Made by a program: the position numbers and the translations under genes
Notes under the pieces: generated by a model
The model's database searches: none
What the model saw: only the letters and a program-made list of their open reading frames with translations
Told to the model about the DNA's origin: nothing
Assembly: GCF_053078305.1 (NCBI RefSeq)
Contig: NZ_CP166879.1
Reading direction: 5' to 3' (one strand)
Length of the DNA stretch: 64,000 nt
In this document: positions 1 to 64,000 of the stretch, piece by piece
How positions within the stretch are numbered: the first letter of the stretch is position 1
Layout of the letters: every line of letters begins with the position of its first letter

Positions 1-509
1 CTGCGCTCCGACACTGCGTGGGTCGGTTGCTGCCTTTGTCCCGACAGCAGCTGTACCCACCACAGCGGCAGCCACGCACCCCTGTAACAATAAGGCTGAA
101 GTAAGGACAACAGCAGAATATAATAAACGCATATCTCCCCCGGAATTGTTTTGATTTTTACTTCATATTCCCGGAATTTATCGTACAAAAAGTTTACCTT
201 CAGTGAAACAAAACAAGCTACAGACTGTTATTATCCTCCGGCACAGCCGGAAACAGCGGATGCGTTACGTGGCATATCTGTATCTGTCAGACGGAAAGAT
301 TTATATCGGATATGGATGTACTGGAATTTAATATTGATCATGTTTTTTGCACGAAAACTTTGATACCGTCGTAAAGATTCTTTTTTTAACTATCTGGTTC
401 GCTGAACAGGATCTCCTTTTCGTTATACACAGGCTGAAAGGCACCGTGGAGCCCCCGGTGCCTTTTTCATAAAACAGAGAAAACACGTCTTTGAATATAC
501 CGTTTATGA

Positions 510-737
510 TTACCGTTCGCCCTTTTCTGACTCATCTTCAAGGATTTTCTGGATTTCTCTTTTGATCTCAAGTTTTTCAAGCTTCAGCCTGACCACTTTC
601 GTCGAATACGCTGAACCAAATTCATCTTCAATTCTTTTTATTTCGTGATCAAGTTTATTATGCTTTTCAAATAAAGAATCAAAGCGTTTATGATTTCCTT
701 TCAATGCTGAAATCAGTTCTCTGTACTCCGGGAACAT
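510..737 (-). CDS. YdcH-like DUF465 family small protein
   Basis: 75 aa; N-terminal MFPEYRELISALK and coiled-coil rich sequence closely resemble the YdcH/DUF465 family as I recall it. Confidence 0.65.
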   Translation of the reverse strand: MFPEYRELISALKGNHKRFDSLFEKHNKLDHEIKRIEDEFGSAYSTKVVRLKLEKLEIKREIQKILEDESEKGER

Positions 738-2250
738 TGTTTTTATCTCCTTTCATCAACACTGTAACAATACATATAAACATTAATATTATTAAAGATT
801 CTCACCATCAATATTCGCAGTGAATAATGCAGCATCTCATATTCACATCCTGCAGAGAAAACCCCTCCGGAGAGGGGTGAGTGTAGCGTAATGGAGTGTT
901 ATGTAGCATGGTGCCGGGTGCCTCCCGGTGAGTTCAGTATCAGCACCTGAACCCGCACAGATAAGGGATGTGACCAAACACCTACGATACTGATATGCCC
1001 CGCCGCTCAGGGGGATTCACCATGCAGTATTTTTTTAACAAATATCCCGTAAGACCGACAATAATCCACTGACTGAACTGTGAGGTATTTAACATTTACA
1101 GATGACTGACTGTGGTGATCAGAGGTATTACAGTCATCCCCCTGTGGCTGCAGTCCGACCATACCATAACCAGCCATACGTCTTACCCGGAAAGCAAATG
1201 GAGCTTTTTGCCATAAACAACACTCTCCGGCTTCAACAAATGGAGCAGAGAATATCTTCAGAAAGTAACAATCAGTTAAAAACAGATCTTTTTTGTATTC
1301 CGTAAATTTTTCAGAAGAGAAAAAGAATTAATTGTCGCCAACGCCTTCAACAGATCGCATCATCAACGAATGATAACAACCTGAAGGATACCGCGATGGA
1401 GTTGACTGTAGACCTGCTAAAAAACCTTAACAACATCAGACAAAATGCTACTATATATGTTCACGCATACCACTATACTGATGATGAAAAATGCGTTATG
1501 GTGCCACGGATATCTTTACCATCACTGAAATTAACTCCGTTGCAATCAGAAATAATTATTCTGACATCTTCTTAATGGAGTCAATTATATAAGGCACGAC
1601 GGGTATGTTCAGGGATATGAAGAAAAAAATGTGGCAACTTTCACAATACAGGAGGAGGGACACCATCGTTTCAAAGCAGACTTATCACAAAATGGGGAAA
1701 GTGATATAGCCAGCAATGTACTAAATCACTGGCTACATCGTATACATAAAACAGATATCATTGTTCTGTCTGTTGTTCTTACAGAATAAATCCTGTTACC
1801 TCCTGAATGTTACAAGGTTTTATATTTATCCTATGAGCATACGTACGTGAAAACTAATAAAAAAGGCACAACATGGCACATTTTTTACCGTGAAAATTCA
1901 GGCGCGGAAGTTTTGCTTGAAATACCATCATTTCGGGAATGTCTTTCAGTATCTAAAGAATTAATGACCCCATCAAATTACATGATATGCATAGAAAAAA
2001 ATGGCGAAAGAATAAAACGCCGGGACAGGGAAATCATCGCTGGCTCTAACAAATGGATTAACTGCCCACCTGATAACTTCGAAATATCAGGTGAGCTAAT
2101 AACCATTAACAGAATTATTAAAAAGTAACTCCGGATTCAGACAATGCATTAAGCAAGGCACTATAACAAGCAACGGGTTCATTTTTTGCGGGAGAATGCC
2201 TGTAAGATATCTCTGTGCCAGCACTACCCCTCTATTTTTATAAAACACCT

Positions 2251-2718
2251 TTAACAAACCTCGTCATTCTGATAAACAGAAGCATTCTCCTCATGATGTA
2301 ATTCACCACAGACAGCCCCTTTCCTGTTTAATTTTGCCTGATAGTGTAAATCTGGATATAACTTCACAATATATCGAAGAAACACGGAGTAAGATATATG
2401 ACTGAATAACGCCTCATGCACATTTTTCAGCAAACAACCGGAATTAACCATGAGAGCCATCTCAGAATGTTGTTTCTGCATAAATACAGCAACAGTACTG
2501 CGATTAAAAAGAGCATTTTCATGTAACTCACTTGCATCACGTCTCAGTGAAAATACAAAACCATTCTGTGAAAACGTCAGTTCCGGGTGTTTTTCCTTCA
2601 GTAATCTGTAAATATCTGGCAGTCTCATTCCATCCTTAATCCAGAGTGCAATGGCGTCACGCTCCTGGTTGATTAAGTTTTTTATCTTATTTTTTTCTGG
2701 TATAATCTTACCTTTCAT
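2251..2718 (-). CDS. hypothetical protein, divergent from mod
   Basis: ORF 2251..2751; internal ATG at 2718 has a GAGGGAGA Shine-Dalgarno 4-5 nt upstream; no recognisable family. Confidence 0.4.
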   Translation of the reverse strand: MKGKIIPEKNKIKNLINQERDAIALWIKDGMRLPDIYRLLKEKHPELTFSQNGFVFSLRRDASELHENALFNRSTVAVFMQKQHSEMALMVNSGCLLKNVHEALFSHISYSVFLRYIVKLYPDLHYQAKLNRKGAVCGELHHEENASVYQNDEVC

Positions 2719-2900
2719 ATTATCTCCCTCAGGAACAACAAAGAAGTTCACATATACAGAACCAGCTTTGTCTACATACCCGGAATTCAGTAAAGAAACA
2801 TAATCTATAAGACTTACTCACTTTAACAAAACAACATTCCTGGATAAAATAATATCCGATGAAATAATCTCCGCATAAATACATGAGGCTGCCATGACAC

Positions 2901-3005
2901 GCAACGCAACGCAACGCAACGCAACGCAACGCAACGCAACGCAACGCAACGCAACGCAACGCAACGCAACGCAACGCAACGCAACGCAACGCAACGCAAC
3001 GCAAC
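2901..3005. repeat. perfect pentanucleotide tract (GCAAC)x21
   Basis: 21 uninterrupted GCAAC units read directly at 2901-3005 (a degenerate unit precedes at 2896-2900); lies 64 bp upstream of the mod ATG. Confidence 0.95.
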
Positions 3006-3068
3006 AATATGCTCGCCTGAACTCTCTCCGTCAAGTACCTCTACCTCCGTGCTTTCTGGAGGTACTGT

Positions 3069-5105
3069 ATGAATATACGCAACAATCATCTACCGGGAAC
3101 AGAAACTCTTTTTTCTGAAACTGAAACTGCGAACAGTAAACAACTTGCTGTTTTGAAAACTAACTTTCCACAGTGTTTCGATAAAAACGGAGCTTTCATT
3201 CAGGAAAAGCTGCTTGAGATCATCAGAGCATCAAATGTTGAAATCTCTAAAGAGTCATACTGCTTAAACTGGCTTGGCAAATCCTATGCTCGCCTGCTGG
3301 CTAACCTACCACCAACGACATTGCTGTCAGAAGATAAAGACCATAACCGACGTGAAGAGAACAAGAACAGTCAAAATCTGTTAATCAAAGGGGATAACCT
3401 TGAGGTATTAAAGCATATGGTTAATGCTTATTCTGAAAAGGTTAAAATGATTTATATCGATCCGCCATATAACACGGGTTCTGATGGGTTCGCCTATAAT
3501 GATGATCGCAAATTTACACCAGAACAGCTTTCTGATCTGGCGGGTATCGATCTTGATGAGGCTAAACGTATACTTGAATTTACCACGAATGGTTCAAGCA
3601 GCCATAGCGCATGGTTAACGTTCATTTATCCTCGTTTATATATTGCTCGTGAGCTTCTACGTGAAGATGGTGTGATATTTATTTCGATTGACGAAAATGA
3701 ATTAAATCAACTTAAAACTATTTGTGATGAAATTTTTGGCGAAGCAAATTTCATAGAAAATATTGTATGGAATAAACGTATCCCTAAAAATGATAAGGGT
3801 ATTGGTAATATCCATGAGTACATCCTTGCTTATGCGAAGAATAACGAAATAAGTAAAGAATTTTTAATGCGGAAAGATGGTATTGATGATGTATATCAGT
3901 TTATTGAAAAGTTAAAAAAGGAAAAGGTGCCATTAGATAAAGCAGAGCAGCAACTCAAAAAATTCTACAGCTCCAACGGATATGATCGTGGAATTACTCT
4001 TTACAACGGTTTGAACGAGGATTATAGGCCATGGGGTAAAATTAATATGAGTTGGCCTAATGCAGATTCATTTGGACCCACGTATGAAGTATTGCACCCT
4101 TTGACTAATAACCCTGTCAAAATCCCAGACAGAGGCTGGCGTTGGAAAGAAGGCACTTTTAATCATATTGCAAAAAGAATAGATGGAAAGTATGCAGATA
4201 TCAAAAAACTACATGATGGTAGCGTTATTTGTGGTGGAATTTGGTTTGCCCGTACAGAAAAAACCCAACCCAGTTCGGTTAAATTTTTAGATGAAGTTGA
4301 AGAGTTTTTACTAAGATCAATTATTTCAACTAAAAGTGATGGTGGTGTTGAGGTTGAAAATCTTTTTGGTGGGAAAGGATATTTCTCCTACCCGAAGCCA
4401 ACAAGTTTAATAAAAACACTATTTGGTTCAGTAAGAACCGAAGATAAAGACATTTATCTTGACTTTTTTGCTGGCTCTGGAACTACAGCTCATGGTATTC
4501 TGGAGTTAAATATTGAAGACGGCAGGAAAAGAAACTTCATCTGTGTTCAATTAGATGAAGAAACAGATAAAAAGAAACAAGCCTATAAAGAAGGGTATAA
4601 ATCCATCTTCAATATAACAAAAGACAGAATTATTAAGGCAGGAAAAAAGCTGAAAAAAGATAATCCTAATTATAATGGAGATTTGGGATTTAAAATATTT
4701 GAAACAGTTCATGATTTTCGAGCGAAAGATGAGTCTGAACTTACGCTTTCTAATCTTAGTTTCTTTGACGATGCTGTATTGACACCAGAGCAGTATGACA
4801 CTCTATTGACGACATGGTGCGTGTATGATGGCAGCTTGCTAACAACACCAATTGAAGATATTGACCTTAATGGCTACAAAGCACACTTGTGCGATGGTCG
4901 GCTATATCTAATTGCGCCTAATTTCACAAGTGAGGCTTTGAAAGCTTTACTTCAAAAGCTGGATGCAGACAAAGACTTTGCCCCTAACAAAGTTGTATTT
5001 TATGGCAGCAACTTCGAAAGTGCGAAACAGATGGAACTCAATGAAGCACTAAAAAGTTATGCTAATAAAAAATCTATTGATTTAGATTTGGTGGTAAGGA
5101 ACTAA
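3069..5105 (+). CDS. mod: type III restriction-modification DNA methyltransferase (Mod), N6-adenine
   Basis: 678 aa; IYIDPPYNTG (DPPY catalytic motif) and FFAGSGTTAHG (AdoMet-binding FxGxG); GGAGG RBS 6 nt upstream of ATG 3069; res follows directly. Confidence 0.9.
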   Translation: MNIRNNHLPGTETLFSETETANSKQLAVLKTNFPQCFDKNGAFIQEKLLEIIRASNVEISKESYCLNWLGKSYARLLANLPPTTLLSEDKDHNRREENKNSQNLLIKGDNLEVLKHMVNAYSEKVKMIYIDPPYNTGSDGFAYNDDRKFTPEQLSDLAGIDLDEAKRILEFTTNGSSSHSAWLTFIYPRLYIARELLREDGVIFISIDENELNQLKTICDEIFGEANFIENIVWNKRIPKNDKGIGNIHEYILAYAKNNEISKEFLMRKDGIDDVYQFIEKLKKEKVPLDKAEQQLKKFYSSNGYDRGITLYNGLNEDYRPWGKINMSWPNADSFGPTYEVLHPLTNNPVKIPDRGWRWKEGTFNHIAKRIDGKYADIKKLHDGSVICGGIWFARTEKTQPSSVKFLDEVEEFLLRSIISTKSDGGVEVENLFGGKGYFSYPKPTSLIKTLFGSVRTEDKDIYLDFFAGSGTTAHGILELNIEDGRKRNFICVQLDEETDKKKQAYKEGYKSIFNITKDRIIKAGKKLKKDNPNYNGDLGFKIFETVHDFRAKDESELTLSNLSFFDDAVLTPEQYDTLLTTWCVYDGSLLTTPIEDIDLNGYKAHLCDGRLYLIAPNFTSEALKALLQKLDADKDFAPNKVVFYGSNFESAKQMELNEALKSYANKKSIDLDLVVRN

Positions 5106-5107
5106 TC

Positions 5108-8020
5108 ATGTCTAAAGGGTTCACATTCGAAAAAAATTTACCTCATCAAAAGGCTGGCGTTGATTCGGTAATGAATGTCTTTGTATCCGCCATACCTCAT
5201 CAGACGGATCATGTTGCAATTCGCCTGTTAGCTAATCCAGAACTGAATCTATCTGAACAACAATACTACAACAACATAAAAAATGTTCAGGAGTTCAATG
5301 GTATTGAGCACTCAAAAGATAATTACGATGCTAAAAGCAACGTAATTGATGTTTCTATGGAGACAGGTACAGGTAAAACTTATACTTACACCAAAACAAT
5401 TTTTGACCTGAACAAATCATTTGGTATTAACAAATTTATCATCATTGTTCCTACCCTATCGATCAAAGCCGGAACCGTTAACTTTTTAAAAAGCGATGCT
5501 ATAAAAGAACACTTTCGAGATGATTACGAGCGTGAACTAAAGACTTACGTTGTTGAAAGTCAGAAAAGTTCGGGTAAAAATACAAAATCGTATATGCCTC
5601 AAGCTATCCATGATTTTGTTGAAGCAAGTAATTTCAATAAGAAATATATACACATTCTTGTGATCAACTCAGGGATGATTAACTCTAAGTCTTTAACTGA
5701 CACTTATGATGTTGGCTTGCTTGATAATCAGTTTGATACCCCATTTTCTGCACTTAGTGCGATAAAACCATTCATTATCATTGATGAGCCTCATAAATTT
5801 CCTACTGGTAAAAAGACATGGGAACATATTCAAAAATTTAATGCCCAATATATCATCCGCTATGGCGCAACCTTTAGTGAAGGCTATAAGAACTTAGTTT
5901 ATCGTCTTACAGCCGTAGATGCCTTCAATGAAGATCTTGTTAAAGGTATTGATGCATACATTGAGGATATAGTTGGTGATGGTAATGCCAACCTCAAGTT
6001 GGTCAAATCTGACGGAAAAGAAGCTACATTTGAACTGAACGAAAATAATAATAAAAAAATTTTTAAGTTAGCCAAAGGTGAATCACTATCTAAGACGCAT
6101 AGTGCGATCCATGATTTAACTCTTGATGCTTTAAATAAGAATACAGCAGTGTTGAGTAATGGTATTGAGCTAAAAATTGGTAGTTCGATAAACCCCTATT
6201 CTTACGATCAGACACTTGCTGATAACATGATGCGTAAAGCTGTCAAAGAACACTTTAAGTTAGAAAAAGAGTATCTGACACAAAGGCCACGCATAAAACC
6301 TCTTACTCTTTTCTTCATTGATGACATTGAAGGCTATCGTGATGGTAATGATATTGCAGGAAGCCTGAAAACTAAGTTCGAAGAATACGTTTTGGCAGAA
6401 GCAAATGAACTGTTAAAAACAGAGAAAGATGAGTTTTACAGAAACTACCTTGAAAAAACTGTTAAGGATATATCTTCTGTTCATGGTGGTTATTTTTCAA
6501 AAGATAATAGTGATAAAGATGATAAAATTGAGCAGGAAATCAACGAAATCCTTCATGATAAAGAGCTTCTATTGTCTTTAGAAAATCCTCGCCGTTTCAT
6601 TTTCTCTAAATGGACGTTGCGTGAGGGATGGGATAACCCAAATGTCTTTCAGATTTGTAAGCTCCGTTCGAGCGGTAGCACCACATCTAAACTTCAGGAG
6701 GTAGGGCGTGGTTTACGTCTTCCAGTGAATGAATACATGTGCCGTGTGAAAAACCGCGATTTTACTCTCAACTATTATGTTGATTTTACGGAAAAAGATT
6801 TTGTTGATTCTCTTGTAAAAGAGGTTAATGATAGTTCTTTCAAAGAAACTGTTCCAGGTAAGTTTACTCAAGAACTTAAGGATAAAATCTTATCTCAGTA
6901 TCCTGAGCTTTCATCCAGAACACTCATGAATGAGATCTTTGATGCTGAAATTATTGATGATAATGAAAACTTCAAAGATTCCGATGCCTATAGCCGTTTA
7001 AAAGCAAAATATCCGGCTGCATTCCCTACCGGGGTGAAACCAACAAAAATAAAAAAAGCCACGGATGGAAAAAAGCGTACTAAAATGCGTATTGGTAAGT
7101 TCAGTGAGTTGAAAGAACTATGGGATTTGATCAATCAAAAAGTAGTAATTGAGTATAAAATAAATAGTGAAAATGAATTCTTATCCATTTTCAAATCATT
7201 CATGATTGAAGAAACAGATAGATTTACTAAATCAGGTGTTCATACTCGCATTGATAGAATTTATATTCATAATGATACGGCGATGTCGAAAAGTATCGTC
7301 AGTGACGATGATAACTTTGCTAAACTAAACACAATGAGCTATCGGGAATTTCTTGATAACTTATCACAAACTATTTTTGCTAAACACGATACCTTACATA
7401 AGGTTTTTTGTGATATAAAAGACACTATCAATATCACCGACTACCTGAACATTCAGACAATCAGAAAGATTAAATCTGGGTTTAGCAAGTATTTGTTGAA
7501 CAATTCATTTAACAAATTCAGCCTTGGATATAATGTAATTTCAGGCTCAATTCATCCTACAAAATTCACTAATGCAGACGGTAATCACCTGCATGAGGTA
7601 TTATCAGGTGATCTTGGAGTATTACAGGATAATACAAAAGCCCCCCTAGACTCTTATCTTTTTGAAGAAGTTTTTTATGATTCAGAGCTTGAAAGACTCA
7701 ATATAACAGACGGAGAGATCCACTCTGTTGCTGTTTTTACAAAGATACCGAAAAACTCAATTAAAATTCCAGTGGCAGGTGGATACACATATTCTCCTGA
7801 CTTTGCTTATGTTGTAAAAACAACAAAGGGTGACTACCTTAACTTTATTATTGAAACAAAAAATGTCGAAGGTAAAGAAAGTTTACGTAAAGAAGAACTG
7901 GATAAAATAAAGCATGCACAAAAACTTTTCGAACAGGTAAGTAAATCTGTAAAAGTAACTTTTATAACTCAATTCTCAGGTGACAGAATCCATGATCTGA
8001 TAAAAAATGTGATTCAGTAA
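5108..8020 (+). CDS. res: type III restriction enzyme Res subunit (SF2 helicase-nuclease)
   Basis: 970 aa; helicase motif I METGTGKTYT and motif II IIIDEPHKF; ATG 3 nt after the mod stop. Confidence 0.9.
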   Translation: MSKGFTFEKNLPHQKAGVDSVMNVFVSAIPHQTDHVAIRLLANPELNLSEQQYYNNIKNVQEFNGIEHSKDNYDAKSNVIDVSMETGTGKTYTYTKTIFDLNKSFGINKFIIIVPTLSIKAGTVNFLKSDAIKEHFRDDYERELKTYVVESQKSSGKNTKSYMPQAIHDFVEASNFNKKYIHILVINSGMINSKSLTDTYDVGLLDNQFDTPFSALSAIKPFIIIDEPHKFPTGKKTWEHIQKFNAQYIIRYGATFSEGYKNLVYRLTAVDAFNEDLVKGIDAYIEDIVGDGNANLKLVKSDGKEATFELNENNNKKIFKLAKGESLSKTHSAIHDLTLDALNKNTAVLSNGIELKIGSSINPYSYDQTLADNMMRKAVKEHFKLEKEYLTQRPRIKPLTLFFIDDIEGYRDGNDIAGSLKTKFEEYVLAEANELLKTEKDEFYRNYLEKTVKDISSVHGGYFSKDNSDKDDKIEQEINEILHDKELLLSLENPRRFIFSKWTLREGWDNPNVFQICKLRSSGSTTSKLQEVGRGLRLPVNEYMCRVKNRDFTLNYYVDFTEKDFVDSLVKEVNDSSFKETVPGKFTQELKDKILSQYPELSSRTLMNEIFDAEIIDDNENFKDSDAYSRLKAKYPAAFPTGVKPTKIKKATDGKKRTKMRIGKFSELKELWDLINQKVVIEYKINSENEFLSIFKSFMIEETDRFTKSGVHTRIDRIYIHNDTAMSKSIVSDDDNFAKLNTMSYREFLDNLSQTIFAKHDTLHKVFCDIKDTINITDYLNIQTIRKIKSGFSKYLLNNSFNKFSLGYNVISGSIHPTKFTNADGNHLHEVLSGDLGVLQDNTKAPLDSYLFEEVFYDSELERLNITDGEIHSVAVFTKIPKNSIKIPVAGGYTYSPDFAYVVKTTKGDYLNFIIETKNVEGKESLRKEELDKIKHAQKLFEQVSKSVKVTFITQFSGDRIHDLIKNVIQ

Positions 8021-8103
8021 ACACATGCATGATAACAAAGTGGAGGTGGTTTCACCCCCACTTTATAATTATACACACATCACAAAATTCGCAGGTGAGT
8101 TCA

Positions 8104-8802
8104 ATGACAACATGTTCTGAACTGAAGGAAAGAGCCCGTTTTGATGGTATGCATGATGCTTCTCTTGAAGTGGCATGGCAATTACTTATGACGAAAAGTG
8201 TATCCACTATTACTACTGAGATAATATCCGGTGCAGACATGTCCAATTTTTCAGTGATTATCAGGGAACGATATAAACATGCAATAGCAAAATCTCTTCT
8301 CAATCATTTATCTCCCGATGTTGTTTCTGACATCATCGGTTTATCTCATGATGAGTTCAATCAACAATATAAAGGCAATTTAACCAGACAACAACACCTG
8401 AGAGATATTGCTGTAAGTTTAACAGATAAAGGATTCACAGAATCATCTGCATGTAATATTGTCAACCTGGACCTAATGTTACTTCCTGAAGAAAACTGGT
8501 TACTTTATAAAGAAAATTACAATACAGGATATCAGGATGCACTTTATAAATCCGTATGGAGAATGCACACATACGAATATCCAACAGCAACCATCAGTTG
8601 TTTGACAAAATTAAATAATGAAAATATATTAAATATTATTACAGGTATAGAAGTAATACTCCTCGCAGCAAAAAAACCTGCATGTAAAGACAGAACAGAT
8701 AAAATTGCTGAAATGCTGAAAATACCATTCTCTGTCGTCAAAGAATTTATTGATGAACAGGCTTTATTGAACAAATCAAACATTCAGGGAACTGGCAGTT
8801 GA
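8104..8802 (+). CDS. hypothetical protein downstream of res
   Basis: ORF 8029..8802; in-frame ATG at 8104; no recognisable motifs; AT-rich like the R-M genes. Confidence 0.35.
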   Translation: MTTCSELKERARFDGMHDASLEVAWQLLMTKSVSTITTEIISGADMSNFSVIIRERYKHAIAKSLLNHLSPDVVSDIIGLSHDEFNQQYKGNLTRQQHLRDIAVSLTDKGFTESSACNIVNLDLMLLPEENWLLYKENYNTGYQDALYKSVWRMHTYEYPTATISCLTKLNNENILNIITGIEVILLAAKKPACKDRTDKIAEMLKIPFSVVKEFIDEQALLNKSNIQGTGS

Positions 8803-8848
8803 ACAAAACGCCAGTCCGAAGACTGGCGCAGTGATAAAACATTCTGCA

Positions 8849-9535
8849 TCATGCCACATTCTGCTCCTGAAGATGACGCAGACGATGGTCCCAGTTTCCC
8901 AGGTAATGCCCGGGCGTCAGCAGTACGCGGCGTCGCTCATTACAGAGCGAGTTACCAATCACCACTTCTCCGGCCACACCACACAACGACAGTTGTATAT
9001 ACGCCATGCCGGCTGCCAGCGGGTCAATATCCGTTGCCGACACCCACATCCTGCGATATGCCGGATACCCCGAACGGTTCAGGGTGTCAGCCATTGCCAG
9101 AATCATACTGCCGGCACCACAGGCAGGTTCACTGAGCGTGATAAAGGGTTTGTTCTCAAACAACGCCTTCACATCTCCCATCTGCATCTGTGCCATCATG
9201 CTGGCAACACTCCAGGGCGTGAAAAACTGACTCCGGTATTTATCCCCCAGTTCCAGTTGCATGAACACACTCCCCAGAAAATCACAGACTCCCTGCTCCA
9301 GTCCCTCAATGACATGAGCAAGCAAATGCGCAATGTGGATAACATCCTGCTTTTCATAACCACTGACGATCCGCAGATACTTCTGTTCCCGGGCCTCACT
9401 GAACTGAAGCCGGTTTTCCAAGGCAATCACACTACAGCTGACAAAGTCTTCAAACACCTTATGACGTTTGTGATAACAGGCTGTCCGGTTAAACAACGAA
9501 ATGAACTCCTTCTGATGGTCAGTCATGGTGGCCAT
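8849..9535 (-). CDS. N6-adenine methyltransferase-like protein (possible orphan or antirestriction methylase)
   Basis: 228 aa; SQFFTPW and EPACGAGS resemble amino-MTase motifs X and I; no clear NPPY/F catalytic motif seen. Confidence 0.45.
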   Translation of the reverse strand: MATMTDHQKEFISLFNRTACYHKRHKVFEDFVSCSVIALENRLQFSEAREQKYLRIVSGYEKQDVIHIAHLLAHVIEGLEQGVCDFLGSVFMQLELGDKYRSQFFTPWSVASMMAQMQMGDVKALFENKPFITLSEPACGAGSMILAMADTLNRSGYPAYRRMWVSATDIDPLAAGMAYIQLSLCGVAGEVVIGNSLCNERRRVLLTPGHYLGNWDHRLRHLQEQNVA

Positions 9536-9572
9536 GTTTTCTCCGTAAAAACAGGGAACACATGGCCCGGAC

Positions 9573-9590
9573 AGGGGAACAGGTGTTCCC
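9573..9590. promoter_or_regulatory. GC-rich palindrome GGGGAACAGGTGTTCCCC upstream of 8849..9535
   Basis: perfect 18-bp palindrome about 40 bp upstream of the gene start on the minus strand. Confidence 0.4.
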
Positions 9591-9646
9591 CTTCGGGTTG
9601 AAATGTTGATAAAACGGGCATCACGGACATGATACCCGGAGGTTAA

Positions 9647-10594
9647 TTACTGGGCTGAGACCAGAGGAACCGGTAAAGGTGCGGCTTTCGTCTGTTCTTC
9701 AGCGCACTCCTCCACCAGGTACAGTCGGGGCTGTGGAAGTGTTTCCCTGCCCGGCCATTCGGCCTGCAGATCACTGTCCGTATGCTCTCCGCCATCGTAA
9801 CAGTTGTAACCCTGTATACCGTGTACCGGCTCGCTGTACCAGTGTCGGACCTCGCAGTCAAACACCTTCGAGATCTCACCAACCAGTTCGCCTGAAGGCG
9901 GATACCAGGGCGTGTCGATCAGCAGCACCAGACTGCTCATCTCATCACGCGCATGGCGAACATTATTTCCTGACGGCCACTCCACACCGTATATCCGGCT
10001 GTAAAGGCTGGTCGTTGTGGAAATACCCTGCAGCAGTCCACCTGAACCATTCAGCTCTGTAGCCAGACGGGAGGGTATGACCATCAGCATGTCACAGGGC
10101 TGCGCCTGTTCCGGGTAATCCGACAACCAGCTCCAGCAGGCTTCTGCATCAATGTGTTCACTCAGCCCGGCCAGACCAAACCAGTCAGAATACTGACGGC
10201 TCATCAGCGTGGTGATGATCTCCCTGGCATTATCCGGCAGATTACCCCAGCGAACAGCGCCGATACATGACTGGTGATAAAGACGCTCAATGGTCTTTAT
10301 CGTTTCACCATCCAGAACGGCATTTTTTACCAGCAACCCCAGCCACTGCTCAAACGCCTGGTTAGCCGGAGATGACAACCCCGTTCCGTGACGAACCAGC
10401 GCCGGATATGGCGGATACTGCGTCGTCCGTGTGGGTTTTACCAGCCCTGCACAACCGGCCAGAAACAGCTGTATACTCTGCTGTATGGCATGACGGTAGC
10501 GCGGGGTCTCACGCCCTTCAATCCACTGTGTAAGTACATCAAGACAGACTGATTTACCGGTAATTTCAAAACGGTTTTTGCACCATTCAGACAT
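9647..10594 (-). CDS. hypothetical protein
   Basis: 315-aa ORF; no family recognised. Confidence 0.5.
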   Translation of the reverse strand: MSEWCKNRFEITGKSVCLDVLTQWIEGRETPRYRHAIQQSIQLFLAGCAGLVKPTRTTQYPPYPALVRHGTGLSSPANQAFEQWLGLLVKNAVLDGETIKTIERLYHQSCIGAVRWGNLPDNAREIITTLMSRQYSDWFGLAGLSEHIDAEACWSWLSDYPEQAQPCDMLMVIPSRLATELNGSGGLLQGISTTTSLYSRIYGVEWPSGNNVRHARDEMSSLVLLIDTPWYPPSGELVGEISKVFDCEVRHWYSEPVHGIQGYNCYDGGEHTDSDLQAEWPGRETLPQPRLYLVEECAEEQTKAAPLPVPLVSAQ

Positions 10595-10630
10595 TGTTTA
10601 CGCTCCTCTTTTTTATACAGATGTAAAAAG

Positions 10631-10668
10631 AGGGCATTGTCCCGTGAGGTACAATGCCCTCACGGGAA
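10631..10668. promoter_or_regulatory. palindromic element, family A (CCCGTGAGG-ACAATGCCCTCACGGG)
   Basis: complex inverted repeat about 40-70 bp upstream of start 10594; near-identical copy at 11468-11500. Confidence 0.45.
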
Positions 10669-10677
10669 AACGGGGTA

Positions 10678-10992
10678 TCACGCCCCGTTGTTGCGGATAA
10701 AACCCTGCAGCCAGGCAGTTCGCTCAGGGCCATACCGCCTGTTGACATTCATCAGTTCGTCTGCAGACGGATTGATGAAAAGGTTGTAGTACCAGAGCTC
10801 TTCCTTTAAATCCGCCAGGTTCCCCCTGCCGGTCCTGAGCCACTCCTGTACAACATCCCTGATTTCAGATGTGACATCTCCACGGTAATTTGACGTGATC
10901 GTAACATCTGCCAGTAATTCACTGATATTTCCTGCTATCAGACACGGTTCAGAGATCCCGTTACAGAACCAGACAAGGCATTTACCAGCCAT
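10678..10992 (-). CDS. hypothetical protein
   Basis: 104-aa ORF in a co-directional array; no family recognised. Confidence 0.4.
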   Translation of the reverse strand: MAGKCLVWFCNGISEPCLIAGNISELLADVTITSNYRGDVTSEIRDVVQEWLRTGRGNLADLKEELWYYNLFINPSADELMNVNRRYGPERTAWLQGFIRNNGA

Positions 10993-10995
10993 ACC

Positions 10996-11433
10996 TTACC
11001 TCCTGTATTTGCTGGTATTTATCCCGATCTCGTTTATGGCTACGGATATGTTGCCCGGAAAACGCGCTGTTTCAATCTTCTCCAGCTCGTTTTTCCGGTA
11101 ACGCTCCACGGTCACACTCAACGGGACGTTCCCCTGTCCGTACTCTTTACGAAGGCGATCAATACACTCCTGTACCAGTTCATCGCTGAAATAACGGGAT
11201 TCAAGCACAGACAGCAGCCCGTCTTTATTCTCAAACCCCTCTGTGACAGAGCGTACTTCGGCCTCCGTTGGACCATCCAGCCAGCTCACCCACACATTGT
11301 TGAAAACTTTCGGGAAAGATGGATCGCATTTCCGCACAGAAAATTTCTGTCCCGGAAATGTATACGCCAGCACATCCCTGATACGGGCCACAACAGCATC
11401 GTCAACATCAACCAGTGCGTTATCGTTCATCAC
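10996..11433 (-). CDS. hypothetical protein
   Basis: 145-aa ORF; starts 4 nt after the stop of the downstream gene; preceded by a family-A palindrome. Confidence 0.45.
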   Translation of the reverse strand: MMNDNALVDVDDAVVARIRDVLAYTFPGQKFSVRKCDPSFPKVFNNVWVSWLDGPTEAEVRSVTEGFENKDGLLSVLESRYFSDELVQECIDRLRKEYGQGNVPLSVTVERYRKNELEKIETARFPGNISVAINEIGINTSKYRR

Positions 11434-11467
11434 TCAGTTCCTCTGTAATCCTGAAATAACAGAGAGC

Positions 11468-11500
11468 ACTGCCCCGTGAGGGACAATGCCCTCACGGGAT
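11468..11500. promoter_or_regulatory. palindromic element, family A
   Basis: CCCCGTGAGGG-ACAATG-CCCTCACGGG: 10-bp perfect stem with 6-nt loop, about 40-65 bp upstream of start 11433. Confidence 0.45.
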
Positions 11501-11539
11501 AAATGGCGGTCAGGTTATAACCGCCACCGGTAGTAAAAA

Positions 11540-12517
11540 TTATGCTGCGCACTCCTGCGAAGTTCGCCGCGTCAGTAAATACTCTGATGCTTCACGTGCC
11601 TGCCGGCAGGCGCGAAACAGCGCTTTTTTGTCAGACTTCAGAACCTTAAGCCATCCGTCAATATAACTTTCGTGCTGTACGTCACCGGCAATCCCGAGAT
11701 GTGCACACAGAAAAGCACTGCCCATCTCGGCAATCAGCTCTTCAAACGCATATTCCGGGCTTTTGCGACCGGTAAAGGTACTTATCCCCACCCGCCGCAG
11801 GCGCTTTTCATGACCGGTACTGTGTACCAGCTCATGCAGCAGGGTGGCCTGGTAATCAGCCACCTGGTCAAACTGCGACGACAGTGGCATCACGATACGG
11901 TCAAGATCAGGCCGGTAGAATGCCCTGTCCTGTGGAAGTGACGAGACGCTGACGCCGCTGCCATTCAGTACCTGCAGCACCCGCTCACTGAAGGTATCTG
12001 CCGGCAGTGCATCCGCGCTGCCTTCCGCCTTCACCATCAGATGTTCAGGTAAACCGTCACACTGCCCCACATTAAACAGAGGATTCGATTTCAGTACCGG
12101 TACGATTTCCATGAGAGGCTCCCCCTCACTGTCCGTCAGCCGGTTACCGTGTTCATCCACAGCCTGTTTTTTCCAGTCTTTGTAAATCACCGCCAGCGTG
12201 GCCACCTCCCCTTTACGGACGTGGCCACCCAGTTGTTGCGCCTGACGGTACGTCAGCCAGTCATTGCTGACATACCCGGCTTCATCCGCGGCCAGCCACA
12301 GCAACAGGACGTTCACCCCTGTATAAGGCTTCCCGGTCAGGGCATTTGCCGGCATCATCTCCGGAAGCCCCACGCCATTACGCGCAGAGCGCCAGGGACG
12401 TTTCCAGGGTGGCACACCATTTTCAATGGCCGTAACAACCCTGTCGGTCACAAGCTGATACAGGTCACGTTCCGGAGTTTTAATCGCGGTACGTGAAGTA
12501 TGTTTTTTCGTTTTCAT
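11540..12517 (-). CDS. ardC: ArdC-like antirestriction protein (ssDNA-binding N-domain plus zincin-like metallopeptidase domain)
   Basis: C-terminal HExxH motif LLHELVHSTGHE; overall resemblance to ArdC/DUF1738; ORF 11540..12616 but ATG at 12517 (MKTKKHTSRT) with AGGGGG RBS is the likelier start. Confidence 0.7.
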   Translation of the reverse strand: MKTKKHTSRTAIKTPERDLYQLVTDRVVTAIENGVPPWKRPWRSARNGVGLPEMMPANALTGKPYTGVNVLLLWLAADEAGYVSNDWLTYRQAQQLGGHVRKGEVATLAVIYKDWKKQAVDEHGNRLTDSEGEPLMEIVPVLKSNPLFNVGQCDGLPEHLMVKAEGSADALPADTFSERVLQVLNGSGVSVSSLPQDRAFYRPDLDRIVMPLSSQFDQVADYQATLLHELVHSTGHEKRLRRVGISTFTGRKSPEYAFEELIAEMGSAFLCAHLGIAGDVQHESYIDGWLKVLKSDKKALFRACRQAREASEYLLTRRTSQECAA

Positions 12518-12550
12518 AAGAGCATGCCCCCTGAAAAAGATGCACGCTCC

Positions 12551-12576
12551 CTGTACGGTGAGAGTGCACCGTACAG
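12551..12576. promoter_or_regulatory. perfect inverted repeat CTGTACGGTG-AGAGTG-CACCGTACAG upstream of ardC-like gene
   Basis: 10-bp perfect stem about 35-60 bp upstream of the ATG at 12517. Confidence 0.4.
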
Positions 12577-12609
12577 TTAAATTAATAACGAAAATCAGAC
12601 TGGCCAGAA

Positions 12610-12993
12610 TTACCACAACGCCAGCATCACCAGTGAACGACGCTCAAAATCAAACGTCTTCAGCGTATTGCTGACCCACGCTTTTACGTCATCCACGTCA
12701 TACCAGTAATCACCGGCATAATCTTCCCCCCGTAAACACGAGCCTGTGACATAAGGAAACAGCCTGTGGCAGTTCCCCGGTGTCAGCATACTGAGGTCGC
12801 GCAATAATGCAGCCAGTGAACTGCGGGTTACAGGGAAAGCATGCTGCTCATCTGAAGCACCGGTATGTTCACGAAACCATGTCAGAAGAGGTTTCACCTT
12901 ACGGAAAGCCCCCACCTCCTGATGTTCCTGTGTTCCCACAACGGCACCACTGTGATGGTTATCACGAGCCAGAAAGTAAATATCGAGTCCCAT
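12610..12993 (-). CDS. hypothetical protein
   Basis: ORF 12610..13029; ATG at 12993 (MGLDIYF) has an AGGAGA RBS; palindrome CAGGGATATGTCCCTG at 13029-13044 lies upstream. Confidence 0.4.
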   Translation of the reverse strand: MGLDIYFLARDNHHSGAVVGTQEHQEVGAFRKVKPLLTWFREHTGASDEQHAFPVTRSSLAALLRDLSMLTPGNCHRLFPYVTGSCLRGEDYAGDYWYDVDDVKAWVSNTLKTFDFERRSLVMLALW

Positions 12994-13108
12994 AACAATT
13001 CTCCTGAATAAAGCCGGGACTCTCCCCACAGGGATATGTCCCTGCCGGGTGATATAATGACGGAATACGTGATGACGTTATTCCGGATAAAGAAACTACG
13101 GCGTTCTG

Positions 13109-13738
13109 TTACCGCCCACCGGCAAGAGCCCGCAGCCAGTAAAGCTGATATTCGGCCTCTTCCAGTGCTGCCCAGTCATCCGGGGATAACTGTCGCCCCT
13201 GACCGGACAAAAACTGCAGCAGTAAGCTGTCAAACACATCTCCCCTTACCAGGGTGGTTAATACAGACTCCGGAGCAGAAAAATTCTCATGCCCCAGGTA
13301 CCGTTTTATCCATTTCAGCGGCAGCGACCAGCTGGCACCACCGACAGTGGAATGAATACGAAAACAGTCCGGACACAGATTGTGCAACAGCACAAAGACT
13401 GTACGGGCAAAGAAATCTCCCGGCTGACGTCCGAAATTCAGCTCATTAAGAGCCAGAATATTCCGGCTGTGCTCCCGCTCAATAGTGACATTCACCGACC
13501 ACAGCCCGTCGGCAGACCGGCAGTAAAACGCCAGCGTGTCCGTTACCGGAAACAACTCTGACGCCCGGGTCAGGGAGCCGAAATACGCATTCTGCGGCCG
13601 TAACGCCTCCGGCAACTGCCAGAAGGTTTCAGTGGCAGCCAGAACAAAAGCATGCCACTGCTTTTCCGGTATTGTGGAAACCTGCTCAAGGGTATATACC
13701 ACCGGCTCACGGGCCGGACGTGAAGATAACTCAGACAT
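13109..13738 (-). CDS. hypothetical protein
   Basis: ORF 13109..13768; ATG at 13738 (MSELSSRPA) has a GAGGAA RBS. Confidence 0.45.
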   Translation of the reverse strand: MSELSSRPAREPVVYTLEQVSTIPEKQWHAFVLAATETFWQLPEALRPQNAYFGSLTRASELFPVTDTLAFYCRSADGLWSVNVTIEREHSRNILALNELNFGRQPGDFFARTVFVLLHNLCPDCFRIHSTVGGASWSLPLKWIKRYLGHENFSAPESVLTTLVRGDVFDSLLLQFLSGQGRQLSPDDWAALEEAEYQLYWLRALAGGR

Positions 13739-13790
13739 GGAACATTCCTCATGGTTAAAACGAAACAACGGGGAATGTCTCCCGGACGGA

Positions 13791-13817
13791 GAACTCCCCC
13801 GTCAGGGTCAGGTCATG
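13791..13817. promoter_or_regulatory. palindromic element, family B variant (CCCGGACGG-AGAACT-CCCCCGTCAGGG)
   Basis: imperfect inverted repeat about 50-80 bp upstream of start 13738. Confidence 0.35.
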
Positions 13818-13819
13818 AA

Positions 13820-14197
13820 TTACATCATGTCGTGCCGGGCAAAATATTCATCCGCTCCGGCCACCATCTTTCCGGTACTGATACTGTCAGCCCAGATTTC
13901 ATGATTAATTTCACGCCCCAGAGCCATCAGACTGTCGAGTGCCTGACGGGCCTGAATTCCCGGTGCGGAAATCTCCTCCTGCTCCAGGTCATACAACAGC
14001 CAGCCCAGCGCCTCGCCGGTATCCCACAGATACACGTATACCAGTGAAGGCTCCGTCTCATCATCCGGCTCCGGGGTAATACCCAGCCGTTGCCAGGCTC
14101 GTAACCGCATCAGCTCGCCTTCCATCTGACTGATATGAGCCAGCAGAGCAGACTGCGTCTGAAGCGCTGAATAATGAGCAATTAAAGGTGAATACAT
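13820..14197 (-). CDS. hypothetical protein
   Basis: 125 aa; ATG at 14197 with a GGAGG RBS. Confidence 0.45.
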   Translation of the reverse strand: MYSPLIAHYSALQTQSALLAHISQMEGELMRLRAWQRLGITPEPDDETEPSLVYVYLWDTGEALGWLLYDLEQEEISAPGIQARQALDSLMALGREINHEIWADSISTGKMVAGADEYFARHDMM

Positions 14198-14227
14198 GAT
14201 GACCTCCGTCTCTTAAAGGAAGTCCTG

Positions 14228-14257
14228 TCCCTGACGGAACAAAACTCCCGTCAGGGA
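14228..14257. promoter_or_regulatory. palindromic element, family B (CCCTGACGG-AACAAAACT-CCCGTCAGGG)
   Basis: 9-10 bp stem with an A-rich loop about 30-60 bp upstream of start 14197; near-identical copy at 15379-15406. Confidence 0.45.
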
Positions 14258-14509
14258 AAACACCGGCGCAAAAACACGGTGCAGTAAGTAAAAGAAAAAC
14301 CGTTACGGGAGCAAAACAGCCATCATTGCAAAATGGCAGTTGCATCGCTCACGATTTGACATCCTTCCTGTGACTGACTGGCATCCTGCCCGTCAGTCTG
14401 CGTCGGAAAATTCAATACAGGCCTGCTTCAGGAGCCCGGCTATACGTTGATTCAGACATTCCGTCCAGCCATCGTTCCATCCACGCTCCCATGGATTGCA
14501 GACATCCTC

Positions 14510-14872
14510 CTATGGATTGCAGACATCGTTACAGCCATTCTTCCATGTCTTCCATGCCTCCATCTCCATGACAGCCCCCAGCCTGTGGCCTTTCACACGT
14601 ATATGCCACAGAAACGGCCGGAAAAGTCCTGATTTCAGTTGGTCACCACCGCTTTTGTAGCCCAGATGACATGCAACACTTTCAGTATATTCAAATGCAT
14701 CATTCTGCATTCCAGCCGCCTTAGCCAGCGAGCTGTACGCATCACGAAGTATCGTCATACCTTCCAGTTGATACTCACACCACGCACGGACAGCCGACAC
14801 TGGTGCGATTACCCGAAGAATGGTGCAGGGACGCCATACAACAATGTAAAGGAGTATTAACAGACTATGCAT
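14510..14872 (-). CDS. hypothetical protein (weak call)
   Basis: 120-aa ORF preceded by palindrome GGGAACACAC...GTGTTCCC (14900-14933); no family recognised. Confidence 0.25.
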   Translation of the reverse strand: MHSLLILLYIVVWRPCTILRVIAPVSAVRAWCEYQLEGMTILRDAYSSLAKAAGMQNDAFEYTESVACHLGYKSGGDQLKSGLFRPFLWHIRVKGHRLGAVMEMEAWKTWKNGCNDVCNP

Positions 14873-14954
14873 GTGTTCACCTCAGATACAAAAAATAACG
14901 GGAACACACCTGCCTTGCGGGAAGCGTGTTCCCGACAGGGTAATAAATGATAAA

Positions 14955-15293
14955 TCAGCAGGGCTGTGCGACGATTCCATCACCCTGCAGACCAAACCGG
15001 TAACGCAGGGTGGTCAGTTGCTCCGCCATACGGCAGGCAGCATGCCATGTCCTGCGACGGGATATCCGTCCGGTAAACCGGTTCAGATAAATGACCTCAC
15101 GCGGTAACGGCTGATACCATCCTGTGTACTCGTTGCGATACATTCCCTGCCGGTAATACAGGCAGGGTGTCCAGACACCGCCACGACGGAACATACAGAC
15201 CCGCACGCTCAGATTGCCGGCCGGATTAGTGTACCAGCGACTGTAATATGACAGGTTATTGCGGGAAAAAAACACCCGCAACTGAGCCGTCAT
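14955..15293 (-). CDS. hypothetical protein (weak call)
   Basis: ORF 14955..15515 runs through a palindrome; internal ATG at 15293 is the more plausible start. Confidence 0.2.
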   Translation of the reverse strand: MTAQLRVFFSRNNLSYYSRWYTNPAGNLSVRVCMFRRGGVWTPCLYYRQGMYRNEYTGWYQPLPREVIYLNRFTGRISRRRTWHAACRMAEQLTTLRYRFGLQGDGIVAQPC

Positions 15294-15378
15294 TCGCCGG
15301 AAAAAAGAAGAGATGCCCGGTTCAGGGCACAAAATAAACGTTGACATAAAGACTCCTGTAAAAAAACGGGAGCCTTCG

Positions 15379-15406
15379 CCCCGACGGACAAAAACTCCCG
15401 TCAGGG
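15379..15406. promoter_or_regulatory. palindromic element, family B (CCCCGACGG-ACAAAAACT-CCCGTCAGGG)
   Basis: read directly; same architecture as 14228-14257. Confidence 0.45.
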
Positions 15407-15450
15407 TTAAAACACCACCAGTACAGCATGGTGTTGCTGTCAGAAAAAGC

Positions 15451-15706
15451 CCGTTAATAAAGGGCGCAGTTATAAAGAAACCTTCATCGTCATGACTGAC
15501 GATATCTGCTCTCAAAGGTGGGCAGATTTACCACCACCAGAAACATCCTGGCTGCACATCCCCTTTCAGGTTACGGGGGTGTTGATCACCCGAAGGCGTT
15601 CCTCTCAGATCAACGGAACATTGGTGCCCACCGAAGCGGGATGTGGTCACCCGAAGGCGCTCCTCTCAGACCACTTATGGAGCATTGGTGGTCGCCGAAG
15701 CGACAT
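15451..15706. repeat. direct repeat copy 1 (~255 bp) flanking the recombinase cassette
   Basis: near-identical to 17784..18037 by eye; contains tandem ~63-bp hairpin units. Confidence 0.85.
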
Positions 15707-15770
15707 GTAGCCACCCGAAGGCGCTCCTCTCAGGCCACTTGTGGAGCATTGGTGGTCGCCGGAGCGACAT
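15581..15770. repeat. tandem array of three ~63-bp structured units
   Basis: units begin at about 15581, 15643 and 15707; each opens with a 6-7 bp stem (TTGATC/GATCAA; TGGTC/GACCA) around the conserved loop ACCCGAAGGCG(C/T)TCCTCTCA. Confidence 0.8.
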
Positions 15771-15812
15771 ATAAGCCTGTATATTTTTAAATCACAAAAG
15801 ATGAATGTCAAG

Positions 15813-16136
15813 TTATTCAACATCAATCCAAAGAGGAATATTATGTATTCCCTTAACGGGTTCTCCCAGAGGAAAAACACAGGTCCCTTTAATCAGTATT
15901 TTTCTTCCCGACCATCTGACATCACAGTTAAAATCTCCCACCACATCAAAATAATCCGCAATGGATTCATAGATGTCCCATTCATCATAGATATCCCATT
16001 TATCTGCTGTTCCTTCACATTCAAACTCGGCCTGATATCCGGAATCAACATATCGCGCCAGATAGTGTGACCACAAAGGCGAATTTTTTGTAATCTCTTT
16101 TACAGAGATTATTTTCAGCAAAATAGTACAATCCAT
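15813..16136 (-). CDS. hypothetical protein downstream of recombinase
   Basis: 107-aa ORF, AT-rich, acidic; no family recognised. Confidence 0.35.
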   Translation of the reverse strand: MDCTILLKIISVKEITKNSPLWSHYLARYVDSGYQAEFECEGTADKWDIYDEWDIYESIADYFDVVGDFNCDVRWSGRKILIKGTCVFPLGEPVKGIHNIPLWIDVE

Positions 16137-16168
16137 AATATTTACCCGTACGAAATCGCCATGAGTTA

Positions 16169-17071
16169 TTACTCATAGCCTAACAACTGACAATAAACCT
16201 GTTCAATATATCGTCCTCTGCCATCACCATGACCAAGATCAATTGATGTCAGTGCAAGTGCCTCCTTATAACTGTAACCGTTCATAATATGATATTTCAT
16301 GGCACTTGCAGCGTAACTGTACCGAAAACTGTGTGCAGTCTCATCTCTGCCTTTCAGTTCTCCATAACGACGTAATGTATTAAGATAATAATCCATTGCC
16401 GACTTAAGATTATCTCTGTCTATAAGACGTCCATTATGTTCACTGGCATATTTGAGTGCATAATTAACAGCATCAAGAACGTTATCCCGGTCAACAACCG
16501 TTGTCATTCTTTCCCGTCCCCCTTTCGTACCAAAAATCACTCTTATTTTTTCATCTCCCCGTTGTAACGCTTTTTTCCAGGTTCGTAATGATTTGGCCGA
16601 CTGGATAGCTTCTTCATTTCTCAGACCGAGGTAACGTGACAGTTTAACAACAGCAGCCACCCCTTTATCTTTTGCTTCCACACGCTGAAGAATCTCCCGA
16701 AAACGCTCATCCGTGATTAATTTTTTTGTTCCCTTACGACTGGAGCCGGAAATGCCTAACGCTTTATTGCTGAGACGAGGATGTTCGGGATCAGCCATCT
16801 TATATTTACCTGCCTGACGTAACATAACCCGTATTGCAGACATTTCATTTTCCCTTGTTCGCCCAGAAACATTATTCCGGCTTCTCATATATAGCTCAAT
16901 ATGCCGGACTTTTACCTGCGCGGCAGAACTGATCTGTACATTCATTTTTGCCAGACTTTCAGCAAAGCGGTGCATGATCCTGGTGTAATCACTCAGCTTC
17001 TTGAAGCTGCCTTTGTCTTTTCGAATGTGAGCAACCAGATCCTGTTTCAGTAATTTTTCACGTCTGGACAT
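16169..17071 (-). CDS. tyrosine site-specific recombinase (phage-integrase family, ~300 aa)
   Basis: C-terminal catalytic signature HSFRYSYA ... LGHGDGRGRY (HxxR ... Y) and box-I-like RYLGLRNEE; ORF starts with GTG at 17086, ATG at 17071 has an AGGAG RBS. Confidence 0.85.
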   Translation of the reverse strand: MSRREKLLKQDLVAHIRKDKGSFKKLSDYTRIMHRFAESLAKMNVQISSAAQVKVRHIELYMRSRNNVSGRTRENEMSAIRVMLRQAGKYKMADPEHPRLSNKALGISGSSRKGTKKLITDERFREILQRVEAKDKGVAAVVKLSRYLGLRNEEAIQSAKSLRTWKKALQRGDEKIRVIFGTKGGRERMTTVVDRDNVLDAVNYALKYASEHNGRLIDRDNLKSAMDYYLNTLRRYGELKGRDETAHSFRYSYAASAMKYHIMNGYSYKEALALTSIDLGHGDGRGRYIEQVYCQLLGYE

Positions 17072-17120
17072 CAACTTCTCCTGCACATAATAATTTTTAC
17101 CTTAAACAGCTGTACGTTCG

Positions 17121-17171
17121 GCAGATGAGTTTTTCTGTTGTGCCGTGAACACAACAGAAAAACTCATCTGC
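17121..17171. promoter_or_regulatory. 22-bp perfect inverted repeat upstream of recombinase gene
   Basis: GCAGATGAGTTTTTCTGTTGTG - CCGTGAA - CACAACAGAAAAACTCATCTGC, 50-100 bp upstream of start 17071. Confidence 0.5.
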
Positions 17172-17783
17172 ATTTCTCCCTGACGACACGGTTAAACGTT
17201 GCGATCCTTCGGGTAGTGACTGCCTGTGCGCCAGGGTAGCGCAGATTGTTTAGGTATTGAGGGGTAACAAATCGGTGTTGCACACCGACTGCAGCATTTG
17301 CTGTACCTGTCTCCAGGTCGCCCCCGACACCACCTCTAATAAGTGGTATCGCCGATTCGGCATCTCACTACATAAAACTCCTTAAAAAAACAATTGATTC
17401 TGCAAAAAACCATTTATGGACGTTATTCACAAAATCGTCCGTAAATTTGCAGAAGAGGTTGAAAAAACACTCTCACGCCGGGTCACTTCTTCAAATGTTA
17501 AAAAACATCACGTGAAACGGCAGTTCGTGCGGGTTCGTTAAGCAGACGCGCGTGCGTCACTTTGTCATCGTGACACGCTGACGAAAGTGACGCCGCGCAG
17601 CTTCAGACGCCAGATACACGCGTAAGCGACCAAATTTCAAATGGTCTTATACAGCGCGCACAGTCGCAGGAAGTGCTGGCAAACAAATGAAAAGAATAAA
17701 AGAAGTCAATACCGCCATTACGCAGTAAGAACATTCCGGCATCACCGGATGGATAAGGATCACACAACCACTGCTGTGTATTG

Positions 17784-18037
17784 CCCGTAATAAAGGGCGC
17801 GGTTAAAAGAAACCTTCATCGTCATGACTGACGATATCTGCTCTCAAAGGTGGGCAGATTTACCACCACCAGAAACATCCTGGCTGCACATCCCCTTTCA
17901 GGTTACGGGGGTGTTGATCACCCGAAGGCGTTCCTCTCAGATCAACGGAACATTGGTGCCCACCGAAGCGGGATGTGGTCACCCGAAGGCGCTCCTCTCA
18001 GACCACTTATGGAGCATTGGTGGTCGCCGAAACGACA
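17784..18037. repeat. direct repeat copy 2 (~255 bp) with two tandem ~63-bp units (17913-18037)
   Basis: near-identical to 15451..15706. Confidence 0.85.
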
Positions 18038-18385
18038 GATAATGTATTCTGAGCATATCAGAGCGCATAAAAGGCGTCAATTATCCATGCTCCCTCACGA
18101 AACAGAAGCTGAACTCTTAACACCTGCTATCGGAACTCACTGAATAAACAACTAAAAAGGACATTGTGAAAATTAACATCAACAGTATGTAAAGTGATTT
18201 GTTTTGTCTTAAATGGGTGAATGTAAAAAAATATTCTATACAATCCACACATCCTTGTATCATATATCAAGTAAACATCCACAGAGATAACAGCTTATTT
18301 CAAATAAGCAGATTCTGTTTGATACTTCAGAAAAATAGTATATGCTCCTGATTTACTGATGTTATAAGTTATACAGGATAGTTAA

Positions 18386-19342
18386 ATGTGTGATTTTATA
18401 AAATCATGTTATGCAGCACCAAGAATTAACAAAATGGCTGATTTTTTCTCATCAACAGCATCTGGAGTAAAACATAAACCTTTGAAGCATGTAAAAATTG
18501 ATAACAGGCTTTTCCCATCTCCTGAGTATATAATTTTTTCTGACTATCTTACGAAAAACAGTGGTCCATTTGTTAACCACTACTTTTGCAGTATTCCATA
18601 CAGCAAAGAAGAAGAATGCAGGCTGGGTGTGACTATTATGAAATATGCAAGCCATCGAAATAAGCCATTGAGCTTATGGTGTCTTGGAATGGCAGAAGGA
18701 GCCATGGCCAGAACAATTTCTCAACTATCAAAAGGACAGGTTTTATCATTAACAACCAGCCCAACAAAAGAAAATGAACCTGTATTCTTTAGTCATGGTT
18801 CTCATATTCACTCTTACTTTATTTGCTCCCCATTCTTTCTTGTTCATGAAGAAATAAAAAATAACAACCCTGAACTATTTCCTCATGGTTTTGATATTAT
18901 AATAGAAGATACAACGTTTCAGATGTATTCTCCCGACAGAGAACAACAAATAAAACATGTAAAAAAAACATTAAAATACGATGGTATTTTCATTTTCACA
19001 GAGAAATTTTCCACCTCCACAAAAGAATATCAGATTAGAGAATATCAAAAAGATTTTTCATTTAAACAAAGATATTTTTCACAAGATGAAATAGACGCAA
19101 AAAAAGAAAACGTTCTTAATATCATGAATTTAAATGAAGTAACTCTCGAAAGAATGATTACAGCCATTAAGTCACATTTTAAATATTATTCTGTCTACTG
19201 GAATAGTGGTAATTTCTATTCAATAGCTGCCAGCAATTCGCAAAAAAACATTTCTGACTTTATAATGTTGCTTCCTGAGGCAGCCATACCTATGGAGTAT
19301 GTTTATTTTAAGGTTCCAACCAGAATAACAGGAGTTATATAA
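18386..19342 (+). CDS. hypothetical protein, possibly SAM-dependent methyltransferase-like
   Basis: 318 aa, very AT-rich; weak motif-I-like SLWCLGMAEGAM and motif-II-like FDIIIEDTTF. Confidence 0.4.
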   Translation: MCDFIKSCYAAPRINKMADFFSSTASGVKHKPLKHVKIDNRLFPSPEYIIFSDYLTKNSGPFVNHYFCSIPYSKEEECRLGVTIMKYASHRNKPLSLWCLGMAEGAMARTISQLSKGQVLSLTTSPTKENEPVFFSHGSHIHSYFICSPFFLVHEEIKNNNPELFPHGFDIIIEDTTFQMYSPDREQQIKHVKKTLKYDGIFIFTEKFSTSTKEYQIREYQKDFSFKQRYFSQDEIDAKKENVLNIMNLNEVTLERMITAIKSHFKYYSVYWNSGNFYSIAASNSQKNISDFIMLLPEAAIPMEYVYFKVPTRITGVI

Positions 19343-19346
19343 TCCC

Positions 19347-19922
19347 ATGGACTTCTCAACATTAATAACATTCTCTATTATAACCTTATCACAAACAGTA
19401 TCGATTGGTCCGGGGGTGGCATTAATCATATCTGAAAGTCTGACATATGGTGCAAAAAAAGCAATAACGACAAGTATATATATAAGATTTGGCGAAATTG
19501 TTGTCATGCTAGTCACACTATTTTCTATAGCACTGGCAATCAATTTAGAAAAACATCTTGACACAATAAAAACTTGTGGTGGTGGATATCTGATTTTTCT
19601 TGGTATTACTCGTCTCATCAAGAGAAAAGGATCTAAAGGAAACAAAGCAAATATCCCTTTTTTAATACCGATGCTCAATCCAAAGGCCTTTTTGTTCTTT
19701 GCTGCATTTATGCCATCATTCATAAAAAACAACAGTAACTTTAATACTGACTTTTTGTTACTTTGTATCATTTTTATAATTGTGTCATTACTCACTGACT
19801 TAATATATATATGTATATGTTTAACTATAAGAGGGCGTATAAATTCATCATTTTCAAAATATGTTAATTTTATCAGCTCTTTATTTATACTTTTAACTGG
19901 CGCATATCTGGTTTTTTTATGA
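19347..19922 (+). CDS. LysE/RhtB-family amino-acid or metabolite exporter
   Basis: 191 aa, multi-pass hydrophobic; N-terminal SIGPGVALI resembles the LysE signature; starts 4 nt after the upstream gene. Confidence 0.65.
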   Translation: MDFSTLITFSIITLSQTVSIGPGVALIISESLTYGAKKAITTSIYIRFGEIVVMLVTLFSIALAINLEKHLDTIKTCGGGYLIFLGITRLIKRKGSKGNKANIPFLIPMLNPKAFLFFAAFMPSFIKNNSNFNTDFLLLCIIFIIVSLLTDLIYICICLTIRGRINSSFSKYVNFISSLFILLTGAYLVFL

Positions 19923-20070
19923 TATGCCGTCAGGGTGTGCTTCCTTACATATCACGCCCTCTTCCAGACGTCGCTGGTCGTCGCCCTCTGCGTCCCTTAC
20001 TTTCAGCCCCTCTGAGCATAATCGCCCCTCCAGAGGAGCCCATCACAACGACAATGCCAGCGGGTTAATT

Positions 20071-20643
20071 TTATCTGACCCGGCCTTCAGCCACATCCTT
20101 CACACGTTTAACTAATGGCTCAATAAATTTATCTTTCAGATGCCCCGGTGCCGGAGATGCATACGTTATATATATCCGACTTCCTTTGCCATTTTTTTCA
20201 AGTTCAAGCGTCAGATGATCATCAAACTCGCCACCATCCCAGTCACTGCCCATTTTATAATAACTACCGGGCATGGCATCCCACATATGCCCGTTCTGAC
20301 TTATTGCTGCTGCGGCCCACTTCCCGTTCGCATGTCCGTTATTACGAATCGCATCGACTTCTTCATTTGAATAAAACTTATAGTACCGTTTCAGTCTTCC
20401 CGCAGCTGTATCCACATCAACAGGGACTTCTATGACATGATCACGTTTCTCTCTTTTTGCCCGGGGTGCCTGAGACAGATATTTGAGATCATCATCTGCC
20501 TGGTTTACACCTACGTTCAGTACTTTTGTCACAGCAAATGCACCGTCACTTATCTGCCTGTTCAGCTCTGCAATTTCCTGTGCAGAACAGGCACTCAGCG
20601 CAACACACGAAGCACAAACGAGTAACATTTTTTTAGTCAGCAT
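20071..20643 (-). CDS. putative lipoprotein
   Basis: 190 aa; signal peptide with lipobox VALSAC. Confidence 0.5.
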   Translation of the reverse strand: MLTKKMLLVCASCVALSACSAQEIAELNRQISDGAFAVTKVLNVGVNQADDDLKYLSQAPRAKREKRDHVIEVPVDVDTAAGRLKRYYKFYSNEEVDAIRNNGHANGKWAAAAISQNGHMWDAMPGSYYKMGSDWDGGEFDDHLTLELEKNGKGSRIYITYASPAPGHLKDKFIEPLVKRVKDVAEGRVR

Positions 20644-21601
20644 GTCTTCATCCTCATCAGCAGCTCTTCAGTGGATAACATCCACAGTTACACCTGCATT
20701 TACGCGCAACAAAAACACCAGATGAAGATTTTATTCATTCAGCTCCGCTAAAAATTAATCTTGCTGTGGAATATCGGGAAAACAGGAAGTTACGTTAAAA
20801 GCCGAAGGAAAAACTCACAATCCCTTCTTCAATCAGCCTCTGAAAATCGGCTTTTCAGCATGTCTTCCCCCATTGTTCGTATACCCTGTTCGATGGATTA
20901 TTATTGATCCATATGATCGCTTCACGTAAACACGATTCTGGCTCCACACCATTCTGGACGCGATTGTTACCAAAAAAGACAACCATCACAAGACGTCACA
21001 GACGGTGCGTGCGCTTACTCCTGTATATCTGGCGCAACAGAATCTACCAGTGTAAACTCTCTATGCTTTTGCGCAGAAGCAGTGGGCCTGGGTTCGCTTA
21101 TGTCCTGCATCTACAAGCGAATGACTGACCAGAGACTCCCATATCTGGTCAGTCGCCCATTTTTATTTTCCCTATACACTCAGACTACAATAGCCGTAAC
21201 AAACAGCATACCCCCAGTCATAGTGGCCCCTTTATCTTCTTATGGCTTGTCTGTGGTACTGGAGATAGAGCAACTGTGGGAGTACTGTTATGGCCCCCGG
21301 TAAGAAAAACTCTTGCTTAATGTACAGCAGAACTGTTCCCAGAAAGAAGCCTGTGCATATTTTCATAGAAGGAGATCACCCATAACGGCGTTTTTCACGG
21401 TAATACACGCCAGGTAAAGAATGCTGGATTATCAATCAAAGCTCCGCACAGGAAGCGCTTATGCCGTAGAGCGCCCTCTGGAGAAAAGTGCTACTTCTTG
21501 TCGATTCAGACTAGTTCAGGAAATTATACGAAAATATTACCTGAATGAGCTAAATGTTATTTACCTTCCTTTCTGTTCATTGTAAATTTTTTCTTGCTAA
21601 C

Positions 21602-21620
21602 GCAAATCATTATCATTACG
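21602..21620. promoter_or_regulatory. Fur-box-like sequence upstream of TonB-dependent receptor
   Basis: GCAAATCATTATCATTACG contains AATCATTATC, matching half of the Fur consensus GATAATGATAATCATTATC; about 20 bp upstream of the ATG. Confidence 0.55.
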
Positions 21621-21640
21621 ATTTTAGAAAAGGGAAATTT

Positions 21641-23689
21641 ATGAAGAACAAATATATCATTGCTCCGGGCATTGCCGTGATATGTTCTGCAGTCATATCA
21701 TCAGGTTATGCCAGTTCTGATAAAAAAGAAGATACGCTTGTTGTTACTGCCTCCGGCTTCACTCAGCAACTCAGAAATGCACCGGCCAGTGTTTCAGTCA
21801 TTACTTCAGAGCAACTGCAAAAAAAACCGGTTTCAGACCTGGTCGATGCGGTAAAAGATGTTGAAGGGATTAGTATCACCGGTGGGAATGAAAAACCGGA
21901 TATCAGTATACGTGGGTTAAGTGGCGATTATACATTGATTCTGGTCGATGGACGACGTCAGAGTGGTCGGGAATCCAGACCAAACGGCAGCGGCGGTTTT
22001 GAAGCCGGATTTATCCCTCCTGTGGAAGCAATTGAGCGTATTGAAGTTATACGTGGCCCTATGTCTTCCCTGTATGGTTCCGATGCTATCGGAGGAGTTA
22101 TTAATATCATAACCAAACCTGTTAATAACCAGACATGGGATGGCGTACTTGGGCTTGGGGGAATTATTCAGGAACATGGGAAATTTGGTAACTCAACCAC
22201 GAATGACTTCTACCTGTCAGGCCCATTGGTTAAGGATAAACTTGGTCTTCAGTTATATGGAGGAATGAACTATCGCAAGGAAGATAGTATCTCTCAGGGA
22301 ACACCAGCAAAAGATAATAAGAATATAACGGCAACACTCCAGTTTACTCCGACTGAAAGCCAGAAGTTTGTTTTTGAATACGGAAAAAATAACCAGGAAC
22401 ATACATTAACACCTGGTGATTCTCTTGATGCCTGGACTATGCGGGGAAATCTTAAACAACCAAACAGTAAAAGAGAAACACATAACTCACGTAGTCACTG
22501 GGTAGCAGCATGGAATGCCCAGGGCGAAATACTGCATCCTGAAATTGCTGTTTATCAGGAGAAAGTTATTCGTGAGGTTAAATCTGGTAAAAAAGATAAA
22601 TATAATCATTGGGATCTTAATTACGAGTCAAGAAAACCGGAAATAACCAACACGATCATAGATGCAAAAGTGACGGCATTTCTGCCGGAAAATGTGCTGA
22701 CCATCGGAGGTCAATTTCAGCATGCAGAACTCCGTGATGACTCAGCCACAGGTAAAAAAACGACAGAAACACAGTCTGTTTCAGTTAAACAGAAAGCTGT
22801 TTTTATAGAAAATGAATATGCTGCAACGGATTCTCTCGCCCTGACTGGAGGGCTGCGCCTCGATAACCATGAAATCTATGGCAGTTACTGGAATCCAAGA
22901 TTGTATGCTGTTTATAACCTGACCGATAATCTCACTCTCAAAGGAGGGATCGCAAAAGCATTTCGGGCCCCTTCGATTCGTGAGGTCAGTCCTGGATTTG
23001 GAACACTGACGCAGGGTGGTGCCTCTATTATGTATGGAAACAGGGACCTGAAACCGGAGACCAGTGTAACCGAAGAGATCGGTATTATTTATAATAATGA
23101 CAGTGGTTTTTCAGCAAGCGCGACTCTGTTTAATACAGATTTTAAAAATAAGCTGACCAGTTACGATATAGGCACAAAAGATCCAGTCACTGGGCTAAAC
23201 ACTTTTATTTATGATAATGTGGGTGAGGCAAATATCAGAGGTGTGGAGCTTGCAACTCAGATTCCTGTGTATGATAAATGGCGTGTATCTGCAAACTATA
23301 CATTCACTGACTCCCGTCGAGAAAGCGATGACGAAAGTCTCAATGGCAAGTCGCTGAAAGGGGAACCTCTGGAAAGAACTCCCAGACATGCAGCCAATGC
23401 AAAACTGGAATGGGATTACACTCAGGATATTACATTTTATTCATCTCTGAATTATACAGGAAAACAAATCTGGGCAGCACAAAGAAATGGTGCCAAGGTT
23501 CCCCGTGTTCGTAATGGATTCACTTCTATGGATATTGGTATGAATTACCAGTTCCTGCCAGGCACGCTGATTAATTTTGCCGTACTTAACGTCACAGACA
23601 GAAAGAGCGAAGATATCGATACCATTGATGGTAACTGGCAGGTCGATGAAGGACGTCGTTACTGGGCTAATGTAAGAATATCCTTCTGA
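21641..23689 (+). CDS. ireA: TonB-dependent outer-membrane siderophore receptor (IreA-like)
   Basis: 682 aa from ATG 21641; signal peptide, TonB-box-like DTLVVTA, plug motif IEVIRGPMSSLYGSDAIGGVINIITK, terminal aromatic ...RISF; size and sequence match my recollection of IreA (Iha not excluded). Confidence 0.75.
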   Translation: MKNKYIIAPGIAVICSAVISSGYASSDKKEDTLVVTASGFTQQLRNAPASVSVITSEQLQKKPVSDLVDAVKDVEGISITGGNEKPDISIRGLSGDYTLILVDGRRQSGRESRPNGSGGFEAGFIPPVEAIERIEVIRGPMSSLYGSDAIGGVINIITKPVNNQTWDGVLGLGGIIQEHGKFGNSTTNDFYLSGPLVKDKLGLQLYGGMNYRKEDSISQGTPAKDNKNITATLQFTPTESQKFVFEYGKNNQEHTLTPGDSLDAWTMRGNLKQPNSKRETHNSRSHWVAAWNAQGEILHPEIAVYQEKVIREVKSGKKDKYNHWDLNYESRKPEITNTIIDAKVTAFLPENVLTIGGQFQHAELRDDSATGKKTTETQSVSVKQKAVFIENEYAATDSLALTGGLRLDNHEIYGSYWNPRLYAVYNLTDNLTLKGGIAKAFRAPSIREVSPGFGTLTQGGASIMYGNRDLKPETSVTEEIGIIYNNDSGFSASATLFNTDFKNKLTSYDIGTKDPVTGLNTFIYDNVGEANIRGVELATQIPVYDKWRVSANYTFTDSRRESDDESLNGKSLKGEPLERTPRHAANAKLEWDYTQDITFYSSLNYTGKQIWAAQRNGAKVPRVRNGFTSMDIGMNYQFLPGTLINFAVLNVTDRKSEDIDTIDGNWQVDEGRRYWANVRISF

Positions 23690-24362
23690 GAGAATATAGA
23701 TAACCTGAGGCCGTGCGCCTCAGGTACCAGTATAGTAATCAGTAACGTCAGCTTCCAGGTTGTAATGCTTTTAATTTTGATAAAAATAAACTTAATAAAT
23801 TACATTTGTTAAATATTGATAATTTTAATTTGGTTTTATTACTCCAGTTATACTCACACTCTATCTTTACACAATTCATCACCATTACACCTCCATAGCC
23901 TGTTGATTTAAAAGATTTAATTTCCTGTGAAACAATCAGGCCTGTATGAACCTGATTATACCACAGAATCTTTTAAGTTATTTAAATTTAACTCTCGGGC
24001 TTTTCTGTCAGTAAAATCAGAAAAATTGCAGGATTTCGTTTTTTTTGCTGCGAAGTGAAATGTATCTCATTTTTACTGCCTTCGCCAGTGCGTCAGGCAA
24101 TGGCAGGTAGTGTACCTGCATTCTGCTGTAACGCGTAATGTCGGGTAGTTTACTTAAACTTAATATGTTTTATGTTTGCATTATTATAAATCACTTTATT
24201 GCCTTTTGTCTGCTTTTTAATGGTTCCCGTTTTGTTCACTTCTGGCTTTATAAAAAATGGATGCTGAAGAAATGAAGGTAGTCCACCTTACATAATATTC
24301 ATGCATGATTTTTATGCTATTCCGACTGAGTGGAAGAAAATAAAGGAGAAAAGAGGGTATAT

Positions 24363-27300
24363 ATGAACCTCAGAAAAAAACATATCTGTATAGCCATATC
24401 ACTTGTTCTTAATCCGGCATCCATATCACAGGTCAGTGCTCAGGCAGATACAAATAAGTTAACTGTTGAAGTTGATGAAACCAGCCTTGGCCATGATGTC
24501 TATGGCGATGACTGGAAGAGCATTGAAATAGGTACAACGAAATTTACAGCAAAAGATGAATCAAAGGGAATTAATTTCGACCATAAATCACCGGTGGCTG
24601 AAGGACGTAACTCTATCGCGATTGGTACCAGTGCAGAGGCTGGAGGTGACATTAGCACGAAGGAAGGTTTGTACACAGGCGAGTCTATTGCGATAGGAGC
24701 GAAAACGAAAGCAACTAAAGAACAGTCAATTGCAATAGGTGGCGATACCAAAGCTACCGGATGGGGGGCTATTGTTATTGGTGGGGATGATTTAACTCCT
24801 TTGCATGGTAAGACTTATGGTCGGGAAAAAATAGAGAATGGCTATCTTGCATCGGAAGCGCAGGGGGATGGCAGTATTGCGCTGGGCAGCAGAACTTTTG
24901 CTAAAGGCGAATTGTCAGTATCGCTTGGTTCGGTGAGTTCTGCTGAGGGGATGGCCTCGAATGCAATTGGAGCCACGGCGGAAGCTAAAGGGGATATGGC
25001 GACTGCGGTTGGTTTTAATGCGCTGGCTAATGCCGGTAATGCTCTGGCCGTTGGTAGTCAGTCCTCTGCAAATAAAAACGATGCTCTTGCTGTTGGTTCA
25101 GAGGCAAATGCCGCTCAGAATGAAACGGTTGCCCTGGGGCATGGAGCAACCGTTACTGTCGCAAAGGGGAACGTGTCCATCGGCGCTGACTCCAGGGATA
25201 AGCAGGCACAAAAAGTAACAGAGGCTAAGGTCAGAACTAAAAGAGGCGCGGAAGTCACATATAGTGGCTTTGCCGGAAATAACGCAGCATCAGTAGTATC
25301 TGTTGGTGATGCGGGTAAAGAGCGTCAGATTGTTAACGTGGGGGCGGGTGCGATTTCTGACACAAGTACAGATGCCATTAACGGTAGTCAGTTATATGCG
25401 ATAGCGAAGACACTGAAAGATGACCTTGATGCCATTAATCCGACGTGGACGCTAAAGGATGATAAGGGAGGTTCTGCGACTATTAATGGTGGGAAGGATA
25501 ATAAGAATGGTAACACTTTAACTGTTAAAGGTGATGGAGATATTGCAGTTACTGTTAATGATAAAGGAATGACGATTGACGGAACAACGCTGAAAAATGA
25601 AATAAAAAATGATGCCATCAAAATTAAAGGTGGAGATGGTAAGACGCTGACGAAGAGTCTTGGTGACAATGTCGAAATCACTGGCAAAGGCCCAATAAAA
25701 ACCCAGGTGGCTGGAGATAAACTGGAGATTTCAGCAGAGACAGCTTCGTTGCCTGTAAATGGTGGTAACGGGAAGATTACAGTAAACAATGGTGATGGCG
25801 ATAAACTTGTTACTGCGAAAAACATTGCTGATGCCATAAACCAGTCTGGCTGGAAAATTAAAGCGGATAAAGATACCGGTGGTGTTATCGAGGGAAATGG
25901 TCAGGGAACAGAAACACTGATAAAACCCGGTGATATGGTTACGCTGAAAGCCGGTAAAAATCTCAGCGTGAAACAAAGTGGTGGTGATTTTACATTCTCT
26001 GTTATTGATACTCCGTCATTCAGCAGTGTTCAGCTGAATGGAAAAGGAAATAACGGAAGTGTAACGCTCTCATCCGAAGGTAATAAGCTGACATTGTCAG
26101 GCGGTAATGGTGCCGGACAAAATGGTGTTGTTATCAGTGGTGTGGCAAGTGGACTGGAAGGTAAGGAACTTTCGACGTTAACGAATACTGATAAAGAGAT
26201 GAAAAATGCCGCCAGTGTTGCAGACCTGAAAACGGCAATTGATGGTGTGTCCTCCAGTATGCAGGGTGCAGGTTTCGCACTGAAAGACTCTGATGATAAG
26301 GAAGTGAAACAGTCTCTTGGGCAGGCGATTAAAGTATCCGGGGACAGCAATATCACCACCACAGCCATCACCAATGGGGATAAGGGGTTAAAAATATCCC
26401 TGAATAATGACCTGAGCGTTGGGAGCAATAATACTCCCGGCAGCATCAAAGTTAACGGGGCTGATGGTAAGGAGGCTGTGAGTCTGAATGGTCAGGATGG
26501 CACGATTAAACTGACATCCTCGCCTGCTGCGGGTGGAAAGTCTGCGTCAGCAACCATTGCTGTTAATGCAGGCAAAGGTGGATTAACAGATGCTGCCGGT
26601 ACCACGAAGACACGTCTGACTTATACCCCGGATGGAAAATCACCGGCAGAAGAGCTGGCGACCATGAATGACGGTCTTTCTTTTGAGGGTGATGACGGAA
26701 AGGTTATTCATAAAAAACTGAATGAAAAACTGACCATCAAAGGTGGTGCAGAGAAGAATGCTGAAGTGACTGACGGCAATATCCGGGTTGATAATGATAA
26801 TGGCGGGCTTCTGGTGAGGATGACCAGAAACCTCCGTGATTTGGCCAGCGCGGTTTTTGGTACAGGTGGGCAGATAACAACAGTTAATGATAAAGGCATC
26901 ACAATCACAACACCTGCTGCGGGCGGTGGTCAGGGGAATACGGTTTCCCTTACCGGCTCCGGCCTGAATAACGGTGGAAATCAGATAACCAGTGTGGCCA
27001 GTGGTCTGAACGGCACTGCGCTTGCTGACGCCGGTGGAGATGTTCTGAATAATGCGGCCAATATCGGTGACCTGAAAAATGCTCTCCGTGACAGCAGTGC
27101 GGCACTGGTGAATACCGGCTTTGGTCTGCAGGCGGATGACGGAAGCAAGGTGAACACGTCTCTCGGGAAGCATATCACGGTTGGTGGTGACGGGCAGAAT
27201 ATCAGCACGACTGTTCAGAACGGGAGCCTGACGGTCAGACTCGCTGATAACATTCGCCTGGGAGATGACGGCAGTGTTTCTGTCGGCGGAACCCGGATGG

Positions 27301-28694
27301 ATAAAAACGGACTGACCATCAAGGATGGCCCGTCAGTGACTGTGAACGGTATTGATGCGGCTGGCCGGGTTATTTCCGGCGTGAAAGACGGGGTGAATGA
27401 CCAGGACGCCGTTAACGTTTCACAACTGAACCGTGAAATCAGTCAGGCAACGGCAGCAACGACCTGGGCACTGAAGACTGAATCCGGTGATGAGGCTGTT
27501 GCTGTTTCCTCCCAGACGGTTGAAGTCCGTCACGGACAGAATACCCGGGTTTCAGCCATCAGTAAGGATGATAAGGGAAATTACAGCTATGAGATTGATG
27601 TGACGGGGATTCCGGTGGAGTACACCGACAGCCAGGGGAACCCGCTTGTCAATATTGGTGGTCGTTTTTACACACAGACCGAAGATGCTGCGACCGGGAA
27701 ACTGACAATGACGCCGGCTGAGCCGGCCCGTGTCAGAATAAGCAGTGAGCAGCCTCTTGTTCTGACAAATGTGGCGGCCGGAAATGTGTCACCGGTATCC
27801 ACGGATGCGGTTAACGGGAGCCAGCTGGCATCTGCAGCCAGAATTGCTGGCGGTGATAATGTTGTCTGGAAAGACGGAAAAGCAGCGCTGGCTCCTGACA
27901 CCTTCAGTGAGCTGACAACTGCAGGTGGCGGTAAGACAACGGTGAATGGTGGTGTACATAAAACACCGGATAATGTGGCTGATGCAGTGAATATGCTGAA
28001 CCGTGAAGGCACGAAGTATTTTAAAGCTGCCTCTTCCGGTCAGGCAGCAAAAGCGGAAGGGCGTGACAGTATTGCTGTCGGACAGGGGGCCGTTTCCCGG
28101 GGACAAAACAGCATTGCCATGGGTAATGGTGCTGAAGTCACGCGTCAGGCTGCTGCCGGCTCTGTTGCAGTTGGCAGCCATGCCCGTGCTGGCCGCGCGA
28201 ATACCGGGACTTATGCCCTGAACGGTCAGGCTGTTGCGGGACGTACCGGAAGTGATACTGCGGTGGTTTCTTTTGGTCAGCCGGGACAGGAGCGTCAGCT
28301 GCAGTCAGTGGCACCGGGTGTGTTGTCTGCGAATTCAACGGATGCCGTCAATGGCAGTCAGTTGCATGCAACTAACCGTCAGGTTGCCGGAAATACACAG
28401 GCGATAAACACCCTCGGGAATAAATTCAGTCAGCTGAGCTACCGGGTGGAAGAGCTTAACCGGGATATCCGTGGTGTTGGTGCATCGGCTGCGGCCATGA
28501 GCGGGATACCTCAGGCCTATCTGCCGGGTAAAAGTCTGATGGGGCTGGGTGTCGGTGGATATGGTGGTGAAAGCGCCATTGCAATAGGGGTGTCCCGAAT
28601 CTCCGATAACGGTAAGATGATAATGAAACTGAATGCAGGTCAGAACACCCGGGGTAATTTCTCCGTCGGTGCCGGTGTGGGCTGGCAGTGGTAA
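24363..28694 (+). CDS. trimeric autotransporter adhesin (YadA-like anchor)
   Basis: 1443 aa from ATG 24363 (ORF opens at 24330); signal peptide; recurrent neck motifs DAVNGSQL / AINGSQLYA; YadA-type C-terminal anchor ending GVGWQW. Confidence 0.85.
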   Translation: MNLRKKHICIAISLVLNPASISQVSAQADTNKLTVEVDETSLGHDVYGDDWKSIEIGTTKFTAKDESKGINFDHKSPVAEGRNSIAIGTSAEAGGDISTKEGLYTGESIAIGAKTKATKEQSIAIGGDTKATGWGAIVIGGDDLTPLHGKTYGREKIENGYLASEAQGDGSIALGSRTFAKGELSVSLGSVSSAEGMASNAIGATAEAKGDMATAVGFNALANAGNALAVGSQSSANKNDALAVGSEANAAQNETVALGHGATVTVAKGNVSIGADSRDKQAQKVTEAKVRTKRGAEVTYSGFAGNNAASVVSVGDAGKERQIVNVGAGAISDTSTDAINGSQLYAIAKTLKDDLDAINPTWTLKDDKGGSATINGGKDNKNGNTLTVKGDGDIAVTVNDKGMTIDGTTLKNEIKNDAIKIKGGDGKTLTKSLGDNVEITGKGPIKTQVAGDKLEISAETASLPVNGGNGKITVNNGDGDKLVTAKNIADAINQSGWKIKADKDTGGVIEGNGQGTETLIKPGDMVTLKAGKNLSVKQSGGDFTFSVIDTPSFSSVQLNGKGNNGSVTLSSEGNKLTLSGGNGAGQNGVVISGVASGLEGKELSTLTNTDKEMKNAASVADLKTAIDGVSSSMQGAGFALKDSDDKEVKQSLGQAIKVSGDSNITTTAITNGDKGLKISLNNDLSVGSNNTPGSIKVNGADGKEAVSLNGQDGTIKLTSSPAAGGKSASATIAVNAGKGGLTDAAGTTKTRLTYTPDGKSPAEELATMNDGLSFEGDDGKVIHKKLNEKLTIKGGAEKNAEVTDGNIRVDNDNGGLLVRMTRNLRDLASAVFGTGGQITTVNDKGITITTPAAGGGQGNTVSLTGSGLNNGGNQITSVASGLNGTALADAGGDVLNNAANIGDLKNALRDSSAALVNTGFGLQADDGSKVNTSLGKHITVGGDGQNISTTVQNGSLTVRLADNIRLGDDGSVSVGGTRMDKNGLTIKDGPSVTVNGIDAAGRVISGVKDGVNDQDAVNVSQLNREISQATAATTWALKTESGDEAVAVSSQTVEVRHGQNTRVSAISKDDKGNYSYEIDVTGIPVEYTDSQGNPLVNIGGRFYTQTEDAATGKLTMTPAEPARVRISSEQPLVLTNVAAGNVSPVSTDAVNGSQLASAARIAGGDNVVWKDGKAALAPDTFSELTTAGGGKTTVNGGVHKTPDNVADAVNMLNREGTKYFKAASSGQAAKAEGRDSIAVGQGAVSRGQNSIAMGNGAEVTRQAAAGSVAVGSHARAGRANTGTYALNGQAVAGRTGSDTAVVSFGQPGQERQLQSVAPGVLSANSTDAVNGSQLHATNRQVAGNTQAINTLGNKFSQLSYRVEELNRDIRGVGASAAAMSGIPQAYLPGKSLMGLGVGGYGGESAIAIGVSRISDNGKMIMKLNAGQNTRGNFSVGAGVGWQW

Positions 28695-28718
28695 CAGGGA
28701 AAAGCAAGGAGAAATGTA

Positions 28719-29498
28719 ATGTTATTTAGTCGAATGATGATGACGGGTGTGCTGTCCCTGATGCTTGCAGGATGTGGAAATCTGAGTCATGTCACGGATG
28801 AAGGAACGACGGAAGAAGTGGTATGGCCTTCTCCGGAGAAGGTGATGTTTAATCATGACGGAACACAGAAAGGTTCGTGGCCACTGCCAGAAAAGTTACG
28901 TCAGATAAAGGCGGGTATGAATAAGGACCAGATTTATCAGCTGGCGGGGAGACCACACTTTGCTGAAGGGATGTCTGGTGTAAGGGAATGGGATTACCTG
29001 TTCAACTTTACCGGACCGGAGGGGGATTATACCTGCCAGTACAAGATACTGTTTGACCGGAACATGGATGCCCGCTCTTTCTACTGGAAGCCGGAAAACT
29101 GTCTGCCGGAGGCAGAGACAGCAGAATACAGGGAGTCAGTCCCCGGTGATATATTATTTGATTTTGATTCATGGACTCTGACAGAGAGGGGGCGTGATGC
29201 GCTTTCCCGTGTGGCAGAGAAGTTTCAGGCGGGTCATGTTGTCGGGGTGAAGATAGAAGGATTTACGGACCATCTTGGCGGGCAGGCGTATAACCGGCTC
29301 CTGTCAGAGAAACGGGCGGAATCAGTCAGGGGGTGGTTTATTGCCCGGGGATTCAGGGCTGAAAGGATACATGCAACGGGCCGTGGATATGATGCACCAG
29401 TGGTGTTCTGCCCGGATGTGGAGGGCGAAGCACTGAAGGAATGTCTGCGCCCCAACCGCAGGGTTGAAATAACCGGGGAAACATCAGTGACTGATTAA
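28719..29498 (+). CDS. OmpA-domain lipoprotein, TpgA-like partner of the adhesin
   Basis: 259 aa; lipobox LAGCG; C-terminal OmpA-like peptidoglycan-binding region (GFTDHLG ... NRRVEI); AGGAG RBS, 24 nt after the adhesin stop. Confidence 0.7.
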   Translation: MLFSRMMMTGVLSLMLAGCGNLSHVTDEGTTEEVVWPSPEKVMFNHDGTQKGSWPLPEKLRQIKAGMNKDQIYQLAGRPHFAEGMSGVREWDYLFNFTGPEGDYTCQYKILFDRNMDARSFYWKPENCLPEAETAEYRESVPGDILFDFDSWTLTERGRDALSRVAEKFQAGHVVGVKIEGFTDHLGGQAYNRLLSEKRAESVRGWFIARGFRAERIHATGRGYDAPVVFCPDVEGEALKECLRPNRRVEITGETSVTD

Positions 29499-29612
29499 CA
29501 ATAAAGTGCCCCGGGAACTAATGCCAGTCAGTTCAGCAACTGACTGGCTCTTTTTCGGGGCTGTGGGGTATTTCCAGGGAGCCTGTTTAGGAATCTGTGT
29601 AAATGCCTTTTC

Positions 29613-30134
29613 TCAGAAGTGACCGTCCAGGCGGTCACCGAACTCGATAATAAAGCGGCTCATTGCCATTCGCCGGTTTTGCCATTCTACAACCTGCTCC
29701 ATCACGGCATCGGTGACCTTTGATATCAGTGCCGGTGAAACATCTGCGTCATACAGCTCTTTGAACGCAGCAGCGATCTCACGGGTGGTCATCCCTTTGG
29801 CATACAACGAGAAGATCTGGTTATCCATCCCAGTAATACGGGTCTGATTTTTCTTTACCAGTTGTGGTTCGAAGGTACCGTCACGATCGCGCGGAGTACG
29901 CAGTTCCAGTGGACCGTCGCCTGTGATAACGGTCTTTGTGGAATAACCGTTGCGGGAGTTAGTTCCCGGTTTGGACTGATTTTTCTCATACCCAAGATGG
30001 TGTGTCATCTCTGCATTGAGAGCGGCTTCAACGCTGATCTTTTTCAGTAGACGGTCAAACTGGCTGAGGTCTTCAGGGGTTTTGAGGTTTTTGGCCAGTT
30101 CGTTAGCCAGAGCCTGTAACTGTTTTTCGTCCAT
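29613..30134 (-). pseudogene. IS256-family transposase, 5' fragment
   Basis: 173 aa (MDEKQLQALANELAKNLKT...EWQNR) matches the N-terminal third of IS256-family transposases, then diverges and stops. Confidence 0.7.
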
Positions 30135-31560
30135 AAATTAACCTTCATTTGATGCTTGATTGAACATATCAAAATCAGGCAATTACACAAATCTATGTAC
30201 AGGCTCTTTCCAAGGCCTCTCCTTTACCACTCTCGGGAAGCCCCTTTCCCTTCTTGTCGGTAATTTCACAAGTTGTCCCATACTTGCAAGATCGCGCATC
30301 AGCCCCGGTATACGTCCCGGTGAAGCGCCCTGCAATGTCATCACCATTCCGCATGATTCTGAGAAACTCAGTTGATTCGGCCAGTAACCTTTCAGATGTT
30401 CCGCCATTTTAATCATCTGACATCTTACCAGATTATAAGCCAGTAAGACACCCCACAGCTCTTGCTCCACAAGCTCCGGCTTTTTACAGCGTCAGCCTGC
30501 TCAGTTGCATCGTCTGTTTTATCTCCCTGTATCCCAGTTCAATTTCCCGGCGATGACTGTACAGATCCGCCATTTCTCCCCCGGGGAAGCGCATGGCGTC
30601 CGTCATCGACGTCAGCAGATGGCAGACTTCTCCTTTGCGCGTCACGGTCAGCAGGCGGGCTGTCACCTCATTTCCCAGTCCCGGCCACTTTTTTCGTGCC
30701 TGCGGGCTGGTTTTCAGCTTCACCAGATGATCGCCTTTACCCAGTTTTCTGATCTCTTCATATTGCGCTCCCTTTCTGAGAGGGATCATCCAGTGGCGGT
30801 GTTCTCCCACCAGGCTCCAGGCATTTAACAGTCCCAGTGAGTAATAACCTTTATCCATTAACGTCAGGGTGTTATCGCCGGTTTGTTCTATAAGTTGCTC
30901 AGCAAGCTCATTTTCGCTGTTCTTCATCGTGCCGAAGGCTCAGCCGTAAGCAGATGGCTGGTCAGTTCCATCTGGCAGACTATTTTGACCTGCGGGTAGA
31001 GCGCCGGGTTGCCGGCATGTATCTGGCGGGGGAAGGCTGCATCGTTCTCTGGTGTATCCGGTGTGCGCCAGAACATACCATCGATGGCCAGCAGGGTCAG
31101 GCCGCATCAGTGCGGATGCGGCGTGGCGTTATGCCAGAGCTGCGCTGTTTTCGTGAACACGCGGCGGACAGCCTCACTTCCCAGGTGCTGGCGGGCCTGA
31201 ATAACGGCACTGGGGGCAACGAAGGGGCGATTGCCGGCAGCATGATGTCCAGGCGATTCACAATCTGGTGAAGGGGCTCTTTACGCTCAAGCGCCATGCC
31301 AACAATACACCAGACCATCATTTCGAGGGGAAGACGGCGCTTGCGTAGCGTTACCGTACCTGATTCGGCAAGGCAACGAGAGATGAGTTCGGGGTCGAGG
31401 TAATCCCCCAGAGAAGCCAGTGGGTTACGCAGAGAATCGTAACGGGATACCAGATCAAGGGCCTGTCCAGTGTGCATAAAAAATCCGGAAACGAGTGAGC
31501 GTTTCCGGATTCTTACACAACCACTGGATCGGTCAACTGATCCTTAACCGATCGGCATTA
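30135..31560 (-). mobile_element. IS4 remnant (disrupted transposase; one terminal inverted repeat present)
   Basis: ORFs 31097..31477, 30484..30927 and 30183..30470 together match IS4 InsG in three frames; IS4-type terminal repeat ...CCGATCGGCATTA ends at 31560; the other end is not recognisable. Confidence 0.7.
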
Positions 31561-31590
31561 CGGCATTGCCGGGGTCAGACTAAGCATCTT

Positions 31591-32166
31591 TTAGACGTTG
31601 ACGCCGTGCTGGGAAGCAAGCGCTGACAGGCCACCGGAAAAACCCTGACCGACAGCTTTAAACTTCCACTCAGCGCCATGGCGATACAGTTCACCGAAGA
31701 CCATTGCGGTTTCAGTTGAGGCGTCTTCAGACAGATCGAAACGGGCAATTTCCGCGCCGTTATCGTTGTTGTAAACGCGCATGAAGCTGTTGCTCACCAT
31801 GCCGAAATTTTGTTTACGCGCTTCTGCATCATAGATGGTAACGGCAAATACCAGTTTTTTGACGTCAACTGAGACTTTTGCCAGATCGATTTTAATTTGC
31901 TCATCGTCACCATCGCCTTCACCGGTACGGTTGTCACCCTGGTGCTCTACTGCGCCATCAGGGCTGGTTTTATTATTGAAGAAAATGAAATGGGCATCTG
32001 ACAGCACTTTACCGTCTTCACCTACTGCGAATACGGAAGCGTCCAGATCAAAAGCCTGACCGTCAGTTACACGGGCATCCCAGCCAAGACCAACCATAGC
32101 AACATTCATGGTCGGTGCTTCTTTGGTCAGAGATATGTTGCCGCCTTTTACGAGAGAAACTGCCAT
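31591..32166 (-). CDS. terE: tellurium resistance protein TerE
   Basis: 191 aa from [13 protein letters not shown]; TerD-family fold signature [13 protein letters not shown]. Confidence 0.9.
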
Positions 32167-32233
32167 TTTTAACTCCTGCAAACAGTTGAATGAGGGCTGA
32201 ATCAACAGCCCGGAATGAAAAGTTAGTTTTCGA

Positions 32234-32812
32234 TCAAGACGCGTTAATGCCGTACTGAGCACATACAGATGCCAGCCCCCCCGCATAACCCTGACCTACA
32301 GCACGGAATTTCCACTCACCATTGTGACGATACAGTTCACCGAACAGCATGGCGGTTTCAGTGGACGCATCTTCAGTCAGATCGTAGCGAGCAACTTCAG
32401 TCTGGTTATCGTCATTAACCAGGCGAATAAACGCCCCGGAAACCTGACCAAAGTTCTGACGGCGAGCCTGAGCATCATGGATCGTCACAACGAAGATGAT
32501 CCTGTCGATGTCAGACGGGACAGTATCAAGTTTAATTTTCAGCGATTCATCATCACCATCCCCCTCACCAGTACGGTTATCGCCGGTGTGCGTTACAGAA
32601 CCGTCGGATGACGTCAGGTTGTTATAGAAGATGAAATCTGAATCGCCACGCACTTTGCCGTTTGCGGTCAGCAGGAATGCTGAAGCATCCAAGTCAAAGT
32701 CCTGACCGTCAGTTGAACGTGCATCCCAGCCAAGACCCACCAGGACGTTTTTCATTGACGGAGCTGCTTTACTCAGGGAGACGTTCCCGCCTTTGGAAAG
32801 AGAAACACTCAT
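32234..32812 (-). CDS. terD: tellurium resistance protein TerD
   Basis: 192 aa from [13 protein letters not shown]; TerD-family. Confidence 0.9.
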
Positions 32813-32860
32813 AAAATAACCTCTTCGATTAGTAATTGCTCCGGTTAACACTTAAGGGGA

Positions 32861-33901
32861 TCAGTTCCCCTTTTCCTCAGATTCAGGTTTGCCGGGGAAA
32901 ATAACGCTTGCGAGAATGCCCAGCACCAGAACCCCCAGTACAACATACAGGCTGGTTGTCGCAGCGATGCTGTAACCATGATGCCAGATGTGATCGGTCG
33001 CGTTCAGGCCCAGTTTTACCGCAATGAAGAACAACAACACGATAACAGCCTTTTCCAGATGAATCAGGTACTGTTTCAGTGCTTCAAGGACAAAGTACAG
33101 AGTACGCAGCCCCAGGATAGCAAACATCATGGCACTATAGACGATAAGCGGTTCACGACTGACAGCAATGATTGCCGGTACCGAGTCAAACGCAAACATA
33201 ACATCCGAGAGTTCAACCACGGCCACACACAGGAACAGAGGGGTCGCATACAGCGCCGCCTTTTTACCACGGTCAATGGTTACATCACTGTTTTCTGGTT
33301 TCGCCAGTTCAGCATCCACTTCCTTCTGGTTAAGCAGGAAGGCATGCCCACGTAGCTTCGGCCAGACAGGGAAGAAACGTTTAACCATGCGGTAAGCCAG
33401 ATGCTGGGAGTAATCTTCAATTTCATCATCATCATCACCGCTTTTAAGCATCATGACCGCTGTCCAGGCAACGATGATAGCGAAGACGACTTCAACGTAC
33501 GGCCCCAGACTCAGCAGGCTCGTACCGATGGCGACAAAGATTCCCCTGAAGACGATCGCTCCAATGATCCCCCAGTAAAGCACACGGTGCCGATAACGAT
33601 CCGGAACAGCGAACCAGGAAAAGATGGCCATCATGACAAACAGGTTGTCGACCGACAGTACTTTCTCCAGCGCATACCCCGTGACAAACAAACTGGCAAC
33701 TTCAGCACCGTGGTGGATATAGAGGAAACCGGCAAATGCCATCGCAACAACAACCCAGAATACGGACCAGAGCGCCGCACTCTTCAGGGAGATTGGCTTG
33801 TCATCACGGTGCATAAACAGGTCAATAAAGATGGCTCCGACTGAAAGAGCAATAAAAACAATGACCGTTTCAGTCGGGAAGCCGATGTGTGTGGAAACCA
33901 T
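32861..33901 (-). CDS. terC: integral membrane protein TerC
   Basis: 346 aa, multi-pass membrane protein in conserved ter gene order. Confidence 0.9.
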   Translation of the reverse strand: MVSTHIGFPTETVIVFIALSVGAIFIDLFMHRDDKPISLKSAALWSVFWVVVAMAFAGFLYIHHGAEVASLFVTGYALEKVLSVDNLFVMMAIFSWFAVPDRYRHRVLYWGIIGAIVFRGIFVAIGTSLLSLGPYVEVVFAIIVAWTAVMMLKSGDDDDEIEDYSQHLAYRMVKRFFPVWPKLRGHAFLLNQKEVDAELAKPENSDVTIDRGKKAALYATPLFLCVAVVELSDVMFAFDSVPAIIAVSREPLIVYSAMMFAILGLRTLYFVLEALKQYLIHLEKAVIVLLFFIAVKLGLNATDHIWHHGYSIAATTSLYVVLGVLVLGILASVIFPGKPESEEKGN

Positions 33902-33919
33902 ATTTTACCCTTAGGGATG

Positions 33920-34375
33920 TCAGAGGCCAAATTCAGCCGGCTCGAAGCCCAACGCGATAGCGATCTCGCGGGAGGCCAGTTTCTCGTCCTGATCGAAGTT
34001 ACCGTCGCTTTTCGCAACAGCAATACCAACACGTAAGGCCAGTTGAGCGGCCTCAGGCTGATCTTTCAGCGCCAGGATGTATTTCATGGTCTCGCCCTTG
34101 CCGATTTCAACATCGAAATCGAAGCTTGAAACCAGTTTATTGAAGAACTCGATCACCTCATTGGTATCGAAGACCTTCAGCTCTTCTGAAGAGCGCAGAA
34201 AGCCCATCATTTTCTGCTTTTCTTCCGAACTCACGCCGTCACTCGATACGGCAATACGGGCACATACAGCAACGGTGCCCTGCATGAATTTTTTGTTTTT
34301 GAAACGACCAACCTGGCGGGTCAGTTCGTCACGACCAGAGTTAATGGCACCTTTAACTTTGTCGAAAAAGCTCAT
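33920..34375 (-). CDS. terB: tellurium resistance protein TerB
   Basis: 151 aa from MSFFDKVKGAINSG; conserved order. Confidence 0.85.
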   Translation of the reverse strand: MSFFDKVKGAINSGRDELTRQVGRFKNKKFMQGTVAVCARIAVSSDGVSSEEKQKMMGFLRSSEELKVFDTNEVIEFFNKLVSSFDFDVEIGKGETMKYILALKDQPEAAQLALRVGIAVAKSDGNFDQDEKLASREIAIALGFEPAEFGL

Positions 34376-34397
34376 ACCAGTTTCCTTTATTGCTGTG

Positions 34398-35555
34398 TTA
34401 TTTAGAACCGGCGCTCCAGCGAAATCCCCAGCCAAATGCCCGGTCCATTTCGTCCTGGCCTTTGAAGTACTGGTTGATACGCTCAACTTTAATCGCACCG
34501 TTTTCGTTTACGAGTCTGGCAATGGCGCACAATGTGCGACGGTTTTCACCTTCAGTCAGGCGGGTCTCAATGGGCGGTTGATCCGGCACATAAATGGTGA
34601 CCACTCCATCAGTCTTGTCCCAACTGGGAACACCTTCATAAATAAAGGCGTAAATCAGCACTTCGCGGATATGCTTCCATTCACGTCCATTGATATGCAG
34701 CCACTCGCCGTCTGATACATCACCCGTCCGGTCATCGCCCTTGAGCTGAACATAAGGTTCATCGCGATAATCACCGAATGCATTACCGAGCGCCTGAATG
34801 ACCGACTTATACCCGTCCTGAAGCTCAACAAAGGCTCCCAGATCCAGGTCGATGCCTTTGGAGCCGAACATGCCTGCAAAGCCGGATTTGCCGCTGCCCC
34901 GGTGCCAGTTCAGGTTGATCCTGATTTCACCGAAGTTATCCCGTTTGGTCAGACTGATTGCAGGCATCTCTTTTGTCAGAGATACTTTACTCAGGCTGAT
35001 TTTTGTCTCAGCTGGCAGAGGGGGTACAACCGGAGGAGTCGGGGCTGCGGGAGCCGGTTCGTCGGCAATATTTACGCCGAAATGCTCTGCCAGCGGTTTA
35101 AGTCCACCGTTGAACCCCTGCGCAACGAAGCGGAATTTCCAGCCATTATTACGACGGTAAAATTCACCCAGAATTAAGGCTGCTTCCTGACGGCCGCTCA
35201 GTTCGACACAGCCGCTCACCAGGCCGGTAGCCCCTTGCTCCACGTCGATGGAAAGATTACGAAGACCGGACACCGTCTGCCCACCGTCACAGGTCACGGT
35301 GAACGCAATTTTCTGGACATCAGGTTTCAGCCGGTTGAGCGCGACAGTAAAGGTTGAGTACTGACCTTCACTGACCAGGCTGACAGTACCATCATCGTTA
35401 CGTGGCTGACCATAAAACACCATGTCCGCATCCCCCTGCACCTTCCCGGCGGCATACAGGCGAAACGCTGAAGCATCCACCTGGACGCCCGAGGTTATCC
35501 GGACCCGCAACTCCTGGGCTGGAACGGGGGCATTGCCCCCCGGCATCAGGTTCAT
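34398..35555 (-). CDS. terA: tellurium resistance protein TerA
   Basis: 385 aa with TerD-like domains. Confidence 0.85.
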   Translation of the reverse strand: MNLMPGGNAPVPAQELRVRITSGVQVDASAFRLYAAGKVQGDADMVFYGQPRNDDGTVSLVSEGQYSTFTVALNRLKPDVQKIAFTVTCDGGQTVSGLRNLSIDVEQGATGLVSGCVELSGRQEAALILGEFYRRNNGWKFRFVAQGFNGGLKPLAEHFGVNIADEPAPAAPTPPVVPPLPAETKISLSKVSLTKEMPAISLTKRDNFGEIRINLNWHRGSGKSGFAGMFGSKGIDLDLGAFVELQDGYKSVIQALGNAFGDYRDEPYVQLKGDDRTGDVSDGEWLHINGREWKHIREVLIYAFIYEGVPSWDKTDGVVTIYVPDQPPIETRLTEGENRRTLCAIARLVNENGAIKVERINQYFKGQDEMDRAFGWGFRWSAGSK

Positions 35556-36136
35556 TAGCGAATAACCGCAGAAACGATATCGGAGTGCATATCGTCAATT
35601 GTGCGACCGCGACAGGCATGACCAAGGGCGGTAAAGTCCCAGTTGCCGTTATTACGGCGCAGCGAAGAAATAACGATCCCGGTATGTGAGCCCTGCTCAG
35701 TCAGCTTGTAGCAAGCCAGCTCTTTGCCGGTTTGATCGACCACACGACAGAACGCATTTTCGACGTCATTGAACGACTGCCCACGGAAGCTGTTAACCGT
35801 AAACGCCAGGTATTCAACGTTTGCAGGCAGACGGGAGAGGTTGACCTTAATCACTTCATCGTCGCCGTCACCCTCACCAGTCAGGTTATCACCGCTATGC
35901 ACAACAGCTTTGCAGGTGGATTCCAGTTTGCGGAACCAGATGGTGTCAATTGTTTTACCGGTGCTGTCCATTAATACACAGCCAGCATCGAGATCGATTG
36001 AGTCGTTACCTCCAAACAATCCTCCAAGAAAACCTTTTTTCTTAACCGGATCCCAACCGAGACCGAAATGAAGCTGGCTTAATGCAGGTGATTCTTTGCT
36101 GAGTGATACCGTCTGATTCTTAACTAATGAAACCAT
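35555..36136 (-). CDS. terZ: tellurium resistance protein TerZ
   Basis: 193 aa TerD-family (MVSLVKNQTVSLSK); stop overlaps terA start (TAATG). Confidence 0.85.
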   Translation of the reverse strand: MVSLVKNQTVSLSKESPALSQLHFGLGWDPVKKKGFLGGLFGGNDSIDLDAGCVLMDSTGKTIDTIWFRKLESTCKAVVHSGDNLTGEGDGDDEVIKVNLSRLPANVEYLAFTVNSFRGQSFNDVENAFCRVVDQTGKELACYKLTEQGSHTGIVISSLRRNNGNWDFTALGHACRGRTIDDMHSDIVSAVIR

Positions 36137-36455
36137 GTTTTATTCCTTAAAATGCTGATAACTGAGACAATCAAAAGTATATTTAGTAACTGGCGAAGAA
36201 AATCATATCATGATGAAGTTCTCTGACAAGGGAAATTTGGTAGCTTTCTGTAAAAACACAAAGAGAAATCCTTTTCATGATGTCCTTTCATCTAAATACC
36301 AATTAAATATCAACACATTAACAGGTAACACAAAAACACTGATACACTCCATAACCTCAGGTGTTATTAATCATATTATGATTGACATGTAGCATATACA
36401 CCCATAAACTCACTTCTCGACAATAAATTTTCTTGCCGTTCCGGATAATAAAAAA

Positions 36456-37514
36456 ATGAACAAAAAAATTTGGTTTATGGAAGGTTTGTCCTCTCAGAGA
36501 GATATTATTCAGGGGGTTAAATTATTTGCACAAAAAAATAATTTTGCCATTACCGTTTTTGCCTCCCACCGTAACGAAAGAAATGAAATCCTTTCCGTTG
36601 CCGATTATTCTTTGACTGAACCTGAAGATCCTCAAAAACGTCTTCAGTTTATTCAGGAAACCATTCAGACCTACGGCATCCACCATATTCATACTGGTCG
36701 TAACAACCAGTGGTTTGAAGAACACCGAACCGCCATTGAATCGACCGGTGCCACCCTTACTACCGGTGCAACGGGCATCGACTGGTTAACTCTGGCTGAC
36801 GAAAAAGTTACTTTTGCTCAGTTTATGGAGCAAAAGGGGCTCCCGGTCGTACCATCCTGGCGGGTGAATACGCTGGCAGAATTAAAGACACGCCTCGCGG
36901 CTCCGCCGTTCACTGACAGTCCGGTATGCGTGAAGCCGGTGACGGGTATCTACGGCATGGGATTCTGGCGCTTTGATGACAGTGCTTTGCCTATGGCCGT
37001 CTTTAATCACCCCGAACATCGTCTGGTCAGCCCGCAACTGTATATTGCTGCAGCGTCGGCTTCTGAGTCGTTTAAACCCCTTGTTTTGATGCCGTACCTG
37101 CCTGGCCCGGAATTTTCCGTCGATATCCTCGCGGATAAGGGCGAAATACTCGCAGCCGTGGGACGCCGTAAGGAAGGGGCTATCCAGTATCTGGTAAACC
37201 AAGGAAGCGCCTGGGAACTGGCGTGTGACTGCGCCCGGGTTATGAAGGCCGACGGGCTGGTGAATGTTCAGACGCGAAACGATGTGAATGGCAACCCGGT
37301 GCTGCTTGAAACCAACATGCGTCCGTCAGGCGGGGTGGGTTATACCCTTCACAGCGGGGTTAACCTTCCCGGGTTGTTTGCTGCTTTTAAGCTCGGTCTG
37401 ATGTCTGAAGATGCGGTGATCCAGAGCGCCAGAAATACCTTTTCTCCGGTTGCAGTGAGATCCATCACAGATGTCATCGTTTACCCGGAATCACTCTCTA
37501 ACCTTCTGAATTAA
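36456..37514 (+). CDS. ATP-grasp enzyme of the ter-associated biosynthetic module
   Basis: 352 aa; ATP-grasp-like architecture; first gene of an overlapping operon divergent from terZ. Confidence 0.7.
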   Translation: MNKKIWFMEGLSSQRDIIQGVKLFAQKNNFAITVFASHRNERNEILSVADYSLTEPEDPQKRLQFIQETIQTYGIHHIHTGRNNQWFEEHRTAIESTGATLTTGATGIDWLTLADEKVTFAQFMEQKGLPVVPSWRVNTLAELKTRLAAPPFTDSPVCVKPVTGIYGMGFWRFDDSALPMAVFNHPEHRLVSPQLYIAAASASESFKPLVLMPYLPGPEFSVDILADKGEILAAVGRRKEGAIQYLVNQGSAWELACDCARVMKADGLVNVQTRNDVNGNPVLLETNMRPSGGVGYTLHSGVNLPGLFAAFKLGLMSEDAVIQSARNTFSPVAVRSITDVIVYPESLSNLLN

Positions 37515-37523
37515 GGCGTGTTT

Positions 37524-38666
37524 ATGTCTGATACCCTCGAAGATATGATTTATCGCCGTACCCTCTCATGCGGTACGATTCAGGTAACCCGCGACCAGGG
37601 TGAAGTTTCGCTCGATGACCTGTTTGATATCGCTGAAAGACGTAACCCGAAACGCGCCTTTCTGTTTGTCAGCAAAGTACTCGGCAGGCACATTCCCGTG
37701 CCACCCTCAGTCATGCGGCAGGCCTACAGACAGCTTGCCAGCCAGTTCCCCTCAACGCTGACAGGGCCCATACTGTTTATCGGTATGGCAGAAACCGCCG
37801 TTGGGCTTGGGGCTGGTGTGTTTGATGAAGTGCGCCACCAGCATCGTGAATCTGTCTATCTGACCTCTACCCGTCACCCGGTTGATGGCACATTGCTTTG
37901 CGAGTTCAAGGAAGAACACAGCCACGCCACCGATCATCTGATCTATCTGCCAGACGATGAAGAGAAAAGACGTCGTGTTACAAACGCGCGAACTCTGGTT
38001 TTGATTGATGACGAAGCAACCACCGGTAATACCTTTATTAACCTGCTTTCTGCCCTGCGTAATACCGGCAAGCTTCAACATATTGAACAGGTTATCGCTG
38101 TTACGCTTACGGACTGGAGCGAAAATGCCCTGTCCAGGCGCAGCACTTTACCCGTCACTTCGGTTTCTCTTGTAAGTGGTCAGTGGGGATGGACTCCATT
38201 ACCAGATGCACCTGTCCCGGACATGCCGAAGGTCAACGTAACTTCACGTGGAAAATGGGACATCCAGGGAAAACAGTCCTGGGGTCGACTGGGGATGCTC
38301 GCACCTGCGGCCGATCTCGGTCATGAGGTATCCTTCCGCAAGGGGGAGCGTGTTCTGGTTCTCGGGACAGGGGAATTCGTCTGGGAGCCGTTCCTGCTTG
38401 CTGAACGGCTCGAAGCTGCCGGAGCACAGGCATTTTATGGTGCGACCACCCGCTCCCCTATCGCCGTTGGTTATGCCATTAAGTCCGCAATTTCCTTTAC
38501 GGATAACTACGGCCTGGGCATCCCCAATTTTGTCTATAACGTCGCCCATCAGCAATTTGACCGCATTCTTGTGTGTACTGAGACACCTGCAGAAAGTATT
38601 GACACGCGGCTTCTTAAAGCGCTGGCTGAGGTTGCACCCGTCGTGGAGATTGTTACCTATGAATAA
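37524..38666 (+). CDS. phosphoribosyltransferase-domain protein
   Basis: PRPP-binding-type motif VLIDDEATTGNT; ORF starts with GTG at 37518, ATG at 37524 has an RBS. Confidence 0.7.
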   Translation: MSDTLEDMIYRRTLSCGTIQVTRDQGEVSLDDLFDIAERRNPKRAFLFVSKVLGRHIPVPPSVMRQAYRQLASQFPSTLTGPILFIGMAETAVGLGAGVFDEVRHQHRESVYLTSTRHPVDGTLLCEFKEEHSHATDHLIYLPDDEEKRRRVTNARTLVLIDDEATTGNTFINLLSALRNTGKLQHIEQVIAVTLTDWSENALSRRSTLPVTSVSLVSGQWGWTPLPDAPVPDMPKVNVTSRGKWDIQGKQSWGRLGMLAPAADLGHEVSFRKGERVLVLGTGEFVWEPFLLAERLEAAGAQAFYGATTRSPIAVGYAIKSAISFTDNYGLGIPNFVYNVAHQQFDRILVCTETPAESIDTRLLKALAEVAPVVEIVTYE

Positions 38667-39432
38667 ACCCGTTGTTCTGAGCGACCTTGACGACACGCTC
38701 TTTCAGACCCGTCGTAAAATGGTAGACGAGCTGGCCCTGGAGCCATTCCGTACCGGTGCCGTTGATCGTACTCTGAATCCACGAAGCTTTATGACAGAAG
38801 AACAGTCCATGTTAGTGGACTGGCTCCTAGAGCAGGCTGAACTCATTCCCGTTACCGCACGGGGAACTGAAGAAATCAGCCGCGTAAGGATCCCTTTCCA
38901 CTCCTGGGCAATCACCACGCACGGGGCCGTCATTCTCACGCCTGAAGGCAAACCCGACGAGGAGTGGAAGGCCCATATGCTCGGCCAGCTAACTCCCTAC
39001 CAGGAAAAGCTGGCATCGATGCAGCGTCTGATCACTGAAATGATGGACGCAAAAGGGATCAATGCCTGGGCAAGACTGAACTTCGAATACGGTGAAACGG
39101 CGGTTTATATGGTGATGAAACACCGCGACAGCACTCGCCTTGACGAACTCAATGCCATTGCAGATGAGATAGAAACGGTATTTTCGACCGAGGGCTTCTA
39201 CATCCACCGCAACAGTAACAACGTAGCCTGGCTTCCCACCCCGGTTGAGAAAGGGCTGGCCGTCAGCTGGCTGCTTGAAAAACTTCGGGCTGAACGCGGA
39301 GTTTTCCCCGTAATTGGTCTGGGCGACAGCCTGAGCGATCATCGTTTTATGAAACTGTGCAGCTGGTTTGGCATCCCGCGTCAGAGTCAGTTTGCAGATG
39401 CCATTTCACAGCGAATTTTTGGAGAAAATTAA
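38659..39432 (+). CDS. HAD-superfamily hydrolase
   Basis: N-terminal DLDDTLF (DxDxT) motif; ATG 38659 overlaps the upstream stop. Confidence 0.7.
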   Translation: MNKPVVLSDLDDTLFQTRRKMVDELALEPFRTGAVDRTLNPRSFMTEEQSMLVDWLLEQAELIPVTARGTEEISRVRIPFHSWAITTHGAVILTPEGKPDEEWKAHMLGQLTPYQEKLASMQRLITEMMDAKGINAWARLNFEYGETAVYMVMKHRDSTRLDELNAIADEIETVFSTEGFYIHRNSNNVAWLPTPVEKGLAVSWLLEKLRAERGVFPVIGLGDSLSDHRFMKLCSWFGIPRQSQFADAISQRIFGEN

Positions 39433-39433
39433 A

Positions 39434-40513
39434 ATGCAGCCACATGAAACATTTACCGGCTCATACCAGCCCGGTGACGTGGAATTTCTGCTAAAGCCGG
39501 TTGTCATTGAAATGACGCCAGTTGATCAAAAAGAAGAGCTGATTCAGTCCGGGAAGAAACATTATTCGGACATGCTCAGCCAGGAGCCAGCGCCGACACA
39601 ATGGCATCTTGATTTGTTTCACCGGGCGCTGGATCGGGGCGCAGAGAGACTTGCAAAAGAAGTCACACAGCTCGCTATTGCTCTGGCCGAACGCTTCGGT
39701 GATGAGCCCATAGTACTGGCCAGTCTTGTCAGGGCTGGCGTACCGCTCGGCGTTATGCTACACCAGGCTCTGCGTGACATGGGAAAAACCTCATGGCATT
39801 ACGGCATCAGCATCATCCGGGATCGTGGAATTGACGGTACAGCACTTGATATCATTGAAGAGCGGCATGGTACCAGCGGCATTGTCTTTGTTGACGGATG
39901 GACAGGTAAAGGCGCAATTACCGGAGAGCTTGTACGCGCACTGAGAGATCGCCCGGGCTATCCTGAGCAGCCGCGACTGGTTGTCCTGGCCGATCCCTGT
40001 GGCTGTTCCTGGCTTGCAGCAAGTGATGATGACTGGCTCATTCCTTTTGGCATCATGGGGGCTCCGGTGTCAGGCCTGCTCTCCCGGTCAGTATGGTCCT
40101 CTGAAGGATTACATGGGTGCATGGTTTGCGAGCATCTCAGTGAATTCGAATGCAGCCGGATGCTTGTCGATACCGTCGCTCATTTCCGTAAGAAGTTAAC
40201 ACCGTCATCCCTCGCTCCTCTGAGCTGGAATACGGAGTCAACCCGGGTCTTATGGCAGACAAGTCGCGACGTTATCGCGTTCCTGGCCGATGAATTTAAA
40301 GTGGACAGCGTCAACCGTATTAAACCCGGTATTGCTGAAGCAACCCGGGCTGTATTACGTCGGGTACCGGACCATGTATTTGTGCGTTCGATTGACGACC
40401 CGGACGTTGCCTTACTTGTGGGGCTTGCTCGTGAAAAGGGAATAATTGTTACAGAAATGGGGGGAACCCTCGGCCAGTATCGGGCTGTAACCATTATCAA
40501 AAAGGTATTCTAA
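39434..40513 (+). CDS. ter-associated protein, PRTase-like (possibly StiP family)
   Basis: 359 aa from ATG 39434 (GGAG RBS); FVDGWTGKGAITG nucleotide-binding-like segment; family assignment uncertain. Confidence 0.45.
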   Translation: MQPHETFTGSYQPGDVEFLLKPVVIEMTPVDQKEELIQSGKKHYSDMLSQEPAPTQWHLDLFHRALDRGAERLAKEVTQLAIALAERFGDEPIVLASLVRAGVPLGVMLHQALRDMGKTSWHYGISIIRDRGIDGTALDIIEERHGTSGIVFVDGWTGKGAITGELVRALRDRPGYPEQPRLVVLADPCGCSWLAASDDDWLIPFGIMGAPVSGLLSRSVWSSEGLHGCMVCEHLSEFECSRMLVDTVAHFRKKLTPSSLAPLSWNTESTRVLWQTSRDVIAFLADEFKVDSVNRIKPGIAEATRAVLRRVPDHVFVRSIDDPDVALLVGLAREKGIIVTEMGGTLGQYRAVTIIKKVF

Positions 40514-41469
40514 TGAAAAATCGTCTTTCTCCCTGGAATCTTGGTGCCACTCTATACATGCCTGCAACACGGGAAGATATTGCTGATGCCGTTCTGCACG
40601 AGAAAATCCCGGGTTTGCGCTCTCTGGTGATTTGCCTGGAGGATGCTGTCAGTGAAGCAGACATCCCCGTCGCCCTCAAAAATCTAGAGCACCTGCTGCA
40701 CGAACTCAGTAACAGCATGCGTAGCCTGGGTAAAAATAACTGGCCCCTGTTGTTCATTCGCCCCCGGCATGCCGAAATGGGCAAATGGTTAAAAGAACAT
40801 TATGATCTTTCCGCTGTCGACGGGTTTGTGTTACCGAAATTTACCCTAAGTTCGTTAGCTGAATGGTGGGATATCATGGGCGGAACTCACCTGAGCATGA
40901 TGCCAACGCTGGAAACAGAAAACGTCTTTGATGTGATTCAGATGCGCGAGCTGGCCACCCGGCTGTTGGAACATCCCTGCCACAAGCGCATTATTGCGCT
41001 TCGAATCGGCGGCAACGATCTTATGAACGTCGTGTCGCTTCGCCGTCCCCGAGCCCTGACGCTGTATGACAGTCCGATGGGCTACGTCATCAAAATGCTC
41101 GTTTCAGTCTTCAGCCCGCGTGATTTTGCCCTGACCGCGCCCGTATGTGAGCATATTGACGATCATGCCGTTATGGCCAGAGAGCTGGCTCTTGATATGG
41201 CACATGGACTTGTTGGAAAAACGGCCATTCATCCAGATCAGATAGAGGTCATTCAAAACGCGCTGATGGTCACTCAGGGTGAGTACTCTGACGCTCTGCG
41301 GATCCTGAACTCTACCCAGGCCGTGTTTAAGTCGCAGGGGGCGATGTGTGAACCTGCCACACATCGCCGCTGGGCGGCTGGCATTCTGGACAGAGCCCGG
41401 TTTTACGGGTTACATAACGAGCAAAGCGCTGATGGAATCAGATTACTTACTATAACCCAGCATCATTAA
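40513..41469 (+). CDS. HpcH/HpaI aldolase / citrate-lyase beta (CitE)-like TIM-barrel enzyme
   Basis: ICLEDAVSEAD motif as in CitE/HpcH family; start overlaps the upstream stop (TAATG). Confidence 0.7.
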   Translation: MKNRLSPWNLGATLYMPATREDIADAVLHEKIPGLRSLVICLEDAVSEADIPVALKNLEHLLHELSNSMRSLGKNNWPLLFIRPRHAEMGKWLKEHYDLSAVDGFVLPKFTLSSLAEWWDIMGGTHLSMMPTLETENVFDVIQMRELATRLLEHPCHKRIIALRIGGNDLMNVVSLRRPRALTLYDSPMGYVIKMLVSVFSPRDFALTAPVCEHIDDHAVMARELALDMAHGLVGKTAIHPDQIEVIQNALMVTQGEYSDALRILNSTQAVFKSQGAMCEPATHRRWAAGILDRARFYGLHNEQSADGIRLLTITQHH

Positions 41470-41479
41470 GGAAATCATA

Positions 41480-42487
41480 ATGGGGTTCAGGTTCAGAGGT
41501 ACTTCCGTTTCTTTCTGTAGCCGGGGGGCCTATGCCAATCTGGGGTTACCCGGTACCGAGCTGAGTTACCGTACCCGGTTTGAGCTGGCCGCGCCTTCCG
41601 GAGGTGGAAACAGGACAGCAACCGTCCCGGATCTCAGACAGTCGCTTGAGCAGGAAGCAGTTGAACTCATGTCAGCGGTGACCGCAATTCGTAACATTCA
41701 CGAGTTGACGCTGGATCCAAAAACAGGCATCAATTGGGCAGAGCTGGAAGCAGTATACCTGCATAGCAGAACATCGCTTTTTCAGGTTCCGGCACCAGTG
41801 CGTCCTGAAAAACCAGAATACCATGCATTGTCGGAAAATCCTGCAGGGAACAAAGGCATTGTTTTTCTGGGTAAATGGTTTGAATCGGAATCAGCTAAAG
41901 CTGAGCGTCAAGCAGGGAATCTTCGCCGATGGCGGCAAGAACTGATTGATGTGAAGCGTGAGAATCCCCTTCGACAGCACCGGTACCAGCAACGGCAGAC
42001 GACCAGGGCCGAACAGTATTCAAACTGGAAGTGTGATGCTGAAGAACATGAAAAAAGGCTCGCCACGACTCAGGCAGATGCCCGGCAGTTGTTCCGGGCA
42101 GACGCAGCGTTTTTCGAATCATACCTTGCGGGTGTGCTTTCAGAAACTGAATGGCCGCGTGAAACGCTTGTTGCATTTGAAGTAAAGCCGGAGATATCAA
42201 CAGTCCTGCCGGATGTTGGTTTAGCTGAGATTGAAGATTTCCCTGATAAGATTTACGGCGTCAATGCCCGGGGCATGGAGCTGACGCAAAAAGCCATACG
42301 CGAAAACTATGCCCGCCACAGCCATGGCTGCTTGTTCCGACTGGTCGGTATCGTGTTACATACGCTACCTTTCGACAAGGTGATCGCATCAGGATTTACA
42401 CAACGAGTAAGCGGAACGACTATCTGGAGGATGTTTATATCCTGTCCTGCAAATGCACTCGCAGCCAGAAGGCATAGAACATATTGA
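41480..42487 (+). CDS. hypothetical protein (DUF4236-like N-terminus)
   Basis: N-terminal MGFRFRGTSVSF resembles the DUF4236 signature; AAGGA RBS. Confidence 0.45.
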   Translation: MGFRFRGTSVSFCSRGAYANLGLPGTELSYRTRFELAAPSGGGNRTATVPDLRQSLEQEAVELMSAVTAIRNIHELTLDPKTGINWAELEAVYLHSRTSLFQVPAPVRPEKPEYHALSENPAGNKGIVFLGKWFESESAKAERQAGNLRRWRQELIDVKRENPLRQHRYQQRQTTRAEQYSNWKCDAEEHEKRLATTQADARQLFRADAAFFESYLAGVLSETEWPRETLVAFEVKPEISTVLPDVGLAEIEDFPDKIYGVNARGMELTQKAIRENYARHSHGCLFRLVGIVLHTLPFDKVIASGFTQRVSGTTIWRMFISCPANALAARRHRTY

Positions 42488-42592
42488 TCCGGTTGAAGCG
42501 TTAGGCTATCACCCTGTTATTCGAAAGATGAGAAACACATTCATTTTTCAGCCTATTGAACCACTAACCCTTTAAGCAAACTAAATATTACG

Positions 42593-43060
42593 ATGCAATT
42601 AAATACCAGACAGGCCAGAATTTTTAAGCTTGCCAACTTACTGGGCTCCGGCAAGCCTGTTTCCGCTACCGACATTATAACCTATCTGGACTGCTCAGAG
42701 CCGACATTAACACGGGCCCTCAAAGAGCTACGAAAGTCATATTCTGCAGAAATCAAATACAGTAAGGCAGGTCATTCCTATCATCTCGTTAATCCGGGTC
42801 AACTGGATAAAAAGACACTTCGCCGGATGAATGAGGCGCTTGCACAGAATGCTGATCTGAAAACCGGTGAGTCTACAGGAAAGGTCGTACTCGATAAGGA
42901 TAAAAAAACAGCCGTATCATTATCGCTACGCATGCGAATTTTAAGAAAAATTGACCGTCTGGCTGCACTGAGTGGATCGACCCGAAGTGAAGCTGTTGAA
43001 AAACTGGCACTGCATTCCGTTGACGAACTGATAAAAGAATACAGCGCTAAAAAATCCTGA
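42593..43060 (+). CDS. terW: ter operon regulator TerW-like protein
   Basis: 155 aa, size and genomic context fit TerW as I recall it. Confidence 0.55.
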   Translation: MQLNTRQARIFKLANLLGSGKPVSATDIITYLDCSEPTLTRALKELRKSYSAEIKYSKAGHSYHLVNPGQLDKKTLRRMNEALAQNADLKTGESTGKVVLDKDKKTAVSLSLRMRILRKIDRLAALSGSTRSEAVEKLALHSVDELIKEYSAKKS

Positions 43061-43326
43061 TGACAAATCTCAGCTCGGGGTGAATACCCCGGTTTTTTCA
43101 TATTTCAACTCTGTCTTGGCGTGACGTATTTTTGATCTATTCTCCTCCCGCAATGCCAGCAGCTCCTTACAGCCTACAAAACCTAGCGTCTTGACATCCT
43201 CTTGTGCTACGCATCAATCTTTGGGCGATTTACACTCCACTCATGCAAATCTGTGATGTATGATGATTTTCAGTAAGTGTAAACTGACTGCCGTATGTAG
43301 CCATTAAGCCAGTATTGGTAACGTAG

Positions 43327-44082
43327 ATGCCCACCTTTTCACTTATTTGGTGGACACCACTTTGTCTAACTCGTCAGATTCTGACCAAACGTTTCAGGCT
43401 GTACGCTTACTCTGAAGGGGGGAGAATAGTAGCCCGTGATAGCATTGAGCTAACTGACAGCCAGATCGCAGCACTAAAGCGTAAAGCCAGTGATGACGAG
43501 GCCTGTGGCGAAAGCGAAACGGCTCATCCGGGATATCTGGGTTCGCAGGACACGTTCTATGTAGGCAACCTGAAAGGTGTCGGGCGTATTTATCAGCAGA
43601 CGTTCGTTGATACGTACTCGAAAGTGGCTCACTGTAAGCTTTACGTCACCAAAACACCGATTACCGCGGCTGACTTACTGAATGATCGTGTACTGCCGTT
43701 TTATACGTCTCAGGGCCTGCCGATGCTGAGAATACTGACCGACAGAGGCACGGAGTACTGTGGCAAAGTAGAGCAGCATGATTATCAGCTTTATCTGGCA
43801 ATAAACGATATAGAACACACGAAAACAAAGGCGATGTCCCCGCAGACCAACGGCATCTGCGAGCGGTTCCATAAAACAATCCTGAACGAATTTTATCAGG
43901 TAACGTTCCGTAAAAAACTGTACGGCGATCCTGATACATTACAGTCGGATCTTGATGAATGGCTGGCTCACTATAATAATGAGCGAAGCCATCAGAGAAA
44001 AATGTGCAATGGGCGGACGCCAATGGAAACGTTACTTGATGGAAAGCGCATCTGGGCCGAGAAAAATTTAAGCCAGATGTAA
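43327..44082 (+). pseudogene. DDE transposase fragment (rve integrase-core domain), N-terminally truncated
   Basis: integrase-core-like region (HPGYLGSQDTFYVG ... LTDRGTEY ... NGICERFH); no upstream HTH domain. Confidence 0.55.
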
Positions 44083-44142
44083 TCTGACAGATACCTGTAT
44101 AAATAACCGGTAACTGTCAGATCAGGTCTGAGCTAATACAAA

Positions 44143-45348
44143 TTAAGGTTTTAAATTCATTAAGTAATCAATATCAACTGGATGATTATAATCCACTGAC
44201 TCAAATCCAAAACCATTTAATTGTAAAAATTCTTTTTTGTATCCGATATAATCACCTACAGAAGTAAAGTTTTCATCATTCATTTTTGACATCAAATCAA
44301 TTACTTTTTGTTGCACATCCTCTCTTAATTCAAGATCGTCTATGCGAATTAGTCTTGATGAATCAACAACAACATTATCGACATTGTATAAATATTCAGT
44401 AAAAAGACGATGCATTTGTCCAATACATGTTTCATGCAATCCCATAGACTTCATTACCTTATATAAGCAGAGTATATAAGGAGAGAAACAGGGAATATAC
44501 ACACTAGCCTTCGTAACTAAAGCTTTACAAACTACTACATAAGCGCCACTATGTTTATCTGTGGAAATTAATTTATTTAGACGATCAGATGTTTCGTGTA
44601 AATGTTGTTTGGCTTTTCCTAATGTCCCTGTATGATAAATCGGATAAGTCATTTCTGGACCGATATATGAAAAAGCAATTGTTTTGGTCTTCTTAGTAAG
44701 AACATTATTTTCCTTTAACCAAAGTATCCATGACTCCCAGTCATCCCCCCCCATAACTTTTATAGTATCTGCAATTTCAGCCTCTGAAGCAACATCAATA
44801 ATTGTTGATTCAAGTTTATTATCTTCGATATTAACCGTTTTCCCTGTAAAAGCACTGCCAGTCGTTTTTAAACAGGAACGCCAAATGTTACCTGTTGCTG
44901 GATCTGACCTTTGCCCTGTGGCCAGACTATATATAATAAGATCGACCTCGCCATCAAAATCCTTATTTATTAAGTTAAGAACTTTATTTTTTACATCATC
45001 AGAGAAAGCATCGCCAATAACATTATGAGCAATTCTGCCTTCAGCTTCAGCAAATTCCTTAAAGAATATATTATTATACCATCCTGCAGTTCCTATAGAT
45101 TTCTCAGAGGGACCTTTTTCAAACGAAACTCCGATAGAATCGCACTTTGCGCCGCCAAAAGTGAGAGAAATTCTTGCAGCAAGACCAAATCCTGAAGATG
45201 CACCGAGAATCAGAACTCGTTTCGGGCCATTATTAATTTGCTGAAGATGGGACTGGCAATACTTAATCTGTTCCATTATCGCATGACGACATCCCTCTGG
45301 ATGAGCACTTTTCGAGACAACACCTTTAATTACAGGTTTTATAATCAT
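44143..45348 (-). CDS. fabV: trans-2-enoyl-CoA (or -ACP) reductase, FabV/TER family
   Basis: 401 aa; MIIKPVIKGVV, KRVLILGASSGFGLAARI and SYIGPEMTYPIY match FabV/TER throughout. Confidence 0.85.
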   Translation of the reverse strand: MIIKPVIKGVVSKSAHPEGCRHAIMEQIKYCQSHLQQINNGPKRVLILGASSGFGLAARISLTFGGAKCDSIGVSFEKGPSEKSIGTAGWYNNIFFKEFAEAEGRIAHNVIGDAFSDDVKNKVLNLINKDFDGEVDLIIYSLATGQRSDPATGNIWRSCLKTTGSAFTGKTVNIEDNKLESTIIDVASEAEIADTIKVMGGDDWESWILWLKENNVLTKKTKTIAFSYIGPEMTYPIYHTGTLGKAKQHLHETSDRLNKLISTDKHSGAYVVVCKALVTKASVYIPCFSPYILCLYKVMKSMGLHETCIGQMHRLFTEYLYNVDNVVVDSSRLIRIDDLELREDVQQKVIDLMSKMNDENFTSVGDYIGYKKEFLQLNGFGFESVDYNHPVDIDYLMNLKP

Positions 45349-45373
45349 ATAAGGTCCTTGATAGTTAAATAAA

Positions 45374-45790
45374 TTAAGATTTTGGAGCCATGACTACTGC
45401 AATGCCTTCGATTACAACCTCATCATTTTGATTTGTTGTGATTGTTGAAAGCTTTACAATATTTTTTTCTTTATTAATATCAACTACCTCGCAAGTTGCT
45501 TTAACAGTGTCACCAATAAAAACAGGTTTGCGAAAATTGTTTTCCTGACGAAGATATATTGTGCCTTCACCTGGGAGTTTCATACCTAATACTGCTGATG
45601 TTAGAGATGATACAAGAACACCATGAGCTACTCGTTTCTTGAAAATACTCTTCTTTGCAGCTTCCTCATTAATATGAACAGAATTAATATCGCCAGAAAT
45701 ACCAGAAAAAATTAAAACATCTGCCTCTGTTATTGTTTTTTCAAAGCTCGCCTTCTGACCTAAGTGTAGTTTATCAATAGTGTATACCAT
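45374..45790 (-). CDS. MaoC-like (R)-specific enoyl-CoA hydratase / dehydratase
   Basis: 138-aa hot-dog-fold-like protein (DINSVHINEEAAKKSIFKKRVAHGVL). Confidence 0.75.
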   Translation of the reverse strand: MVYTIDKLHLGQKASFEKTITEADVLIFSGISGDINSVHINEEAAKKSIFKKRVAHGVLVSSLTSAVLGMKLPGEGTIYLRQENNFRKPVFIGDTVKATCEVVDINKEKNIVKLSTITTNQNDEVVIEGIAVVMAPKS

Positions 45791-45792
45791 GA

Positions 45793-47358
45793 TTAATCCT
45801 TTAGTTCTAATCCCATCGGTTGTTCCAAAAAAATACGCTCATCCATAATTTTCAAAGACGGAGAAATTTCTGGAACAAACTCCATGCATTCAATAATATT
45901 TTTTTGCAAATCGACTCCGGGCGCTATTTCAATCAACTCAATGGATTTTTGAGAAAGTCTAAAAACAGCACGCTCTGTAATATAAAACACTTCTTTATTA
46001 TTTTTCCTTGCAGTATCTGACGAGAAAGTGATTTGTTGAACCTTCTTAATGAATTTTTTTACACTCCCATCCTCTTTTATATGCAATTTCCCATTGCTGA
46101 CATAAATCTTATTTTTTCCAGCAGTGAAAGAACCGCAGAAATATACTTTTTTAGCATTTTGAGTTATGTTAATAAATCCTCCGCACCCTGCAATTTTTGT
46201 TCCAAATTTAGAAACATTTAAATCTCCTTTTTCATCTGTTTCAGCTAATCCAAGAAACGCTTGATCAAGCCCACCACCGTCATAGAAATCAAACATCTGA
46301 TCCTGAGTAATTATCGCCTGAGGGAACGAAGAAGCTCCAAATGACAGACCTCCAGCAGGCGTTCCTCCAATTGCACCTGGTTCAACAGTTGCGATAAGTT
46401 CGGAGGTAATCCCCTCTTCATCTGTTACTTCAGCTATAACTTCAGGTGCCCCTATGCCATAATTTACAACTGCATTTTTTTTCAGTTCCATTGCGGCTCG
46501 TCGAGCTATAATTTTTTTTATATCAAGAGGGCGTGTTTCTTTGTCTTTTACCTCTTTTACACCTTTCCCGACATAGCTGAAGTTCATATACTCCGCAAAA
46601 GTTTGCATATGATATTCATCTTCAGAAACAACAACAGCATCAACATAAATACCTGGAATTCTGACTTGTAAAGGATCTAATGTACCGTCACGTACTATTT
46701 GTTTTACCTGAACAATAACTTTCCCTCCATTATTATGGACTAACTGGGCTGCAGCTAGGTTTTCAAGAATCAAACATTCATCCTCCATTGTTATATTCCC
46801 ACTCTGATCAGATGTAGTACCTCTGAGGATTGCTATGTTAGCATCAATCTTCTTATAAAATAGGTTTTCCACACCATTAATTTCTGTGACGGACACAATA
46901 TCCTCTTGTGTTTTATCATTAATTTTCCCGCCCTCTACGCGGGGATCAACAAATGTACCTAAACCAACATGAGTTAATGTCCCTAACTTCCCAGCAGCAC
47001 AATCTCGGAATAAATGGCAAATAACCCCTTGAGGAAGATTATAACCCGTAATTTTTCCCTCATTAGCTAACTTCTGCAATTTAGGTATTAGTCCCCAATG
47101 CCCGCCAATGGCACTAGTGACAAGCCCCTCATGAGATAAATGATTGACAGCTTTTGTTCCTGCATCCCCTTGACCAGCAGCAAAAATAATCTTGAGATTT
47201 CTTGGTTTTCCCGTTTTCAAAAAACGATCTTCTATGCCTTTTTCTATACACTCAGGAACAACTGCACCAATAAATCCGCCAAGAATAACACAATCATTAT
47301 CATGAATCATATTTACGGCATCTTCTAGTGTACATTGTTTTCTTGAATAAATAGACAT
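45793..47358 (-). CDS. acyl-CoA:acetate/3-ketoacid CoA-transferase (YdiF / propionate-CoA-transferase-like)
   Basis: 521-aa fused family-I CoA-transferase. Confidence 0.75.
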   Translation of the reverse strand: MSIYSRKQCTLEDAVNMIHDNDCVILGGFIGAVVPECIEKGIEDRFLKTGKPRNLKIIFAAGQGDAGTKAVNHLSHEGLVTSAIGGHWGLIPKLQKLANEGKITGYNLPQGVICHLFRDCAAGKLGTLTHVGLGTFVDPRVEGGKINDKTQEDIVSVTEINGVENLFYKKIDANIAILRGTTSDQSGNITMEDECLILENLAAAQLVHNNGGKVIVQVKQIVRDGTLDPLQVRIPGIYVDAVVVSEDEYHMQTFAEYMNFSYVGKGVKEVKDKETRPLDIKKIIARRAAMELKKNAVVNYGIGAPEVIAEVTDEEGITSELIATVEPGAIGGTPAGGLSFGASSFPQAIITQDQMFDFYDGGGLDQAFLGLAETDEKGDLNVSKFGTKIAGCGGFINITQNAKKVYFCGSFTAGKNKIYVSNGKLHIKEDGSVKKFIKKVQQITFSSDTARKNNKEVFYITERAVFRLSQKSIELIEIAPGVDLQKNIIECMEFVPEISPSLKIMDERIFLEQPMGLELKD

Positions 47359-47370
47359 ATTAAACCTCTT

Positions 47371-48708
47371 TTAAATTAAAAATAAGAATGCATATACCAA
47401 CATGGAGAGAACCGCAAATGCGGGAAACACACAAGTAACAATAAAAAGCTCTTTATAACTTTGCTTATGAGATAAGCCACAAACTCCTAGCAATGTGATA
47501 ATAAAGCCAGAATGAGGAAGCGTATCCAGCGTTGATGCACTAAAAACAATAATACGATGCATTAAACCTGGCGAAATATTCTGAGCTTGAGATAGTTCTA
47601 ATAAGTCTTGACCAAACGTTACCATAACTAATCCCACCCCTCCTGATGTTGAGCCCACTATTCCCGAAAGAATTGCTGTACCTATAATTGCAGGAAATAA
47701 TGCTACTCCAGGAATAGAAAAAATTGTTGTTTGAATAAGGGTAAACACAGGAAGGACTTTAATTACCCCACCATAACCAACTTGGGTAGATGTATTAAAT
47801 ATTGGTAAAAGAGACTCTGTAGCACCTAATGTAAGTGTTTTCTTTATATCACTTTTAAAAGTATTCCAGTAAATACAAATAGTGACGACAATAGCAATTG
47901 CTATGGAAATTAAAATTGCCCATGTTCCCTGAACACCTCCAAAATCTCTGTAATAATCAACCACTTCGTCAATCTGGAAAAAATATGTTAAAAATGCATT
48001 TCCTATAATAACTATCAGTATAGGTATAAATGCCAAAGTAACTTTTCCAGTCTCAAGATTACAGTCATTACTTACTTCTGTACCATATCCTTCTCCTTTT
48101 ATCTTAGCATTTTTAATTTTTGCAGACATATACCATACAGCGAACAATAACCATACAGCAGTGCCAACGATACCAATTACTAAACCTGAATATATGGTTG
48201 TATTGAACACAGGAATTGGTATTGCATTTATAAACTGGGCAGAACCAGGAGCCACATATGCTGGTAAGCAACCAGCACAGATAGCACTGGGTAATAATCT
48301 TTGAGGGTAATTACTTTTTATAAATATAGTTCTCGCAATAGGTAAAACTGCAAAAACCACAACAAAAACTGATATTCCTCCATAAGTTAATAAAAATGAT
48401 GCAATAATAACTGCAATAATAGCCCTCTTCTCACCCATTTTATCTGATATAAAATGGGCAATAGTTAATGCTGCACCACTTGCATTCATTAATGTTCCAA
48501 AAACAGCACCAACAAGAAATATAGGGAAGTATGCGGATATAAAACTCACAACCGAGTCCATAAATGGACCGGTCCATGAATAAAAAACAGGAATATCACT
48601 TCCCATAAAGACAGCCAGCATTGCCATCAAAGGGGATACTATCAGAACTGGAAAACCACGATATATGAGATATATTAGTAAAATAAGTGAAATTATCAAG
48701 CCTATCAT
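47371..48708 (-). CDS. GntP-family permease (putative short-chain carboxylate transporter)
   Basis: multi-pass membrane protein; ORF starts with TTG at 48759, ATG at 48708 (MIGLIISL) is likelier. Confidence 0.65.
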   Translation of the reverse strand: MIGLIISLILLIYLIYRGFPVLIVSPLMAMLAVFMGSDIPVFYSWTGPFMDSVVSFISAYFPIFLVGAVFGTLMNASGAALTIAHFISDKMGEKRAIIAVIIASFLLTYGGISVFVVVFAVLPIARTIFIKSNYPQRLLPSAICAGCLPAYVAPGSAQFINAIPIPVFNTTIYSGLVIGIVGTAVWLLFAVWYMSAKIKNAKIKGEGYGTEVSNDCNLETGKVTLAFIPILIVIIGNAFLTYFFQIDEVVDYYRDFGGVQGTWAILISIAIAIVVTICIYWNTFKSDIKKTLTLGATESLLPIFNTSTQVGYGGVIKVLPVFTLIQTTIFSIPGVALFPAIIGTAILSGIVGSTSGGVGLVMVTFGQDLLELSQAQNISPGLMHRIIVFSASTLDTLPHSGFIITLLGVCGLSHKQSYKELFIVTCVFPAFAVLSMLVYAFLFLI

Positions 48709-48777
48709 ATTATAACTCTCAATATTAATATTATTATTTAAGTATCTCCTGACAAGCAAGAGATACTTATTTCAAAG

Positions 48778-49986
48778 TTAACTGCACAATTCGATAATAA
48801 CAGCTGTCCCCATTCCTCCACCAATACAAAGGGAGGCGAGACCTCTTTTTTTATTATTTTTTATCATTTGATATAATAAAGAAACAACAATTCTTGAGCC
48901 AGATGCTCCCAAAGGATGGCCTAGAGCTATCGCCCCTCCATTAACATTTGTTCTTTGATTTAGCCAATCAATACTAACTGAGTGATTTTCAGAAATACTT
49001 TTTAAGACCCCTATTGCCTGAGCCGCAAACGCCTCGTTAATTTCAAAAAGATCAATATCTTTAATATCCAGTTTTGCTTTTTTTAATGCATTATCTATTG
49101 CTGGAACAGGCCCCAGCCCCATCACTGATGCATCAACGCCTCCTTGTCCAAATGAGCGAATTTCAGCCAAAGGTTGTAATTCCAATGTCTGAATTGCTTT
49201 CTCTGAAGTAAGAATAAGAGCTGCTGCACCATCGTTTATTCCAGATGAATTTCCTGCAGTCACGGTACCATTTTTTTCAAATGCTGGACGTAACACAGAA
49301 AGTTTCTCTAATGAGGAGTCTCTACGAGGATACTCATCTGTAGTAACTTCAATATTTCCTTTTCGGGTATGTACTTGTACCGGAGTAATTTCATCCTCAA
49401 ATTCTCCATTGTCAATGGCCTTTAAGGCTCTCTTCTGACTTTCAAGCGCAAATGTATCCTGTTCATATCTTGTAATATTGAACTGTCGGGCTATATTTTC
49501 TGCTGTAATCCCCATATGATAGTGATTAAAAGCATCAGTAAGACCATCTGTAATAAGAGAGTCACTCATTACCTGATTACCCATTCGTACACCACTTCTT
49601 GCATGATGATCAATCAAGTAAGGTGCCTGACTCATATTCTCTATGCCTGCCGTAACAACAACATCCATATCTCCACTACGAATTTTCATTGCAGCATCGA
49701 TAATAGTTTTCATACCACTACCACAAATCATATTCAAAGTCAGAGCCGGAGTTTTCCATGGTATACCGGCTTTAACAGCAGCTTGTCTACCTGGCCCCAT
49801 TCCTTGTCCAGCAGACAAAACATTCCCGACAATAACTTCATCAATACATTCAACGTTTATTCTGCTCTGTTTAATTGCTGCAGATATCGCAATTGCTCCA
49901 AGATCTGAAGCTGACACTGTTGATAACGAACCGCCAAAACATCCTATAGGCGTTCTTTTTGCCCCTGTAATATATACTTTTTCCAT
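48778..49986 (-). CDS. acetyl-CoA C-acetyltransferase (thiolase II)
   Basis: 402 aa; thiolase signatures (NMICGSGMK, GAIALGHPLGASG, CIGGGMG); AGGAGG RBS. Confidence 0.9.
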   Translation of the reverse strand: MEKVYITGAKRTPIGCFGGSLSTVSASDLGAIAISAAIKQSRINVECIDEVIVGNVLSAGQGMGPGRQAAVKAGIPWKTPALTLNMICGSGMKTIIDAAMKIRSGDMDVVVTAGIENMSQAPYLIDHHARSGVRMGNQVMSDSLITDGLTDAFNHYHMGITAENIARQFNITRYEQDTFALESQKRALKAIDNGEFEDEITPVQVHTRKGNIEVTTDEYPRRDSSLEKLSVLRPAFEKNGTVTAGNSSGINDGAAALILTSEKAIQTLELQPLAEIRSFGQGGVDASVMGLGPVPAIDNALKKAKLDIKDIDLFEINEAFAAQAIGVLKSISENHSVSIDWLNQRTNVNGGAIALGHPLGASGSRIVVSLLYQMIKNNKKRGLASLCIGGGMGTAVIIELCS

Positions 49987-49995
49987 TCCTCCTCC

Positions 49996-50715
49996 TTAAA
50001 TAACTAATCCACCATCAATTTTTAATGTTTGACCAGTAATAAAAGATGATTTCTCACTAGCTAAAAAAAGAACACCATTCGAAATATCCTCAGGTGTTGC
50101 CATTCGCCCTAAAGGGGTTTTAGCTATCATATGGTTAATGACTTTCTCTGGCAGATTTTCTGTCATCGGGGTAATAACGAATCCTGGAGCTACACAATTC
50201 ACGCGTACTTTAGCACCTTTTCGGGAAAATTCTTTAGCCCAACCTTTAGACATTGCAATAACACCACCTTTAGTTGCGGCATAATTACTCTGACCTATAT
50301 TACCATCAGTTCCTACAACAGAAGACATTGTTATGATTGCCCCATGATTTTGTTCCATCATAATAGGTGCAACTGCCTGAGTTATATTAAAAACACCTTT
50401 AAGGTTTATATCAATTACAATATCCCAGTCTTGCTCTGTCATATTATTGATCAGATTATCTCTTGTAACTCCTGCGTTATTAACTAAAACATCTATTCTA
50501 CCTTCATCAGAATATATCTTACTAATTACTGTATTAATCGAATCCCGATCGCAAACATCAAGAATTACCGGAGTGACATTCTCTGGATAGGATTTATCAG
50601 TATGTTTTATATCACATGCATATACTCTTTTTACCTCTGATTTAGAAAAATCCTCCACAATTTTTCTTCCTATACCTTGTGCTGCTCCAGTAACTATACA
50701 TACTTTATTACGCAT
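49996..50715 (-). CDS. SDR-family 3-oxoacyl reductase (FabG / acetoacetyl-CoA reductase-like)
   Basis: 239 aa from ATG 50715; TGAAQGIGR Rossmann motif and Y-x3-K (YAATK) active site. Confidence 0.85.
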   Translation of the reverse strand: MRNKVCIVTGAAQGIGRKIVEDFSKSEVKRVYACDIKHTDKSYPENVTPVILDVCDRDSINTVISKIYSDEGRIDVLVNNAGVTRDNLINNMTEQDWDIVIDINLKGVFNITQAVAPIMMEQNHGAIITMSSVVGTDGNIGQSNYAATKGGVIAMSKGWAKEFSRKGAKVRVNCVAPGFVITPMTENLPEKVINHMIAKTPLGRMATPEDISNGVLFLASEKSSFITGQTLKIDGGLVI

Positions 50716-51088
50716 TTTTATTCCCTCATTTTTGAATATAGAACAGGATGCCTTTCGTTTTGCAACAAAACATCTTTTAACCATTCTCGTTCATAAAGTA
50801 AAACCTTAAAAATACAGAATCACAAAAAAAAAACACTTATAACACTCACGCAACAATCAAAAAATACATTATTTCCCAATGAGTTATCTGTTAATGAAAA
50901 AACAACCACTATATAAAGTGCAATAATCATCACAAACACCTCTTCAAAAATGAAAAACTGTACTTTATAAATAAAACACAAACCACATTACTTCACATTT
51001 ATCAGAAAAATTAAAAACAAAACTTGTTTGATAAATTTAATATGATATTTTCATATTGCATTGAAGTTTTGTTTGCTTGGGTTGATTC

Positions 51089-52003
51089 ATGATACTTGAT
51101 AAACTTTTATTCTTTACTGAAATCATAAATTCCGGTTCTATATCCGGCGCATCTAATTGCTTTAACATAAGCACTGCAACAGGTAGTCGTTGGGTAAAAG
51201 ATCTTGAAGATAAACTAAATGTTAAATTACTAAGAATCTCCAACAGAGGTATTGAACCTACAGAAGCAGGTATGGTTTTATTCAAAGAGTTTTCTTCTAT
51301 TAATGAAGACATAAATCAATTATATAAAAAGATAAATACCATAAACAATTCCAACAGTGGGGTTATTTCGATATCATCGACCCCATTATTTACAATGAAT
51401 TTTCTATCTACTATTATTGGTGAATATCTTTATAAATATCCTGACATACGTTTTCGCGTAGAGGAGTCACCAATTATTAATGAAAACAATAAAAATATTG
51501 ATTTTTATATAAAAGCATCGTCCACATATAAAGGACATATAGAAAATAATAGCGACTTAGTAAAAAAAGTGTTGTTCAGCTATCCATTGATACTATGCTG
51601 TTCTCCTGACTATATAAATAAATATGGAATACCCTCCAATCCATTCAGTTTAAAGCATCATAACTGTTTATACGCATCTTCTCTTGTTGGAGGGAATTGT
51701 TGGCATTTCTATATTCGTGATGAAATAACAACATTGGAAATAGCTAAAACAGTAAACATTGAAAATAGTGAGTTTTTAAAAGCAGTTGCACTAATGGGTG
51801 GGGGGATAGCATACTTACCATATCCTCTTGTTCAATCAGAAATACTGTCAGGAAAACTAGTATCAATAATGAATGATTATATTAAAACTCGTTTTGAAGT
51901 AAGTCTGTGGTTTAGGAAGCCCCTATCCTTGCGTTGTGTTACATTTAGGAATTTCCTAGTAGAAAGAGCCTCACAACTCAAGGATACTGTACAATTCAGA
52001 TAA
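51089..52003 (+). CDS. LysR-family transcriptional regulator, divergent from the acyl-CoA operon
   Basis: 304 aa; N-terminal HTH and LysR substrate-binding-domain-like remainder; AT-rich like the operon. Confidence 0.8.
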   Translation: MILDKLLFFTEIINSGSISGASNCFNISTATGSRWVKDLEDKLNVKLLRISNRGIEPTEAGMVLFKEFSSINEDINQLYKKINTINNSNSGVISISSTPLFTMNFLSTIIGEYLYKYPDIRFRVEESPIINENNKNIDFYIKASSTYKGHIENNSDLVKKVLFSYPLILCCSPDYINKYGIPSNPFSLKHHNCLYASSLVGGNCWHFYIRDEITTLEIAKTVNIENSEFLKAVALMGGGIAYLPYPLVQSEILSGKLVSIMNDYIKTRFEVSLWFRKPLSLRCVTFRNFLVERASQLKDTVQFR

Positions 52004-52176
52004 ATCACTTAACTTGATGCATCAATCACCCAGCGACCAGTTATGCTCATCATAATCATTATTCAGGTGTGAGCATAATGAGCATAACCCAGCGATCCAG
52101 ACAGGTTCCCTGAATCTCCAGACAACCAATATCAATTAAATAAGTGATAGTCTAAAAACTAGTCATTAGAGAACAG

Positions 52177-52460
52177 ATGATTGATGTCTTAGGGCCGGAG
52201 AAACGCGGACGGCGTACCACACAGGAAAAGATCGCTATTGTTCAGCAGAACTTTGAACCGGGAATAACTGTCTCCCTCGTTGCACGGCAACACGGTGTGA
52301 CAGCCAGTTATTTCTCTGGCGTAAGCAATACCAGGAAGGAAATCTCACTGCTGTGGCTGCTGGAGAACAGGTTGTTCTGGCCTCTGAGCTTGCTGCCGCC
52401 ATGAAGCACATTAAAGAACTCCAGCGCCTGCCCGGCAAGAAATCTATGGTCCCCACCATT
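52177..52460 (+). pseudogene. IS2 orfA (InsC-like), interrupted
   Basis: [29 protein letters not shown] matches IS3-family/IS2 OrfA; reading frame breaks, then the IS110 element begins. Confidence 0.65.
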
Positions 52461-53812
52461 TTTGCAACACTGATTTTGATTGATGTTGGCTTGCCTAAAT
52501 CTATCCGGCGTCATTATGGGCATGGATGCCCGCGCCTCGATGAGTTCCGCACCTGATGAGCCCAAAAAACCATCCGGCTTCAGTGAGCCATTTTCTTGCT
52601 GAGGCTTTTCATCAGGCCGATATGCCGTTCATGTCATCAATAATCAGTCTTCGCAAAACCAGATTGGGAACTACTTTAATTCATGATTAACCTGCCAGCC
52701 AGATTGGCGCCATCGTTACCTTTCGAACACAGTCTGCTGTGTTGTGATTGCCCACGCTATCCGGGCTAATTTGTTGGCCAGTGCGCAACATACTACGCTG
52801 GAGTGTTTTCTTGCCAACAACGCCCTGACCCAATCCGCCAACCTTCCTGACTGATTCTCGATTCTCTGAATAAAGGATCTTGCGCACTGAACGAGTAACC
52901 GTCGCAGATTTTTATCTCCACGTTTACTTATCCCTAAAAGTGTATTTTTACCACCTGTGCTGTACTGCCGGGGTACCAGACCGGTTGAAGCAGCAAAGTC
53001 CCGACTGCAGCTATATTGTTTACCGTCTCCCAGCTGCGATGACAGTACGCTGGCGGTTATCGGACCAATACCGGGTATTGTCTGAAGACGTTGTCCTACC
53101 TCATCACGACTCAGTTCCTGCTCCAGTGCGATTTCAAGCTCGGTGATCTGTCCGACAAGATAAATATAATGGGCATGTAAGCGCATCAGTAACTGCGCCA
53201 GATAGGGAGGAAGTTCGTTCTCTGCAAGTACTGTTGAAAGTCGTTTTACCACTGCGACTCCTGTCGGCATACTGATGCCAAATTCCAGCAAAAAAGCATG
53301 CATCTGATTGGTCGTTTTGACTTTATCACTGACCAATGATTCCCTGGCCCGGTGAAGCGCCCGCATGGCCTGCTGAGCTTCTGTTCGTGGTTGCACAAAT
53401 CGCATGGAGGGACGAGATGCCGCTTCGCATATGGCTTCTGCATCGACAAAATCGTTCTTGTTGCTCTTAACAAAAGGGCGAACGAACTGCGGAGAAATCA
53501 ATTTTGCTTCATGACCTAAATCAGCAATCCGGCGAGCCATAAAATGAGCTCCGGCGCAGGCTTCCATCACAACGGTAGACGAGGCACAGCCTGCCAGAAA
53601 CTCAATAAGTTTGGTACGGGTAAACTTTTTACGCAGCAATACCTTGCCTGACTTATCTTGGCAGTGAATGTGAAAGGAATGCTTGCCAAGATCTATACCA
53701 ATAAGCGTAATGTTTTGCATGATGGTCTTCTCCATGAAAGAAAAACACTCTACTAGGGTACAGCTCACAGGGTGGTGGGGACCATCTCATTAACGATGGA
53801 AAATTAACTCAT
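52455..53812 (-). mobile_element. IS110-family insertion sequence nested in IS2
   Basis: boundaries inferred from where the IS2 orfA sequence is split (GKKSM | TMEN); carries an intact transposase. Confidence 0.55.
52716..53720 (-). CDS. IS110-family transposase / recombinase
   Basis: 334 aa from ATG 53720 (GGAGAAG RBS); N-terminal LIGIDLGKHSF (RuvC-like DEDD motif) typical of IS110 family. Confidence 0.8.
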   Translation of the reverse strand: MQNITLIGIDLGKHSFHIHCQDKSGKVLLRKKFTRTKLIEFLAGCASSTVVMEACAGAHFMARRIADLGHEAKLISPQFVRPFVKSNKNDFVDAEAICEAASRPSMRFVQPRTEAQQAMRALHRARESLVSDKVKTTNQMHAFLLEFGISMPTGVAVVKRLSTVLAENELPPYLAQLLMRLHAHYIYLVGQITELEIALEQELSRDEVGQRLQTIPGIGPITASVLSSQLGDGKQYSCSRDFAASTGLVPRQYSTGGKNTLLGISKRGDKNLRRLLVQCARSFIQRIENQSGRLADWVRALLARKHSSVVCCALANKLARIAWAITTQQTVFER

Positions 53813-53814
53813 TA

Positions 53815-54428
53815 GAGAAGCCGTTGAATATTGGCGTGCAAAAAAGTGGATAGCGCACGCCCAATATTGCCCGGGAATGGGGAGTAAGTTTCGTCAGCCG
53901 TTATCTCCGTGTGTTGCGTGCGCAGTTGCACGTCATTCTCAGACGAACCGATGACTGGAAGGATGGCCGCCGCATGATACGGATGTTTATCTCCGTAATA
54001 ACATGGTGTACACCATGTTATCGGAGAGCTGCCCACGTATGGTTATCGTCGGCTGTGAAACAGTACAGGACGTCATGCTGGGAGCGGTAGAACACCGCTT
54101 CGGCAGCGACCTTCCTGCGTCTCCAGTGGAGTGCCTGACGGATAATAGTTCATGCTATCAGGCTAATGAAACACGCCAGTTCGCCCGGATGTTGGAACTT
54201 GAACCGAAGAACACGGCGGTGCGGTATCCGGAGAGTAACGGCATAGCAGAGAGCTTCGTGAAAACGATAAAGCGTGACTACATCAGTATCATGCCCAAAC
54301 CAGACGGGTTAACGGCAGCAAAGAACCTTGCAGAGGCGTTCGAGCATTATAACGAATGGCATCCACATAGTGCGCTGGGTTATCGCTCTCCACGGGAATA
54401 TCTGCGGCGGCGGGCAGTAATGGGTTAA
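53815..54428 (+). pseudogene. IS2 orfA C-terminus and orfB (InsD-like) with internal deletion and stop
   Basis: ENELLKEAVEY... then [15 protein letters not shown] and C-terminal [53 protein letters not shown] match IS2 orfB; the middle is missing. Confidence 0.65.
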
Positions 54429-54499
54429 GTGATACCAGATGTCTGGAAATATAGGAGCAAATCCACCACGCATGGAGCCTGTTAAGACTCTCACTCTCA

Positions 54500-54763
54500 T
54501 CATTCTCCCTTCTGAGTCCCAACGAAACGACCAAAACGCTGAGTAAAGCGGGCAACATTGCCTTCTGATGCCACCGTTCTGAGTTTACCGGTATAGAACG
54601 GATGCGATTTGGAGGAAACGTCAATCGTCACATACGGATACGTCACACCATCCAGTTCAATCTCGCGATCTGTTTTGATGGTAGAACCTATTTTAAAGTA
54701 CTCATCCACACTCGTGTCATGGAACACTACTGTGCGGTATTCAGGATGGATATTTGGTTTCAT
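54500..54763 (-). CDS. ykgM: 50S ribosomal protein L31 type B (zinc-independent paralog)
   Basis: 87 aa, [30 protein letters not shown]..., matches E. coli YkgM as I recall it. Confidence 0.9.
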
Positions 54764-54776
54764 CTCTCTTCACTCA

Positions 54777-54797
54777 TGTTATAACATAACAATAAGA
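54777..54797. promoter_or_regulatory. Zur-box-like palindrome upstream of ykgM
   Basis: ATGTTATAACATAACAATAAG resembles the Zur consensus (TGTTATA..TATAACA); 14-34 bp upstream of the start. Confidence 0.5.
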
Positions 54798-54952
54798 TAC
54801 ATTCTCAGCTAGATCATTTCAACAGAATCCCCGAGCCCAAGGGTAATGTGGCATCGCAGCCTCTCATCAAATGGAAGACATGTGATTGCACATTTATCAT
54901 ACAAGACGTATGATAACACTGTGTTATTTATCCTGCTGCCGAGGGTATAGAT

Positions 54953-55195
54953 ATGAATAACGAATCTGAAAAAGCAATGTGGCGTTGTAAGCCTGTGGAT
55001 AATCCATGGACGTTGGATTCATTACTAAAAAAGACTATTTCTGCTGTTTTACCTGCATCAGACAAAGTTTCACACCAAAATAAAAACAAATTACGTAATA
55101 ATGAATTCATTAAAATTGAGCATCCATGCTCAAAGTCTGAATCCAGAATCGATGGTGACTACATCATTAGTGGAGGAACAGAATACCGTTTGTAA
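54953..55195 (+). CDS. hypothetical small protein
   Basis: 80-aa ORF with a GAGGG RBS; no family recognised. Confidence 0.3.
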   Translation: MNNESEKAMWRCKPVDNPWTLDSLLKKTISAVLPASDKVSHQNKNKLRNNEFIKIEHPCSKSESRIDGDYIISGGTEYRL

Positions 55196-55242
55196 TTAAG
55201 CAGGAGAATTTTCTGTAAATTCTCCTGTAACTTTTTTACTTC

Positions 55243-56748
55243 CTATTTTATACCTCGATTAGCAATACTTCCTGCACTCGAAGCTGCACCTTTCGCTTCC
55301 GAAATACCATTCGGTAATCCTCGACTGATTCCATCGCCAATATGAACACCAGCCCAGGACAACGCTCCCAGCCACACTGCCGGCAAGACGAGAAACATCG
55401 TCCCCATCACCAGATTCATTATCAGATCATCCGATGTGTTCTGGAATCCCATCATATTGAACCGGGTATGTGTATCCGAACTGTACAGCGCCGTCAGCAT
55501 CCAGCTGTCAAGCCACCGTGCAAGCTCCCACCAGAACGTCAGAAAGTGTACCGCAAACACCACAAACGTCAGTGTGATTAACGTCGACAGTTCATATGCC
55601 GCAAACGCCAGAATCAGCGGTATCATGATGTAAATCGCCATCAGTATTATCGACTGTACCATCGGCAGTGCCTGCCGCATTGCATCCAGTGCCGGAAACG
55701 CACCCAGTGCTGCTACCGCACTGCCCGCCGTTCCCGCAATCCGGGCCACCGCATTCATGGTCGTCATATCTGCATTGCCACCATAGCCACGATACACCTC
55801 TCCCCCCTGAGAGAGCGTCAGGTTTGCCGGACTCACCAGACGCTTGATCACCTCCTCCTTATAATCCACCTGACTACTGCCAATCATCTTCATTGCAGCT
55901 GACAGACGTAACCAGTAATGGTCACTGACCTCCTCCATGACCCGTTTTTTCAGCCCCACACTACTGTCACTCCACCACTCCCGGCATGTCGGATAGCCTC
56001 CCCGCCCCGTATCCGGTCGTCCGCTGTCACGTGCTGTATTCCACGGGAACGCAGCCCGCGGCATCTTTGACTGCAGCGTCCCGTAATCCCCCTGCATGAA
56101 TGTGGCGCTCCCTATCCAGGAGATATCATCAAGCACTTTTTTATCTTTACTCTGCCCCTGATCACGCTGTTTCCACATATACAGTGCCAGTGAATAACAG
56201 TCGTTCATAAAGTCCTGCAGCTCATCAGCAAGTGCCCTGTTTTCTATAAACGTTCGCTGGATCTCAAAACGCAACTGGCGCAAATCAGGCCGGCACGGAA
56301 TCGAAGCCACTGCCGCCTGGGTGACACCTTTCGACAATTTATGAACCACCACCCACCATACCGGGGCTGCAGCAGTCTGATCCCCTATACTGCTGATCAC
56401 CCCACTGTACCCCGTCTCTCCGGGCTCTTCAGGTGTCCATACCCCACAGGTCTGTGCCCTGGATTTATCGAATGACAGCGTATCCAGCGTCACCTGTACC
56501 AGAGGAACACAGCAGGATATCATCACAAAAAAAGCACCATAGAGAACATGCTCAATACGCGGCAGGGAAAGCATCCCTTTGTTTCCCTCATCCGCACCTT
56601 CTTCCCTGACTTTCAGCCAGATCCCGATGATCCTGAATGCCAGTGGCAGGGCAAACAGTCCTGTGCTGATCAACACATTCCACAGACCGTTATTCACCAC
56701 CCAGCCCAGCAGAGTCAGAAAATATTCCAGATAGTTATTTGTGGTCAT
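55243..56748 (-). CDS. conjugative-transfer membrane protein, TraG N-terminal-domain-like (ICE-type T4SS)
   Basis: 501 aa with transmembrane segments at both ends and a large central domain; last gene of a co-directional T4SS array. Confidence 0.55.
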   Translation of the reverse strand: MTTNNYLEYFLTLLGWVVNNGLWNVLISTGLFALPLAFRIIGIWLKVREEGADEGNKGMLSLPRIEHVLYGAFFVMISCCVPLVQVTLDTLSFDKSRAQTCGVWTPEEPGETGYSGVISSIGDQTAAAPVWWVVVHKLSKGVTQAAVASIPCRPDLRQLRFEIQRTFIENRALADELQDFMNDCYSLALYMWKQRDQGQSKDKKVLDDISWIGSATFMQGDYGTLQSKMPRAAFPWNTARDSGRPDTGRGGYPTCREWWSDSSVGLKKRVMEEVSDHYWLRLSAAMKMIGSSQVDYKEEVIKRLVSPANLTLSQGGEVYRGYGGNADMTTMNAVARIAGTAGSAVAALGAFPALDAMRQALPMVQSIILMAIYIMIPLILAFAAYELSTLITLTFVVFAVHFLTFWWELARWLDSWMLTALYSSDTHTRFNMMGFQNTSDDLIMNLVMGTMFLVLPAVWLGALSWAGVHIGDGISRGLPNGISEAKGAASSAGSIANRGIK

Positions 56749-56754
56749 GATTGC

Positions 56755-57096
56755 TCAACGCCCCGGCTCAGCAAAAATGGCGTATTCACACAGCAGGATA
56801 AACAGAACACTGACTGTGGCCATACGCAGAAAAGAAGCCCGGTATTCTGCCCTGAACCCCGGCGCATGCCAGATCCTCCACCCCAGCCATCCGATCGCAC
56901 TGTAAAGACACAGACGCCATCCCAGCCAGCCATAACGTGTCTCATACATCCACTCCCGCAGGGCCGCAAATCCTTCTGCGTGACGTATACCGGTATCGGC
57001 CAGCCAGAGGGAAAACACGGTAATCCCTGTCAGCAACAGCGTATACAGGGCGAATACCTTCATCCTCTTTTTCACCCGGCCATAAATTCTGCTCAT
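56755..57096 (-). CDS. ICE membrane protein
   Basis: ORF 56755..57147; ATG at 57096 has an AAGGAG RBS just after the upstream stop; hydrophobic. Confidence 0.45.
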   Translation of the reverse strand: MSRIYGRVKKRMKVFALYTLLLTGITVFSLWLADTGIRHAEGFAALREWMYETRYGWLGWRLCLYSAIGWLGWRIWHAPGFRAEYRASFLRMATVSVLFILLCEYAIFAEPGR

Positions 57097-57100
57097 CCTC

Positions 57101-58525
57101 TCACTCCTTATCCGGGGCATCGAGAGAATGGATACGGCTGTCAGCATTGTCAGCCTGCTGGATCATCGGGTTATTCCCCACACGCTCGTTATCCCGTTCA
57201 ATGATGGTCAGAACACTGTTACGCGCCAGATCCCGCTTCAGCTCCATCTCGTTTTTCAGCGCCATAATTTCCCGATCCAGCGCCTCAATACGGCGTTCCC
57301 CCTCTTCCAGTGCAGCAGGCTGAGCTGCAGCATACGGCTCGGCCATCCCCGTGAGCAGCATCCTGCGCATCAGCAGCGCCGTTTCAACGGTATCCGCCAT
57401 GGCCAGTTCTCCCGCCAGACGCGACGTCAGGGCACCATTGTCCGGATCACGCTGCAGGGCACGGATCACTCCCGCTGTCACAGACAGACTCCCGGCTTTC
57501 AGTTTTGCCAGATTCCCGGCTGTCGGCTTGTCACGACCATTGACCATACCTGCCAGCAGTTCCGTGTTAACCCGCGTCGCTTCTTCAAGCATCGGCGCAA
57601 ACCCCGTGCCGGCAATACTGGTCCCCGGCTGCTGATCAGCATCCCCGCTGGTACATGCCTTTGCATCACCACAGGTCCGCATGGATTTATCCCCCAGAAC
57701 CTTCACCACCGCCCGGGCAGCTTCCTCTGCATTACGGTATTTCATGCAGGCACTCCCGTTACAGTTCCCGGGACTGACACTGGATGTACTGGTCGAAGGC
57801 AGACTGTTCATCATATTGAAACCGGCAGCTGTCAGATCATGTGTCGGCCGGATAGCAGACTGTCCCGCTCCACCACGCTGCTGCCCTCCGATCCAGCGTT
57901 GCCCCTCCTCCCCGGTAACCTGACGACCTGCTTCATCCCCTTTGATCGCATCACCGTCCCCCGTATTCACAATTTTTTTGTACTCCTCGAGCATGGCCGC
58001 CTGCGTCCACTTATTGCTGTCCGTGAACTCCATCATGCGTTTCGCCATGTTCTGACAATTGAGCTGCGCTTTGTCGAATGCCACATTCGCCTGCAGTACA
58101 CCGTTGGTCAGCATGTCATACAGCCCCGGATTAGCCCGCTGTATCACCATTGCCGGCAGACTCGCCACGGCTCCGCTCGCCCCCTGAATCACATCCCCCA
58201 TCAGGTTTTTGAAACCATCAGTGATCCCGTTCAGCTGGTTACCCACTGTTGTTTTCAGGTCAAAATTGCCACACATCAGATCACTGCTCCACCCGAGATC
58301 CACCCCAAGTTTCTGCATATTGCTGCGCGTTGCCGGCTGCGATATCACCGAGCCCCCTCCCAGGGTATAAAACAGTTTGTCTGATACTGCGCCGTCCACG
58401 GATTTACCGTAGCCAAACGCACTGTCATTCACTTTCGGCAGGGACAAAAAGTTTCCGTCAGCCTGTACCGTACCCGCACAAAGCACCACAGCCAGAACAG
58501 GTATCGTCATTTTCTGTTTCATCAC
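57101..58525 (-). CDS. ICE conjugal-transfer periplasmic protein (TraH-like)
   Basis: 474 aa; signal peptide; Gly/Asn-rich; C-terminal coiled coil; position relative to TraU- and TraG-like genes. Confidence 0.5.
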   Translation of the reverse strand: MMKQKMTIPVLAVVLCAGTVQADGNFLSLPKVNDSAFGYGKSVDGAVSDKLFYTLGGGSVISQPATRSNMQKLGVDLGWSSDLMCGNFDLKTTVGNQLNGITDGFKNLMGDVIQGASGAVASLPAMVIQRANPGLYDMLTNGVLQANVAFDKAQLNCQNMAKRMMEFTDSNKWTQAAMLEEYKKIVNTGDGDAIKGDEAGRQVTGEEGQRWIGGQQRGGAGQSAIRPTHDLTAAGFNMMNSLPSTSTSSVSPGNCNGSACMKYRNAEEAARAVVKVLGDKSMRTCGDAKACTSGDADQQPGTSIAGTGFAPMLEEATRVNTELLAGMVNGRDKPTAGNLAKLKAGSLSVTAGVIRALQRDPDNGALTSRLAGELAMADTVETALLMRRMLLTGMAEPYAAAQPAALEEGERRIEALDREIMALKNEMELKRDLARNSVLTIIERDNERVGNNPMIQQADNADSRIHSLDAPDKE

Positions 58526-58535
58526 TTCCCCTTAC

Positions 58536-59510
58536 TTAAAAATTCGTACTGCCCAGGAATGTCTGTCCCCGTTTCTTGCAGCAACTGTAGGGCTGCCACA
58601 GGGCAAAGGCAGCATTACCTGTTTCAGCCGCTTCATGCTCTCCGTCAGGGAAGACTGCGCAGGACGTGGAGACTGAAGGCGTCAGTCTCTGCCATTTATG
58701 GTTCCGGGTACCCGTATTTTCCTCCACCGGATCCGGTGGCCAGTAACCGTCCTTCTTCCCTGCTTTCACCGCCTGATAGACATGTGGCTCACCGGTGCGG
58801 GTGATAATGTCAGCCACCCGCTGGGCCACCACCGCAGCAGCTTTATCATCATCTGTCTGGGTCACGAACCCGGAGCGGGGATACACATTGCCCCACATAT
58901 TCTCTTCTTCCTGGCTGCCTATTTCGCGTTTACCGGGGATCAGGGCCTCCGGGTACAGTGACTCCGGTAGTCCTGTACGCCAGGCAATACTGTCAAGCGT
59001 ACTGAGAAAATAAGGAACAAAAGGTGTCACCGGTGACTCACAGGAATATCCCGGCACCATCCCTCCGATAAGCGTGGTGGCCGGGTGCCCTGTTGCATCG
59101 GCATATTTAAAACGGATTGACGAACGACGTTCCCCCTGTACCTTCATGTCTGCGGGGTTCCCTCCTCCTGCTGACAGACCGGCAATACCTTTGCTTATGG
59201 CATTCTCCGGACCACCGGCTGTACTGCTGACCGCCGACATTTCACGCCAGGGATTTCCGCCAGGTGCGGTATAGGTGGAAACAACCACTTCCGGGATATA
59301 ATGGGAAACTTTCACTGATGTTCTGACCTTGCAACTGAATTTGGTGCAGAACAGCCAGTAGCAAATCCCGCTGACCCGCCAGCTGATACAGCTCTGTGAG
59401 GCTGCACTGGCCACTATCTGCGCGGTGTTCAGCGATGCCTCTGCCACCGGCAATACCGCCATACTTAACAGCAGAACACCGGCGCGATGACGTGATGTGC
59501 AGGAAATCAT
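58536..59510 (-). CDS. TraU-like conjugal-transfer protein
   Basis: 324 aa; signal peptide and Cys/Trp-rich segment (SGICYWLFC) reminiscent of TraU family; start overlaps upstream stop. Confidence 0.55.
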   Translation of the reverse strand: MISCTSRHRAGVLLLSMAVLPVAEASLNTAQIVASAASQSCISWRVSGICYWLFCTKFSCKVRTSVKVSHYIPEVVVSTYTAPGGNPWREMSAVSSTAGGPENAISKGIAGLSAGGGNPADMKVQGERRSSIRFKYADATGHPATTLIGGMVPGYSCESPVTPFVPYFLSTLDSIAWRTGLPESLYPEALIPGKREIGSQEEENMWGNVYPRSGFVTQTDDDKAAAVVAQRVADIITRTGEPHVYQAVKAGKKDGYWPPDPVEENTGTRNHKWQRLTPSVSTSCAVFPDGEHEAAETGNAAFALWQPYSCCKKRGQTFLGSTNF

Positions 59511-59902
59511 GGCTGCCCTCCCCCTGTACGCAGTTGTTCTGCCAGCACCACGTCTGTGGTTCCGTAGACCACTTCACTGTCATCAAAAACCACAGCCGGA
59601 TATTTTTTCAGTCCAAGGGACCAGGCATGTGCTAATGCACGGTAGTGTTCAGCAAGCCCTGCCTGAAACGACTGCCATTCAGGCGACTGCATCCGTTCCA
59701 TGACACGGGCAGATGCTTCTGCAGGCTCTGCGGGAAGTACCCCGAAAAATGTATCCTGCGTCTGCTCAGGAGCATCAAGCAGGACAACACGAACACCTGC
59801 TGGCGGGTTCATGGGGCGCTGGTGCGAATCGGTATAAATTGTTGTACCGGCAGATGCAGCCACCGGTAGTATCAGGAAGGAATACAGTAACAGTCGGTAC
59901 AT
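59507..59902 (-). CDS. ICE periplasmic protein (small secreted)
   Basis: 131 aa with signal peptide MYRLLLYSFLILPVAASA; within the T4SS array. Confidence 0.45.
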   Translation of the reverse strand: MYRLLLYSFLILPVAASAGTTIYTDSHQRPMNPPAGVRVVLLDAPEQTQDTFFGVLPAEPAEASARVMERMQSPEWQSFQAGLAEHYRALAHAWSLGLKKYPAVVFDDSEVVYGTTDVVLAEQLRTGGGQP

Positions 59903-60037
59903 GATGCGACTCCGTCAGACAACTGGTATCTGACAGCGTGCGCAAAGGCAAAGGGACAATCAGCAATAAATTCAAAACCGGATGATAAAAATTAAGCCTC
60001 TTCCTCTGAATAACGCACACTCTGCATCTGAATCAAA

Positions 60038-60757
60038 TTAATCCGGTTGCATCACAGGAAGCCACTGATTCGGGGTAATACCATAATAACGCCTGAACAC
60101 AGAAATAAAATAAGAAGCACTGGCATAGCCACACAACTCTGCCACCCGGGAAATACGGTTTTCTCCCGCAGACAAAAGCTGAACGGCATACTGCATTCTC
60201 TCTTTCAGAAGAAGCTCACTGAAGGTCGTCAGCTCTTCCTGAAGCTTTTTCTTCAGTAAACTCTCACTTATATATAACAGACTGGCCACTTCACCCAGCA
60301 TCCATGGACGGGACAAATCAGCACTGATAATATTCTTCACCCGGACAGTGCAGCTCCGGATACACCCCGTGAGCAGGGCATGGAAATCCGGATGTTCCTC
60401 AAACAGCGCCAGACTGGAAAAAGCCACCGCATCCCTGAAGTACACCGGCGATGGTTCATCTGTAATAAGTTGTCTGATCAGACATTCCGCCAGCACGGAC
60501 ATCTGTGGCCGGATCTGTAAAAGCAAAGACGACGGGCTGACTGCCATACCGGATAATGGCGTGCAGAACCGCAGATACCGCCTCACCACCTCCTCACTGA
60601 GGTCAGCGATAAGGAAACGTCCGGTATGAGCCTGAAAAGCAGGGCGCAGATGCCCGGCAATCAGAAGCATTGTGCCGGCAGGTATGACAGAGTTCCTGTG
60701 CTCCAGACAAAGCATTGTCTGTTTGAGAGCCATAATGACAGCGCAGGTACAGGGCAT
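60038..60757 (-). CDS. AraC-family transcriptional regulator
   Basis: C-terminal AraC-type HTH (GENRISRVAELCGYASASYFISVFRRYYGITPNQW). Confidence 0.8.
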   Translation of the reverse strand: MPCTCAVIMALKQTMLCLEHRNSVIPAGTMLLIAGHLRPAFQAHTGRFLIADLSEEVVRRYLRFCTPLSGMAVSPSSLLLQIRPQMSVLAECLIRQLITDEPSPVYFRDAVAFSSLALFEEHPDFHALLTGCIRSCTVRVKNIISADLSRPWMLGEVASLLYISESLLKKKLQEELTTFSELLLKERMQYAVQLLSAGENRISRVAELCGYASASYFISVFRRYYGITPNQWLPVMQPD

Positions 60758-60861
60758 CGGATATCCGGTAAATATGCTGATTTATTAAAGAGACAGACAT
60801 GCCCCGTATATAAAATTCCGTGTCACCGGGTGCTGAAAAAAACTGCACCGGCGGCGCTCTT

Positions 60862-61323
60862 TTACTCCTCCGTTACGGATATTTCAGCTCCCTTTTCAGG
60901 AGCGGTATCCTTCACATCACTGAGACCGGACTGAGTCGCTTCAGAGACCTCTGCCACCTTTCCGGCTGCCTGTGTTTTTACTTCCTCCACGGCATCCTTC
61001 ACCTCGCTGAGCCCGGACTGAGCCGCTTCAGAGACCTCTGCCATCTTTCCGGCTGCCTGTGTTTTCACTTCCTCCACGGCATCCTTCACCTCGCTGAGCC
61101 CGGACTGAGCCGCTTCAGAAACCTCTGCCACTTTTCCGGCAGCCTGCATTTTCACGTCCTCCGCGGCATCCTTCACATCACTGAGTTGAGTCTGCGCAGC
61201 TTCCTTTATATCTGCCGCCTTCTTACTTACATTCTCCTTTGTCGCATCATCACAGCCCGCAACCAGAAATGGTGCGGAAATACATAACGCCAGAATTGTT
61301 TTTTTCAGCATACAATCTCTCAT
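60862..61323 (-). CDS. lipoprotein with 29-residue tandem repeats
   Basis: signal peptide with lipobox LVAGC; about 3.4 copies of AAGK(V/M)AEVSEAAQSGLSEVKDAVEEVKTQ. Confidence 0.6.
   Translation of the reverse strand: MRDCMLKKTILALCISAPFLVAGCDDATKENVSKKAADIKEAAQTQLSDVKDAAEDVKMQAAGKVAEVSEAAQSGLSEVKDAVEEVKTQAAGKMAEVSEAAQSGLSEVKDAVEEVKTQAAGKVAEVSEATQSGLSDVKDTAPEKGAEISVTEE
60909..61200. repeat. 87-bp tandem repeat (~3.4 copies) inside the lipoprotein gene
   Basis: repeat starts read at 60909, 60996, 61083 and 61170 with few substitutions. Confidence 0.85.
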
Positions 61324-61694
61324 TATTAAGTGTTAACGCAGAACAGCTTATATTTCGTCCCCGGAAAATGGTCAAAAGACAACCAGAACATCACAGTGTC
61401 AGGGCACACTCCCGGTATATGCTTTTATAACCATAACATGCTGTTCCTGATATTACCGGAAATGTGCCCACTACATTTAACCTGTTTTCAGCACCGGGTC
61501 ATCGGCTGTGCTGTATTTTTTATTCCCGTCACAGAAACACACTATTACCGTTGATTTCATGACGAATAAAATGAATAAATTCTCCCGTGGTCTTTACCAC
61601 CATTATTATACCAATAACACCATTTACACAGATACACTCCGGGACTATCTGTTTTTGCCCCCTCCGACTCCACCGGAGGTTTTTATTTTCATAC

Positions 61695-61940
61695 TCAGGC
61701 CTTCACCACTTCACACCGGAAGTCCTCCACCCTGACGCCAATATACCGTCCCGGCTCTTTTGCGGGCGCAAACAGTTTTTCACATTCATCCTGAGTCATT
61801 TTTTCATCCTGGTAACGCAGCCACTGAACCGGCATATTGCCTGGTTTGATTATTGTCGCAGTTATTTTATATCGCTTTCCCATACTGGCTCTCATCTCAA
61901 CACCAAAATCACCGGCTGAGCCATCACTCCGGTAATGCAT
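61695..61940 (-). CDS. hypothetical protein
   Basis: 81-aa ORF with ATG start; no family recognised. Confidence 0.3.
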   Translation of the reverse strand: MHYRSDGSAGDFGVEMRASMGKRYKITATIIKPGNMPVQWLRYQDEKMTQDECEKLFAPAKEPGRYIGVRVEDFRCEVVKA

Positions 61941-62064
61941 GCGAAAAAAAGTGAGCGTCTCAGCAATGGCTCATGCGGTGATTCTGTACGGTACCCGCAC
62001 AAAATACGGACACCAACAGCGTCGCAGAATACAACGAAGGCATCAGGGCAGCACCTCTCTCCCG

Positions 62065-62259
62065 CTATTTTTCAGAGTTCTTTACCCTCCTCCTGACACG
62101 GGAGTACAACCCTGACAGCATCCGGGCCAGTACATTCGCAAGCACCCATGAAAACACAGCCACACCCACAGCTCCCGCCAGAAACAGCACAGGTTCACTG
62201 GCAATTTGATCTGACAGCGATGGATACAGTGGTCCCGGAAAATCGATATCGCTCCTCAT
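62065..62259 (-). CDS. small membrane protein of the T4SS operon
   Basis: ORF 62065..62307; ATG at 62259 with a GAGGGG RBS, 1 nt after the upstream stop; one hydrophobic helix. Confidence 0.4.
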   Translation of the reverse strand: MRSDIDFPGPLYPSLSDQIASEPVLFLAGAVGVAVFSWVLANVLARMLSGLYSRVRRRVKNSEK

Positions 62260-62260
62260 A

Positions 62261-62638
62261 TCACCCCTCTCCCAGCCACAACAGCAGATAGAACAAATCC
62301 GCCGCATCAGTCACTGATATATACCAGCGGGGATGAATATACTCCTCCTCCGACGGCCAGCTCTCATGCCCACTCACAGTAAGCAGAATATGCACATACT
62401 GACCCTGCTGACCTTCCAGCATCACCGCCACACTGCTGTTCAGACCCACCCTCTGTGGCTGGCAACGGATACACTCCACCCGCCCCAGTTGCGCCGCCAG
62501 ATGCCCGCGAAGACGTTCAAGATTATCCCGTGTGGTGCAACTTATCCCCGGCGCACCCTGTGGCGGCAGAACAAACACACTTCCGGCGGGGTGAACAGCA
62601 GACACCACTTCCGGTTCCGGATACTTCAGACACAGCAT
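62261..62638 (-). CDS. hypothetical T4SS-operon protein
   Basis: ORF 62261..62692; ATG at 62638 with a GGGAG RBS, 5 nt after the ATPase stop. Confidence 0.4.
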   Translation of the reverse strand: MLCLKYPEPEVVSAVHPAGSVFVLPPQGAPGISCTTRDNLERLRGHLAAQLGRVECIRCQPQRVGLNSSVAVMLEGQQGQYVHILLTVSGHESWPSEEEYIHPRWYISVTDAADLFYLLLWLGEG

Positions 62639-62642
62639 AGTC

Positions 62643-64000
62643 TCACTCCCTGCCAGCCAGACCACGTAGCCCGTCCAGCTTTCGTGCCACATGAAACGCT
62701 GCTTCCAGTTCGCTGCACTGGTGCACCTTCATCAGGGCGCGGCGTTCAGCCTTCTCTTCTTTCTCCGTCATCCCCAGAGCCAGATACAGACTCGGTGGCA
62801 CAACCCGGAACAACGCTTCTGTGCGCTTCGCCAGTACCACCCCCTCCGTATAACAGCCGGACAGTTTACTGGCTGACAGCAGTACCGCCTTCTGCTCCTC
62901 CGTCAGGGATTTAAAACGGGCAATATTGTTCACTTCCTCCGGCGGCATGGTCAGGCACACCCACCACTCTGCCATATTCAGCATCTTCTCCGAGACATCC
63001 GGATAATCCTTCAGGTTCTGCGTGGCCAGCCACAGCCAGGCCCCCAGCTTGCGCCACATTTTCACCACTTTGGTCATATACGGGGACAAAAGCGGGTTTA
63101 CCGTCACGATATGCGCCTCATCCACCACAAACAGAATATCCCGTCCCAGATACTGATCGCGCTCGGCAATGTTGTTAATCATATTGGTCATTGACACCAT
63201 GGTCAGTGCCATCTGGGCTTCATAACCTTCACGGGCAAGATGCCCCAGATCAATCAGGGTCACATCCGCTTCCGGCCACAGTTTTCCTTCCCGGTTAAAC
63301 AGCTCCGCTTCAAAACTGCCCGGCTGGGTGAACATCCCCAGCGACTCTGCCATCTCTGCGGCTTTAGCACGGCGAACATCATTACGCTGAGTGTCCCGCG
63401 AAATTTCCCACAACGCACTCTGCAGATCCACCGGCAGCATCTGACGCCCCTCCCGGTACGTGGTGTGCGTGGCCATCAGCAGTGCCTCACGGATCATCGC
63501 CCTGTCCGCACGTTTGAGCGCTGCTTCTTCTTTCGGATCCCCTCCGGTGATCATCATGCGGGCAGAGATTTCCATCTCCCCCAGAATGTCGCGTTTCTCT
63601 TCCTCTTCATCCCCCTCATCTTCATCAAGATCGGGCAGTGAATGCTCATCCACACTCTGCAGCGTCTCTCCCTGCTCCACCAGTTGATGAGCATCCGCAA
63701 ATGGAGGAAGACACACCCCCGTTCCCGGTTTGACACTGATTTTATTAACCGAAAGCCCGAGACTCTCAAAATAATCCGCCAGCAGACCAAACGAGTTCCC
63801 GGCCTCAGCGATAAACAGACGGGGACGATGAACTGCCATTATCTGCGACAACGAACCACACAGCGTGGCCGATTTACCGGCTCCGGTAGGCCCGAAAAGC
63901 AGCAGATGTGCATTCTGGGTCCGGTCCAGCTTGTTCAGCGGATCAAAGGTCAGCACATCCCCGCCACGGTTAAAGAAACTGAATCCGGGATGCCCCGTAC
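62643..64000 (-). CDS. conjugative-transfer ATPase, TraC/VirB4-like (partial; N-terminus beyond window end)
   Basis: Walker A LLFGPTGAGKSAT and Walker-B-like ILFVVDEAH; the reading frame stays open to the window edge. Confidence 0.8.
   Translation of the reverse strand, partial: TGHPGFSFFNRGGDVLTFDPLNKLDRTQNAHLLLFGPTGAGKSATLCGSLSQIMAVHRPRLFIAEAGNSFGLLADYFESLGLSVNKISVKPGTGVCLPPFADAHQLVEQGETLQSVDEHSLPDLDEDEGDEEEEKRDILGEMEISARMMITGGDPKEEAALKRADRAMIREALLMATHTTYREGRQMLPVDLQSALWEISRDTQRNDVRRAKAAEMAESLGMFTQPGSFEAELFNREGKLWPEADVTLIDLGHLAREGYEAQMALTMVSMTNMINNIAERDQYLGRDILFVVDEAHIVTVNPLLSPYMTKVVKMWRKLGAWLWLATQNLKDYPDVSEKMLNMAEWWVCLTMPPEEVNNIARFKSLTEEQKAVLLSASKLSGCYTEGVVLAKRTEALFRVVPPSLYLALGMTEKEEKAERRALMKVHQCSELEAAFHVARKLDGLRGLAGRE

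Follow-up and report, generated by a model that had tools for sequence, protein, structure and literature searches.

In the phasevarions of Haemophilus, Neisseria, Helicobacter, Moraxella, S. suis and STEC (the CAGCGAC mod), a type III Mod is associated with a hypermutable simple sequence repeat (SSR) at its 5' end that differs in length between strains; the tract is part of the mod ORF, so that a change in its length shifts the frame of Mod, the outcome is stochastic ON/OFF methylation, and res is often decayed. Ryan and Lo are said to have described, in 1999, a CACAG tract in the 5' coding part of the M. haemolytica mod. To our knowledge, SSR-driven phase variation is rare in E. coli. A pentanucleotide repeat outside the regulated gene is exemplified by pil1 of S. 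gallolyticus, in which GCAGA repeats in a leader peptide control a transcription terminator (PMC3894217). For type III methylases the closest case is Bibersteinia trehalosi, of which strain 192 methylates ACATC and strains 188 and 189 do not; mod and 1 kb of upstream DNA are identical in these three strains save for SSR copy number, and a CGCAA repeat lies 43 bp upstream of M.Btr192II, for which the authors offered neither a leader ORF nor a mechanism and which in their words 'warrants further study' (PLoS One 2016, PMC4996451). In the type III operon of EcoP1, the 2-bp gap between mod and res has been read as a site of terminator-to-initiator ribosome shuffling (PMC3874151).

The locus described here lies on an ICE-like island in a 64 kb window (the whole stretch of DNA that was analysed) whose host is E. 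coli. [quoted passage not shown] The operon resembles those of EcoP1I and EcoP15I in its mod-res order, in the res ATG placed 2 nt beyond the mod stop, in an EcoP15I-type C-terminal PF18273 and in a Res of 970 aa. It shares with phasevarions the type III Mod, the hypermutable 5' SSR, the strain-dependent tract length and, as a predicted outcome, stochastic switching of methylation; unlike them, it keeps res intact and has its tract in a separate upstream ORF. A perfect (GCAAC)x21 upstream of mod had been reported in the original prediction, and both direct reading in the GCAAC register and TRF (2899-3005, period 5, 21.4 copies, 100% matches, 0 indels) confirmed the 21 units, the last base of which is separated from the mod ATG by a gap of 63 nt. 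This is the sole long simple-sequence repeat in the window, and it is no product of chance. Other simple repeats in the 64 kb are just A10 at 50824 and (TCA)5 at 33423. An identical 8,037-nt stretch including the tract is present in E. coli assembly GCA_000736735.1, and tracts of other lengths are found in complete long-read E. coli chromosomes, which excludes an assembly artefact; the tract breaks short-read assemblies. At the remaining E. coli loci the divergent upstream gene is not conserved, its place being taken by an IS3 remnant, and the tract is accordingly assigned to mod. The divergent 166-aa ORF had no match in Pfam, NCBIfam or PADLOC, and the minus-strand ORFs 2729-3034 and 2823-3089, which span the tract, were dismissed as by-products of the repeat.

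Table 1. Features of the GCAAC leader and the mod-res operon (positions are those of the window)
Feature	Position	Strand	Evidence and remarks
Promoter-like TTAACA-16 nt-TAAAAT (putative)	2823..2850	+	Consensus scan, 10/12 matches; upstream of leader ORF
Leader Shine-Dalgarno (SD) GAGG	2885..2888	+	Read directly; 5 nt ahead of ATG 2894
Leader ORF, 74 aa at n=21	2894..3118	+	Encodes MT(RNATQ)n and a tail set by frame
(GCAAC)x21 pentanucleotide tract	2901..3005	+	Hypermutable element; TRF, direct reading and inter-strain length differences
TGA, leader end for n mod 3 = 1 (n=19/22)	3018..3020	+	Simulation; 13 nt 5' of hairpin
Hairpin (predicted) with mod SD (GGAGG 3058-3062) in 3' arm	3034..3066	+	MFE -12.7 kcal/mol, z -2.6
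TGA, leader end for n mod 3 = 2 (n=20/23)	3070..3072	+	Simulation; ATGA overlap with mod start; termination-reinitiation layout
mod, type III DNA methyltransferase, 678 aa, intact	3069..5105	+	PADLOC MTase_III, 775 bits, residues 13-678
res, type III restriction endonuclease, 970 aa, intact	5108..8020	+	NF012027 1073 bits (NCBIfam cutoff 564 bits); PADLOC REase_III 1610 bits

The tract is situated outside the mod ORF and never changes Mod's own frame. It occupies a short leader ORF that precedes the operon and has an SD and an ATG of its own, both kept in variants; the ATGAGGCT motif preceding the leader ATG is kept in E. coli L001-type loci, where the DNA farther upstream is unrelated, and PGAP labels the equivalent ORFs of several E. 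coli genomes hypothetical proteins. Since the unit is 5 nt long, each unit gained or lost moves the leader frame 3' of the tract. The original prediction had drawn an ORF from ATG 2894 through the tract to 3118 at 21 units, with alternative endings at 3018-3020 and, as ATGA, at 3070-3072; the ORF was reproduced, and simulation of 19-23 repeat units matched all three endings exactly. With n=21 (n mod 3 = 0) the simulated leader ends at TGA 3116-3118, 47 nt inside mod, and two of the three phases carry it across a hairpin predicted over the SD of mod. This SD is strong, with 6-nt spacing from GGAGG to the ATG, and the hairpin is of moderate stability; in folding predictions the SD has a pairing of at least 99%, both in the free leader RNA and with a ribosome terminating at 3018-3020. 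The counterpart hairpin in L001 is predicted at -14.9 kcal/mol (z -3.2), and the arms ACCTCC/GGAGGT are unchanged across variants. The z values of -2.6 and -3.2 apply to segments of 41-46 nt but become -1.1 to -1.3, about the level of shuffles, on 78-85 nt. In a model with the ribosome at 3055 the SD was still paired, to alternative partners; this constraint is crude and was not relied on. No known RNA was found at the leader in Rfam.

The predicted SD hairpin without a U-run, together with the ATGA overlap, points to translational coupling, and we propose, as a probable though far from assured reading of these sequence features, that mod and res are both gated in this way by a leader ORF subject to phase variation. 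The tract would be a slippage-prone repeat in the translated leader ORF of the ICE-borne type III mod-res mRNA. When n mod 3 = 1, the ribosome would halt at TGA 3018-3020, ~13 nt before the SD-sequestering hairpin, and mod would be poorly translated (OFF); res would fall along with mod, because res would depend on mod translation as in EcoP1. With n mod 3 = 2, the hairpin would be melted by the leader ribosome, which would terminate on the ATGA and so allow efficient reinitiation at mod (ON). When n mod 3 = 0, as in the window, the hairpin would likewise be melted and the ribosome would continue, out of frame with mod, over the first 47 nt of that gene, a state predicted to be ON or intermediate. 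Because copy number differs between otherwise identical strains, the tract probably switches the methylase at random via leader translation; here we infer high-rate slippage within a clone, translation of the leader and dependence of mod translation on it. The interpretation of the upstream sequence as a genuine leader ORF is supported by the conserved SD and ATG, by stop outcomes that are conserved in an ~88%-identical E. coli variant and by the occurrence of the layout in Pasteurellaceae.

The arrangement of SD, ATG, 2-3 codons, (GCAAC)n, 41-68 nt, SD and mod ATG is also found in Bibersteinia trehalosi and Rodentibacter caecimuris, whose downstream mod genes are 30% identical to that of the window, and in Spirabiliibacterium the GCAAC leader layout stands ahead of a type II MTase; these examples from outside E. 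coli are among the matches listed in a contig scan with (GCAAC)5. In each of them one leader frame ends +1 to +10 from the start codon (+10 in Bibersteinia and Rodentibacter, ATGA in Spirabiliibacterium), the joint chance of such a near-start ending being p about 0.03 from spacer shuffles, a weak statistic. Significant SD-masking structure was not found in the Pasteurellaceae spacers. Pasteurella multocida and Avibacterium paragallinarum, which hold the closest homologues of the Bibersteinia-type Mod, have a different operon, SNF2-DUF4391-mod-res, in which gene calls give no separate leader ORF in the 65-nt gap before mod.

The deposited B. trehalosi genomes allow the coupling model to be set against published methylomes. 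The leader of strain 192 passes the SD and ATG of mod, to +12, and those of strains 188 and 189 end 22 nt upstream of mod; the published methylomes agree with the model in three of four strains. The fourth, strain 190, contradicts its simplest form: its 15 units are perfect and its leader reads through, but its motif is reported as unmethylated in the native host. As the leaders of strains 190 and 192 share a phase and the reported methylation differs between them, phase alone is not the full explanation. The window is like M.Btr192II in its CGCAA/GCAAC unit, in the placement of the tract a few tens of nt ahead of a type III mod start, in its SD-ATG-tract leader and in its strain-variable copy number. 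It is unlike M.Btr192II in the Mod itself (~30% identical, rising to 43% within the N-terminal 250 aa when the strain 190 allele is compared), in the host, which is there a member of the Pasteurellaceae, in the share of frames that reach mod (1/3 in B. trehalosi, 2/3 in the E. coli window) and in the predicted SD hairpin, of which B. trehalosi has no clear counterpart in the predictions. The flanks of the two tracts have no recognisable similarity, and the two leaders are analogous or share at most the idea of a cassette, with orthology not demonstrable.

That repeat number would vary among related genomes, on which the original prediction depended, is borne out in E. coli. Strains with 100% identical Mod have n = 21, 15 and 14 units (the last two from short-read assemblies and so perhaps imprecise), and 12 complete chromosomes, in which the 5' module is ~88% identical to that of the window, have n = 25, 19, 13, 47, 30, 33, 25, 29, 34, 37, 37 and 7, a range of 7-47 units (35-235 bp) with differences solely in 5-bp steps and flanks up to 100% identical. 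Every one of the three phases is represented among E. coli strains: n mod 3 = 1 by CP033635 (n=25), CP027340 (n=19), CP182371 (n=13) and CP027323 (n=37), n mod 3 = 2 by CP126926 (n=47) and CP172185 (n=29), and n mod 3 = 0 by CP172127 (n=30) and CP158308 (n=33), all long-read genomes. The spacer of the ~88%-identical variant differs by one 6-nt indel, which preserves the frame, and the stops relative to the mod ATG are at -51/-45, +1 and +47 in two E. coli variants, and in both the leader overlaps mod as ATGA when n mod 3 = 2. LF82-type E. coli, with a 97% identical Mod, has an ordinary upstream gene of 94-120 aa in place of the cassette, which characterizes the leader as a swappable 5' regulatory module; EcoP1I, EcoP15I and the relatives on 40-kb linear plasmids are likewise without a tract and also carry an ordinary upstream gene, and in plasmid and LF82-type relatives matching begins at ~codon 10 of mod. 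The LF82 upstream ORF had no Pfam match, and the leader and spacer had no match in phage and plasmid collections. A metagenome scan with the 3' junction gave one E. coli-like contig whose tract is collapsed to 3 units and is uninformative.

Such variation might be neutral, the tract being hypermutable without effect on mod, mod being expressed constitutively from its own SD and the upstream ORF being a by-product of the repeat. We regard this as unlikely, but it has to be weighed: the GGAGG-6 nt-ATG of mod stands behind a hairpin of merely -12.7 to -14.9 kcal/mol, 34 units persist at one E. coli locus whose mod is frameshifted, and the architecture statistic is modest. A neutral tract is harder to reconcile with the retention of long perfect tracts in many strains, with the presence of only 7 units at an E. 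coli locus disrupted by IS1, with independent recruitment of the tract ahead of mod in three or more unrelated lineages and ahead of one other MTase, and with the published correlation between copy number and methylation in three B. trehalosi strains with an isogenic locus.

Repeat tracts that modulate promoters are well known upstream of genes such as nadA, hif and fim3, and by this precedent tract length could alter promoter spacing or phasing, or DNA or RNA structure, in which case mod mRNA would follow n and not n mod 3. The B. trehalosi strain pair 190 and 192 is in keeping with such an effect. We nevertheless hold it to be distinctly unlikely for the window: the promoter-like hexamers lie 5' of the leader start and none is found on the plus strand between tract and mod, which places the tract within the transcript rather than in a promoter spacer; the SD and ATG conserved beside the tract in four lineages and the frame-preserving indel would remain unexplained; and a range of 7-47 units is hard to square with a spacing-sensitive promoter.

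A third alternative retains the leader frame as the sensor but lets it govern transcriptional read-through, by a terminator or Rho, and not initiation of mod translation. Here pil1 is the experimental precedent (PMC3894217), having like the window a pentanucleotide repeat in a short leader peptide gene, whose frame or length sets the distance that ribosomes cover and through it the expression of the operon downstream. If mod were left untranslated, polarity through Rho would naturally follow as a secondary effect. In Clostridia locus L089, a terminator-like hairpin and its T-run stand downstream of a GCAAC leader. The window is unlike pil1, apart from the other genes and the other phylum, in that its hairpin holds the SD and is followed by GUAUGAAUAU, with no U-run, and in its ATGA; lacking a T-run, the hairpin is no intrinsic terminator. 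A terminator scan of 3006-3068 found no terminator-like site, leaving none between tract and mod, and the early-stop phase leaves just 48 nt before mod untranslated, which together make attenuation or polarity improbable as the primary mechanism. Finally, the notion that ATG 2894 is the true start of mod, the right n fusing the repeat peptide in frame to Mod as in almost all described phase-variable mod genes (PMC5909438) and as the (GCAAC)18 within the ORF of an Acinetobacter calcoaceticus mod might suggest, has a probability close to nil, because a stop in the mod frame between tract and ATG (TGA 3018-3020 in the window, TAA at the same place in L001-type loci, and stops in Bibersteinia and Rodentibacter) excludes an in-frame fusion in each lineage examined, and homology of Mod to tract-less relatives begins only at ~residue 12.

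Translational coupling through the leader thus remains our preferred reading, and it would offer a concrete mechanism for the B. trehalosi methylome observation that had been left unexplained. The original prediction had called leader-borne pentanucleotide control of an enterobacterial mod unusual, and this holds; a 2018 survey of REBASE has for E. coli solely an in-ORF CAGCGAC tract, that of an STEC mod (PMC5909438). Surveys confined to repeats inside mod ORFs, such as this one, would miss the leader class, so that phase-variable methyltransferases would be undercounted. As a tentative extension, for which we would claim rather less than an even chance, GCAAC leader ORFs may be portable and largely unrecognised translational phase-variation cassettes that have been grafted before unrelated DNA methyltransferase (and other) genes in Enterobacteriaceae, Pasteurellaceae, spirochaetes and Firmicutes, the E. 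coli version being a three-state switch (OFF, coupled ON and read-through intermediate) of a fully functional ICE-borne type III R-M system. If coupling operates as proposed, a complete restriction system on a conjugative E. coli island would be under a stochastic switch, with relevance to bet-hedging in phage resistance and to how readily strains admit horizontally transferred DNA, and the state of the switch would be readable from n mod 3 in long-read genomes. Related loci occur in avian-pathogenic and Shiga-toxigenic lineages, in which the leader could possibly contribute to epigenetic heterogeneity.

The tandem array was resolved by TRF as 21.4 copies of period 5 with 100% matches and 0 indels (2899-3005), or 21 perfect units in the GCAAC register (2901-3005), and is the sole long simple-sequence repeat within the 64-kb window. 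Judged from sequence, the tract is located outside mod, within a separate putative leader ORF. The original prediction assigned three alternative stops to this leader depending on unit number (n), and all three were reproduced by rebuilding it with 19-23 units: the leader stops at 3018-3020 when n mod 3 = 1, at 3070-3072 (ATGA overlap with the mod start) when n mod 3 = 2, and, as in the window (n = 21), at 3116-3118 when n mod 3 = 0. The leader Shine-Dalgarno sequence (SD) and ATG are kept in the other E. coli variant, an ~88%-identical 5' module found in 12 complete chromosomes; the DNA further 5' is unrelated, with a divergent hypothetical gene in the window versus an IS3 remnant in the variant.

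Features of the putatively leader-controlled type III R-M locus, its relatives and the surrounding island (window coordinates unless a related locus is named)
Feature	Position	Strand	Remarks
Promoter-like site	2823-2850	+	10/12 consensus matches, upstream of leader
Leader SD GAGG	2885-2888	+	5' of ATG 2894
Leader ORF	2894-3118	+	74 aa, MT(RNATQ)n, reads across tract
Hairpin	3034-3066	+	predicted, within 63-nt spacer; 3' arm is mod SD GGAGG 3058-3062
mod	start 3069	+	678 aa
res	start 5108	+	970 aa
Rfam matches above gathering score	852-1054, 15476-15641, 17214-17371, 17872-18037	- (all)	STnc100 sRNA, two STAXI, one EFASI
Island cargo and machinery	21554-29498, 52716-53768, 57101-63956		IreA-family siderophore receptor, adhesin/TpgA-like pair, IS110 transposase, ICE genes
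Upstream ORF replacing leader	L004 2616-2978		E. coli LF82
Upstream ORF replacing leader	L005 2694-2978		Klebsiella plasmid

The spacer hairpin has a predicted MFE of -12.7 kcal/mol (z -2.6) in the window and -14.9 kcal/mol (z -3.2) in the other E. coli variant, and the mod SD is predicted to be at least 99% paired, even with a ribosome on the early stop. The two spacers are one 6-nt indel apart and keep all three frame outcomes; the hairpin arms ACCTCC/GGAGGT do not vary, and a G-to-A difference replaces a G·U with an A-U pair. The hairpin is not a terminator, because no U-run follows it. We propose that slipped-strand mispairing alters n and that the leader would always be translated, its frame after the tract deciding where the ribosome stops. 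An early stop would leave the hairpin closed and mod poorly translated, and res would be poorly translated too via the mod-res junction; a stop on the ATGA would allow reinitiation at mod; and read-through, the state of the window, would open the hairpin and traverse the start, for which an ON or intermediate state is predicted. The sequence features are shown directly, while we infer that the leader is translated, that mod depends on this translation and that switching is frequent. The gap between the mod stop and the res ATG is 2 nt, the same arrangement as in EcoP1, where it was interpreted as terminator-to-initiator ribosome shuffling (PMC3874151).

Other explanations are that the tract acts through promoter spacing, that it is neutral, or that it works by pil1-like attenuation or Rho polarity. 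All are less consistent with the conserved leader SD and ATG, the transcribed position of the tract, the lack of a terminator and a range of 7-47 units. The promoter scan of the window locus found no promoter-like site between tract and mod. Classical fusion of a repeat peptide to Mod is excluded, because stops lie in mod's frame between the tract and the ATG (TGA 3018-3020 in the window, TAA in the other E. coli variant); homology of Mod to relatives without the tract starts only at ~residue 12.

For translational coupling of this kind, published methylomes of Bibersteinia trehalosi provide a comparison. The type III methyltransferase M.Btr192II has a CGCAA repeat 43 bp upstream; ACATC is methylated in strain 192 (15 copies) and unmethylated in strains 188 (17) and 189 (14), even though the three strains share identical mod and 1-kb upstream sequences except for the repeat, and the authors proposed no mechanism for it (PMC4996451). 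In the strain 192 genome a 46-aa leader extends across the SD and ATG of mod to end 12 nt within the gene, whereas in 188 and 189 the leader stop lies 22 nt before the mod ATG; as read from the genomes, these stops match those that translational coupling would predict. However, strain 190 (locus L157, CP006956), with a different TRD and 15 perfect units, has its leader in the read-through phase, and its motif RGTAAT is reported to be unmethylated in the native host (PMC4996451). This counterexample is unexplained by coupling; three of four strains fit.

Tract length, which the original prediction had listed for comparison among related genomes, proved hypervariable from strain to strain. Where contigs encode a 100% identical Mod, they carry 21, 15 and 14 units, and the 12 complete chromosomes, with the same layout and a 96% identical Mod protein, carry 25, 19, 13, 47, 30, 33, 25, 29, 34, 37, 37 and 7. 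Several of these loci have mutually 100% identical flanks, so that tract length, in steps of 5 bp, is their only difference. All three phases are represented among intact E. coli loci; the 7-unit locus has IS1 in mod, and mod is frameshifted in the 34-unit locus. More than a dozen further short-read E. coli assemblies and Logan contigs (related loci L147-L150, L164-L166, L169-L176) start 55-93 nt 5' of mod. These starts are breaks in or at the tract, so the locus is commoner than complete genomes suggest; short-read data usually lose its tract length. In GCA_026420665.1 (L145), which encodes an identical Mod, the 5' junction is altered ~80-120 nt before mod and reads ATGACACGCTACTAA (truncated leader), then GCAACGCA-ATGAAAC-(GCAAC)14, with a second ATG that has no evident SD; this junction could have arisen by recombination between the two E. 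coli leader types or as an artefact of short-read assembly.

A (GCAAC)5 scan of one genome per species placed mod homologues beside GCAAC tracts in at least three genomes among the matches listed. The tract of Acinetobacter calcoaceticus lies within mod, the classical layout. B. trehalosi and Rodentibacter caecimuris, whose Mods are only ~30% identical to that of E. coli, share the order SD, ATG, 2-3 codons, tract, 41-68 nt, SD and mod ATG; mod's frame is stopped before the mod ATG, and exactly one frame crosses the mod SD/ATG, ending 10 nt inside. In Spirabiliibacterium falconis a type II methyltransferase has a GCAAC leader with an ATGA overlap. With coding sequence fixed, shuffled spacers yielded a frame ending -3 to +15 from the start in 29-56% of cases per lineage (joint probability ~0.03, four independent lineages), a statistic that is supportive but not strong. 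The type III res gene 3' of the R. caecimuris mod (L119 7709-10325) is broken into two ORFs of 664 aa and 220 aa and is probably frameshifted, like many phasevarions with restriction lost. At L111, L115, L034, L065 and L089, among the matches listed, short leader ORFs (SD, ATG, 1-3 codons, tract) stand before another gene that has an SD of its own; besides the S. falconis methyltransferase, the genes so preceded encode a 363-aa protein in Brachyspira catarrhinii and, in a Spirochaetales MAG and a rumen bacterium, signal-peptide proteins. In a Clostridia genome (L089) a terminator-like hairpin and T-run come after the GCAAC leader, a pil1-like attenuation layout.

LF82-type E. coli encode a Mod 97% identical to the window's without the tract, and the mod 5' region of 40-kb linear Klebsiella/Enterobacter plasmids is ~85% identical, again without it; an ordinary 94-120-aa upstream gene replaces the repeat leader in both. 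These loci indicate that the leader is an exchangeable 5' module. The replacing ORF is conserved, ends 11-17 nt before mod, returned no Pfam match and may control this R-M system in place of the leader. On a 45-kb linear Klebsiella plasmid (L005), mod has ~85% DNA identity to the window's over the 5' 600 nt.

As a switch, the window locus would be like a phasevarion in outcome but lacks the defining in-ORF tract. It is similar to the S. gallolyticus pil1 leader-peptide switch, which has a terminator (PMC3894217), whereas the window leader has none. In the 2018 type III mod survey, which does not mention GCAAC, an in-ORF CAGCGAC tract in STEC marks the first methyltransferase reported to be phase-variable in pathogenic E. 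coli (PMC5909438). For the repeat unit, full-text literature searches returned only the B. trehalosi note (PMC4996451). On phase-variable methyltransferases controlled by an upstream ORF or by translational coupling they returned nothing concerning mod, and pil1 (PMC3894217) was the sole leader-peptide simple-sequence-repeat switch among the results.

Both subunits are full length, Mod as a type III methyltransferase (PADLOC 775 bits; PF01555 and PF18273) and Res as a type III endonuclease (NF012027 1073 bits; PADLOC 1610 bits). The exact proteins are recorded in E. coli assemblies, and window 69-8105 is an identical 8,037-nt stretch in GCA_000736735.1. The locus (mod-res G+C 35% versus 46% for the window) lies inside an integrative-conjugative-element-like island carrying PFL_4706-type TraC, TIGR03755, ArdC-N, DUF1281, IS110, IreA and a trimeric autotransporter; this adhesin is 1454 aa and has a partner of the TpgA-like OmpA kind. 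The STAXI and EFASI matches are located downstream of the R-M genes, one STAXI match being overlapped by a 64-bp tandem repeat (15587-15770; 2.9 copies, 86% identity). An 87-bp tandem repeat in the conjugation-gene region (60903-61185; 3.3 copies, 91% identity) lies inside overlapping ORFs 60820-61287 (+) and 60862-61323 (-); 87 being a multiple of 3 nt, it could encode a repeat-containing protein. Where a 262-aa ORF (-) and a LysR-family regulator (+) diverge, their intergenic region holds an A10 homopolymer (50824-50833).

Follow-up and report, generated by a model that had tools for sequence, protein, structure and literature searches.

Palindromes in an operon of an ICEclc-type conjugative element may mark an mRNA leader repeated ahead of nearly every gene

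We analysed a 64,000-nt stretch of contig NZ_CP166879.1 (RefSeq assembly GCF_053078305.1; hereafter, the window), in which GC-rich palindromes precede the genes of a minus-strand cluster. These palindromes are probably the most conspicuous element of an mRNA leader, modular and cis-acting, that recurs before each cistron and combines an attenuator with translational masking. The leaders share one structural motif that is specific to such clusters and anchored to the downstream start codon; two overlapping helices covary, pairing is biased to the sense strand, and U-runs follow in most copies.

Results

The palindromes lie within one operon of an ICEclc-type element

Positions 8808–15811 (minus strand) are a single operon of an integrative conjugative element of the ICEclc/YAPI/SGI-4 (MPF-G) type, running from a promoter through an array of STAXI RNAs and ten genes to a terminator (Table 1). 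The initial annotation had outlined 8849–15515; the cluster stands, and the unit reaches further, to the promoter and STAXI array (15476–15811) at one end and to the terminator (8808–8829) at the other. Ten ORFs, all in the same direction as previously described, occupy 8849–15347, and the same ten genes appear in the PGAP annotation of an E. coli locus with 99.1% identity. The final genes encode, in order, ArdC, LPD29, DUF1281/api92 and a truncated N6-methyltransferase-like protein. A promoter scan found no further minus-strand promoter-like site inside the cluster (8849–15515).

At the head of the operon, STAXI (RF01728) matched 15476–15641 at 75.7 bits (gathering score, 40.5), and tandem repeats (TRF; period 64, 2.9 copies) covered 15587–15770. 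A second match in the window (17872–18037, 91 bits) was also above the gathering threshold. The best −35/−10 pair ended 11–14 nt upstream of STAXI in all 14 STAXI copies examined, and the array probably serves the operon transcript as its 5′ leader. STAXI (radC in L016) headed the cluster in every relative examined; the first gene downstream of it is not conserved among them, and hence no protein partner is indicated.

Of 5426 complete E. coli genomes, 117 had the cluster, usually at a single place (median one per genome). No TraI_2 relaxase was detected in the window or in the related locus L001, and the window showed no oriT. In intact relatives, the cluster faces the end of the element and a relaxase of the TraI_2 (MOB-H) type, as in an F-like leading region, which is consistent with leading-region status, albeit indirectly. 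Relatives of DUF1281 occur in more than 5000 enterobacterial plasmids, and in true plasmid leading regions beside ArdA, PsiB, PsiA and ParB_N. The earlier view of the cluster as a module for establishment and anti-restriction within a conjugative element is supported.

Table 1. Predicted features of the operon, in the direction of transcription.
Feature	Coordinates	Strand	Basis and remarks
Sigma70-like promoter, TTGACA-17-AAAAAT	15783–15811	−	10/12 matches; −10 ends 14 nt ahead of first STAXI hairpin
STAXI RNA array (64-nt repeats, each unit with UUCG hairpins)	15476–15770	−	Rfam RF01728, TRF
h130 leader	15345–15405	−	R2 44.9 bits; −30.5 kcal/mol, z −5.2; terminator-scan match
h130, 130 aa, no family	14955–15347	−	ORF and family searches
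h120 leader, GGGAACAC family	14870–14939	−	R2 19.2 bits; −26.7 kcal/mol, z −3.3
h120	14393–14872	−	Cut to 120 aa by 21-bp tandem duplication bearing TAG stop
h125 leader, CCTGACGG family	14195–14255	−	R2 38.5 bits; −27.0 kcal/mol, z −3.9
h125, 125 aa	13820–14197	−	PHROG family of unknown function
h209 leader, CCTGACGG family	13736–13806	−	R2 35.9 bits; folding
h209, 209 aa, no family	13109–13738	−	Family searches
h127 leader	12991–13049	−	R2 32.8 bits; folding
h127, 127 aa	12610–12993	−	PHROG family of unknown function
ArdC leader	12515–12576	−	By-eye architecture; −32.3 kcal/mol, z −6.5
ArdC-family antirestriction protein	11540–12517	−	HELVH metalloprotease motif; PHROG and PDB matches
LPD29 leader, CCCGTGAGG family	11428–11498	−	R1 55.1 bits; R2 60.1 bits
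LPD29-domain gene	10996–11430	−	PGAP annotation of homologous locus
h104	10678–10992	−	3 nt from LPD29 gene
DUF1281 leader, CCCGTGAGG family	10592–10666	−	R1/R2; −33.2 kcal/mol, z −6.8; P2 covariation
DUF1281 protein (api92-like)	9647–10594	−	PDB 2IJR api92
Additional hairpin, then UUUUAU	9615–9638	−	Directly past DUF1281 stop codon
Methyltransferase-like gene leader, GGGAACAC family	9533–9596	−	R2 19.6 bits; −27.3 kcal/mol, z −3.9
Truncated N6-methyltransferase-like protein without motif IV	8849–9535	−	Motif alignment and Pfam
Terminal intrinsic terminator (predicted), UUCG loop and U-rich tail	8808–8829	−	Downstream of last gene; terminator scan

The operon encodes an ArdC and a truncated methyltransferase-like protein

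The ArdC-like protein recognised in the initial annotation was borne out by matches to a PHROG anti-restriction family (2.5e-80) and to ArdC structures (PDB 6I89/6SNA, 6e-60), aligning with the solved R388 ArdC over residues 16–315. A homologue carries ArdcN and MPTase-PolyVal domains. Judged from its sequence, the protein belongs to the ArdC family, with a predicted N-terminal ssDNA-binding domain and an HExxH metalloprotease domain. The methyltransferase-like protein keeps motif X (QFFTP) and motif I (EPACGAG) and, as described before, lacks a catalytic motif: GNSL or GNAL stands in place of (N/D)PP(Y/F) at motif IV in seven of seven homologues, the protein ends some 30 residues further on, and Pfam N6_Mtase matches only at model positions 24–118 of 311. 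With motif IV absent in the seven homologues and the catalytic domain incomplete, we rejected an active N6-adenine DNA methyltransferase. One PHROG family is a fusion of ArdC-like and methyltransferase-like parts.

That the other genes belong to no recognisable family holds for most of them; DUF1281 (PDB 2IJR, 2e-117) and LPD29 are exceptions. h125 had no Pfam match, and the structure model of h209 was of low confidence with no fold match. The shortening of h120 is seen in an alignment with L001; its relatives are 152–159 aa long. LPD29 and h104 form a two-gene module (10678–11430, minus strand) with the same hairpin family on both flanks.

Nine of the ten genes carry a composite leader

The leaders are 60–75 nt long, comprise four segments and are anchored to the start codon. 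In each, Seg1 and Seg2 pair as a stable GC-rich hairpin (P1), and Seg3 lies directly 3′ of P1, followed in most copies by a U-run. Seg3 can pair with the inner 5′ arm and loop of P1 (P2) or with the SD/AUG region of the downstream gene (P3); P1 and P2 are mutually exclusive, as are P2 and P3. Where the U-run comes after P2, P2 is terminator-like. The arrangement is clearest in the DUF1281 leader (P1, P2 with U5, and P3). The minimum-energy fold of the h130 leader is a 20-bp P2-type hairpin, then U7 (TTTTTTT at 15370–15364), while the h120 leader is a long hairpin, then UUAUUUUUU, with T-rich TTATTTTTT past 14899. The h125 and h127 leaders have no good U-run. Ahead of the methyltransferase-like gene, SD and AUG are both paired in the predicted P3. 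No model match fell on the ArdC leader of the window; read by eye, this leader has the common architecture, with P1 CTGTACGGTG/CACCGTACAG and Seg3 GGAGCGTGCATC, then TTTTT. Its orthologue in UMNK88 reached 12.6 bits against model R1 (see below), and the two differ by a compensatory U-A to C-G change.

Where the initial annotation counted two palindrome families, we found three (CCTGACGG, CCCGTGAGG and GGGAACAC) and two singletons, all of them instances of one structural motif. It had also considered the palindromes to lack U-tracts and therefore not to be terminators; that view does not hold, as 44 of the 61 leaders have a T-run (five or more T among 7 nt) downstream of Seg3. The runs were overlooked because their place is after P2, not P1. 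Counting at least 5 T within 9 nt past the stem gave 38 of 61, and about a quarter of the leaders have a weak U-run or none. When the RNA was truncated at the U-run, a P2-type hairpin was the minimum-energy fold in 49 of the 61.

Covariance models confine the leader to homologous clusters

Model R1, derived only from 11 orthologous DUF1281 leaders, also picked up leaders of unrelated genes; there were 61 unique sense-strand matches whose ends coincided exactly with the start codon of an ORF no shorter than 50 codons. Matches to the generalised model R2 were confined to these clusters within a search space of about 396 kb, with E-values that are rough owing to a shortened calibration. At E ≤ 1, the window matched only within 9533–15405, and neither the cargo and T4SS DNA that flank the cluster in L001 nor the plasmid leading regions L017, L019 and L022 gave a match. 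In L012–L016, L024–L026 and Salmonella SGI-4, R2 matches ended on independently called or PGAP start codons. No Rfam 15 family fitted the leaders, and the nine leaders did not match STAXI RF01728 at E ≤ 1. A REP/BIME-like dispersed chromosomal repeat was rejected, given the confinement of matches to the cluster and the small share of E. coli genomes that carry it. Leader-bearing homologous clusters occur in several genera; the initial annotation had staked its proposal on hairpins being found in such clusters, and it came through this check. Overall, its observations are confirmed in part and its interpretation is supported in part.

Pairing is conserved at the RNA level

The strong hairpins reported upstream of the genes were upheld by fold z-scores of −1.7 to −6.8 for sense-strand leaders against dinucleotide shuffles. 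P1 is 94.9% canonical, with at most six pair types per column. In the model-fitted alignment, 87.0% of cells were paired (69.7% in shuffles) and the covariation score was 0.278 versus 0.104, reached by none of 500 shuffles and at most 0.08 in slid controls; pairing counts from such large alignments are inflated by the fit to the model. On a structure-blind MAFFT alignment, P2 was paired in 81.9% of cells, with a covariation score of 0.344 versus 0.249 (1 of 500 shuffles). Cognate Seg1′/Seg3 duplexes averaged −15.2 kcal/mol, compared with −9.0 kcal/mol for non-cognate ones (0 of 5000 permutations). Canonical pairs make up 79% of P3, which covaries little, and the paired probability of the SD was 0.71 in leaders and 0.56 in 35 control genes, a modest excess (one-sided p = 0.03).

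For 54 of the 61 leaders, the sense strand gave the more stable P2, and the whole-leader minimum free energy was lower on that strand in eight of nine cases (mean −28.7 versus −24.0 kcal/mol), the stronger pairing being due to G-U pairs. Covariation and sense-strand bias together argue for an RNA and against an operator or a single-stranded-DNA promoter.

Discussion

Alternative explanations

A simpler account is that these are ordinary intercistronic hairpins, acting as weak terminators or 3′-end stabilisers of the upstream message and possibly as RNase sites, with neither a switch nor a translational role. GC-rich stems with U-runs would suit it, as would the 26 terminator-like sites in the region (9.6 ± 3.4 expected), the modest masking of the SD and the AU-rich P3 loops, which could serve as RNase E sites. 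However, P1 sits at a nearly fixed distance ahead of the start codon that follows it (median 61 nt, sd 6.5) but at a variable one from the preceding stop codon (sd 66.8), and compensatory change has kept both of the overlapping helices P1 and P2 when a plain terminator needs one. We therefore consider this account unlikely.

Alternatively, the hairpins might be recombination joints, attC-like boundaries of DNA cassettes at which anti-defence modules are shuffled by the adjacent recombinase or by plain homology. Module gain and loss does take place at the hairpins: in UMNK88, LPD29 and h104 are missing, and the junction of the hybrid intergenic region there falls within the shared CCCGTGAGG hairpin. 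Gene order and content vary between loci while leaders persist, and leader families reassort relative to genes. Like integron cassettes, the cluster comprises same-direction, promoter-less genes with imperfect palindromes and a nearby tyrosine recombinase. This neighbour, an 'integrase domain' protein with no NCBIfam match, is not of the IntI type; its homologue has Integrase_1 (PF12835) and Phage_int_SAM_2. Unlike attC, the palindromes lie 5′ of genes, and U-run, SD/AUG pairing, sense-strand G-U bias and fixed start-codon distance are RNA-level features. Reading the nine leaders by eye revealed no attC-like conserved cores (RYYYAAC ... GTTRRRY, R''/L'', L'/R'), and direct repeats of 26–40 bp suffice for ordinary homologous deletion. 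As the primary role of the hairpins, recombination has a slim chance; as a side effect, it is compatible with an mRNA leader.

Slimmer still is the chance that the palindromes are structures of the transferred single strand (Frpo-like promoters, ssi priming signals or protective hairpins during entry into the recipient), of which the initial annotation had entertained the promoter-like kind. Frpo elements, according to Masai and Arai in 1997, are reportedly long hairpins carrying −35/−10 hexamers. The leaders share with Frpo/ssi elements, which lie near the transfer origin of plasmids (PMC11541004), a hairpin-forming intergenic position ahead of anti-defence genes, here in a leading-region-like context; the discoverers of the neighbouring STAXI motif suggested an ssDNA role for it (PMC2864571). 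Yet Frpo/ssi elements span about 200–330 nt with hexamers in the stem, and the leaders differ in size, in having no −35/−10 hexamers, in strand bias and in sequence. Intergenic regions ahead of leading genes in L017 and L019 measure 300–680 nt and contain other hairpins. Moreover, the coding-sense strand is the more stable one, while ssDNA transcription would require the template strand to enter, and neither SD/AUG pairing nor a U-run has a DNA rationale. Lastly, operators recognised upstream of each gene by a DNA-binding regulator, another earlier suggestion, are scarcely credible: the sequences are palindromic and families recur within one locus, but stems are unrelated between leaders and genera and vary freely (up to six pair types per position) with pairing kept, and no promoters accompany them.

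Relation to known systems

With attenuators and riboswitch platforms, the leaders share a 5′ position, mutually exclusive helices, one of them with a U-run, and a further helix on the ribosome-binding site. Those systems occur once, at the operon head, whereas this leader is repeated ahead of nearly every gene; no aptamer, leader peptide, known ligand or protein partner was evident in the leaders.

The put RNA of phage HK022 belongs to an antitermination system comparable with those of pLS20 and Tn916. The conjugation operons of pLS20 (conAn; PMC8191782, PMC8955417) and Tn916 (PMC11658703) have internal terminators and processive antitermination. As in all three, the operon described here is long, has (predicted) intrinsic terminators and carries a structured RNA just past the promoter; those systems are Gram-positive or phage, each with a demonstrated factor. 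In our operon, antitermination would be putative, and a tie between the leaders and STAXI-driven antitermination is speculative. STAXI, EFASI and radC motifs accompany anti-restriction and integrase genes (PMC2864571, PMC5587801). The leaders share loci with these motifs of MPF-G ICEs (RF01728, RF02957, RF01754), but are separate elements downstream of STAXI and match none of the models.

The ArdC, LPD29, DUF1281 and methyltransferase-like modules correspond to R388 ArdC, YAPI api92 and domains of the 'polyvalent proteins' of conjugative elements, which Iyer et al. are said to have described in 2017. Unlike in polyvalent proteins, each module here is encoded by a small gene of its own, with a leader to itself.

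A model for leader function

From the arrangement of the helices, we infer how an mRNA leader of this kind might balance termination and read-through. With the polymerase on the U-run, P2 would be the most stable fold and termination would be favoured; persistence of P1, or a terminator-resistant polymerase, would tip the balance toward read-through. The complete leader would then settle as P1 plus P3, partly masking the ribosome-binding site. As P1 is stable and the first to form, P2 may seldom outcompete it kinetically. The expected outcome is a per-gene attenuator with translational damping, which would set a gradient of expression along the operon and shut off leaky expression of its genes.

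A composite leader precedes nine of the ten operon genes

The initial annotation had noted recurring palindromes upstream of the genes in this minus-strand operon. Intergenic folding showed that the palindromes are real, but that they are more than hairpins: they are instances of one composite motif, a leader of 60–75 nt. Its first element, P1, is a GC-rich hairpin, usually closed by CC...GG, with a stem of 9–11 bp and a loop of 5–9 nt. A further segment, Seg3, abuts the 3' side of P1 and is followed by a T-run, an A-rich stretch, the Shine-Dalgarno (SD) sequence and the start codon. Seg3 can pair with the inner 5' arm and loop of P1 (together Seg1'), giving a hairpin and then a U-run (P2), or with the SD/AUG region (P3). 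We rejected a pseudoknot holding P1 and P2 at once on geometric grounds, the strands being only 0–3 nt apart where at least 6 nt would be required. Since P1 and P2 have nucleotides in common and are joined by loops of insufficient length for a pseudoknot, the two are alternative structures. The same order of elements recurs before the genes of this cluster and of clusters from Rosenbergiella, Yersinia, Acerihabitans, Hafnia, an Enterobacterales MAG and several metagenomic contigs, so that homologous clusters elsewhere carry the palindromes in the same arrangement.

The leader is a conserved structure, probably of RNA, tied to the start codon

Scanning for hairpins with an energy threshold of -13 kcal/mol gave too much noise in this GC-rich coding DNA, and covariance models were used instead. 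Five comparison loci in genomes were obtained with a three-sequence DUF1281 alignment, and the rest from contigs encoding homologues. The first model, R1, was built from 11 orthologous DUF1281 leaders only; it also picked up leaders of other genes, and 61 unique sense-strand matches ended exactly at the start codon of an ORF with 50 or more codons. A second model, R2, was rebuilt from 54 matches and searched against ~396 kb in total on both strands. Across the whole window, R2 matches at E<=1 were confined to 9533–15405; at that cut-off it detected nothing over 40 kb of cargo and T4SS sequence around a related cluster (L001), nor in either of two leading regions from plasmids. Of the nine window leaders, R2 found eight; the one missed, that of ArdC, shows the architecture and has the second best fold z-score (-6.5) of the nine, which range from -1.7 to -6.8 against dinucleotide shuffles. 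At loci with independent gene calls, R2 matches ended at the called start codons. Moreover, in Salmonella SGI-4, which lay outside model building, four of five sense-strand R2 matches ended at PGAP start codons, and there was no R2 match in the adjoining sil genes. P1 lay at a nearly constant distance from the start codon (sd 6.5 nt) and at a far more variable one from the upstream stop codon (sd 66.8 nt); the leader is tied to the start codon and not to the upstream stop codon.

Of the P1 pairs, 94.9% were canonical, and single columns showed as many as six pair types. Pairing reached 87.0% versus 69.7% in shuffles and covariation 0.278 versus 0.104 (equalled in 0 of 500 shuffles; slid controls <=0.08), counts that lean towards structure because the alignment was fitted to the model. 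On a structure-blind MAFFT alignment of orthologues, P1 was still 91.9% paired, and on such an alignment P2 was 81.9% paired with a covariation of 0.344 versus 0.249 (1 of 500 shuffles). Across the 61 leaders, cognate Seg1'/Seg3 duplexes averaged -15.2 kcal/mol, compared with -9.0 kcal/mol for non-cognate ones (0 of 5000 permutations). In 54 of 61 leaders the sense strand gave the more stable duplex, an advantage that arises because many pairs are G-U; for whole-leader stability the sense strand was better in eight of nine window leaders.

These results bear on two earlier proposals. A shared protein operator is excluded because pairing is conserved independently of sequence. Structures resembling single-stranded DNA promoters had also been suggested; the strand bias, the U-run and the pairing with the SD/AUG region argue for RNA over single-stranded DNA.

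Terminator-like features are better supported than SD masking

The palindromes had been described as lacking U-tracts, which does not hold: in 44 of 61 leaders, Seg3 is followed by a T-run. When cut off at the U-run, the RNA folded as a P2-type hairpin in 49 of 61 cases, and the usual fold of the full leader was P1 plus P3. Each of the operon's first two leaders folds outright into one long hairpin, with U7 (first) or UUAUUUUUU (second) after it. We considered whether a strong terminator always comes right after the STAXI RNA motif at the head of the operon; this is true in the window, but the terminator is weak in three related clusters (L010, L012 and L013).

The SD sequence had a paired probability of 0.71, versus 0.56 for a set of 35 control genes (one-sided p = 0.03). 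This excess is only modest, and we discarded strong SD sequestration; SD masking is weaker evidence than the terminator features. The best-supported reading is that each leader is a predicted attenuator of its own cistron, with translational damping, in a STAXI-led operon.

A putative promoter and a STAXI array head the operon

Near the cluster, the minus strand has a single promoter-like site, TTGACA-17-AAAAAT at 15811–15783. Between it and the first leader sits a STAXI array (RF01728, 75.7 bits, 64-nt units). Upstream of the operon, a second STAXI copy begins 14 nt after a promoter-like TTGACG-17-TATGCT, and lies in the order STAXI, EFASI, integrase-domain gene, the arrangement behind EFASI's name. 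STAXI was at the cluster head in every relative examined, save the metagenomic locus L016, which has the radC motif. There, radC (RF01754) occupies STAXI's position at 566–712 and 2394–2544, ahead of genes with the same leaders. In 14 of 14 STAXI copies the best -35/-10 pair ended 11–14 nt before the first STAXI base, with differing promoter sequences; given this fixed distance, STAXI looks like the 5' end of a primary transcript. STAXI and EFASI RNAs have been detected in STEC vesicles by RT-qPCR (PMC12370729). We rejected a conserved protein partner, comparable to pLS20 conAn1, as the product of the first gene after STAXI, since that gene differs among loci.

Features in and around the operon (window coordinates)
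Feature	Position	Strand	Remarks
STnc100 sRNA (RF02076)	852-1054	minus	138.7 bits
mod-like, type III R-M	3069-5105	plus	convergent with the anti-restriction operon, directly past its end
res, type III R-M	5108-8020	plus	NF012027, 1073 bits
257-aa ORF	8029-8802	plus	no assigned function; after res
canonical terminator	8829-8808	minus	after last gene
DUF1281 leader P1	within 10666-10592	minus	CCCGTGAGG/CCTCACGGG
DUF1281 leader P2	within 10666-10592	minus	GAGGGCATTGT/ACAATGCCCTC then TTTTT
DUF1281 leader P3	within 10666-10592	minus	CCCTCTTTTT/AAAAAGAGG
small ORF h107	15813-16136		between integrase-domain gene and STAXI
18-bp tandem repeat	15967-16004		2.1 copies; inside h107
integrase-domain gene	16169-17086
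perfect 22-bp inverted repeat	17121-17171		GCAGATGAGTTTTTCTGTTGTG / CACAACAGAAAAACTCATCTGC, 7-nt spacer; between EFASI and integrase-domain gene start
EFASI	17214-17371	minus	53.2 bits; between second STAXI and integrase-domain gene
second STAXI copy	17872-18037	minus	91 bits; upstream of integrase-domain gene
TIGR03755	57101-58525		ICE-family gene

Anti-restriction genes in an exchangeable module

The proposed ArdC-like antirestriction protein is secure: it matched a PHROG anti-restriction family (2.5e-80) and the solved R388 ArdC (6e-60), and has the HELVH motif. The absence of a clear catalytic motif in the methyltransferase-like protein was likewise borne out, since GNSL/GNAL replaces (N/D)PP(Y/F) in seven of seven homologues. 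Motif X (QFFTP) and motif I (EPACGAG) are retained in this 228-aa protein, which ends ~30 residues past the GNSL/GNAL site; Pfam N6_Mtase covers only model positions 24–118 of 311. Methyltransferase activity is very unlikely for this protein. A 649-position family, phrog_23459, matches both the C-terminal part of ArdC (11540–12517) and the methyltransferase-like protein (8849–9535), which suggests a fusion of the two in some elements. Pfam gave no family for h130, h125 or h209 (genes named by length in aa), a PADLOC/NCBIfam search of the cluster returned nothing except weak methyltransferase matches, and the h127 search recovered near-identical E. coli proteins only. In h120, a 21-bp tandem duplication at 14490–14531 (GATGTCTGCAATCCATAGGAG / ..GGGAG) brings in a TAG stop, cutting the protein to 120 aa from the 152–159 aa of other strains.

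Across genera, only ArdC-DUF1281-MT (methyltransferase-like) is constant. E. coli UMNK88 is without LPD29 and h104, and its ArdC/DUF1281 spacer is a hybrid joined inside a shared hairpin; gene order or content differs again in G6/7 and NC101. The hybrid joint and this variation indicate that the leaders also mark joints of module exchange, which probably proceeds through homology between repeated leaders.

The island belongs to an ICE family

The window is a piece of an Escherichia coli chromosomal island. Nineteen complete E. coli genomes carry the 6.8-kb stretch at 99% identity, and diverged versions occur in 117 of 5426 genomes; the cluster has no close DNA match in the plasmid collection. 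For the best-matching genome, the ten minus-strand genes are annotated by PGAP as N-6 DNA methylase, DUF1281, hypothetical, LPD29, ArdC and five hypotheticals, with an 'integrase domain' gene and TIGR037xx integrating-conjugative-element genes upstream. The island is of the MPF-G (ICEclc) ICE family. Its cargo at 21554–28694 and 52716–53768 includes an IreA-type siderophore receptor, a 1454-aa trimeric autotransporter adhesin and an IS110-family transposase. The DUF1281 protein matched PDB 2IJR 'api92' (2e-117), which we take to be from the Yersinia YAPI island. ICEs of the kind of YAPI, SGI-4 (pandemic Salmonella ST34) and the islands of Shiga-toxin-producing E. coli spread virulence, metal-resistance and defence genes. 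SGI-4, a characterised ICE (PMC6543542), carries the same module.

The description 'leading-region-like' is fair for gene content and synteny, with this copy a candidate leading region: DUF1281 relatives (35–40% identity) occur in real plasmid leading regions, beside ArdA, PsiB, PsiA, ParB_N and DUF932, and in more than 5000 enterobacterial plasmids, and in intact relatives a TraI_2 relaxase and the element end come after the cluster on the same strand. No relaxase was found within the 64-kb window; a type III R-M system follows the last operon gene where relatives have the relaxase. IncI/F-type leading regions with a DUF1281 homologue (L017/L018, 8600–12100 and 15700–18300) have intergenic regions of 300–680 nt with a common CGGCG(Y)AAGCCG hairpin, probably of the Frpo type and quite unlike the ICE leaders.

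Discussion

Rfam 15 has no family matching the leaders, at E<=1 for the window or E<=0.5 for five other loci, and our literature search, which recovered work on STAXI, EFASI and radC, found no description of them. Their parts are familiar, namely terminator/antiterminator alternatives and SD masking; their repeated, cassette-like use behind STAXI is not. To our knowledge, the RNA motifs STAXI, EFASI and radC have lacked an assigned function since 2010 and 2017, STAXI being an orphan since 2010. STAXI and radC RNAs are abundant in MPF-G (ICEclc) ICEs (PMC5587801).

In Gram-positive elements, conjugation operons are documented whose many internal terminators are overcome by processive antitermination (PMC8191782, PMC8955417, PMC11658703), and a similar role for STAXI is an attractive but speculative analogy. 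A broader proposal, which we regard as unlikely, is of a single RNA-based control system in MPF-G ICEs, made up of STAXI and the leaders. In it, the array of STAXI pseudoknots near the promoter would act in cis on RNA polymerase, in the manner of phage HK022 put or pLS20 conAn, and the polymerase would then read through the terminator before every gene. Alternatively, STAXI might be an SD mimic that frees masked ribosome sites. In either form of this control system, the same hairpins would serve as joints for the exchange of anti-defence cassettes between elements. If it were true, STAXI would gain a function.

The order of promoter, STAXI and one terminator-bearing leader per gene suggests what STAXI might act on. 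The leader itself is a well-delimited motif with dozens of covarying instances, directly testable by mutation, and a practical marker of gene starts and of uncharacterised candidate anti-defence genes in these islands.

Follow-up and report, generated by a model that had tools for sequence, protein, structure and literature searches.

The locus described here lies in a 64,000-nt stretch of E. coli DNA (contig NZ_CP166879.1, hereafter the window) and is, in our reading, an oriT/relaxase module of the MOB_M type in an SPI-7-type, MPF-G ICE, with STAXI and EFASI as its RNAs; we give this reading a probability of roughly one half. A first-pass annotation of the same DNA had described a tyrosine recombinase cassette between direct repeats and had stated that the arrangement matched no element that could be named. 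Both repeats do have a name in the Rfam database, where they are STAXI (RF01728), found on the minus strand over the full length of the model and above its gathering score of 40.5 bits. EFASI (RF02957) lies between them just upstream of the recombinase gene, with a score that is marginal against the gathering score of 51.2 bits (Table 1). The T4SS genes of the window element belong to the TIGR037xx / SPI-7 type.

STAXI dates from 2010, when it was described as a tandem pseudoknot motif with two or three repeats of the unit; its neighbors in Enterobacterales include Ssb, topoisomerase, antirestriction and XerDC-type integrase genes (Weinberg et al. 2010, PMC2864571). Members of the EFASI family, by definition, follow STAXI and precede integrase genes. 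The order STAXI-EFASI-integrase is already described, and the window by itself is ordinary, being another copy of known motifs. Nothing essential sets it apart from other members of the STAXI motif: it contains three plus two canonical pseudoknot units in tandem, an Integrase_1 gene between the two copies and genes for ArdC, DUF1281 and an N6-methylase downstream, and topB and ssb are found in the same ICE. Its EFASI motif follows the STAXI repeat by 417 nt and precedes the start codon by 143 nt; this is exactly the position described for the family, several hundred bp after STAXI and directly before an integrase-type gene. What our analysis adds to STAXI is that it brackets the gene on both sides, with a positioned promoter, a terminator-like last unit and copies that co-evolve, and that the neighboring "integrase" is probably a relaxase. 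To EFASI it adds a further conserved structured block (the middle block) between the two motifs.

Table 1. Features of the locus, listed in the direction of the minus strand
Feature	Position	Strand	Details
Predicted sigma-70-type promoter, upstream STAXI array	18052..18080	-	TTGACG, 17 nt, TATGCT, with TG; outside the repeat
Upstream STAXI array (right direct repeat)	17788..18037	-	RF01728 at 17872-18037, 91.0 bits
Middle block	17545..17676	-	10-locus alignment; model R2, 135 bits; in no Rfam family
EFASI motif	17214..17371	-	RF02957, 53.2 bits
Perfect inverted repeat, 22 bp, 7-nt spacer	17121..17171	-	50 nt upstream of the start codon
Integrase_1 (PF12835) + Phage_int_SAM_2 protein, 300 aa	16169..17071	-	Pfam 7.9e-55 and 4.9e-22
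Small acidic ORF, 107 aa	15813..16136	-	ORF list
Predicted sigma-70-type promoter, downstream STAXI array	15783..15811	-	TTGACA, 17 nt, AAAAAT; directly after the small-ORF stop
Downstream STAXI array	15455..15770	-	RF01728 at 15476-15641, 75.7 bits; TRF; unit matches
Predicted strong intrinsic terminator	15358..15402	-	17-pair stem and T run; closes the downstream STAXI transcription unit

The direct repeats are ~250 bp each (15455-15705 and 17788-18037) and, as the first-pass annotation had observed, bracket the recombinase gene and the small acidic ORF. A core of 232 nt is 100% identical between them (15474-15705 = 17806-18037), and a further 21 nt beyond this core are 90% identical. The tandem units of ~63 bp, three at the left and two at the right, were recovered by a unit-level covariance model at 15707-15752, 15643-15688 and 15582-15624 and at 17975-18020 and 17914-17956; TRF reports a 64-nt period with 2.9 copies at 15587-15770. 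The same model found no STAXI unit beyond the two repeat loci in the whole 64 kb. The units are 61-64 nt long with covarying stems, and the downstream array consists of the left direct repeat plus the third, promoter-proximal unit. The upstream array combines its two canonical pseudoknot units with degenerate terminal units, and its end is formed by a terminator-like hairpin (17817-17836) with a U-rich tract after it. Both a CRISPR array and an integron can be ruled out, as had been held before, because the units abut without spacers, an attC-like imperfect palindrome pair is absent and the protein is not IntI-like by Pfam.

Each STAXI unit is an H-type pseudoknot that forms on the minus strand, in the sense orientation of the genes. 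In a set of 23 distinct units, taken from the window and 10 related loci, 98.1% of the cells pair and 10 of 14 pairs carry compensatory changes, a level of covariation reached in 0 of 500 shuffles; slid controls gave only 25-57% pairing. The paired stem substitutions noticed between neighboring units are therefore genuine and general, and the earlier argument that the repeats are under structural selection rather than a decaying duplication holds both in this set and in a larger one of 90 distinct units collected at 80 species-level loci. The pseudoknot helix shows compensatory changes in 5 of 5 pairs in the smaller set and is 97% paired in the larger one, although it had been left out of the search model that collected those 90 units. 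What had been called a conserved loop is really an inner hairpin (GCC-UUCG-GGU, with a UUCG loop in 76 of the 90 units) together with one strand of the 5-bp pseudoknot, and the variable C/T base recorded there covaries with a GCUCC/GUUCC segment upstream. Minimum-free-energy folding was not significant (z = -1.7 on both strands) and thermodynamic stability is uninformative here, so that the evidence for structure is covariation and not energy.

Among the 90 units, G·U pairs outnumber A·C pairs by 141 to 5 (56 to 5 after removing the inner helix, which is biased by the model); therefore only the gene-sense strand folds. At the species-level loci, 143 of 143 unit matches were on the gene strand. 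The annotation had left the choice between a structured RNA and a cruciform recombination site. We have found the structured RNA to be the better option, while a cruciform or recombination site is disfavored by the strand-specific wobble pairs, the promoters and the terminators. In 46 of 104 arrays, a sequence of the form TTGAC[AGT] precedes the first detected unit by 59-64 nt (the background is 6%), and in most arrays elsewhere a -35 element stands at an equal distance from the first unit. Transcripts are on record as well, since RNA-seq in Pectobacterium detected STAXI as sRNAs of ~228 nt, and both STAXI and EFASI were detected by RT-qPCR in STEC vesicles.

The arrangement of STAXI, conserved hairpin block, EFASI, gene and second STAXI recurs across Enterobacterales, which is new here; the bracketing of the recombinase gene is genuine and has been conserved in evolution. 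Among 78 species-level loci, the upstream STAXI was found in 54, the middle block in 61, EFASI in 60 and all three in 47, at median distances to the gene start of 847, 552 and 275 nt, respectively; the downstream STAXI was found in 43 of 74 loci. The EFASI counterpart (model R3) lies 218-336 nt upstream of the gene in its 60 loci. In the middle block, a 5' domain of several covarying helices is accompanied by a long hairpin (17554-17594), and the 9-bp base of this hairpin, GCGTCACTT/AAGTGACGC (helix 8), is invariant in sequence; over the block, pairing is 89.8% and 26 of 38 pairs show compensatory changes. It is a candidate for the oriT core or for a protein-binding hairpin. Between the window and two other loci (L002, L004), the 22-bp inverted repeat differs at two positions by compensatory changes that keep it palindromic; it is absent in L003, L010 and L012. 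Inserted between the relaxase-like gene and the second STAXI, the small acidic ORF is lineage-specific: in most species the downstream STAXI starts 80-140 nt after the stop codon, too close for an ORF to fit.

The first-pass annotation had asked whether the repeats always accompany the recombinase. They do not: STAXI and EFASI also occur without any recombinase gene in cis, on small plasmids and in the tellurite-resistance (TAI) islands of O157. A TAI island and the window share exactly STAXI, the middle block and EFASI. According to a preprint (bioRxiv 10.64898/2026.01.13.699239), the O157 TAI islands are oriT-only hitchers with an oriT region resembling that of SGI-4. Three unrelated small plasmids carry the module on three different replicons. 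One of them, L007, is a rolling-circle plasmid with an HUH Rep, on which the strand of the motif is opposite to rep. Another, L008, seemed to have no rep gene, and we considered a ColE1-like primer RNA or replication origin; this was rejected because the remainder of L008 matches genes that encode replication initiators on 4-kb Col-type plasmids, the gene in this case crossing the start of the record, and because the three plasmids differ in replicon. A single-strand origin of rolling-circle plasmids was likewise set aside, given the strand on L007 and the presence of the module in theta plasmids. A phage origin was ruled out by a search of 50,697 phage records, none of which showed similarity.

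These elements bear on a reading in which the structures are purely cis-regulatory, the segment from STAXI to EFASI being a leader or attenuator of the recombinase-like gene and the downstream STAXI a 3' stabilizer or insulator, with no processing of DNA. The terminator-like end of the upstream array, followed by EFASI and a hairpin directly before the start codon, would suit such a leader, and STAXI in Pectobacterium lies 3' of topB and is annotated as the topB 3' UTR. However, the intact module with its promoter, including the highest STAXI score seen (139 bits), occurs on plasmids and islands where no recombinase gene follows, and the downstream array has a promoter of its own. With the behavior of the SGI1 sRNA, described below, also against it, we regard this reading as quite improbable.

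The same plasmids and islands, keeping the whole module in cis, would be expected if STAXI, and perhaps EFASI and the middle block, acted as ssDNA, the transferred strand folding, for example, so as to aid termination or recircularization of the transfer or the priming of the complementary strand, and transcription being incidental. An ssDNA role for STAXI was raised by its discoverers themselves (PMC2864571). The module is located in the oriT region of a relaxase-like gene, the rolling-circle plasmid has rep as its sole other feature, and the strict strand specificity of the structure fits ssDNA as well as RNA. Nevertheless, we consider an ssDNA function unlikely. The sigma-70 -35 box stands at a fixed 59-64 nt from the first unit, and terminator-like structures close the arrays; the nearly invariant C(UUCG)G loop stabilizes RNA and not DNA; in DNA, a nearly invariant G·U pair would turn into a G·T mismatch; STAXI and EFASI transcripts have been detected; and on L007 the motif strand runs opposite to rep.

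The protein encoded between the repeats had been called a tyrosine recombinase. It is indeed a tyrosine-recombinase-like protein (PF12835), but it is more likely, judged by its sequence relatives, a relaxase of the MOB_M / MpsA family. Over 295 aa it shares 52% identity with the SGI-4 protein WP_033567157.1, a seed for the MOB_M profile (bioRxiv 10.64898/2026.01.13.699239). Its homology to MpsA of SGI1 is distant, at 33% over 80 aa, with a BLASTP value of 2e-5 and an hhalign probability of 87.6%. The best Pfam match of MpsA itself is PF12835 (2.1e-10), and a genomic-island classifier uses PF12835 as the MpsA signature. By these comparisons the window protein is homologous to MpsA, and its relaxase activity is suggested by this distant homology and by the preprint classification. 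The second component of an MpsA-type module is lacking: no MpsB homolog was found at the locus, and the 107-aa ORF, missing from most species, is not similar to MpsB. A TraI-domain (MOB_H-like) protein is encoded in related ICEs too, and the role of main relaxase may therefore not fall to the PF12835 protein. NCBIfam and PHROGs gave zero matches for the recombinase-like protein, the acidic ORF and three flanking ORFs, and no sequence relative was found in PDB.

The window protein conserves all the catalytic residues of a true recombinase (R151, K183, H247, R250, H281 and Y288/Y293 are invariant in 18 homologs), and it may have recombination activity. This keeps in view the original interpretation, namely a true site-specific recombinase for which the STAXI repeats are directly repeated sites and whose cassette would excise as a circle or be deleted. 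The two STAXI copies of one element co-evolve, as partner sites would: their similarity is 0.48 when they share a locus, compared with 0.18-0.20 for copies from divergent loci. One E. coli genome has lost the cassette and kept one repeat between its left and right flanks, exactly the product that this interpretation predicts. However, the junction lies inside the 232 bp of perfect identity, where RecA-dependent homologous recombination yields the same product and explains it equally well, and there is 1 deletion genome against 12 intact ones at at least 98.7% identity. In most elements the two copies are only ~45% similar by normalized score; the ratio of G·U to A·C pairs is incompatible with a duplex or cruciform read on both strands; STAXI carries its own promoter and terminator, as far as these can be recognized in sequence; and within the repeats there are no inverted arms around a 6-8-bp spacer, the sole layout of this classic kind being the single-copy inverted repeat at 17121-17171. 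We therefore hold site-specific recombination between the STAXI repeats to be very improbable. The 232-bp identity in the window would instead be a recent gene-conversion tract between two old, co-evolving paralogs, and it would make the cassette deletable by recombination between the repeats.

The main reading, an oriT/relaxase module with its own RNAs, draws on a comparison with SGI1, whose module has MpsA, MpsB and, upstream of them, an oriT and an essential sRNA, sgm-sRNA (PMC6414798, PMC9299015). There, a promoter drives a transcript of ~700 nt that has a terminator-like hairpin early on, runs across oriT and yields the mature sRNA, which is essential for mobilization and acts in trans, not by raising the expression of MpsAB; the authors proposed that the early hairpin sets the amount of full-length transcript (PMC6414798, PMC9299015). 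This proposal would also suit a cis-regulatory leader, while the action in trans argues against one. The order of parts is alike in SGI1 and the window: a sigma-70 promoter, an early terminator-like structure, a GC-rich inverted-repeat block (the oriT in SGI1), a structured RNA domain at most ~280 nt from the start codon, a hairpin, and a PF12835 gene. The 9-bp inverted repeat before mpsA has a position analogous to that of the 22-bp inverted repeat in the window, and the tyrosine-recombinase-like proteins are homologous. In contrast, the non-coding parts have no detectable sequence or covariance-model similarity. Scans of SGI1 found neither STAXI, EFASI nor the middle block (Rfam at E <= 1; our own models with filters off gave only noise), and its oriT inverted repeat (CGCGCAC...GTGCGCG) is unrelated in sequence to the block in the window. 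These scans thus lend no support to homology of the RNAs, and the parallel is one of architecture. SGI1 was not matched in the E. coli and plasmid collections, and its sequence for this comparison was taken from metagenome contigs.

The two systems differ in other respects. SGI1 has MpsB and the window has none; the window protein keeps an N-terminal SAM-like domain and is followed by a second RNA array, unlike in SGI1; and the window element is a self-transmissible ICE, whereas SGI1 is a mobilizable island. In SGI-4 (L012), the interval from STAXI to EFASI spans pSGI4 coordinates 2085-2860. The MOB_M systems of SGI-4 and of MPF-G ICEs resemble the locus in that the T4SS is of the same type and the non-coding module likewise lies between the T4SS operon and the gene, the place where an oriT is expected and where the inverted-repeat block is conserved, though without the oriT sequence of SGI1. 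The accessible portion of the work on SGI-4-type elements treats this upstream intergenic region as a DNA-level oriT, with no link to STAXI or EFASI, and there the activity of the MOB_M ICE proteins is inferred (bioRxiv 10.64898/2026.01.13.699239).

We suggest that the module would be read along the minus strand as a sigma-70 promoter, a STAXI RNA, the conserved hairpin block, an EFASI RNA domain, the 22-bp hairpin, the MOB_M / MpsA-family protein, the small lineage-specific ORF and a second STAXI gene. The upstream STAXI RNA would consist of two H-type pseudoknot units and a terminator-like terminal unit, and the downstream STAXI gene would be independently transcribed and terminated. The hairpin block with its invariant 9-bp inverted repeat is the likely core of the oriT, and the protein would nick and pilot DNA rather than integrate it. 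By analogy with SGI1, STAXI and EFASI would be RNA components of the relaxosome module, which control or assist the relaxase and may be required for transfer. The role of STAXI may exceed that of a relaxosome cofactor, because it also occurs away from such genes, as at topB in Pectobacterium.

STAXI and EFASI have been catalogued as candidate RNAs of unknown function, and the adjacent "integrases" have been taken at face value. Their placement in the oriT/relaxase module of SPI-7-type ICEs makes the long-unknown function of STAXI testable. These ICEs carry virulence and resistance cargo, such as the subtilase toxin in the window element and metal resistance in SGI-4. The tellurite-resistance islands and the small plasmids share the non-coding block because they are probably hitchers on SPI-7-type ICEs. 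No conjugation system other than SGI1 is known to need an sRNA of its own, and the parallel with SGI1 turns an annotation puzzle into questions for mating assays. A bolder idea, possible in our view though rather doubtful, is that MOB_M relaxases in general are ribonucleoprotein machines, with the element-specific, co-evolving STAXI arrays and EFASI as RNA subunits that recruit the relaxase to its oriT, position it there or couple it to the T4SS. If this were true, SGI1 with its sgm-sRNA would exemplify a general rule and not be a curiosity, two orphan Rfam motifs would gain a function, and bacterial conjugation would gain an RNA component.

Scanning the whole window with Rfam at gathering thresholds returned four matches, three of which lie within the locus of the recombinase-like gene, on the minus strand, and belong to the motifs STAXI (RF01728) and EFASI (RF02957). 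A 2010 study introduced STAXI as a pseudoknot that occurs in two or three copies close to genes for Ssb, topoisomerase, antirestriction and XerDC integrase, and left undecided whether it acts as RNA or as single-stranded DNA (PMC2864571). EFASI is defined as occurring 'frequently around STAXI and integrases': a STAXI precedes it by several hundred bp, and an integrase gene lies downstream of it (RF02957). Because the matches and this definition fit the locus, the arrangement, which the first-pass annotation had presented as an element without a name, was already catalogued as STAXI, EFASI and integrase; the element adds a member to motif families that are known, within a type of module recognised only recently. 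The observation made in that annotation was confirmed, and its interpretation was right in part only. The repeats it reported are real, being recovered by both the repeat search and TRF, and between them, besides the recombinase-like gene and an acidic ORF, lie ~700 bp that hold no credible ORFs.

Features of the locus and other features of the window (window coordinates)
Feature	Position	Strand	Details
STAXI	17872-18037	minus	Rfam 91 bits, gathering score 40.5
STAXI	15476-15641	minus	Rfam 75.7 bits, gathering score 40.5
EFASI	17214-17371	minus	Rfam 53.2 bits, gathering score 51.2
Middle block	17545-17676	minus	
Recombinase-like gene	16169-17071	minus	300 aa
Acidic ORF	15813-16136	minus	107 aa
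Direct repeat	15474-15705 = 17806-18037		perfect, 232 nt; repeat search
Direct repeat extension	reaching 15455 and 17788		21 nt at 90% identity; repeat search
Tandem repeat	15587-15770		period 64 nt, 2.9 copies; TRF
Inverted repeat	17121-17171		perfect 22-bp, 7-nt spacer; just upstream of recombinase-like gene
Sigma-70-like promoter	18080-18052		TTGACG-17-TATGCT, from sequence; just upstream of upstream STAXI array
Sigma-70-like promoter	15811-15783		TTGACA-17-AAAAAT, from sequence; just upstream of downstream STAXI array
STnc100 sRNA	852-1054	minus	Rfam, strong match, 138.7 bits
Microsatellite (ACGCA)	2899-3005		21.4 copies, perfect
Tandem repeat, 87 bp	60903-61185		3.3 copies, 91% matches; probably within coding region

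The gene at 14393-14872 of the window (minus), which in the near-identical genome JNEC-KY202 is annotated as encoding a 159-aa hypothetical protein, here carries a premature stop, and the ORF ends at 14510.

We tested an explicit unit structure on an alignment of 23 distinct STAXI units, taken from the window and from ten loci related to it: the outer stem has 6 bp, GCC-UUCG-GGU forms an inner hairpin, and the segment that follows CCAAUG pairs with the internal loop in a 5-bp pseudoknot. Pairing held in 98.1% of cells with compensatory changes at 10 of 14 pairs, a combination that none of 500 shuffles matched, and slid controls paired at 25-57%. The paired stem substitutions noticed earlier correspond to the outer stem; the variable C/T that had been placed in a 'loop' belongs to the pseudoknot. 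A search model that left the pseudoknot out yielded another 90 distinct units, from 80 species-level loci; in these the pseudoknot was 97% paired, the inner loop was UUCG in 76, and G·U outnumbered A·C mismatches by 141 to 5 (or by 56 to 5 once the model-biased inner helix is set aside). By these comparisons, folding is confined to the gene-sense strand; free-energy z-scores were unremarkable on either strand.

A third conserved element, the middle block, was found by aligning the STAXI-to-gene interval of ten loci. It has no Rfam family; its 5' multi-helix domain covaries, and its long hairpin combines a 9-bp base (GCGTCACTT/AAGTGACGC), sequence-invariant in 74 sequences, with a covarying distal stem. 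We searched the three covariance models in the 80 species-level loci (L014-L093), all encoding homologues of the recombinase-like protein. Among the 78 with enough upstream sequence, upstream STAXI was present in 54, the middle block in 61, EFASI in 60 and all three in 47, at median distances to the start codon of 847, 552 and 275 nt, respectively. A second, downstream STAXI was found in 43 of 74 loci, usually 80-140 nt past the stop codon. All 143 STAXI unit matches were on the gene strand, 136 of them within the upstream and downstream zones. By these positions and strands, the STAXI bracket is an architecture conserved across Enterobacterales rather than a local duplication.

The window shares 99.7% identity with part of an E. 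coli chromosome that is annotated as an ICE of the SPI-7 / PFGI-1 / TIGR037xx type. Its gene set, all on one strand, runs ParA, DnaB-PI, ParB, TopB, Ssb, PilL2, T4SS, TraG, cargo and the STAXI/relaxase-like locus, followed by small ORFs, ArdC, DUF1281 and N6-methylase. The order STAXI, EFASI, gene, STAXI is repeated in four related ICEs, two of which, a Citrobacter ICE and Salmonella pSGI4, are circular forms. Two parts are more restricted: the 22-bp inverted repeat, whose palindrome related E. coli ICEs preserve through paired substitutions at two sites, has no counterpart in Salmonella, Citrobacter or NC22-type elements, and the acidic ORF, between the relaxase-like gene and downstream STAXI, matches no family and is present in some E. 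coli ICEs only. Given its antirestriction neighbours, a DNA-mimic role for the latter product is conceivable.

The recombination-site cassette of the first-pass annotation was one of three rival readings that we considered. The two STAXI copies of one element co-evolve, being much more alike (mean normalised score 0.48) than copies of divergent elements are (0.18-0.20), whereas upstream and downstream copies stay distinct among closely related elements; the 232-bp identity in the window thus reflects recent homogenisation of two old paralogues. In E. coli NZ_CP148318 exactly one repeat stands between the left and the right flank and the gene cassette is missing; since the junction falls inside the identical tract, homologous and site-specific recombination are indistinguishable there. 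This natural variant of the same island (NZ_CP148318.1, 8401-10646) retains a single STAXI repeat and has no recombinase-like gene, acidic ORF, EFASI or middle block.

We also considered that the motifs act as single-stranded DNA on the transferred strand. The two STAXI promoters of the window show no homology to one another and both lie outside the repeat; in related loci the -35 box stands at a constant distance, and in 46 of 104 arrays TTGAC[AGT] occurs 59-64 nt ahead of the first unit that was detected (background 6%; 80 species-level loci). A stem and U-rich tract close the last, degenerate unit, and beyond the left array stands a terminator of 17 pairs. Transcripts of STAXI and EFASI are present in published RNA-seq (Pectobacterium) and RT-qPCR (STEC) data. 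Promoters, terminator-like ends, published transcripts and UUCG loops together favour STAXI acting as RNA in preference to single-stranded DNA.

The recombinase-like protein matches Pfam Integrase_1 (PF12835, 7.9e-55) and Phage_int_SAM_2, and its R, K, H, R, H and Y residues are invariant in 18 homologues. A published genomic-island classifier uses PF12835 to recognise MpsA, an atypical relaxase from the tyrosine-recombinase family that belongs to Salmonella Genomic Island 1 (SGI1). We located the mobilization region of SGI1 on a metagenome contig by means of an oriT sequence reconstructed from primers in the literature; PF12835 is the best Pfam match of MpsA (2.1e-10), which aligns with the window protein at 2e-5 (BLASTP) and 87.6% probability (hhalign). 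In SGI1, a sigma-70 promoter gives a ~700 nt transcript with an early terminator-like hairpin, which traverses the GC-rich oriT (three inverted repeats) and stops at a hairpin before mpsA; its matured 3' part, sgm-sRNA, is essential for mobilization and works in trans, and not through higher MpsAB levels (PMC6414798, PMC9299015). The order of parts is the same as in the window, which leads us to read the locus as a putative MOB_M-type oriT/relaxase module whose RNA parts would be STAXI and EFASI. The likeness is confined to the architecture: the RNA parts have no detected homology, none of STAXI, EFASI and the middle block was detected by any model in SGI1, and MpsB has no counterpart in the window locus. 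The sgm-sRNA core (L095, the SGI1 contig, ~3915-3945, minus) contains two C(UUCG)G hairpins and ACCAGCCAAUGG, a match to the single-stranded segment that is most conserved in STAXI (CCAGCCAAUG); no model scored this core, and the resemblance may be chance.

According to a 2026 preprint (bioRxiv 10.64898/2026.01.13.699239), MOB_M relaxases are abundant, were systematically missed and are associated with MPF-G ICEs, oriT lies in the interval that separates the T4SS operon from the relaxase gene, the SGI-4 protein WP_033567157.1 is one seed protein, and the tellurite-resistance islands (TAI) of E. coli O157 are hitchers that have an oriT only, one related to the oriT of SGI-4. The window protein is 52% identical to WP_033567157.1; related ICEs encode a TraI-domain protein too. 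Pure cis-regulation of the recombinase-like gene was considered as well; elements that carry the module without that gene speak against it. TAI and the window have exactly STAXI, the middle block and EFASI in common, and the same non-coding module, intact and without a PF12835 gene, is found on three small plasmids, each with a replicon of another kind: L007 (NZ_CP059920, 3140 bp), L008 (NZ_CP100506) and L009 (NZ_CP032706). The first two have nothing in common but this block, of 938 bp (90% identity). From this content the plasmids may be oriT-type hitchers. Reading the locus as an oriT/relaxase module would tie two orphan RNA motifs to a tyrosine-recombinase-like relaxase, a link that is open to direct testing.

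Follow-up and report, generated by a model that had tools for sequence, protein, structure and literature searches.

The region upstream of a recombinase-like gene in the stretch of DNA that we analysed (64 kb, hereafter the window), which is part of an MPF_G-type integrative conjugative element (ICE) of E. coli, is, in the interpretation we favour, a MOB_M-type mobilisation module's non-coding half, consisting of an oriT (origin of transfer) together with a structured RNA; we put the probability of this reading at about 60%. The region is real and functional-looking, and it is not a new kind of object, being the EFASI/STAXI-bearing oriT region of MOB_M/MPF_G elements. Its two inverted repeats (IR1, next to the gene, and IR2) had been noticed in an earlier, sequence-only reading of the window; they differ in role, and the region belongs to a larger STAXI-IR2-EFASI module, two points that this reading had missed. 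The region forms the core of a conserved module of roughly 1 kb that lies upstream of the recombinase-like gene in a family of conjugative islands. Relative to the literature we examined, three points appear to be new: EFASI, STAXI and an invariant bulged hairpin (IR2) belong to one promoter-driven unit; this unit is, by analogy with SGI1, a natural candidate for an "oriT plus transfer RNA"; and small plasmids carry the unit on its own.

Layout of the module in the window and in related loci

The sequence-only reading had delimited a structured non-coding region of about 680 bp (17101-17783). That it is non-coding was borne out, as no ORF of 60 aa or more lies within these limits (the largest has 54 aa, with a TTG start); its extent was underestimated, since the gene-free interval runs from 17072, beside the ATG of the recombinase-like gene at 17071, to ~18385. 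The additional part contains a STAXI element (17872-18037) and a promoter-like site (18052-18080). Both repeats are present where they had been placed, and both are non-random, as judged by the complementarity of their arms and by pattern counts in the 64-kb window. The features are as follows (positions in the window).

15476-15641, minus strand: second STAXI copy, downstream of the PF12835 gene (75.7 bits, gathering score 40.5)
15783-15811: promoter of the second STAXI copy
16169-17071, minus strand: gene of a 300-aa PF12835/PF12834 "Integrase_1" protein (ATG at 17071; PF12835 186 bits)
17078-17082, minus strand: Shine-Dalgarno AGGAG of the PF12835 gene, read from the sequence caGGAGaagttgATG
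17121-17171, minus strand: IR1, a perfect 22-bp hairpin (arms 17121-17142 and 17150-17171) with a 7-nt loop, UUCACGG
17170-17371, minus strand: EFASI with a conserved 3' extension of ~45 nt (...AACCGTGTCGTCAGGG); 106.8 bits with the extended model R1; alignment A2
17214-17371, minus strand: EFASI (RF02957) as matched by the Rfam model (53.2 bits, gathering score 51.2)
17542-17605, no strand assigned: IR2, an extended imperfect hairpin and candidate oriT core, with perfect 10-bp arms at 17554-17563 and 17584-17593
17583, plus strand: 1-nt bulge of IR2
17628-17656, minus strand: conserved block between STAXI and IR2, sense strand CTGTATAAGACCATTTGAAATTTGG (from a 17-sequence alignment; boundaries approximate)
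17817-17836, minus strand: last hairpin of STAXI, terminator-like
17872-18037, minus strand: STAXI (RF01728; 91 bits, gathering score 40.5), with which the primary transcript is predicted to begin (5' end)
18052-18080, minus strand: sigma-70-type promoter, TTGACG-17-TATGCT with TG before the -10 element
Downstream of the PF12835 gene: ArdC, DUF1281 and an N6-methylase gene
18.4-55 kb: cargo genes
55-60 kb: TraG_N and TraU genes

Neither TraI nor a helicase gene adjoins the methylase gene in the window, and because both are missing there the window copy may be a decayed element. A megablast comparison of the region with phages gave no match.

EFASI stands for "Enterobacteriaceae, Frequently Around STAXI and Integrases"; according to the Rfam text quoted in PMC12370729, its place is between STAXI, which lies several hundred bp upstream, and integrase genes downstream, and its function is unknown. 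Both families are entered in Rfam as sRNA genes of unknown function. The window matches are bona fide and arranged as Rfam describes, with EFASI following STAXI after 500 nt and preceding the PF12835 gene. The EFASI of the window is a divergent, E. coli-type member of its family (copies in other genera score 65-88 bits), and the conserved element is longer than the Rfam model, reaching ~45 nt past its 3' end; we therefore refer below to R1, a covariance model of EFASI that includes the conserved 3' extension. The two inverted repeats fall outside both Rfam models, IR2 between STAXI and EFASI, and IR1 between EFASI and the gene.

The same layout recurs in related loci. A profile-based scan, taking one genome per species, yielded 80 Enterobacterales loci encoding relatives of the 300-aa protein. 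All 19 loci scanned with Rfam share the order STAXI, spacer of ~450 nt, EFASI, PF12835 gene and second STAXI. An nhmmer profile found EFASI in 59 of the 80 loci, and in the rest of the loci searched R1 picked up divergent copies in the corresponding position (L066-L085, 15-42 bits), L063 excepted, so that EFASI or a divergent relative occupies this position in essentially all 80 loci. Coding potential was also considered: a small ORF was sought at the conserved AGGAG box that precedes EFASI, where no start codon proved to be conserved, and the ATG-TAG frame of the E. coli type is lineage-specific; a small hydrophobic ORF in the STAXI-IR2 spacer, spotted by eye, failed on translation.

The adjacent gene and module copies that lack it

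The product of the PF12835 gene is a putative relaxase of the tyrosine-recombinase type, belonging by sequence comparison to the MpsA (MOB_M-like) family. MpsA of SGI1 itself matches PF12835 (43.5 bits, cut-off 23). The window protein aligns with MpsA in BLASTP (E = 4e-5; ~33% identity over 58 residues) and in hhalign (probability 90% over 186 columns), with the alignment centred on the GLRxEE and GTKGGRxR motifs. Searches of the protein or its profile against NCBIfam and PDB sequences gave no matches. We know of no MOB_M system whose nic site is known. MpsA is tyrosine-recombinase-like and has been proposed, with experimental support, to be an atypical relaxase (PMC6414798). According to a 2026 preprint (10.64898/2026.01.13.699239), no other relaxases are as common on chromosomes as those of the MOB_M class (TcpM, MobK, MpsA), which are linked to MPF_G ICEs and are frequently annotated as integrases.

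The suggestion of the sequence-only reading that the region is an attachment or recombination site was therefore near in spirit, in that the neighbouring protein belongs to a family of tyrosine-recombinase-like relaxases and IR2 is best read as the site at which that system processes DNA (oriT); in the classical sense it found no support, as IR1 occurs without a second copy and is lost in the gene-less copies described below, and the arms of IR2 are 20-22 bp apart.

The module interval also occurs on MOB_H/MPF_G conjugative plasmids of the plasmid collection, for example pEB102, where the order is rep, module, PF12835 gene, ArdC-like gene, DUF1281, methylase, UvrD-like helicase and TraI. Elements of this family encode a MOB_H TraI as well as the PF12835 protein, and in the SGI1 system TraI raised transfer a thousand-fold (PMC6414798). 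The enzyme acting at the candidate site IR2 could then be either the PF12835 protein or the MOB_H TraI.

The full promoter-STAXI-IR2-EFASI unit is also carried, with no integrase or relaxase gene, by three small plasmids with unrelated replicons:

3.1 kb, E. coli: Rep_1 rolling-circle plasmid
5.6 kb, Pantoea: plasmid with Replicase/PriCT plus Rop
7 kb, Rahnella: ColE1-type plasmid (RNAI)

That three replicon types captured it independently speaks for a function of the unit's own. In addition, a copy that is 77% identical to window positions 17180-17676 is present in some 600 genomes of E. coli, for the most part O157:H7 and other STEC; at the one locus examined (O157:H7 strain PA20), this copy lies in the tellurite/urease island (TAI), where the gene is absent. 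Such gene-less occurrence matches the pattern expected of oriT-only hitchers. This agrees with the preprint cited above, where the O157 TAI islands are described as relaxase-less carriers of an oriT, and where their oriT region shares 60% identity with the oriT that experiments have localised in ICE SGI-4 (10.64898/2026.01.13.699239). In the portions that concern these islands, the oriT is equated with the intergenic stretch upstream of the relaxase gene; its hairpins are not dissected, and it is not linked to EFASI or STAXI.

The two inverted repeats

IR2 is the most conserved feature in the alignment of the whole interval. The longer arms given for it in the sequence-only reading, GCGTCACTTTGTC and GACGAAAGTGACGC, are correct, provided that one bulged base is allowed: beyond the perfect 10-bp arms, three to four further pairs follow past the single bulged base, with a GC-rich outer stem and an inner 4-bp stem. 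The pattern GCGTCACTT-N15-35-AAGTGACGC occurs once in the 64-kb window (0.00 expected), and 76 of 85 loci have GCGTCACTT-N-AAGTGACGC exactly once, in a copy that lies 300-530 nt upstream of the gene; IR2 is thus a conserved inverted repeat near a putative relaxase gene, one per element, as an oriT should be. From E. coli to Xenorhabdus, the 9-bp arms are identical in all sequences, and the tenth pair alternates between T-A and G-C. The bulge is always one base and always on the same arm, and the inner stem beyond it is kept in spite of its differing sequence. Over the alignment, 94% of the cells are paired, with nine invariant and three covarying pairs; changes on both sides of a pair occur in 32 cells, against 10.7 in shuffled alignments, and none of 500 shuffles was as good. 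G-U and A-C combinations are equally frequent (41 vs 40), and with this lack of wobble asymmetry the counts do not tell whether IR2 acts as a hairpin, or on which strand. Judged from its sequence, with invariant arms and a kept hairpin and bulge, IR2 has the look of a hairpin site recognised by a protein, unlike an ordinary RNA helix. We hold the identification of IR2 as the oriT core at even odds.

An operator had been a further candidate of the sequence-only reading. Two invariant, inverted 9-bp half-sites at constant spacing, free of wobble asymmetry, would suit an operator in duplex DNA, bound by a dimeric regulator that controls the module promoter or the downstream gene. A duplex operator, however, has no use for the covariation of the inner stem or for a 1-nt bulge conserved on one arm; moreover, the promoter is ~450 nt and the gene 300-530 nt away from IR2, which is kept on plasmids that share no common candidate regulator. 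We consider such an operator very unlikely.

A hairpin at the core of an oriT has a precedent in the gonococcal genetic island, which like the present family encodes a MOB_H TraI, and whose oriT likewise has a stable hairpin of ~32-40 nt as its recognition element (PMC6736028). The two differ in that the structure of the gonococcal hairpin matters and its sequence does not (PMC6736028), whereas IR2 is invariant in sequence.

IR1 proved to be the perfect 22-bp inverted repeat that had been described at 17121-17171, with arms that are 100% complementary. It lies ~50 nt upstream of the start codon; the 19-nt pattern of its arm, with up to three mismatches, finds only the two arms themselves in the 64-kb window (0.01 expected), and the RNA fold of 17072-17220 has a z-score of -5.1. 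Homologous perfect hairpins of 18-22 bp are present in 15 loci, with a conserved UUCAC... loop and ten different stem sequences, and all stem changes among these loci are compensated, barring one G-T pair (in L057, a class-A member). Most of the other loci with a definable interval have a different stem of ~20 bp at the same position, just before the ribosome-binding site, while in a few loci the interval is very short and has no stable hairpin. Many of the non-homologous stems carry G-U pairs on the gene-sense strand: at the IR1 position, 49 of the 55 unique sequences have the sense strand as the better-folding one, and G-U pairs number 216 against 49. The folding bias toward the sense strand is -4.9 kcal/mol, compared with -2.6 in shuffles, so that about half of it is compositional.

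The conservation of the repeats among related elements, which the sequence-only reading had proposed to compare, differs between the two: IR2 is conserved outright, and the IR1 stem is kept by compensation where the gene is present and lost where it is not. Since IR1 is missing from the gene-less copies, it goes with the gene or with the end of a transcript, and not with a cis-acting core. We predict that IR1 is a hairpin at which the non-coding transcript ends or is processed, or else one in the 5' UTR of the gene. An intrinsic terminator was rejected, as the AT-rich stem leads into CGAACGUACAGC, with no U tract. A kissing contact of the IR1 loop (UUCAC) with that of IR2 (GUGAA), considered by eye, fits some loci and fails in L048 and in the window.

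We also weighed whether IR1 is a lox/FRT-like core site of the adjacent tyrosine recombinase, with an asymmetric spacer of 7-8 bp between perfect inverted arms, serving multimer resolution or inversion. Such sites have arms around a spacer of 6-8 bp, as IR1 does in the window (22-bp arms, 7-bp spacer); across the loci its perfect arms of 18-22 bp, spacer of 7-9 bp and place directly upstream of a recombinase-like gene fit this geometry, and from one element to another both arms vary together and almost never form wobble pairs, as two identical half-sites bound by protein would. Yet a partner site is absent from the 64-kb window, the repeat is not conserved across the family (most loci have unrelated, imperfect hairpins that are rich in G-U pairs on the sense strand), L057 has a G-T pair, and the protein belongs to the family of MpsA, an atypical relaxase. 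Of all the alternatives considered, we find this one the least probable.

A probable promoter-driven unit and its resemblance to SGI1

The -10 element of the promoter at 18052-18080 ends 16 nt upstream of STAXI. Of 20 loci, drawn from many genera, nearly all have TTGAC(G/A)-16/17-TAnnnT at this distance 5' of STAXI, where it is kept although the flanking sequence is not conserved; the second STAXI copies are likewise preceded by it. For EFASI, consensus pairs are predicted on both strands, and G-U against A-C combinations number 42:13, which favours folding of the gene-sense strand. (Single-sequence minimum free energies of the two EFASI strands were uninformative, and the counts over shared consensus pairs were used instead.) EFASI has been detected by RT-qPCR in the cDNA of an STEC strain (PMC12370729), and the published primers match exactly the gene-less, O157-type TAI copy. 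Together, the conserved promoter, the wobble count and the primer match suggest that EFASI is an RNA rather than a DNA element. The proposal of a non-coding RNA gene, which the sequence-only reading had listed among its candidates, thus gained support from the EFASI score above the gathering score, the conserved promoter upstream and the gene-sense wobble asymmetry. STAXI would be the 5' end of a primary transcript that crosses IR2 and EFASI, and we infer that the three are transcribed as a single unit.

Part of this evidence would also suit a long structured 5' UTR or cis-regulatory RNA with no oriT function, in which STAXI, IR2, EFASI and IR1 together control elongation, stability or translation of an early "establishment" operon (recombinase-like protein, ArdC, DUF1281 and methylase). 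The conserved promoter stands immediately 5' of both STAXI copies, STAXI ends in a terminator-like hairpin, all elements are on the strand of the downstream genes, and in most loci a hairpin with sense-strand bias precedes the ribosome-binding site. Against this, the module is intact on the three small plasmids and in the TAI island, with no gene behind it in the same orientation. In addition, the nine invariant base pairs of IR2, with no wobble pairs among them and with diverging surroundings, are more typical of a DNA site recognised by a protein than of a helix in RNA. An RNA-only leader seems unlikely to us.

Another possibility is that the structures act in single-stranded DNA, in the transferred strand, as priming sites (ssi/sso) or as ssDNA promoters for conversion of the incoming strand or early expression. 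Weinberg and colleagues reportedly suggested an ssDNA role for STAXI. The idea is also raised in Rfam's own text, and it suits the neighbouring genes, which are typical of leading regions (ArdC, orphan methylase), the several STAXI copies per element, and the presence of the module on a rolling-circle plasmid, a type that needs a single-strand origin. Against it, an ordinary double-strand sigma-70 promoter stands at a fixed distance 5' of each STAXI; the strand that folds is the gene-sense strand, and not the template strand that an Frpo-type ssDNA promoter for these genes needs; EFASI and IR2 are single-copy; and in the ColE1-type plasmid L088 the sense strand of the module is, judging from the position of RNAI, not displaced by leading-strand synthesis. 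We regard a role in ssDNA as distinctly improbable.

The reading as an oriT with a structured RNA draws on SGI1, whose module sequence (L092) we took from a Salmonella record in the plasmid collection. The oriT of SGI1 is a 125-bp region rich in inverted repeats, 300-430 bp upstream of mpsA (Kiss et al. 2019, PMC6414798), and mobilisation of SGI1 also requires an RNA, sgm-sRNA (Nagy et al. 2021, PMC9299015), which derives from a primary transcript of 650-700 nt that starts at the promoter P5 (ttgacg-16-taatat). Soon past its start site this transcript contains a terminator-like hairpin; it then crosses the oriT, continues through the functional core of sgm-sRNA between oriT and mpsA, and ends near a hairpin beside the mpsA start codon (PMC9299015). 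The order on one strand is thus the same in SGI1 and in the window: promoter, hairpin, oriT (here the candidate IR2), structured RNA core, hairpin by the start codon, and PF12835 gene. The RNA core of SGI1 and EFASI both lie between oriT and gene, behind a strong upstream promoter.

The resemblance is one of layout and protein family. Neither the Rfam models of EFASI and STAXI nor R1 matched the SGI1 module at E-values up to 1, and homology between the two modules is undetectable at the level of nucleotides or RNA structure. Since these models find nothing in L092, EFASI is not a member of the sgm-sRNA family and can be said only to "work like" it; that EFASI is the counterpart of sgm-sRNA is an analogy resting on position and protein family, and not on RNA homology. 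The two systems also differ in that SGI1 has separate MpsB and S022 ORFs, and in that SGI1 is a mobilisable island dependent on IncA/C plasmids, whereas the module of the window resides in an MPF_G element of the self-transmissible type.

A mechanism along these lines would run as follows. The sigma-70 promoter at ~18052-18080 would drive a minus-strand transcript of ~0.9 kb, with STAXI first, then IR2, then the structured EFASI RNA; this transcript would end or be processed at IR1, just before the MpsA-family gene's ribosome-binding site, and IR1 would serve gene expression or RNA maturation. As DNA, IR2 would be the cis-acting site, the oriT core, that the relaxosome recognises, and EFASI, as the counterpart of sgm-sRNA, would act in trans or in cis as an RNA needed for transfer. 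A stronger version, in which EFASI, possibly with STAXI, is the RNA component of the MOB_M relaxosome and a structured RNA across the oriT is generally needed, is tentative, and we consider it possible but doubtful. If it is true, hitchers, whether plasmids or islands like the O157:H7 TAI, owe their success to carrying an oriT together with its RNA gene, the single case of the SGI1 sgm-sRNA becomes a widespread principle, and two orphan Rfam families gain a function.

That no relaxases are commoner on enterobacterial chromosomes than those of MOB_M has come to light only recently, and the characterisation of their oriTs has hardly begun. For these systems the present analysis points to IR2, a sequence-invariant hairpin, as the likeliest recognition site, and makes EFASI (described in 2017) and STAXI (2010) parts of one unit, presumably transcribed together, around that candidate site. 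The unit is also seen to travel by itself, both with small plasmids and with pathogenicity islands. If the SGI1 precedent holds, an RNA requirement for transfer would be general in a large class of ICEs bearing genes for virulence and metal resistance, and the module would mark mobilisable DNA that current relaxase-based tools miss.

Gene-less module copies and apparent remnants

Of the three small plasmids that carry STAXI-IR2-EFASI without an integrase or relaxase gene, two have a gene for a protein of about 135 amino acids: L087 (2811-3212) and L088, a ColE1-type plasmid (729-1139). The two proteins are homologous, and their genes converge on EFASI from its 3′ side. Both contain an HTH_17 (excisionase-like) domain, together with a sub-threshold match to rep_pAB02_ORF2; they could be accessory DNA-binding factors, or could merely be part of the replicon. 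Large plasmids of avian E. coli, namely pE32-3 (6005-6204) and several of 90-190 kb, also carry fragments of EFASI or STAXI between IS elements; these fragments look like remnants.

Sequence around the start codon and the 5′ end of EFASI

All related loci carry a purine box, AAGGAG, some 8-12 nt ahead of EFASI (17372-17390, minus strand, in the window). In the E. coli type, ATG-TAG comes next, a start codon with a stop immediately after it; no conserved ORF follows the box in the related loci outside this type. On the plus strand, TGGACA-18-AATAAT at 17065-17094 resembles a promoter, with 10 of 12 matches, and overlaps the relaxase-like gene's start codon. Transcription from it would enter IR1 and EFASI in the antisense direction, but the site could be a chance match, since four promoter-like sites were found versus 2.7 expected.

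Other features of the window

The window holds a second STAXI, another RNA match, and the following genes:

852-1054, minus strand: STnc100 sRNA (Rfam, 138.7 bits; gathering score 47)
3069-8020, plus strand: type III restriction-modification pair (678-aa methyltransferase-like protein and 970-aa endonuclease; NF012027, 1073 bits)
15476-15641, minus strand: second STAXI (Rfam match)
15783-15811, minus strand: promoter of the second STAXI (TTGACA-17-AAAAAT), immediately after a 107-aa ORF
21554-29498, plus strand: part of the cargo that separates the module from the T4SS genes: a TonB-dependent receptor, a 1454-aa trimeric autotransporter adhesin and an OmpA-like TpgA-type protein

Further hairpin repeats resembling STAXI precede the second copy's Rfam match on the 5′ side, so this copy appears to be longer than the model. 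The STnc100 match is strong and distant from the STAXI-IR2-EFASI module; STnc100 is typically linked to prophages. The restriction-modification pair occupies the position that a UvrD-like helicase and a MOB_H traI hold in related elements; thus, this copy of the ICE may be rearranged or decayed.

PF12835 and MOB_M relaxases

MpsA of SGI1 (L092, 4230-5195) exceeds the gathering cut-off of PF12835, "Integrase_1"; this Pfam family therefore appears to represent, at least in part, MOB_M-type relaxases rather than integrases.
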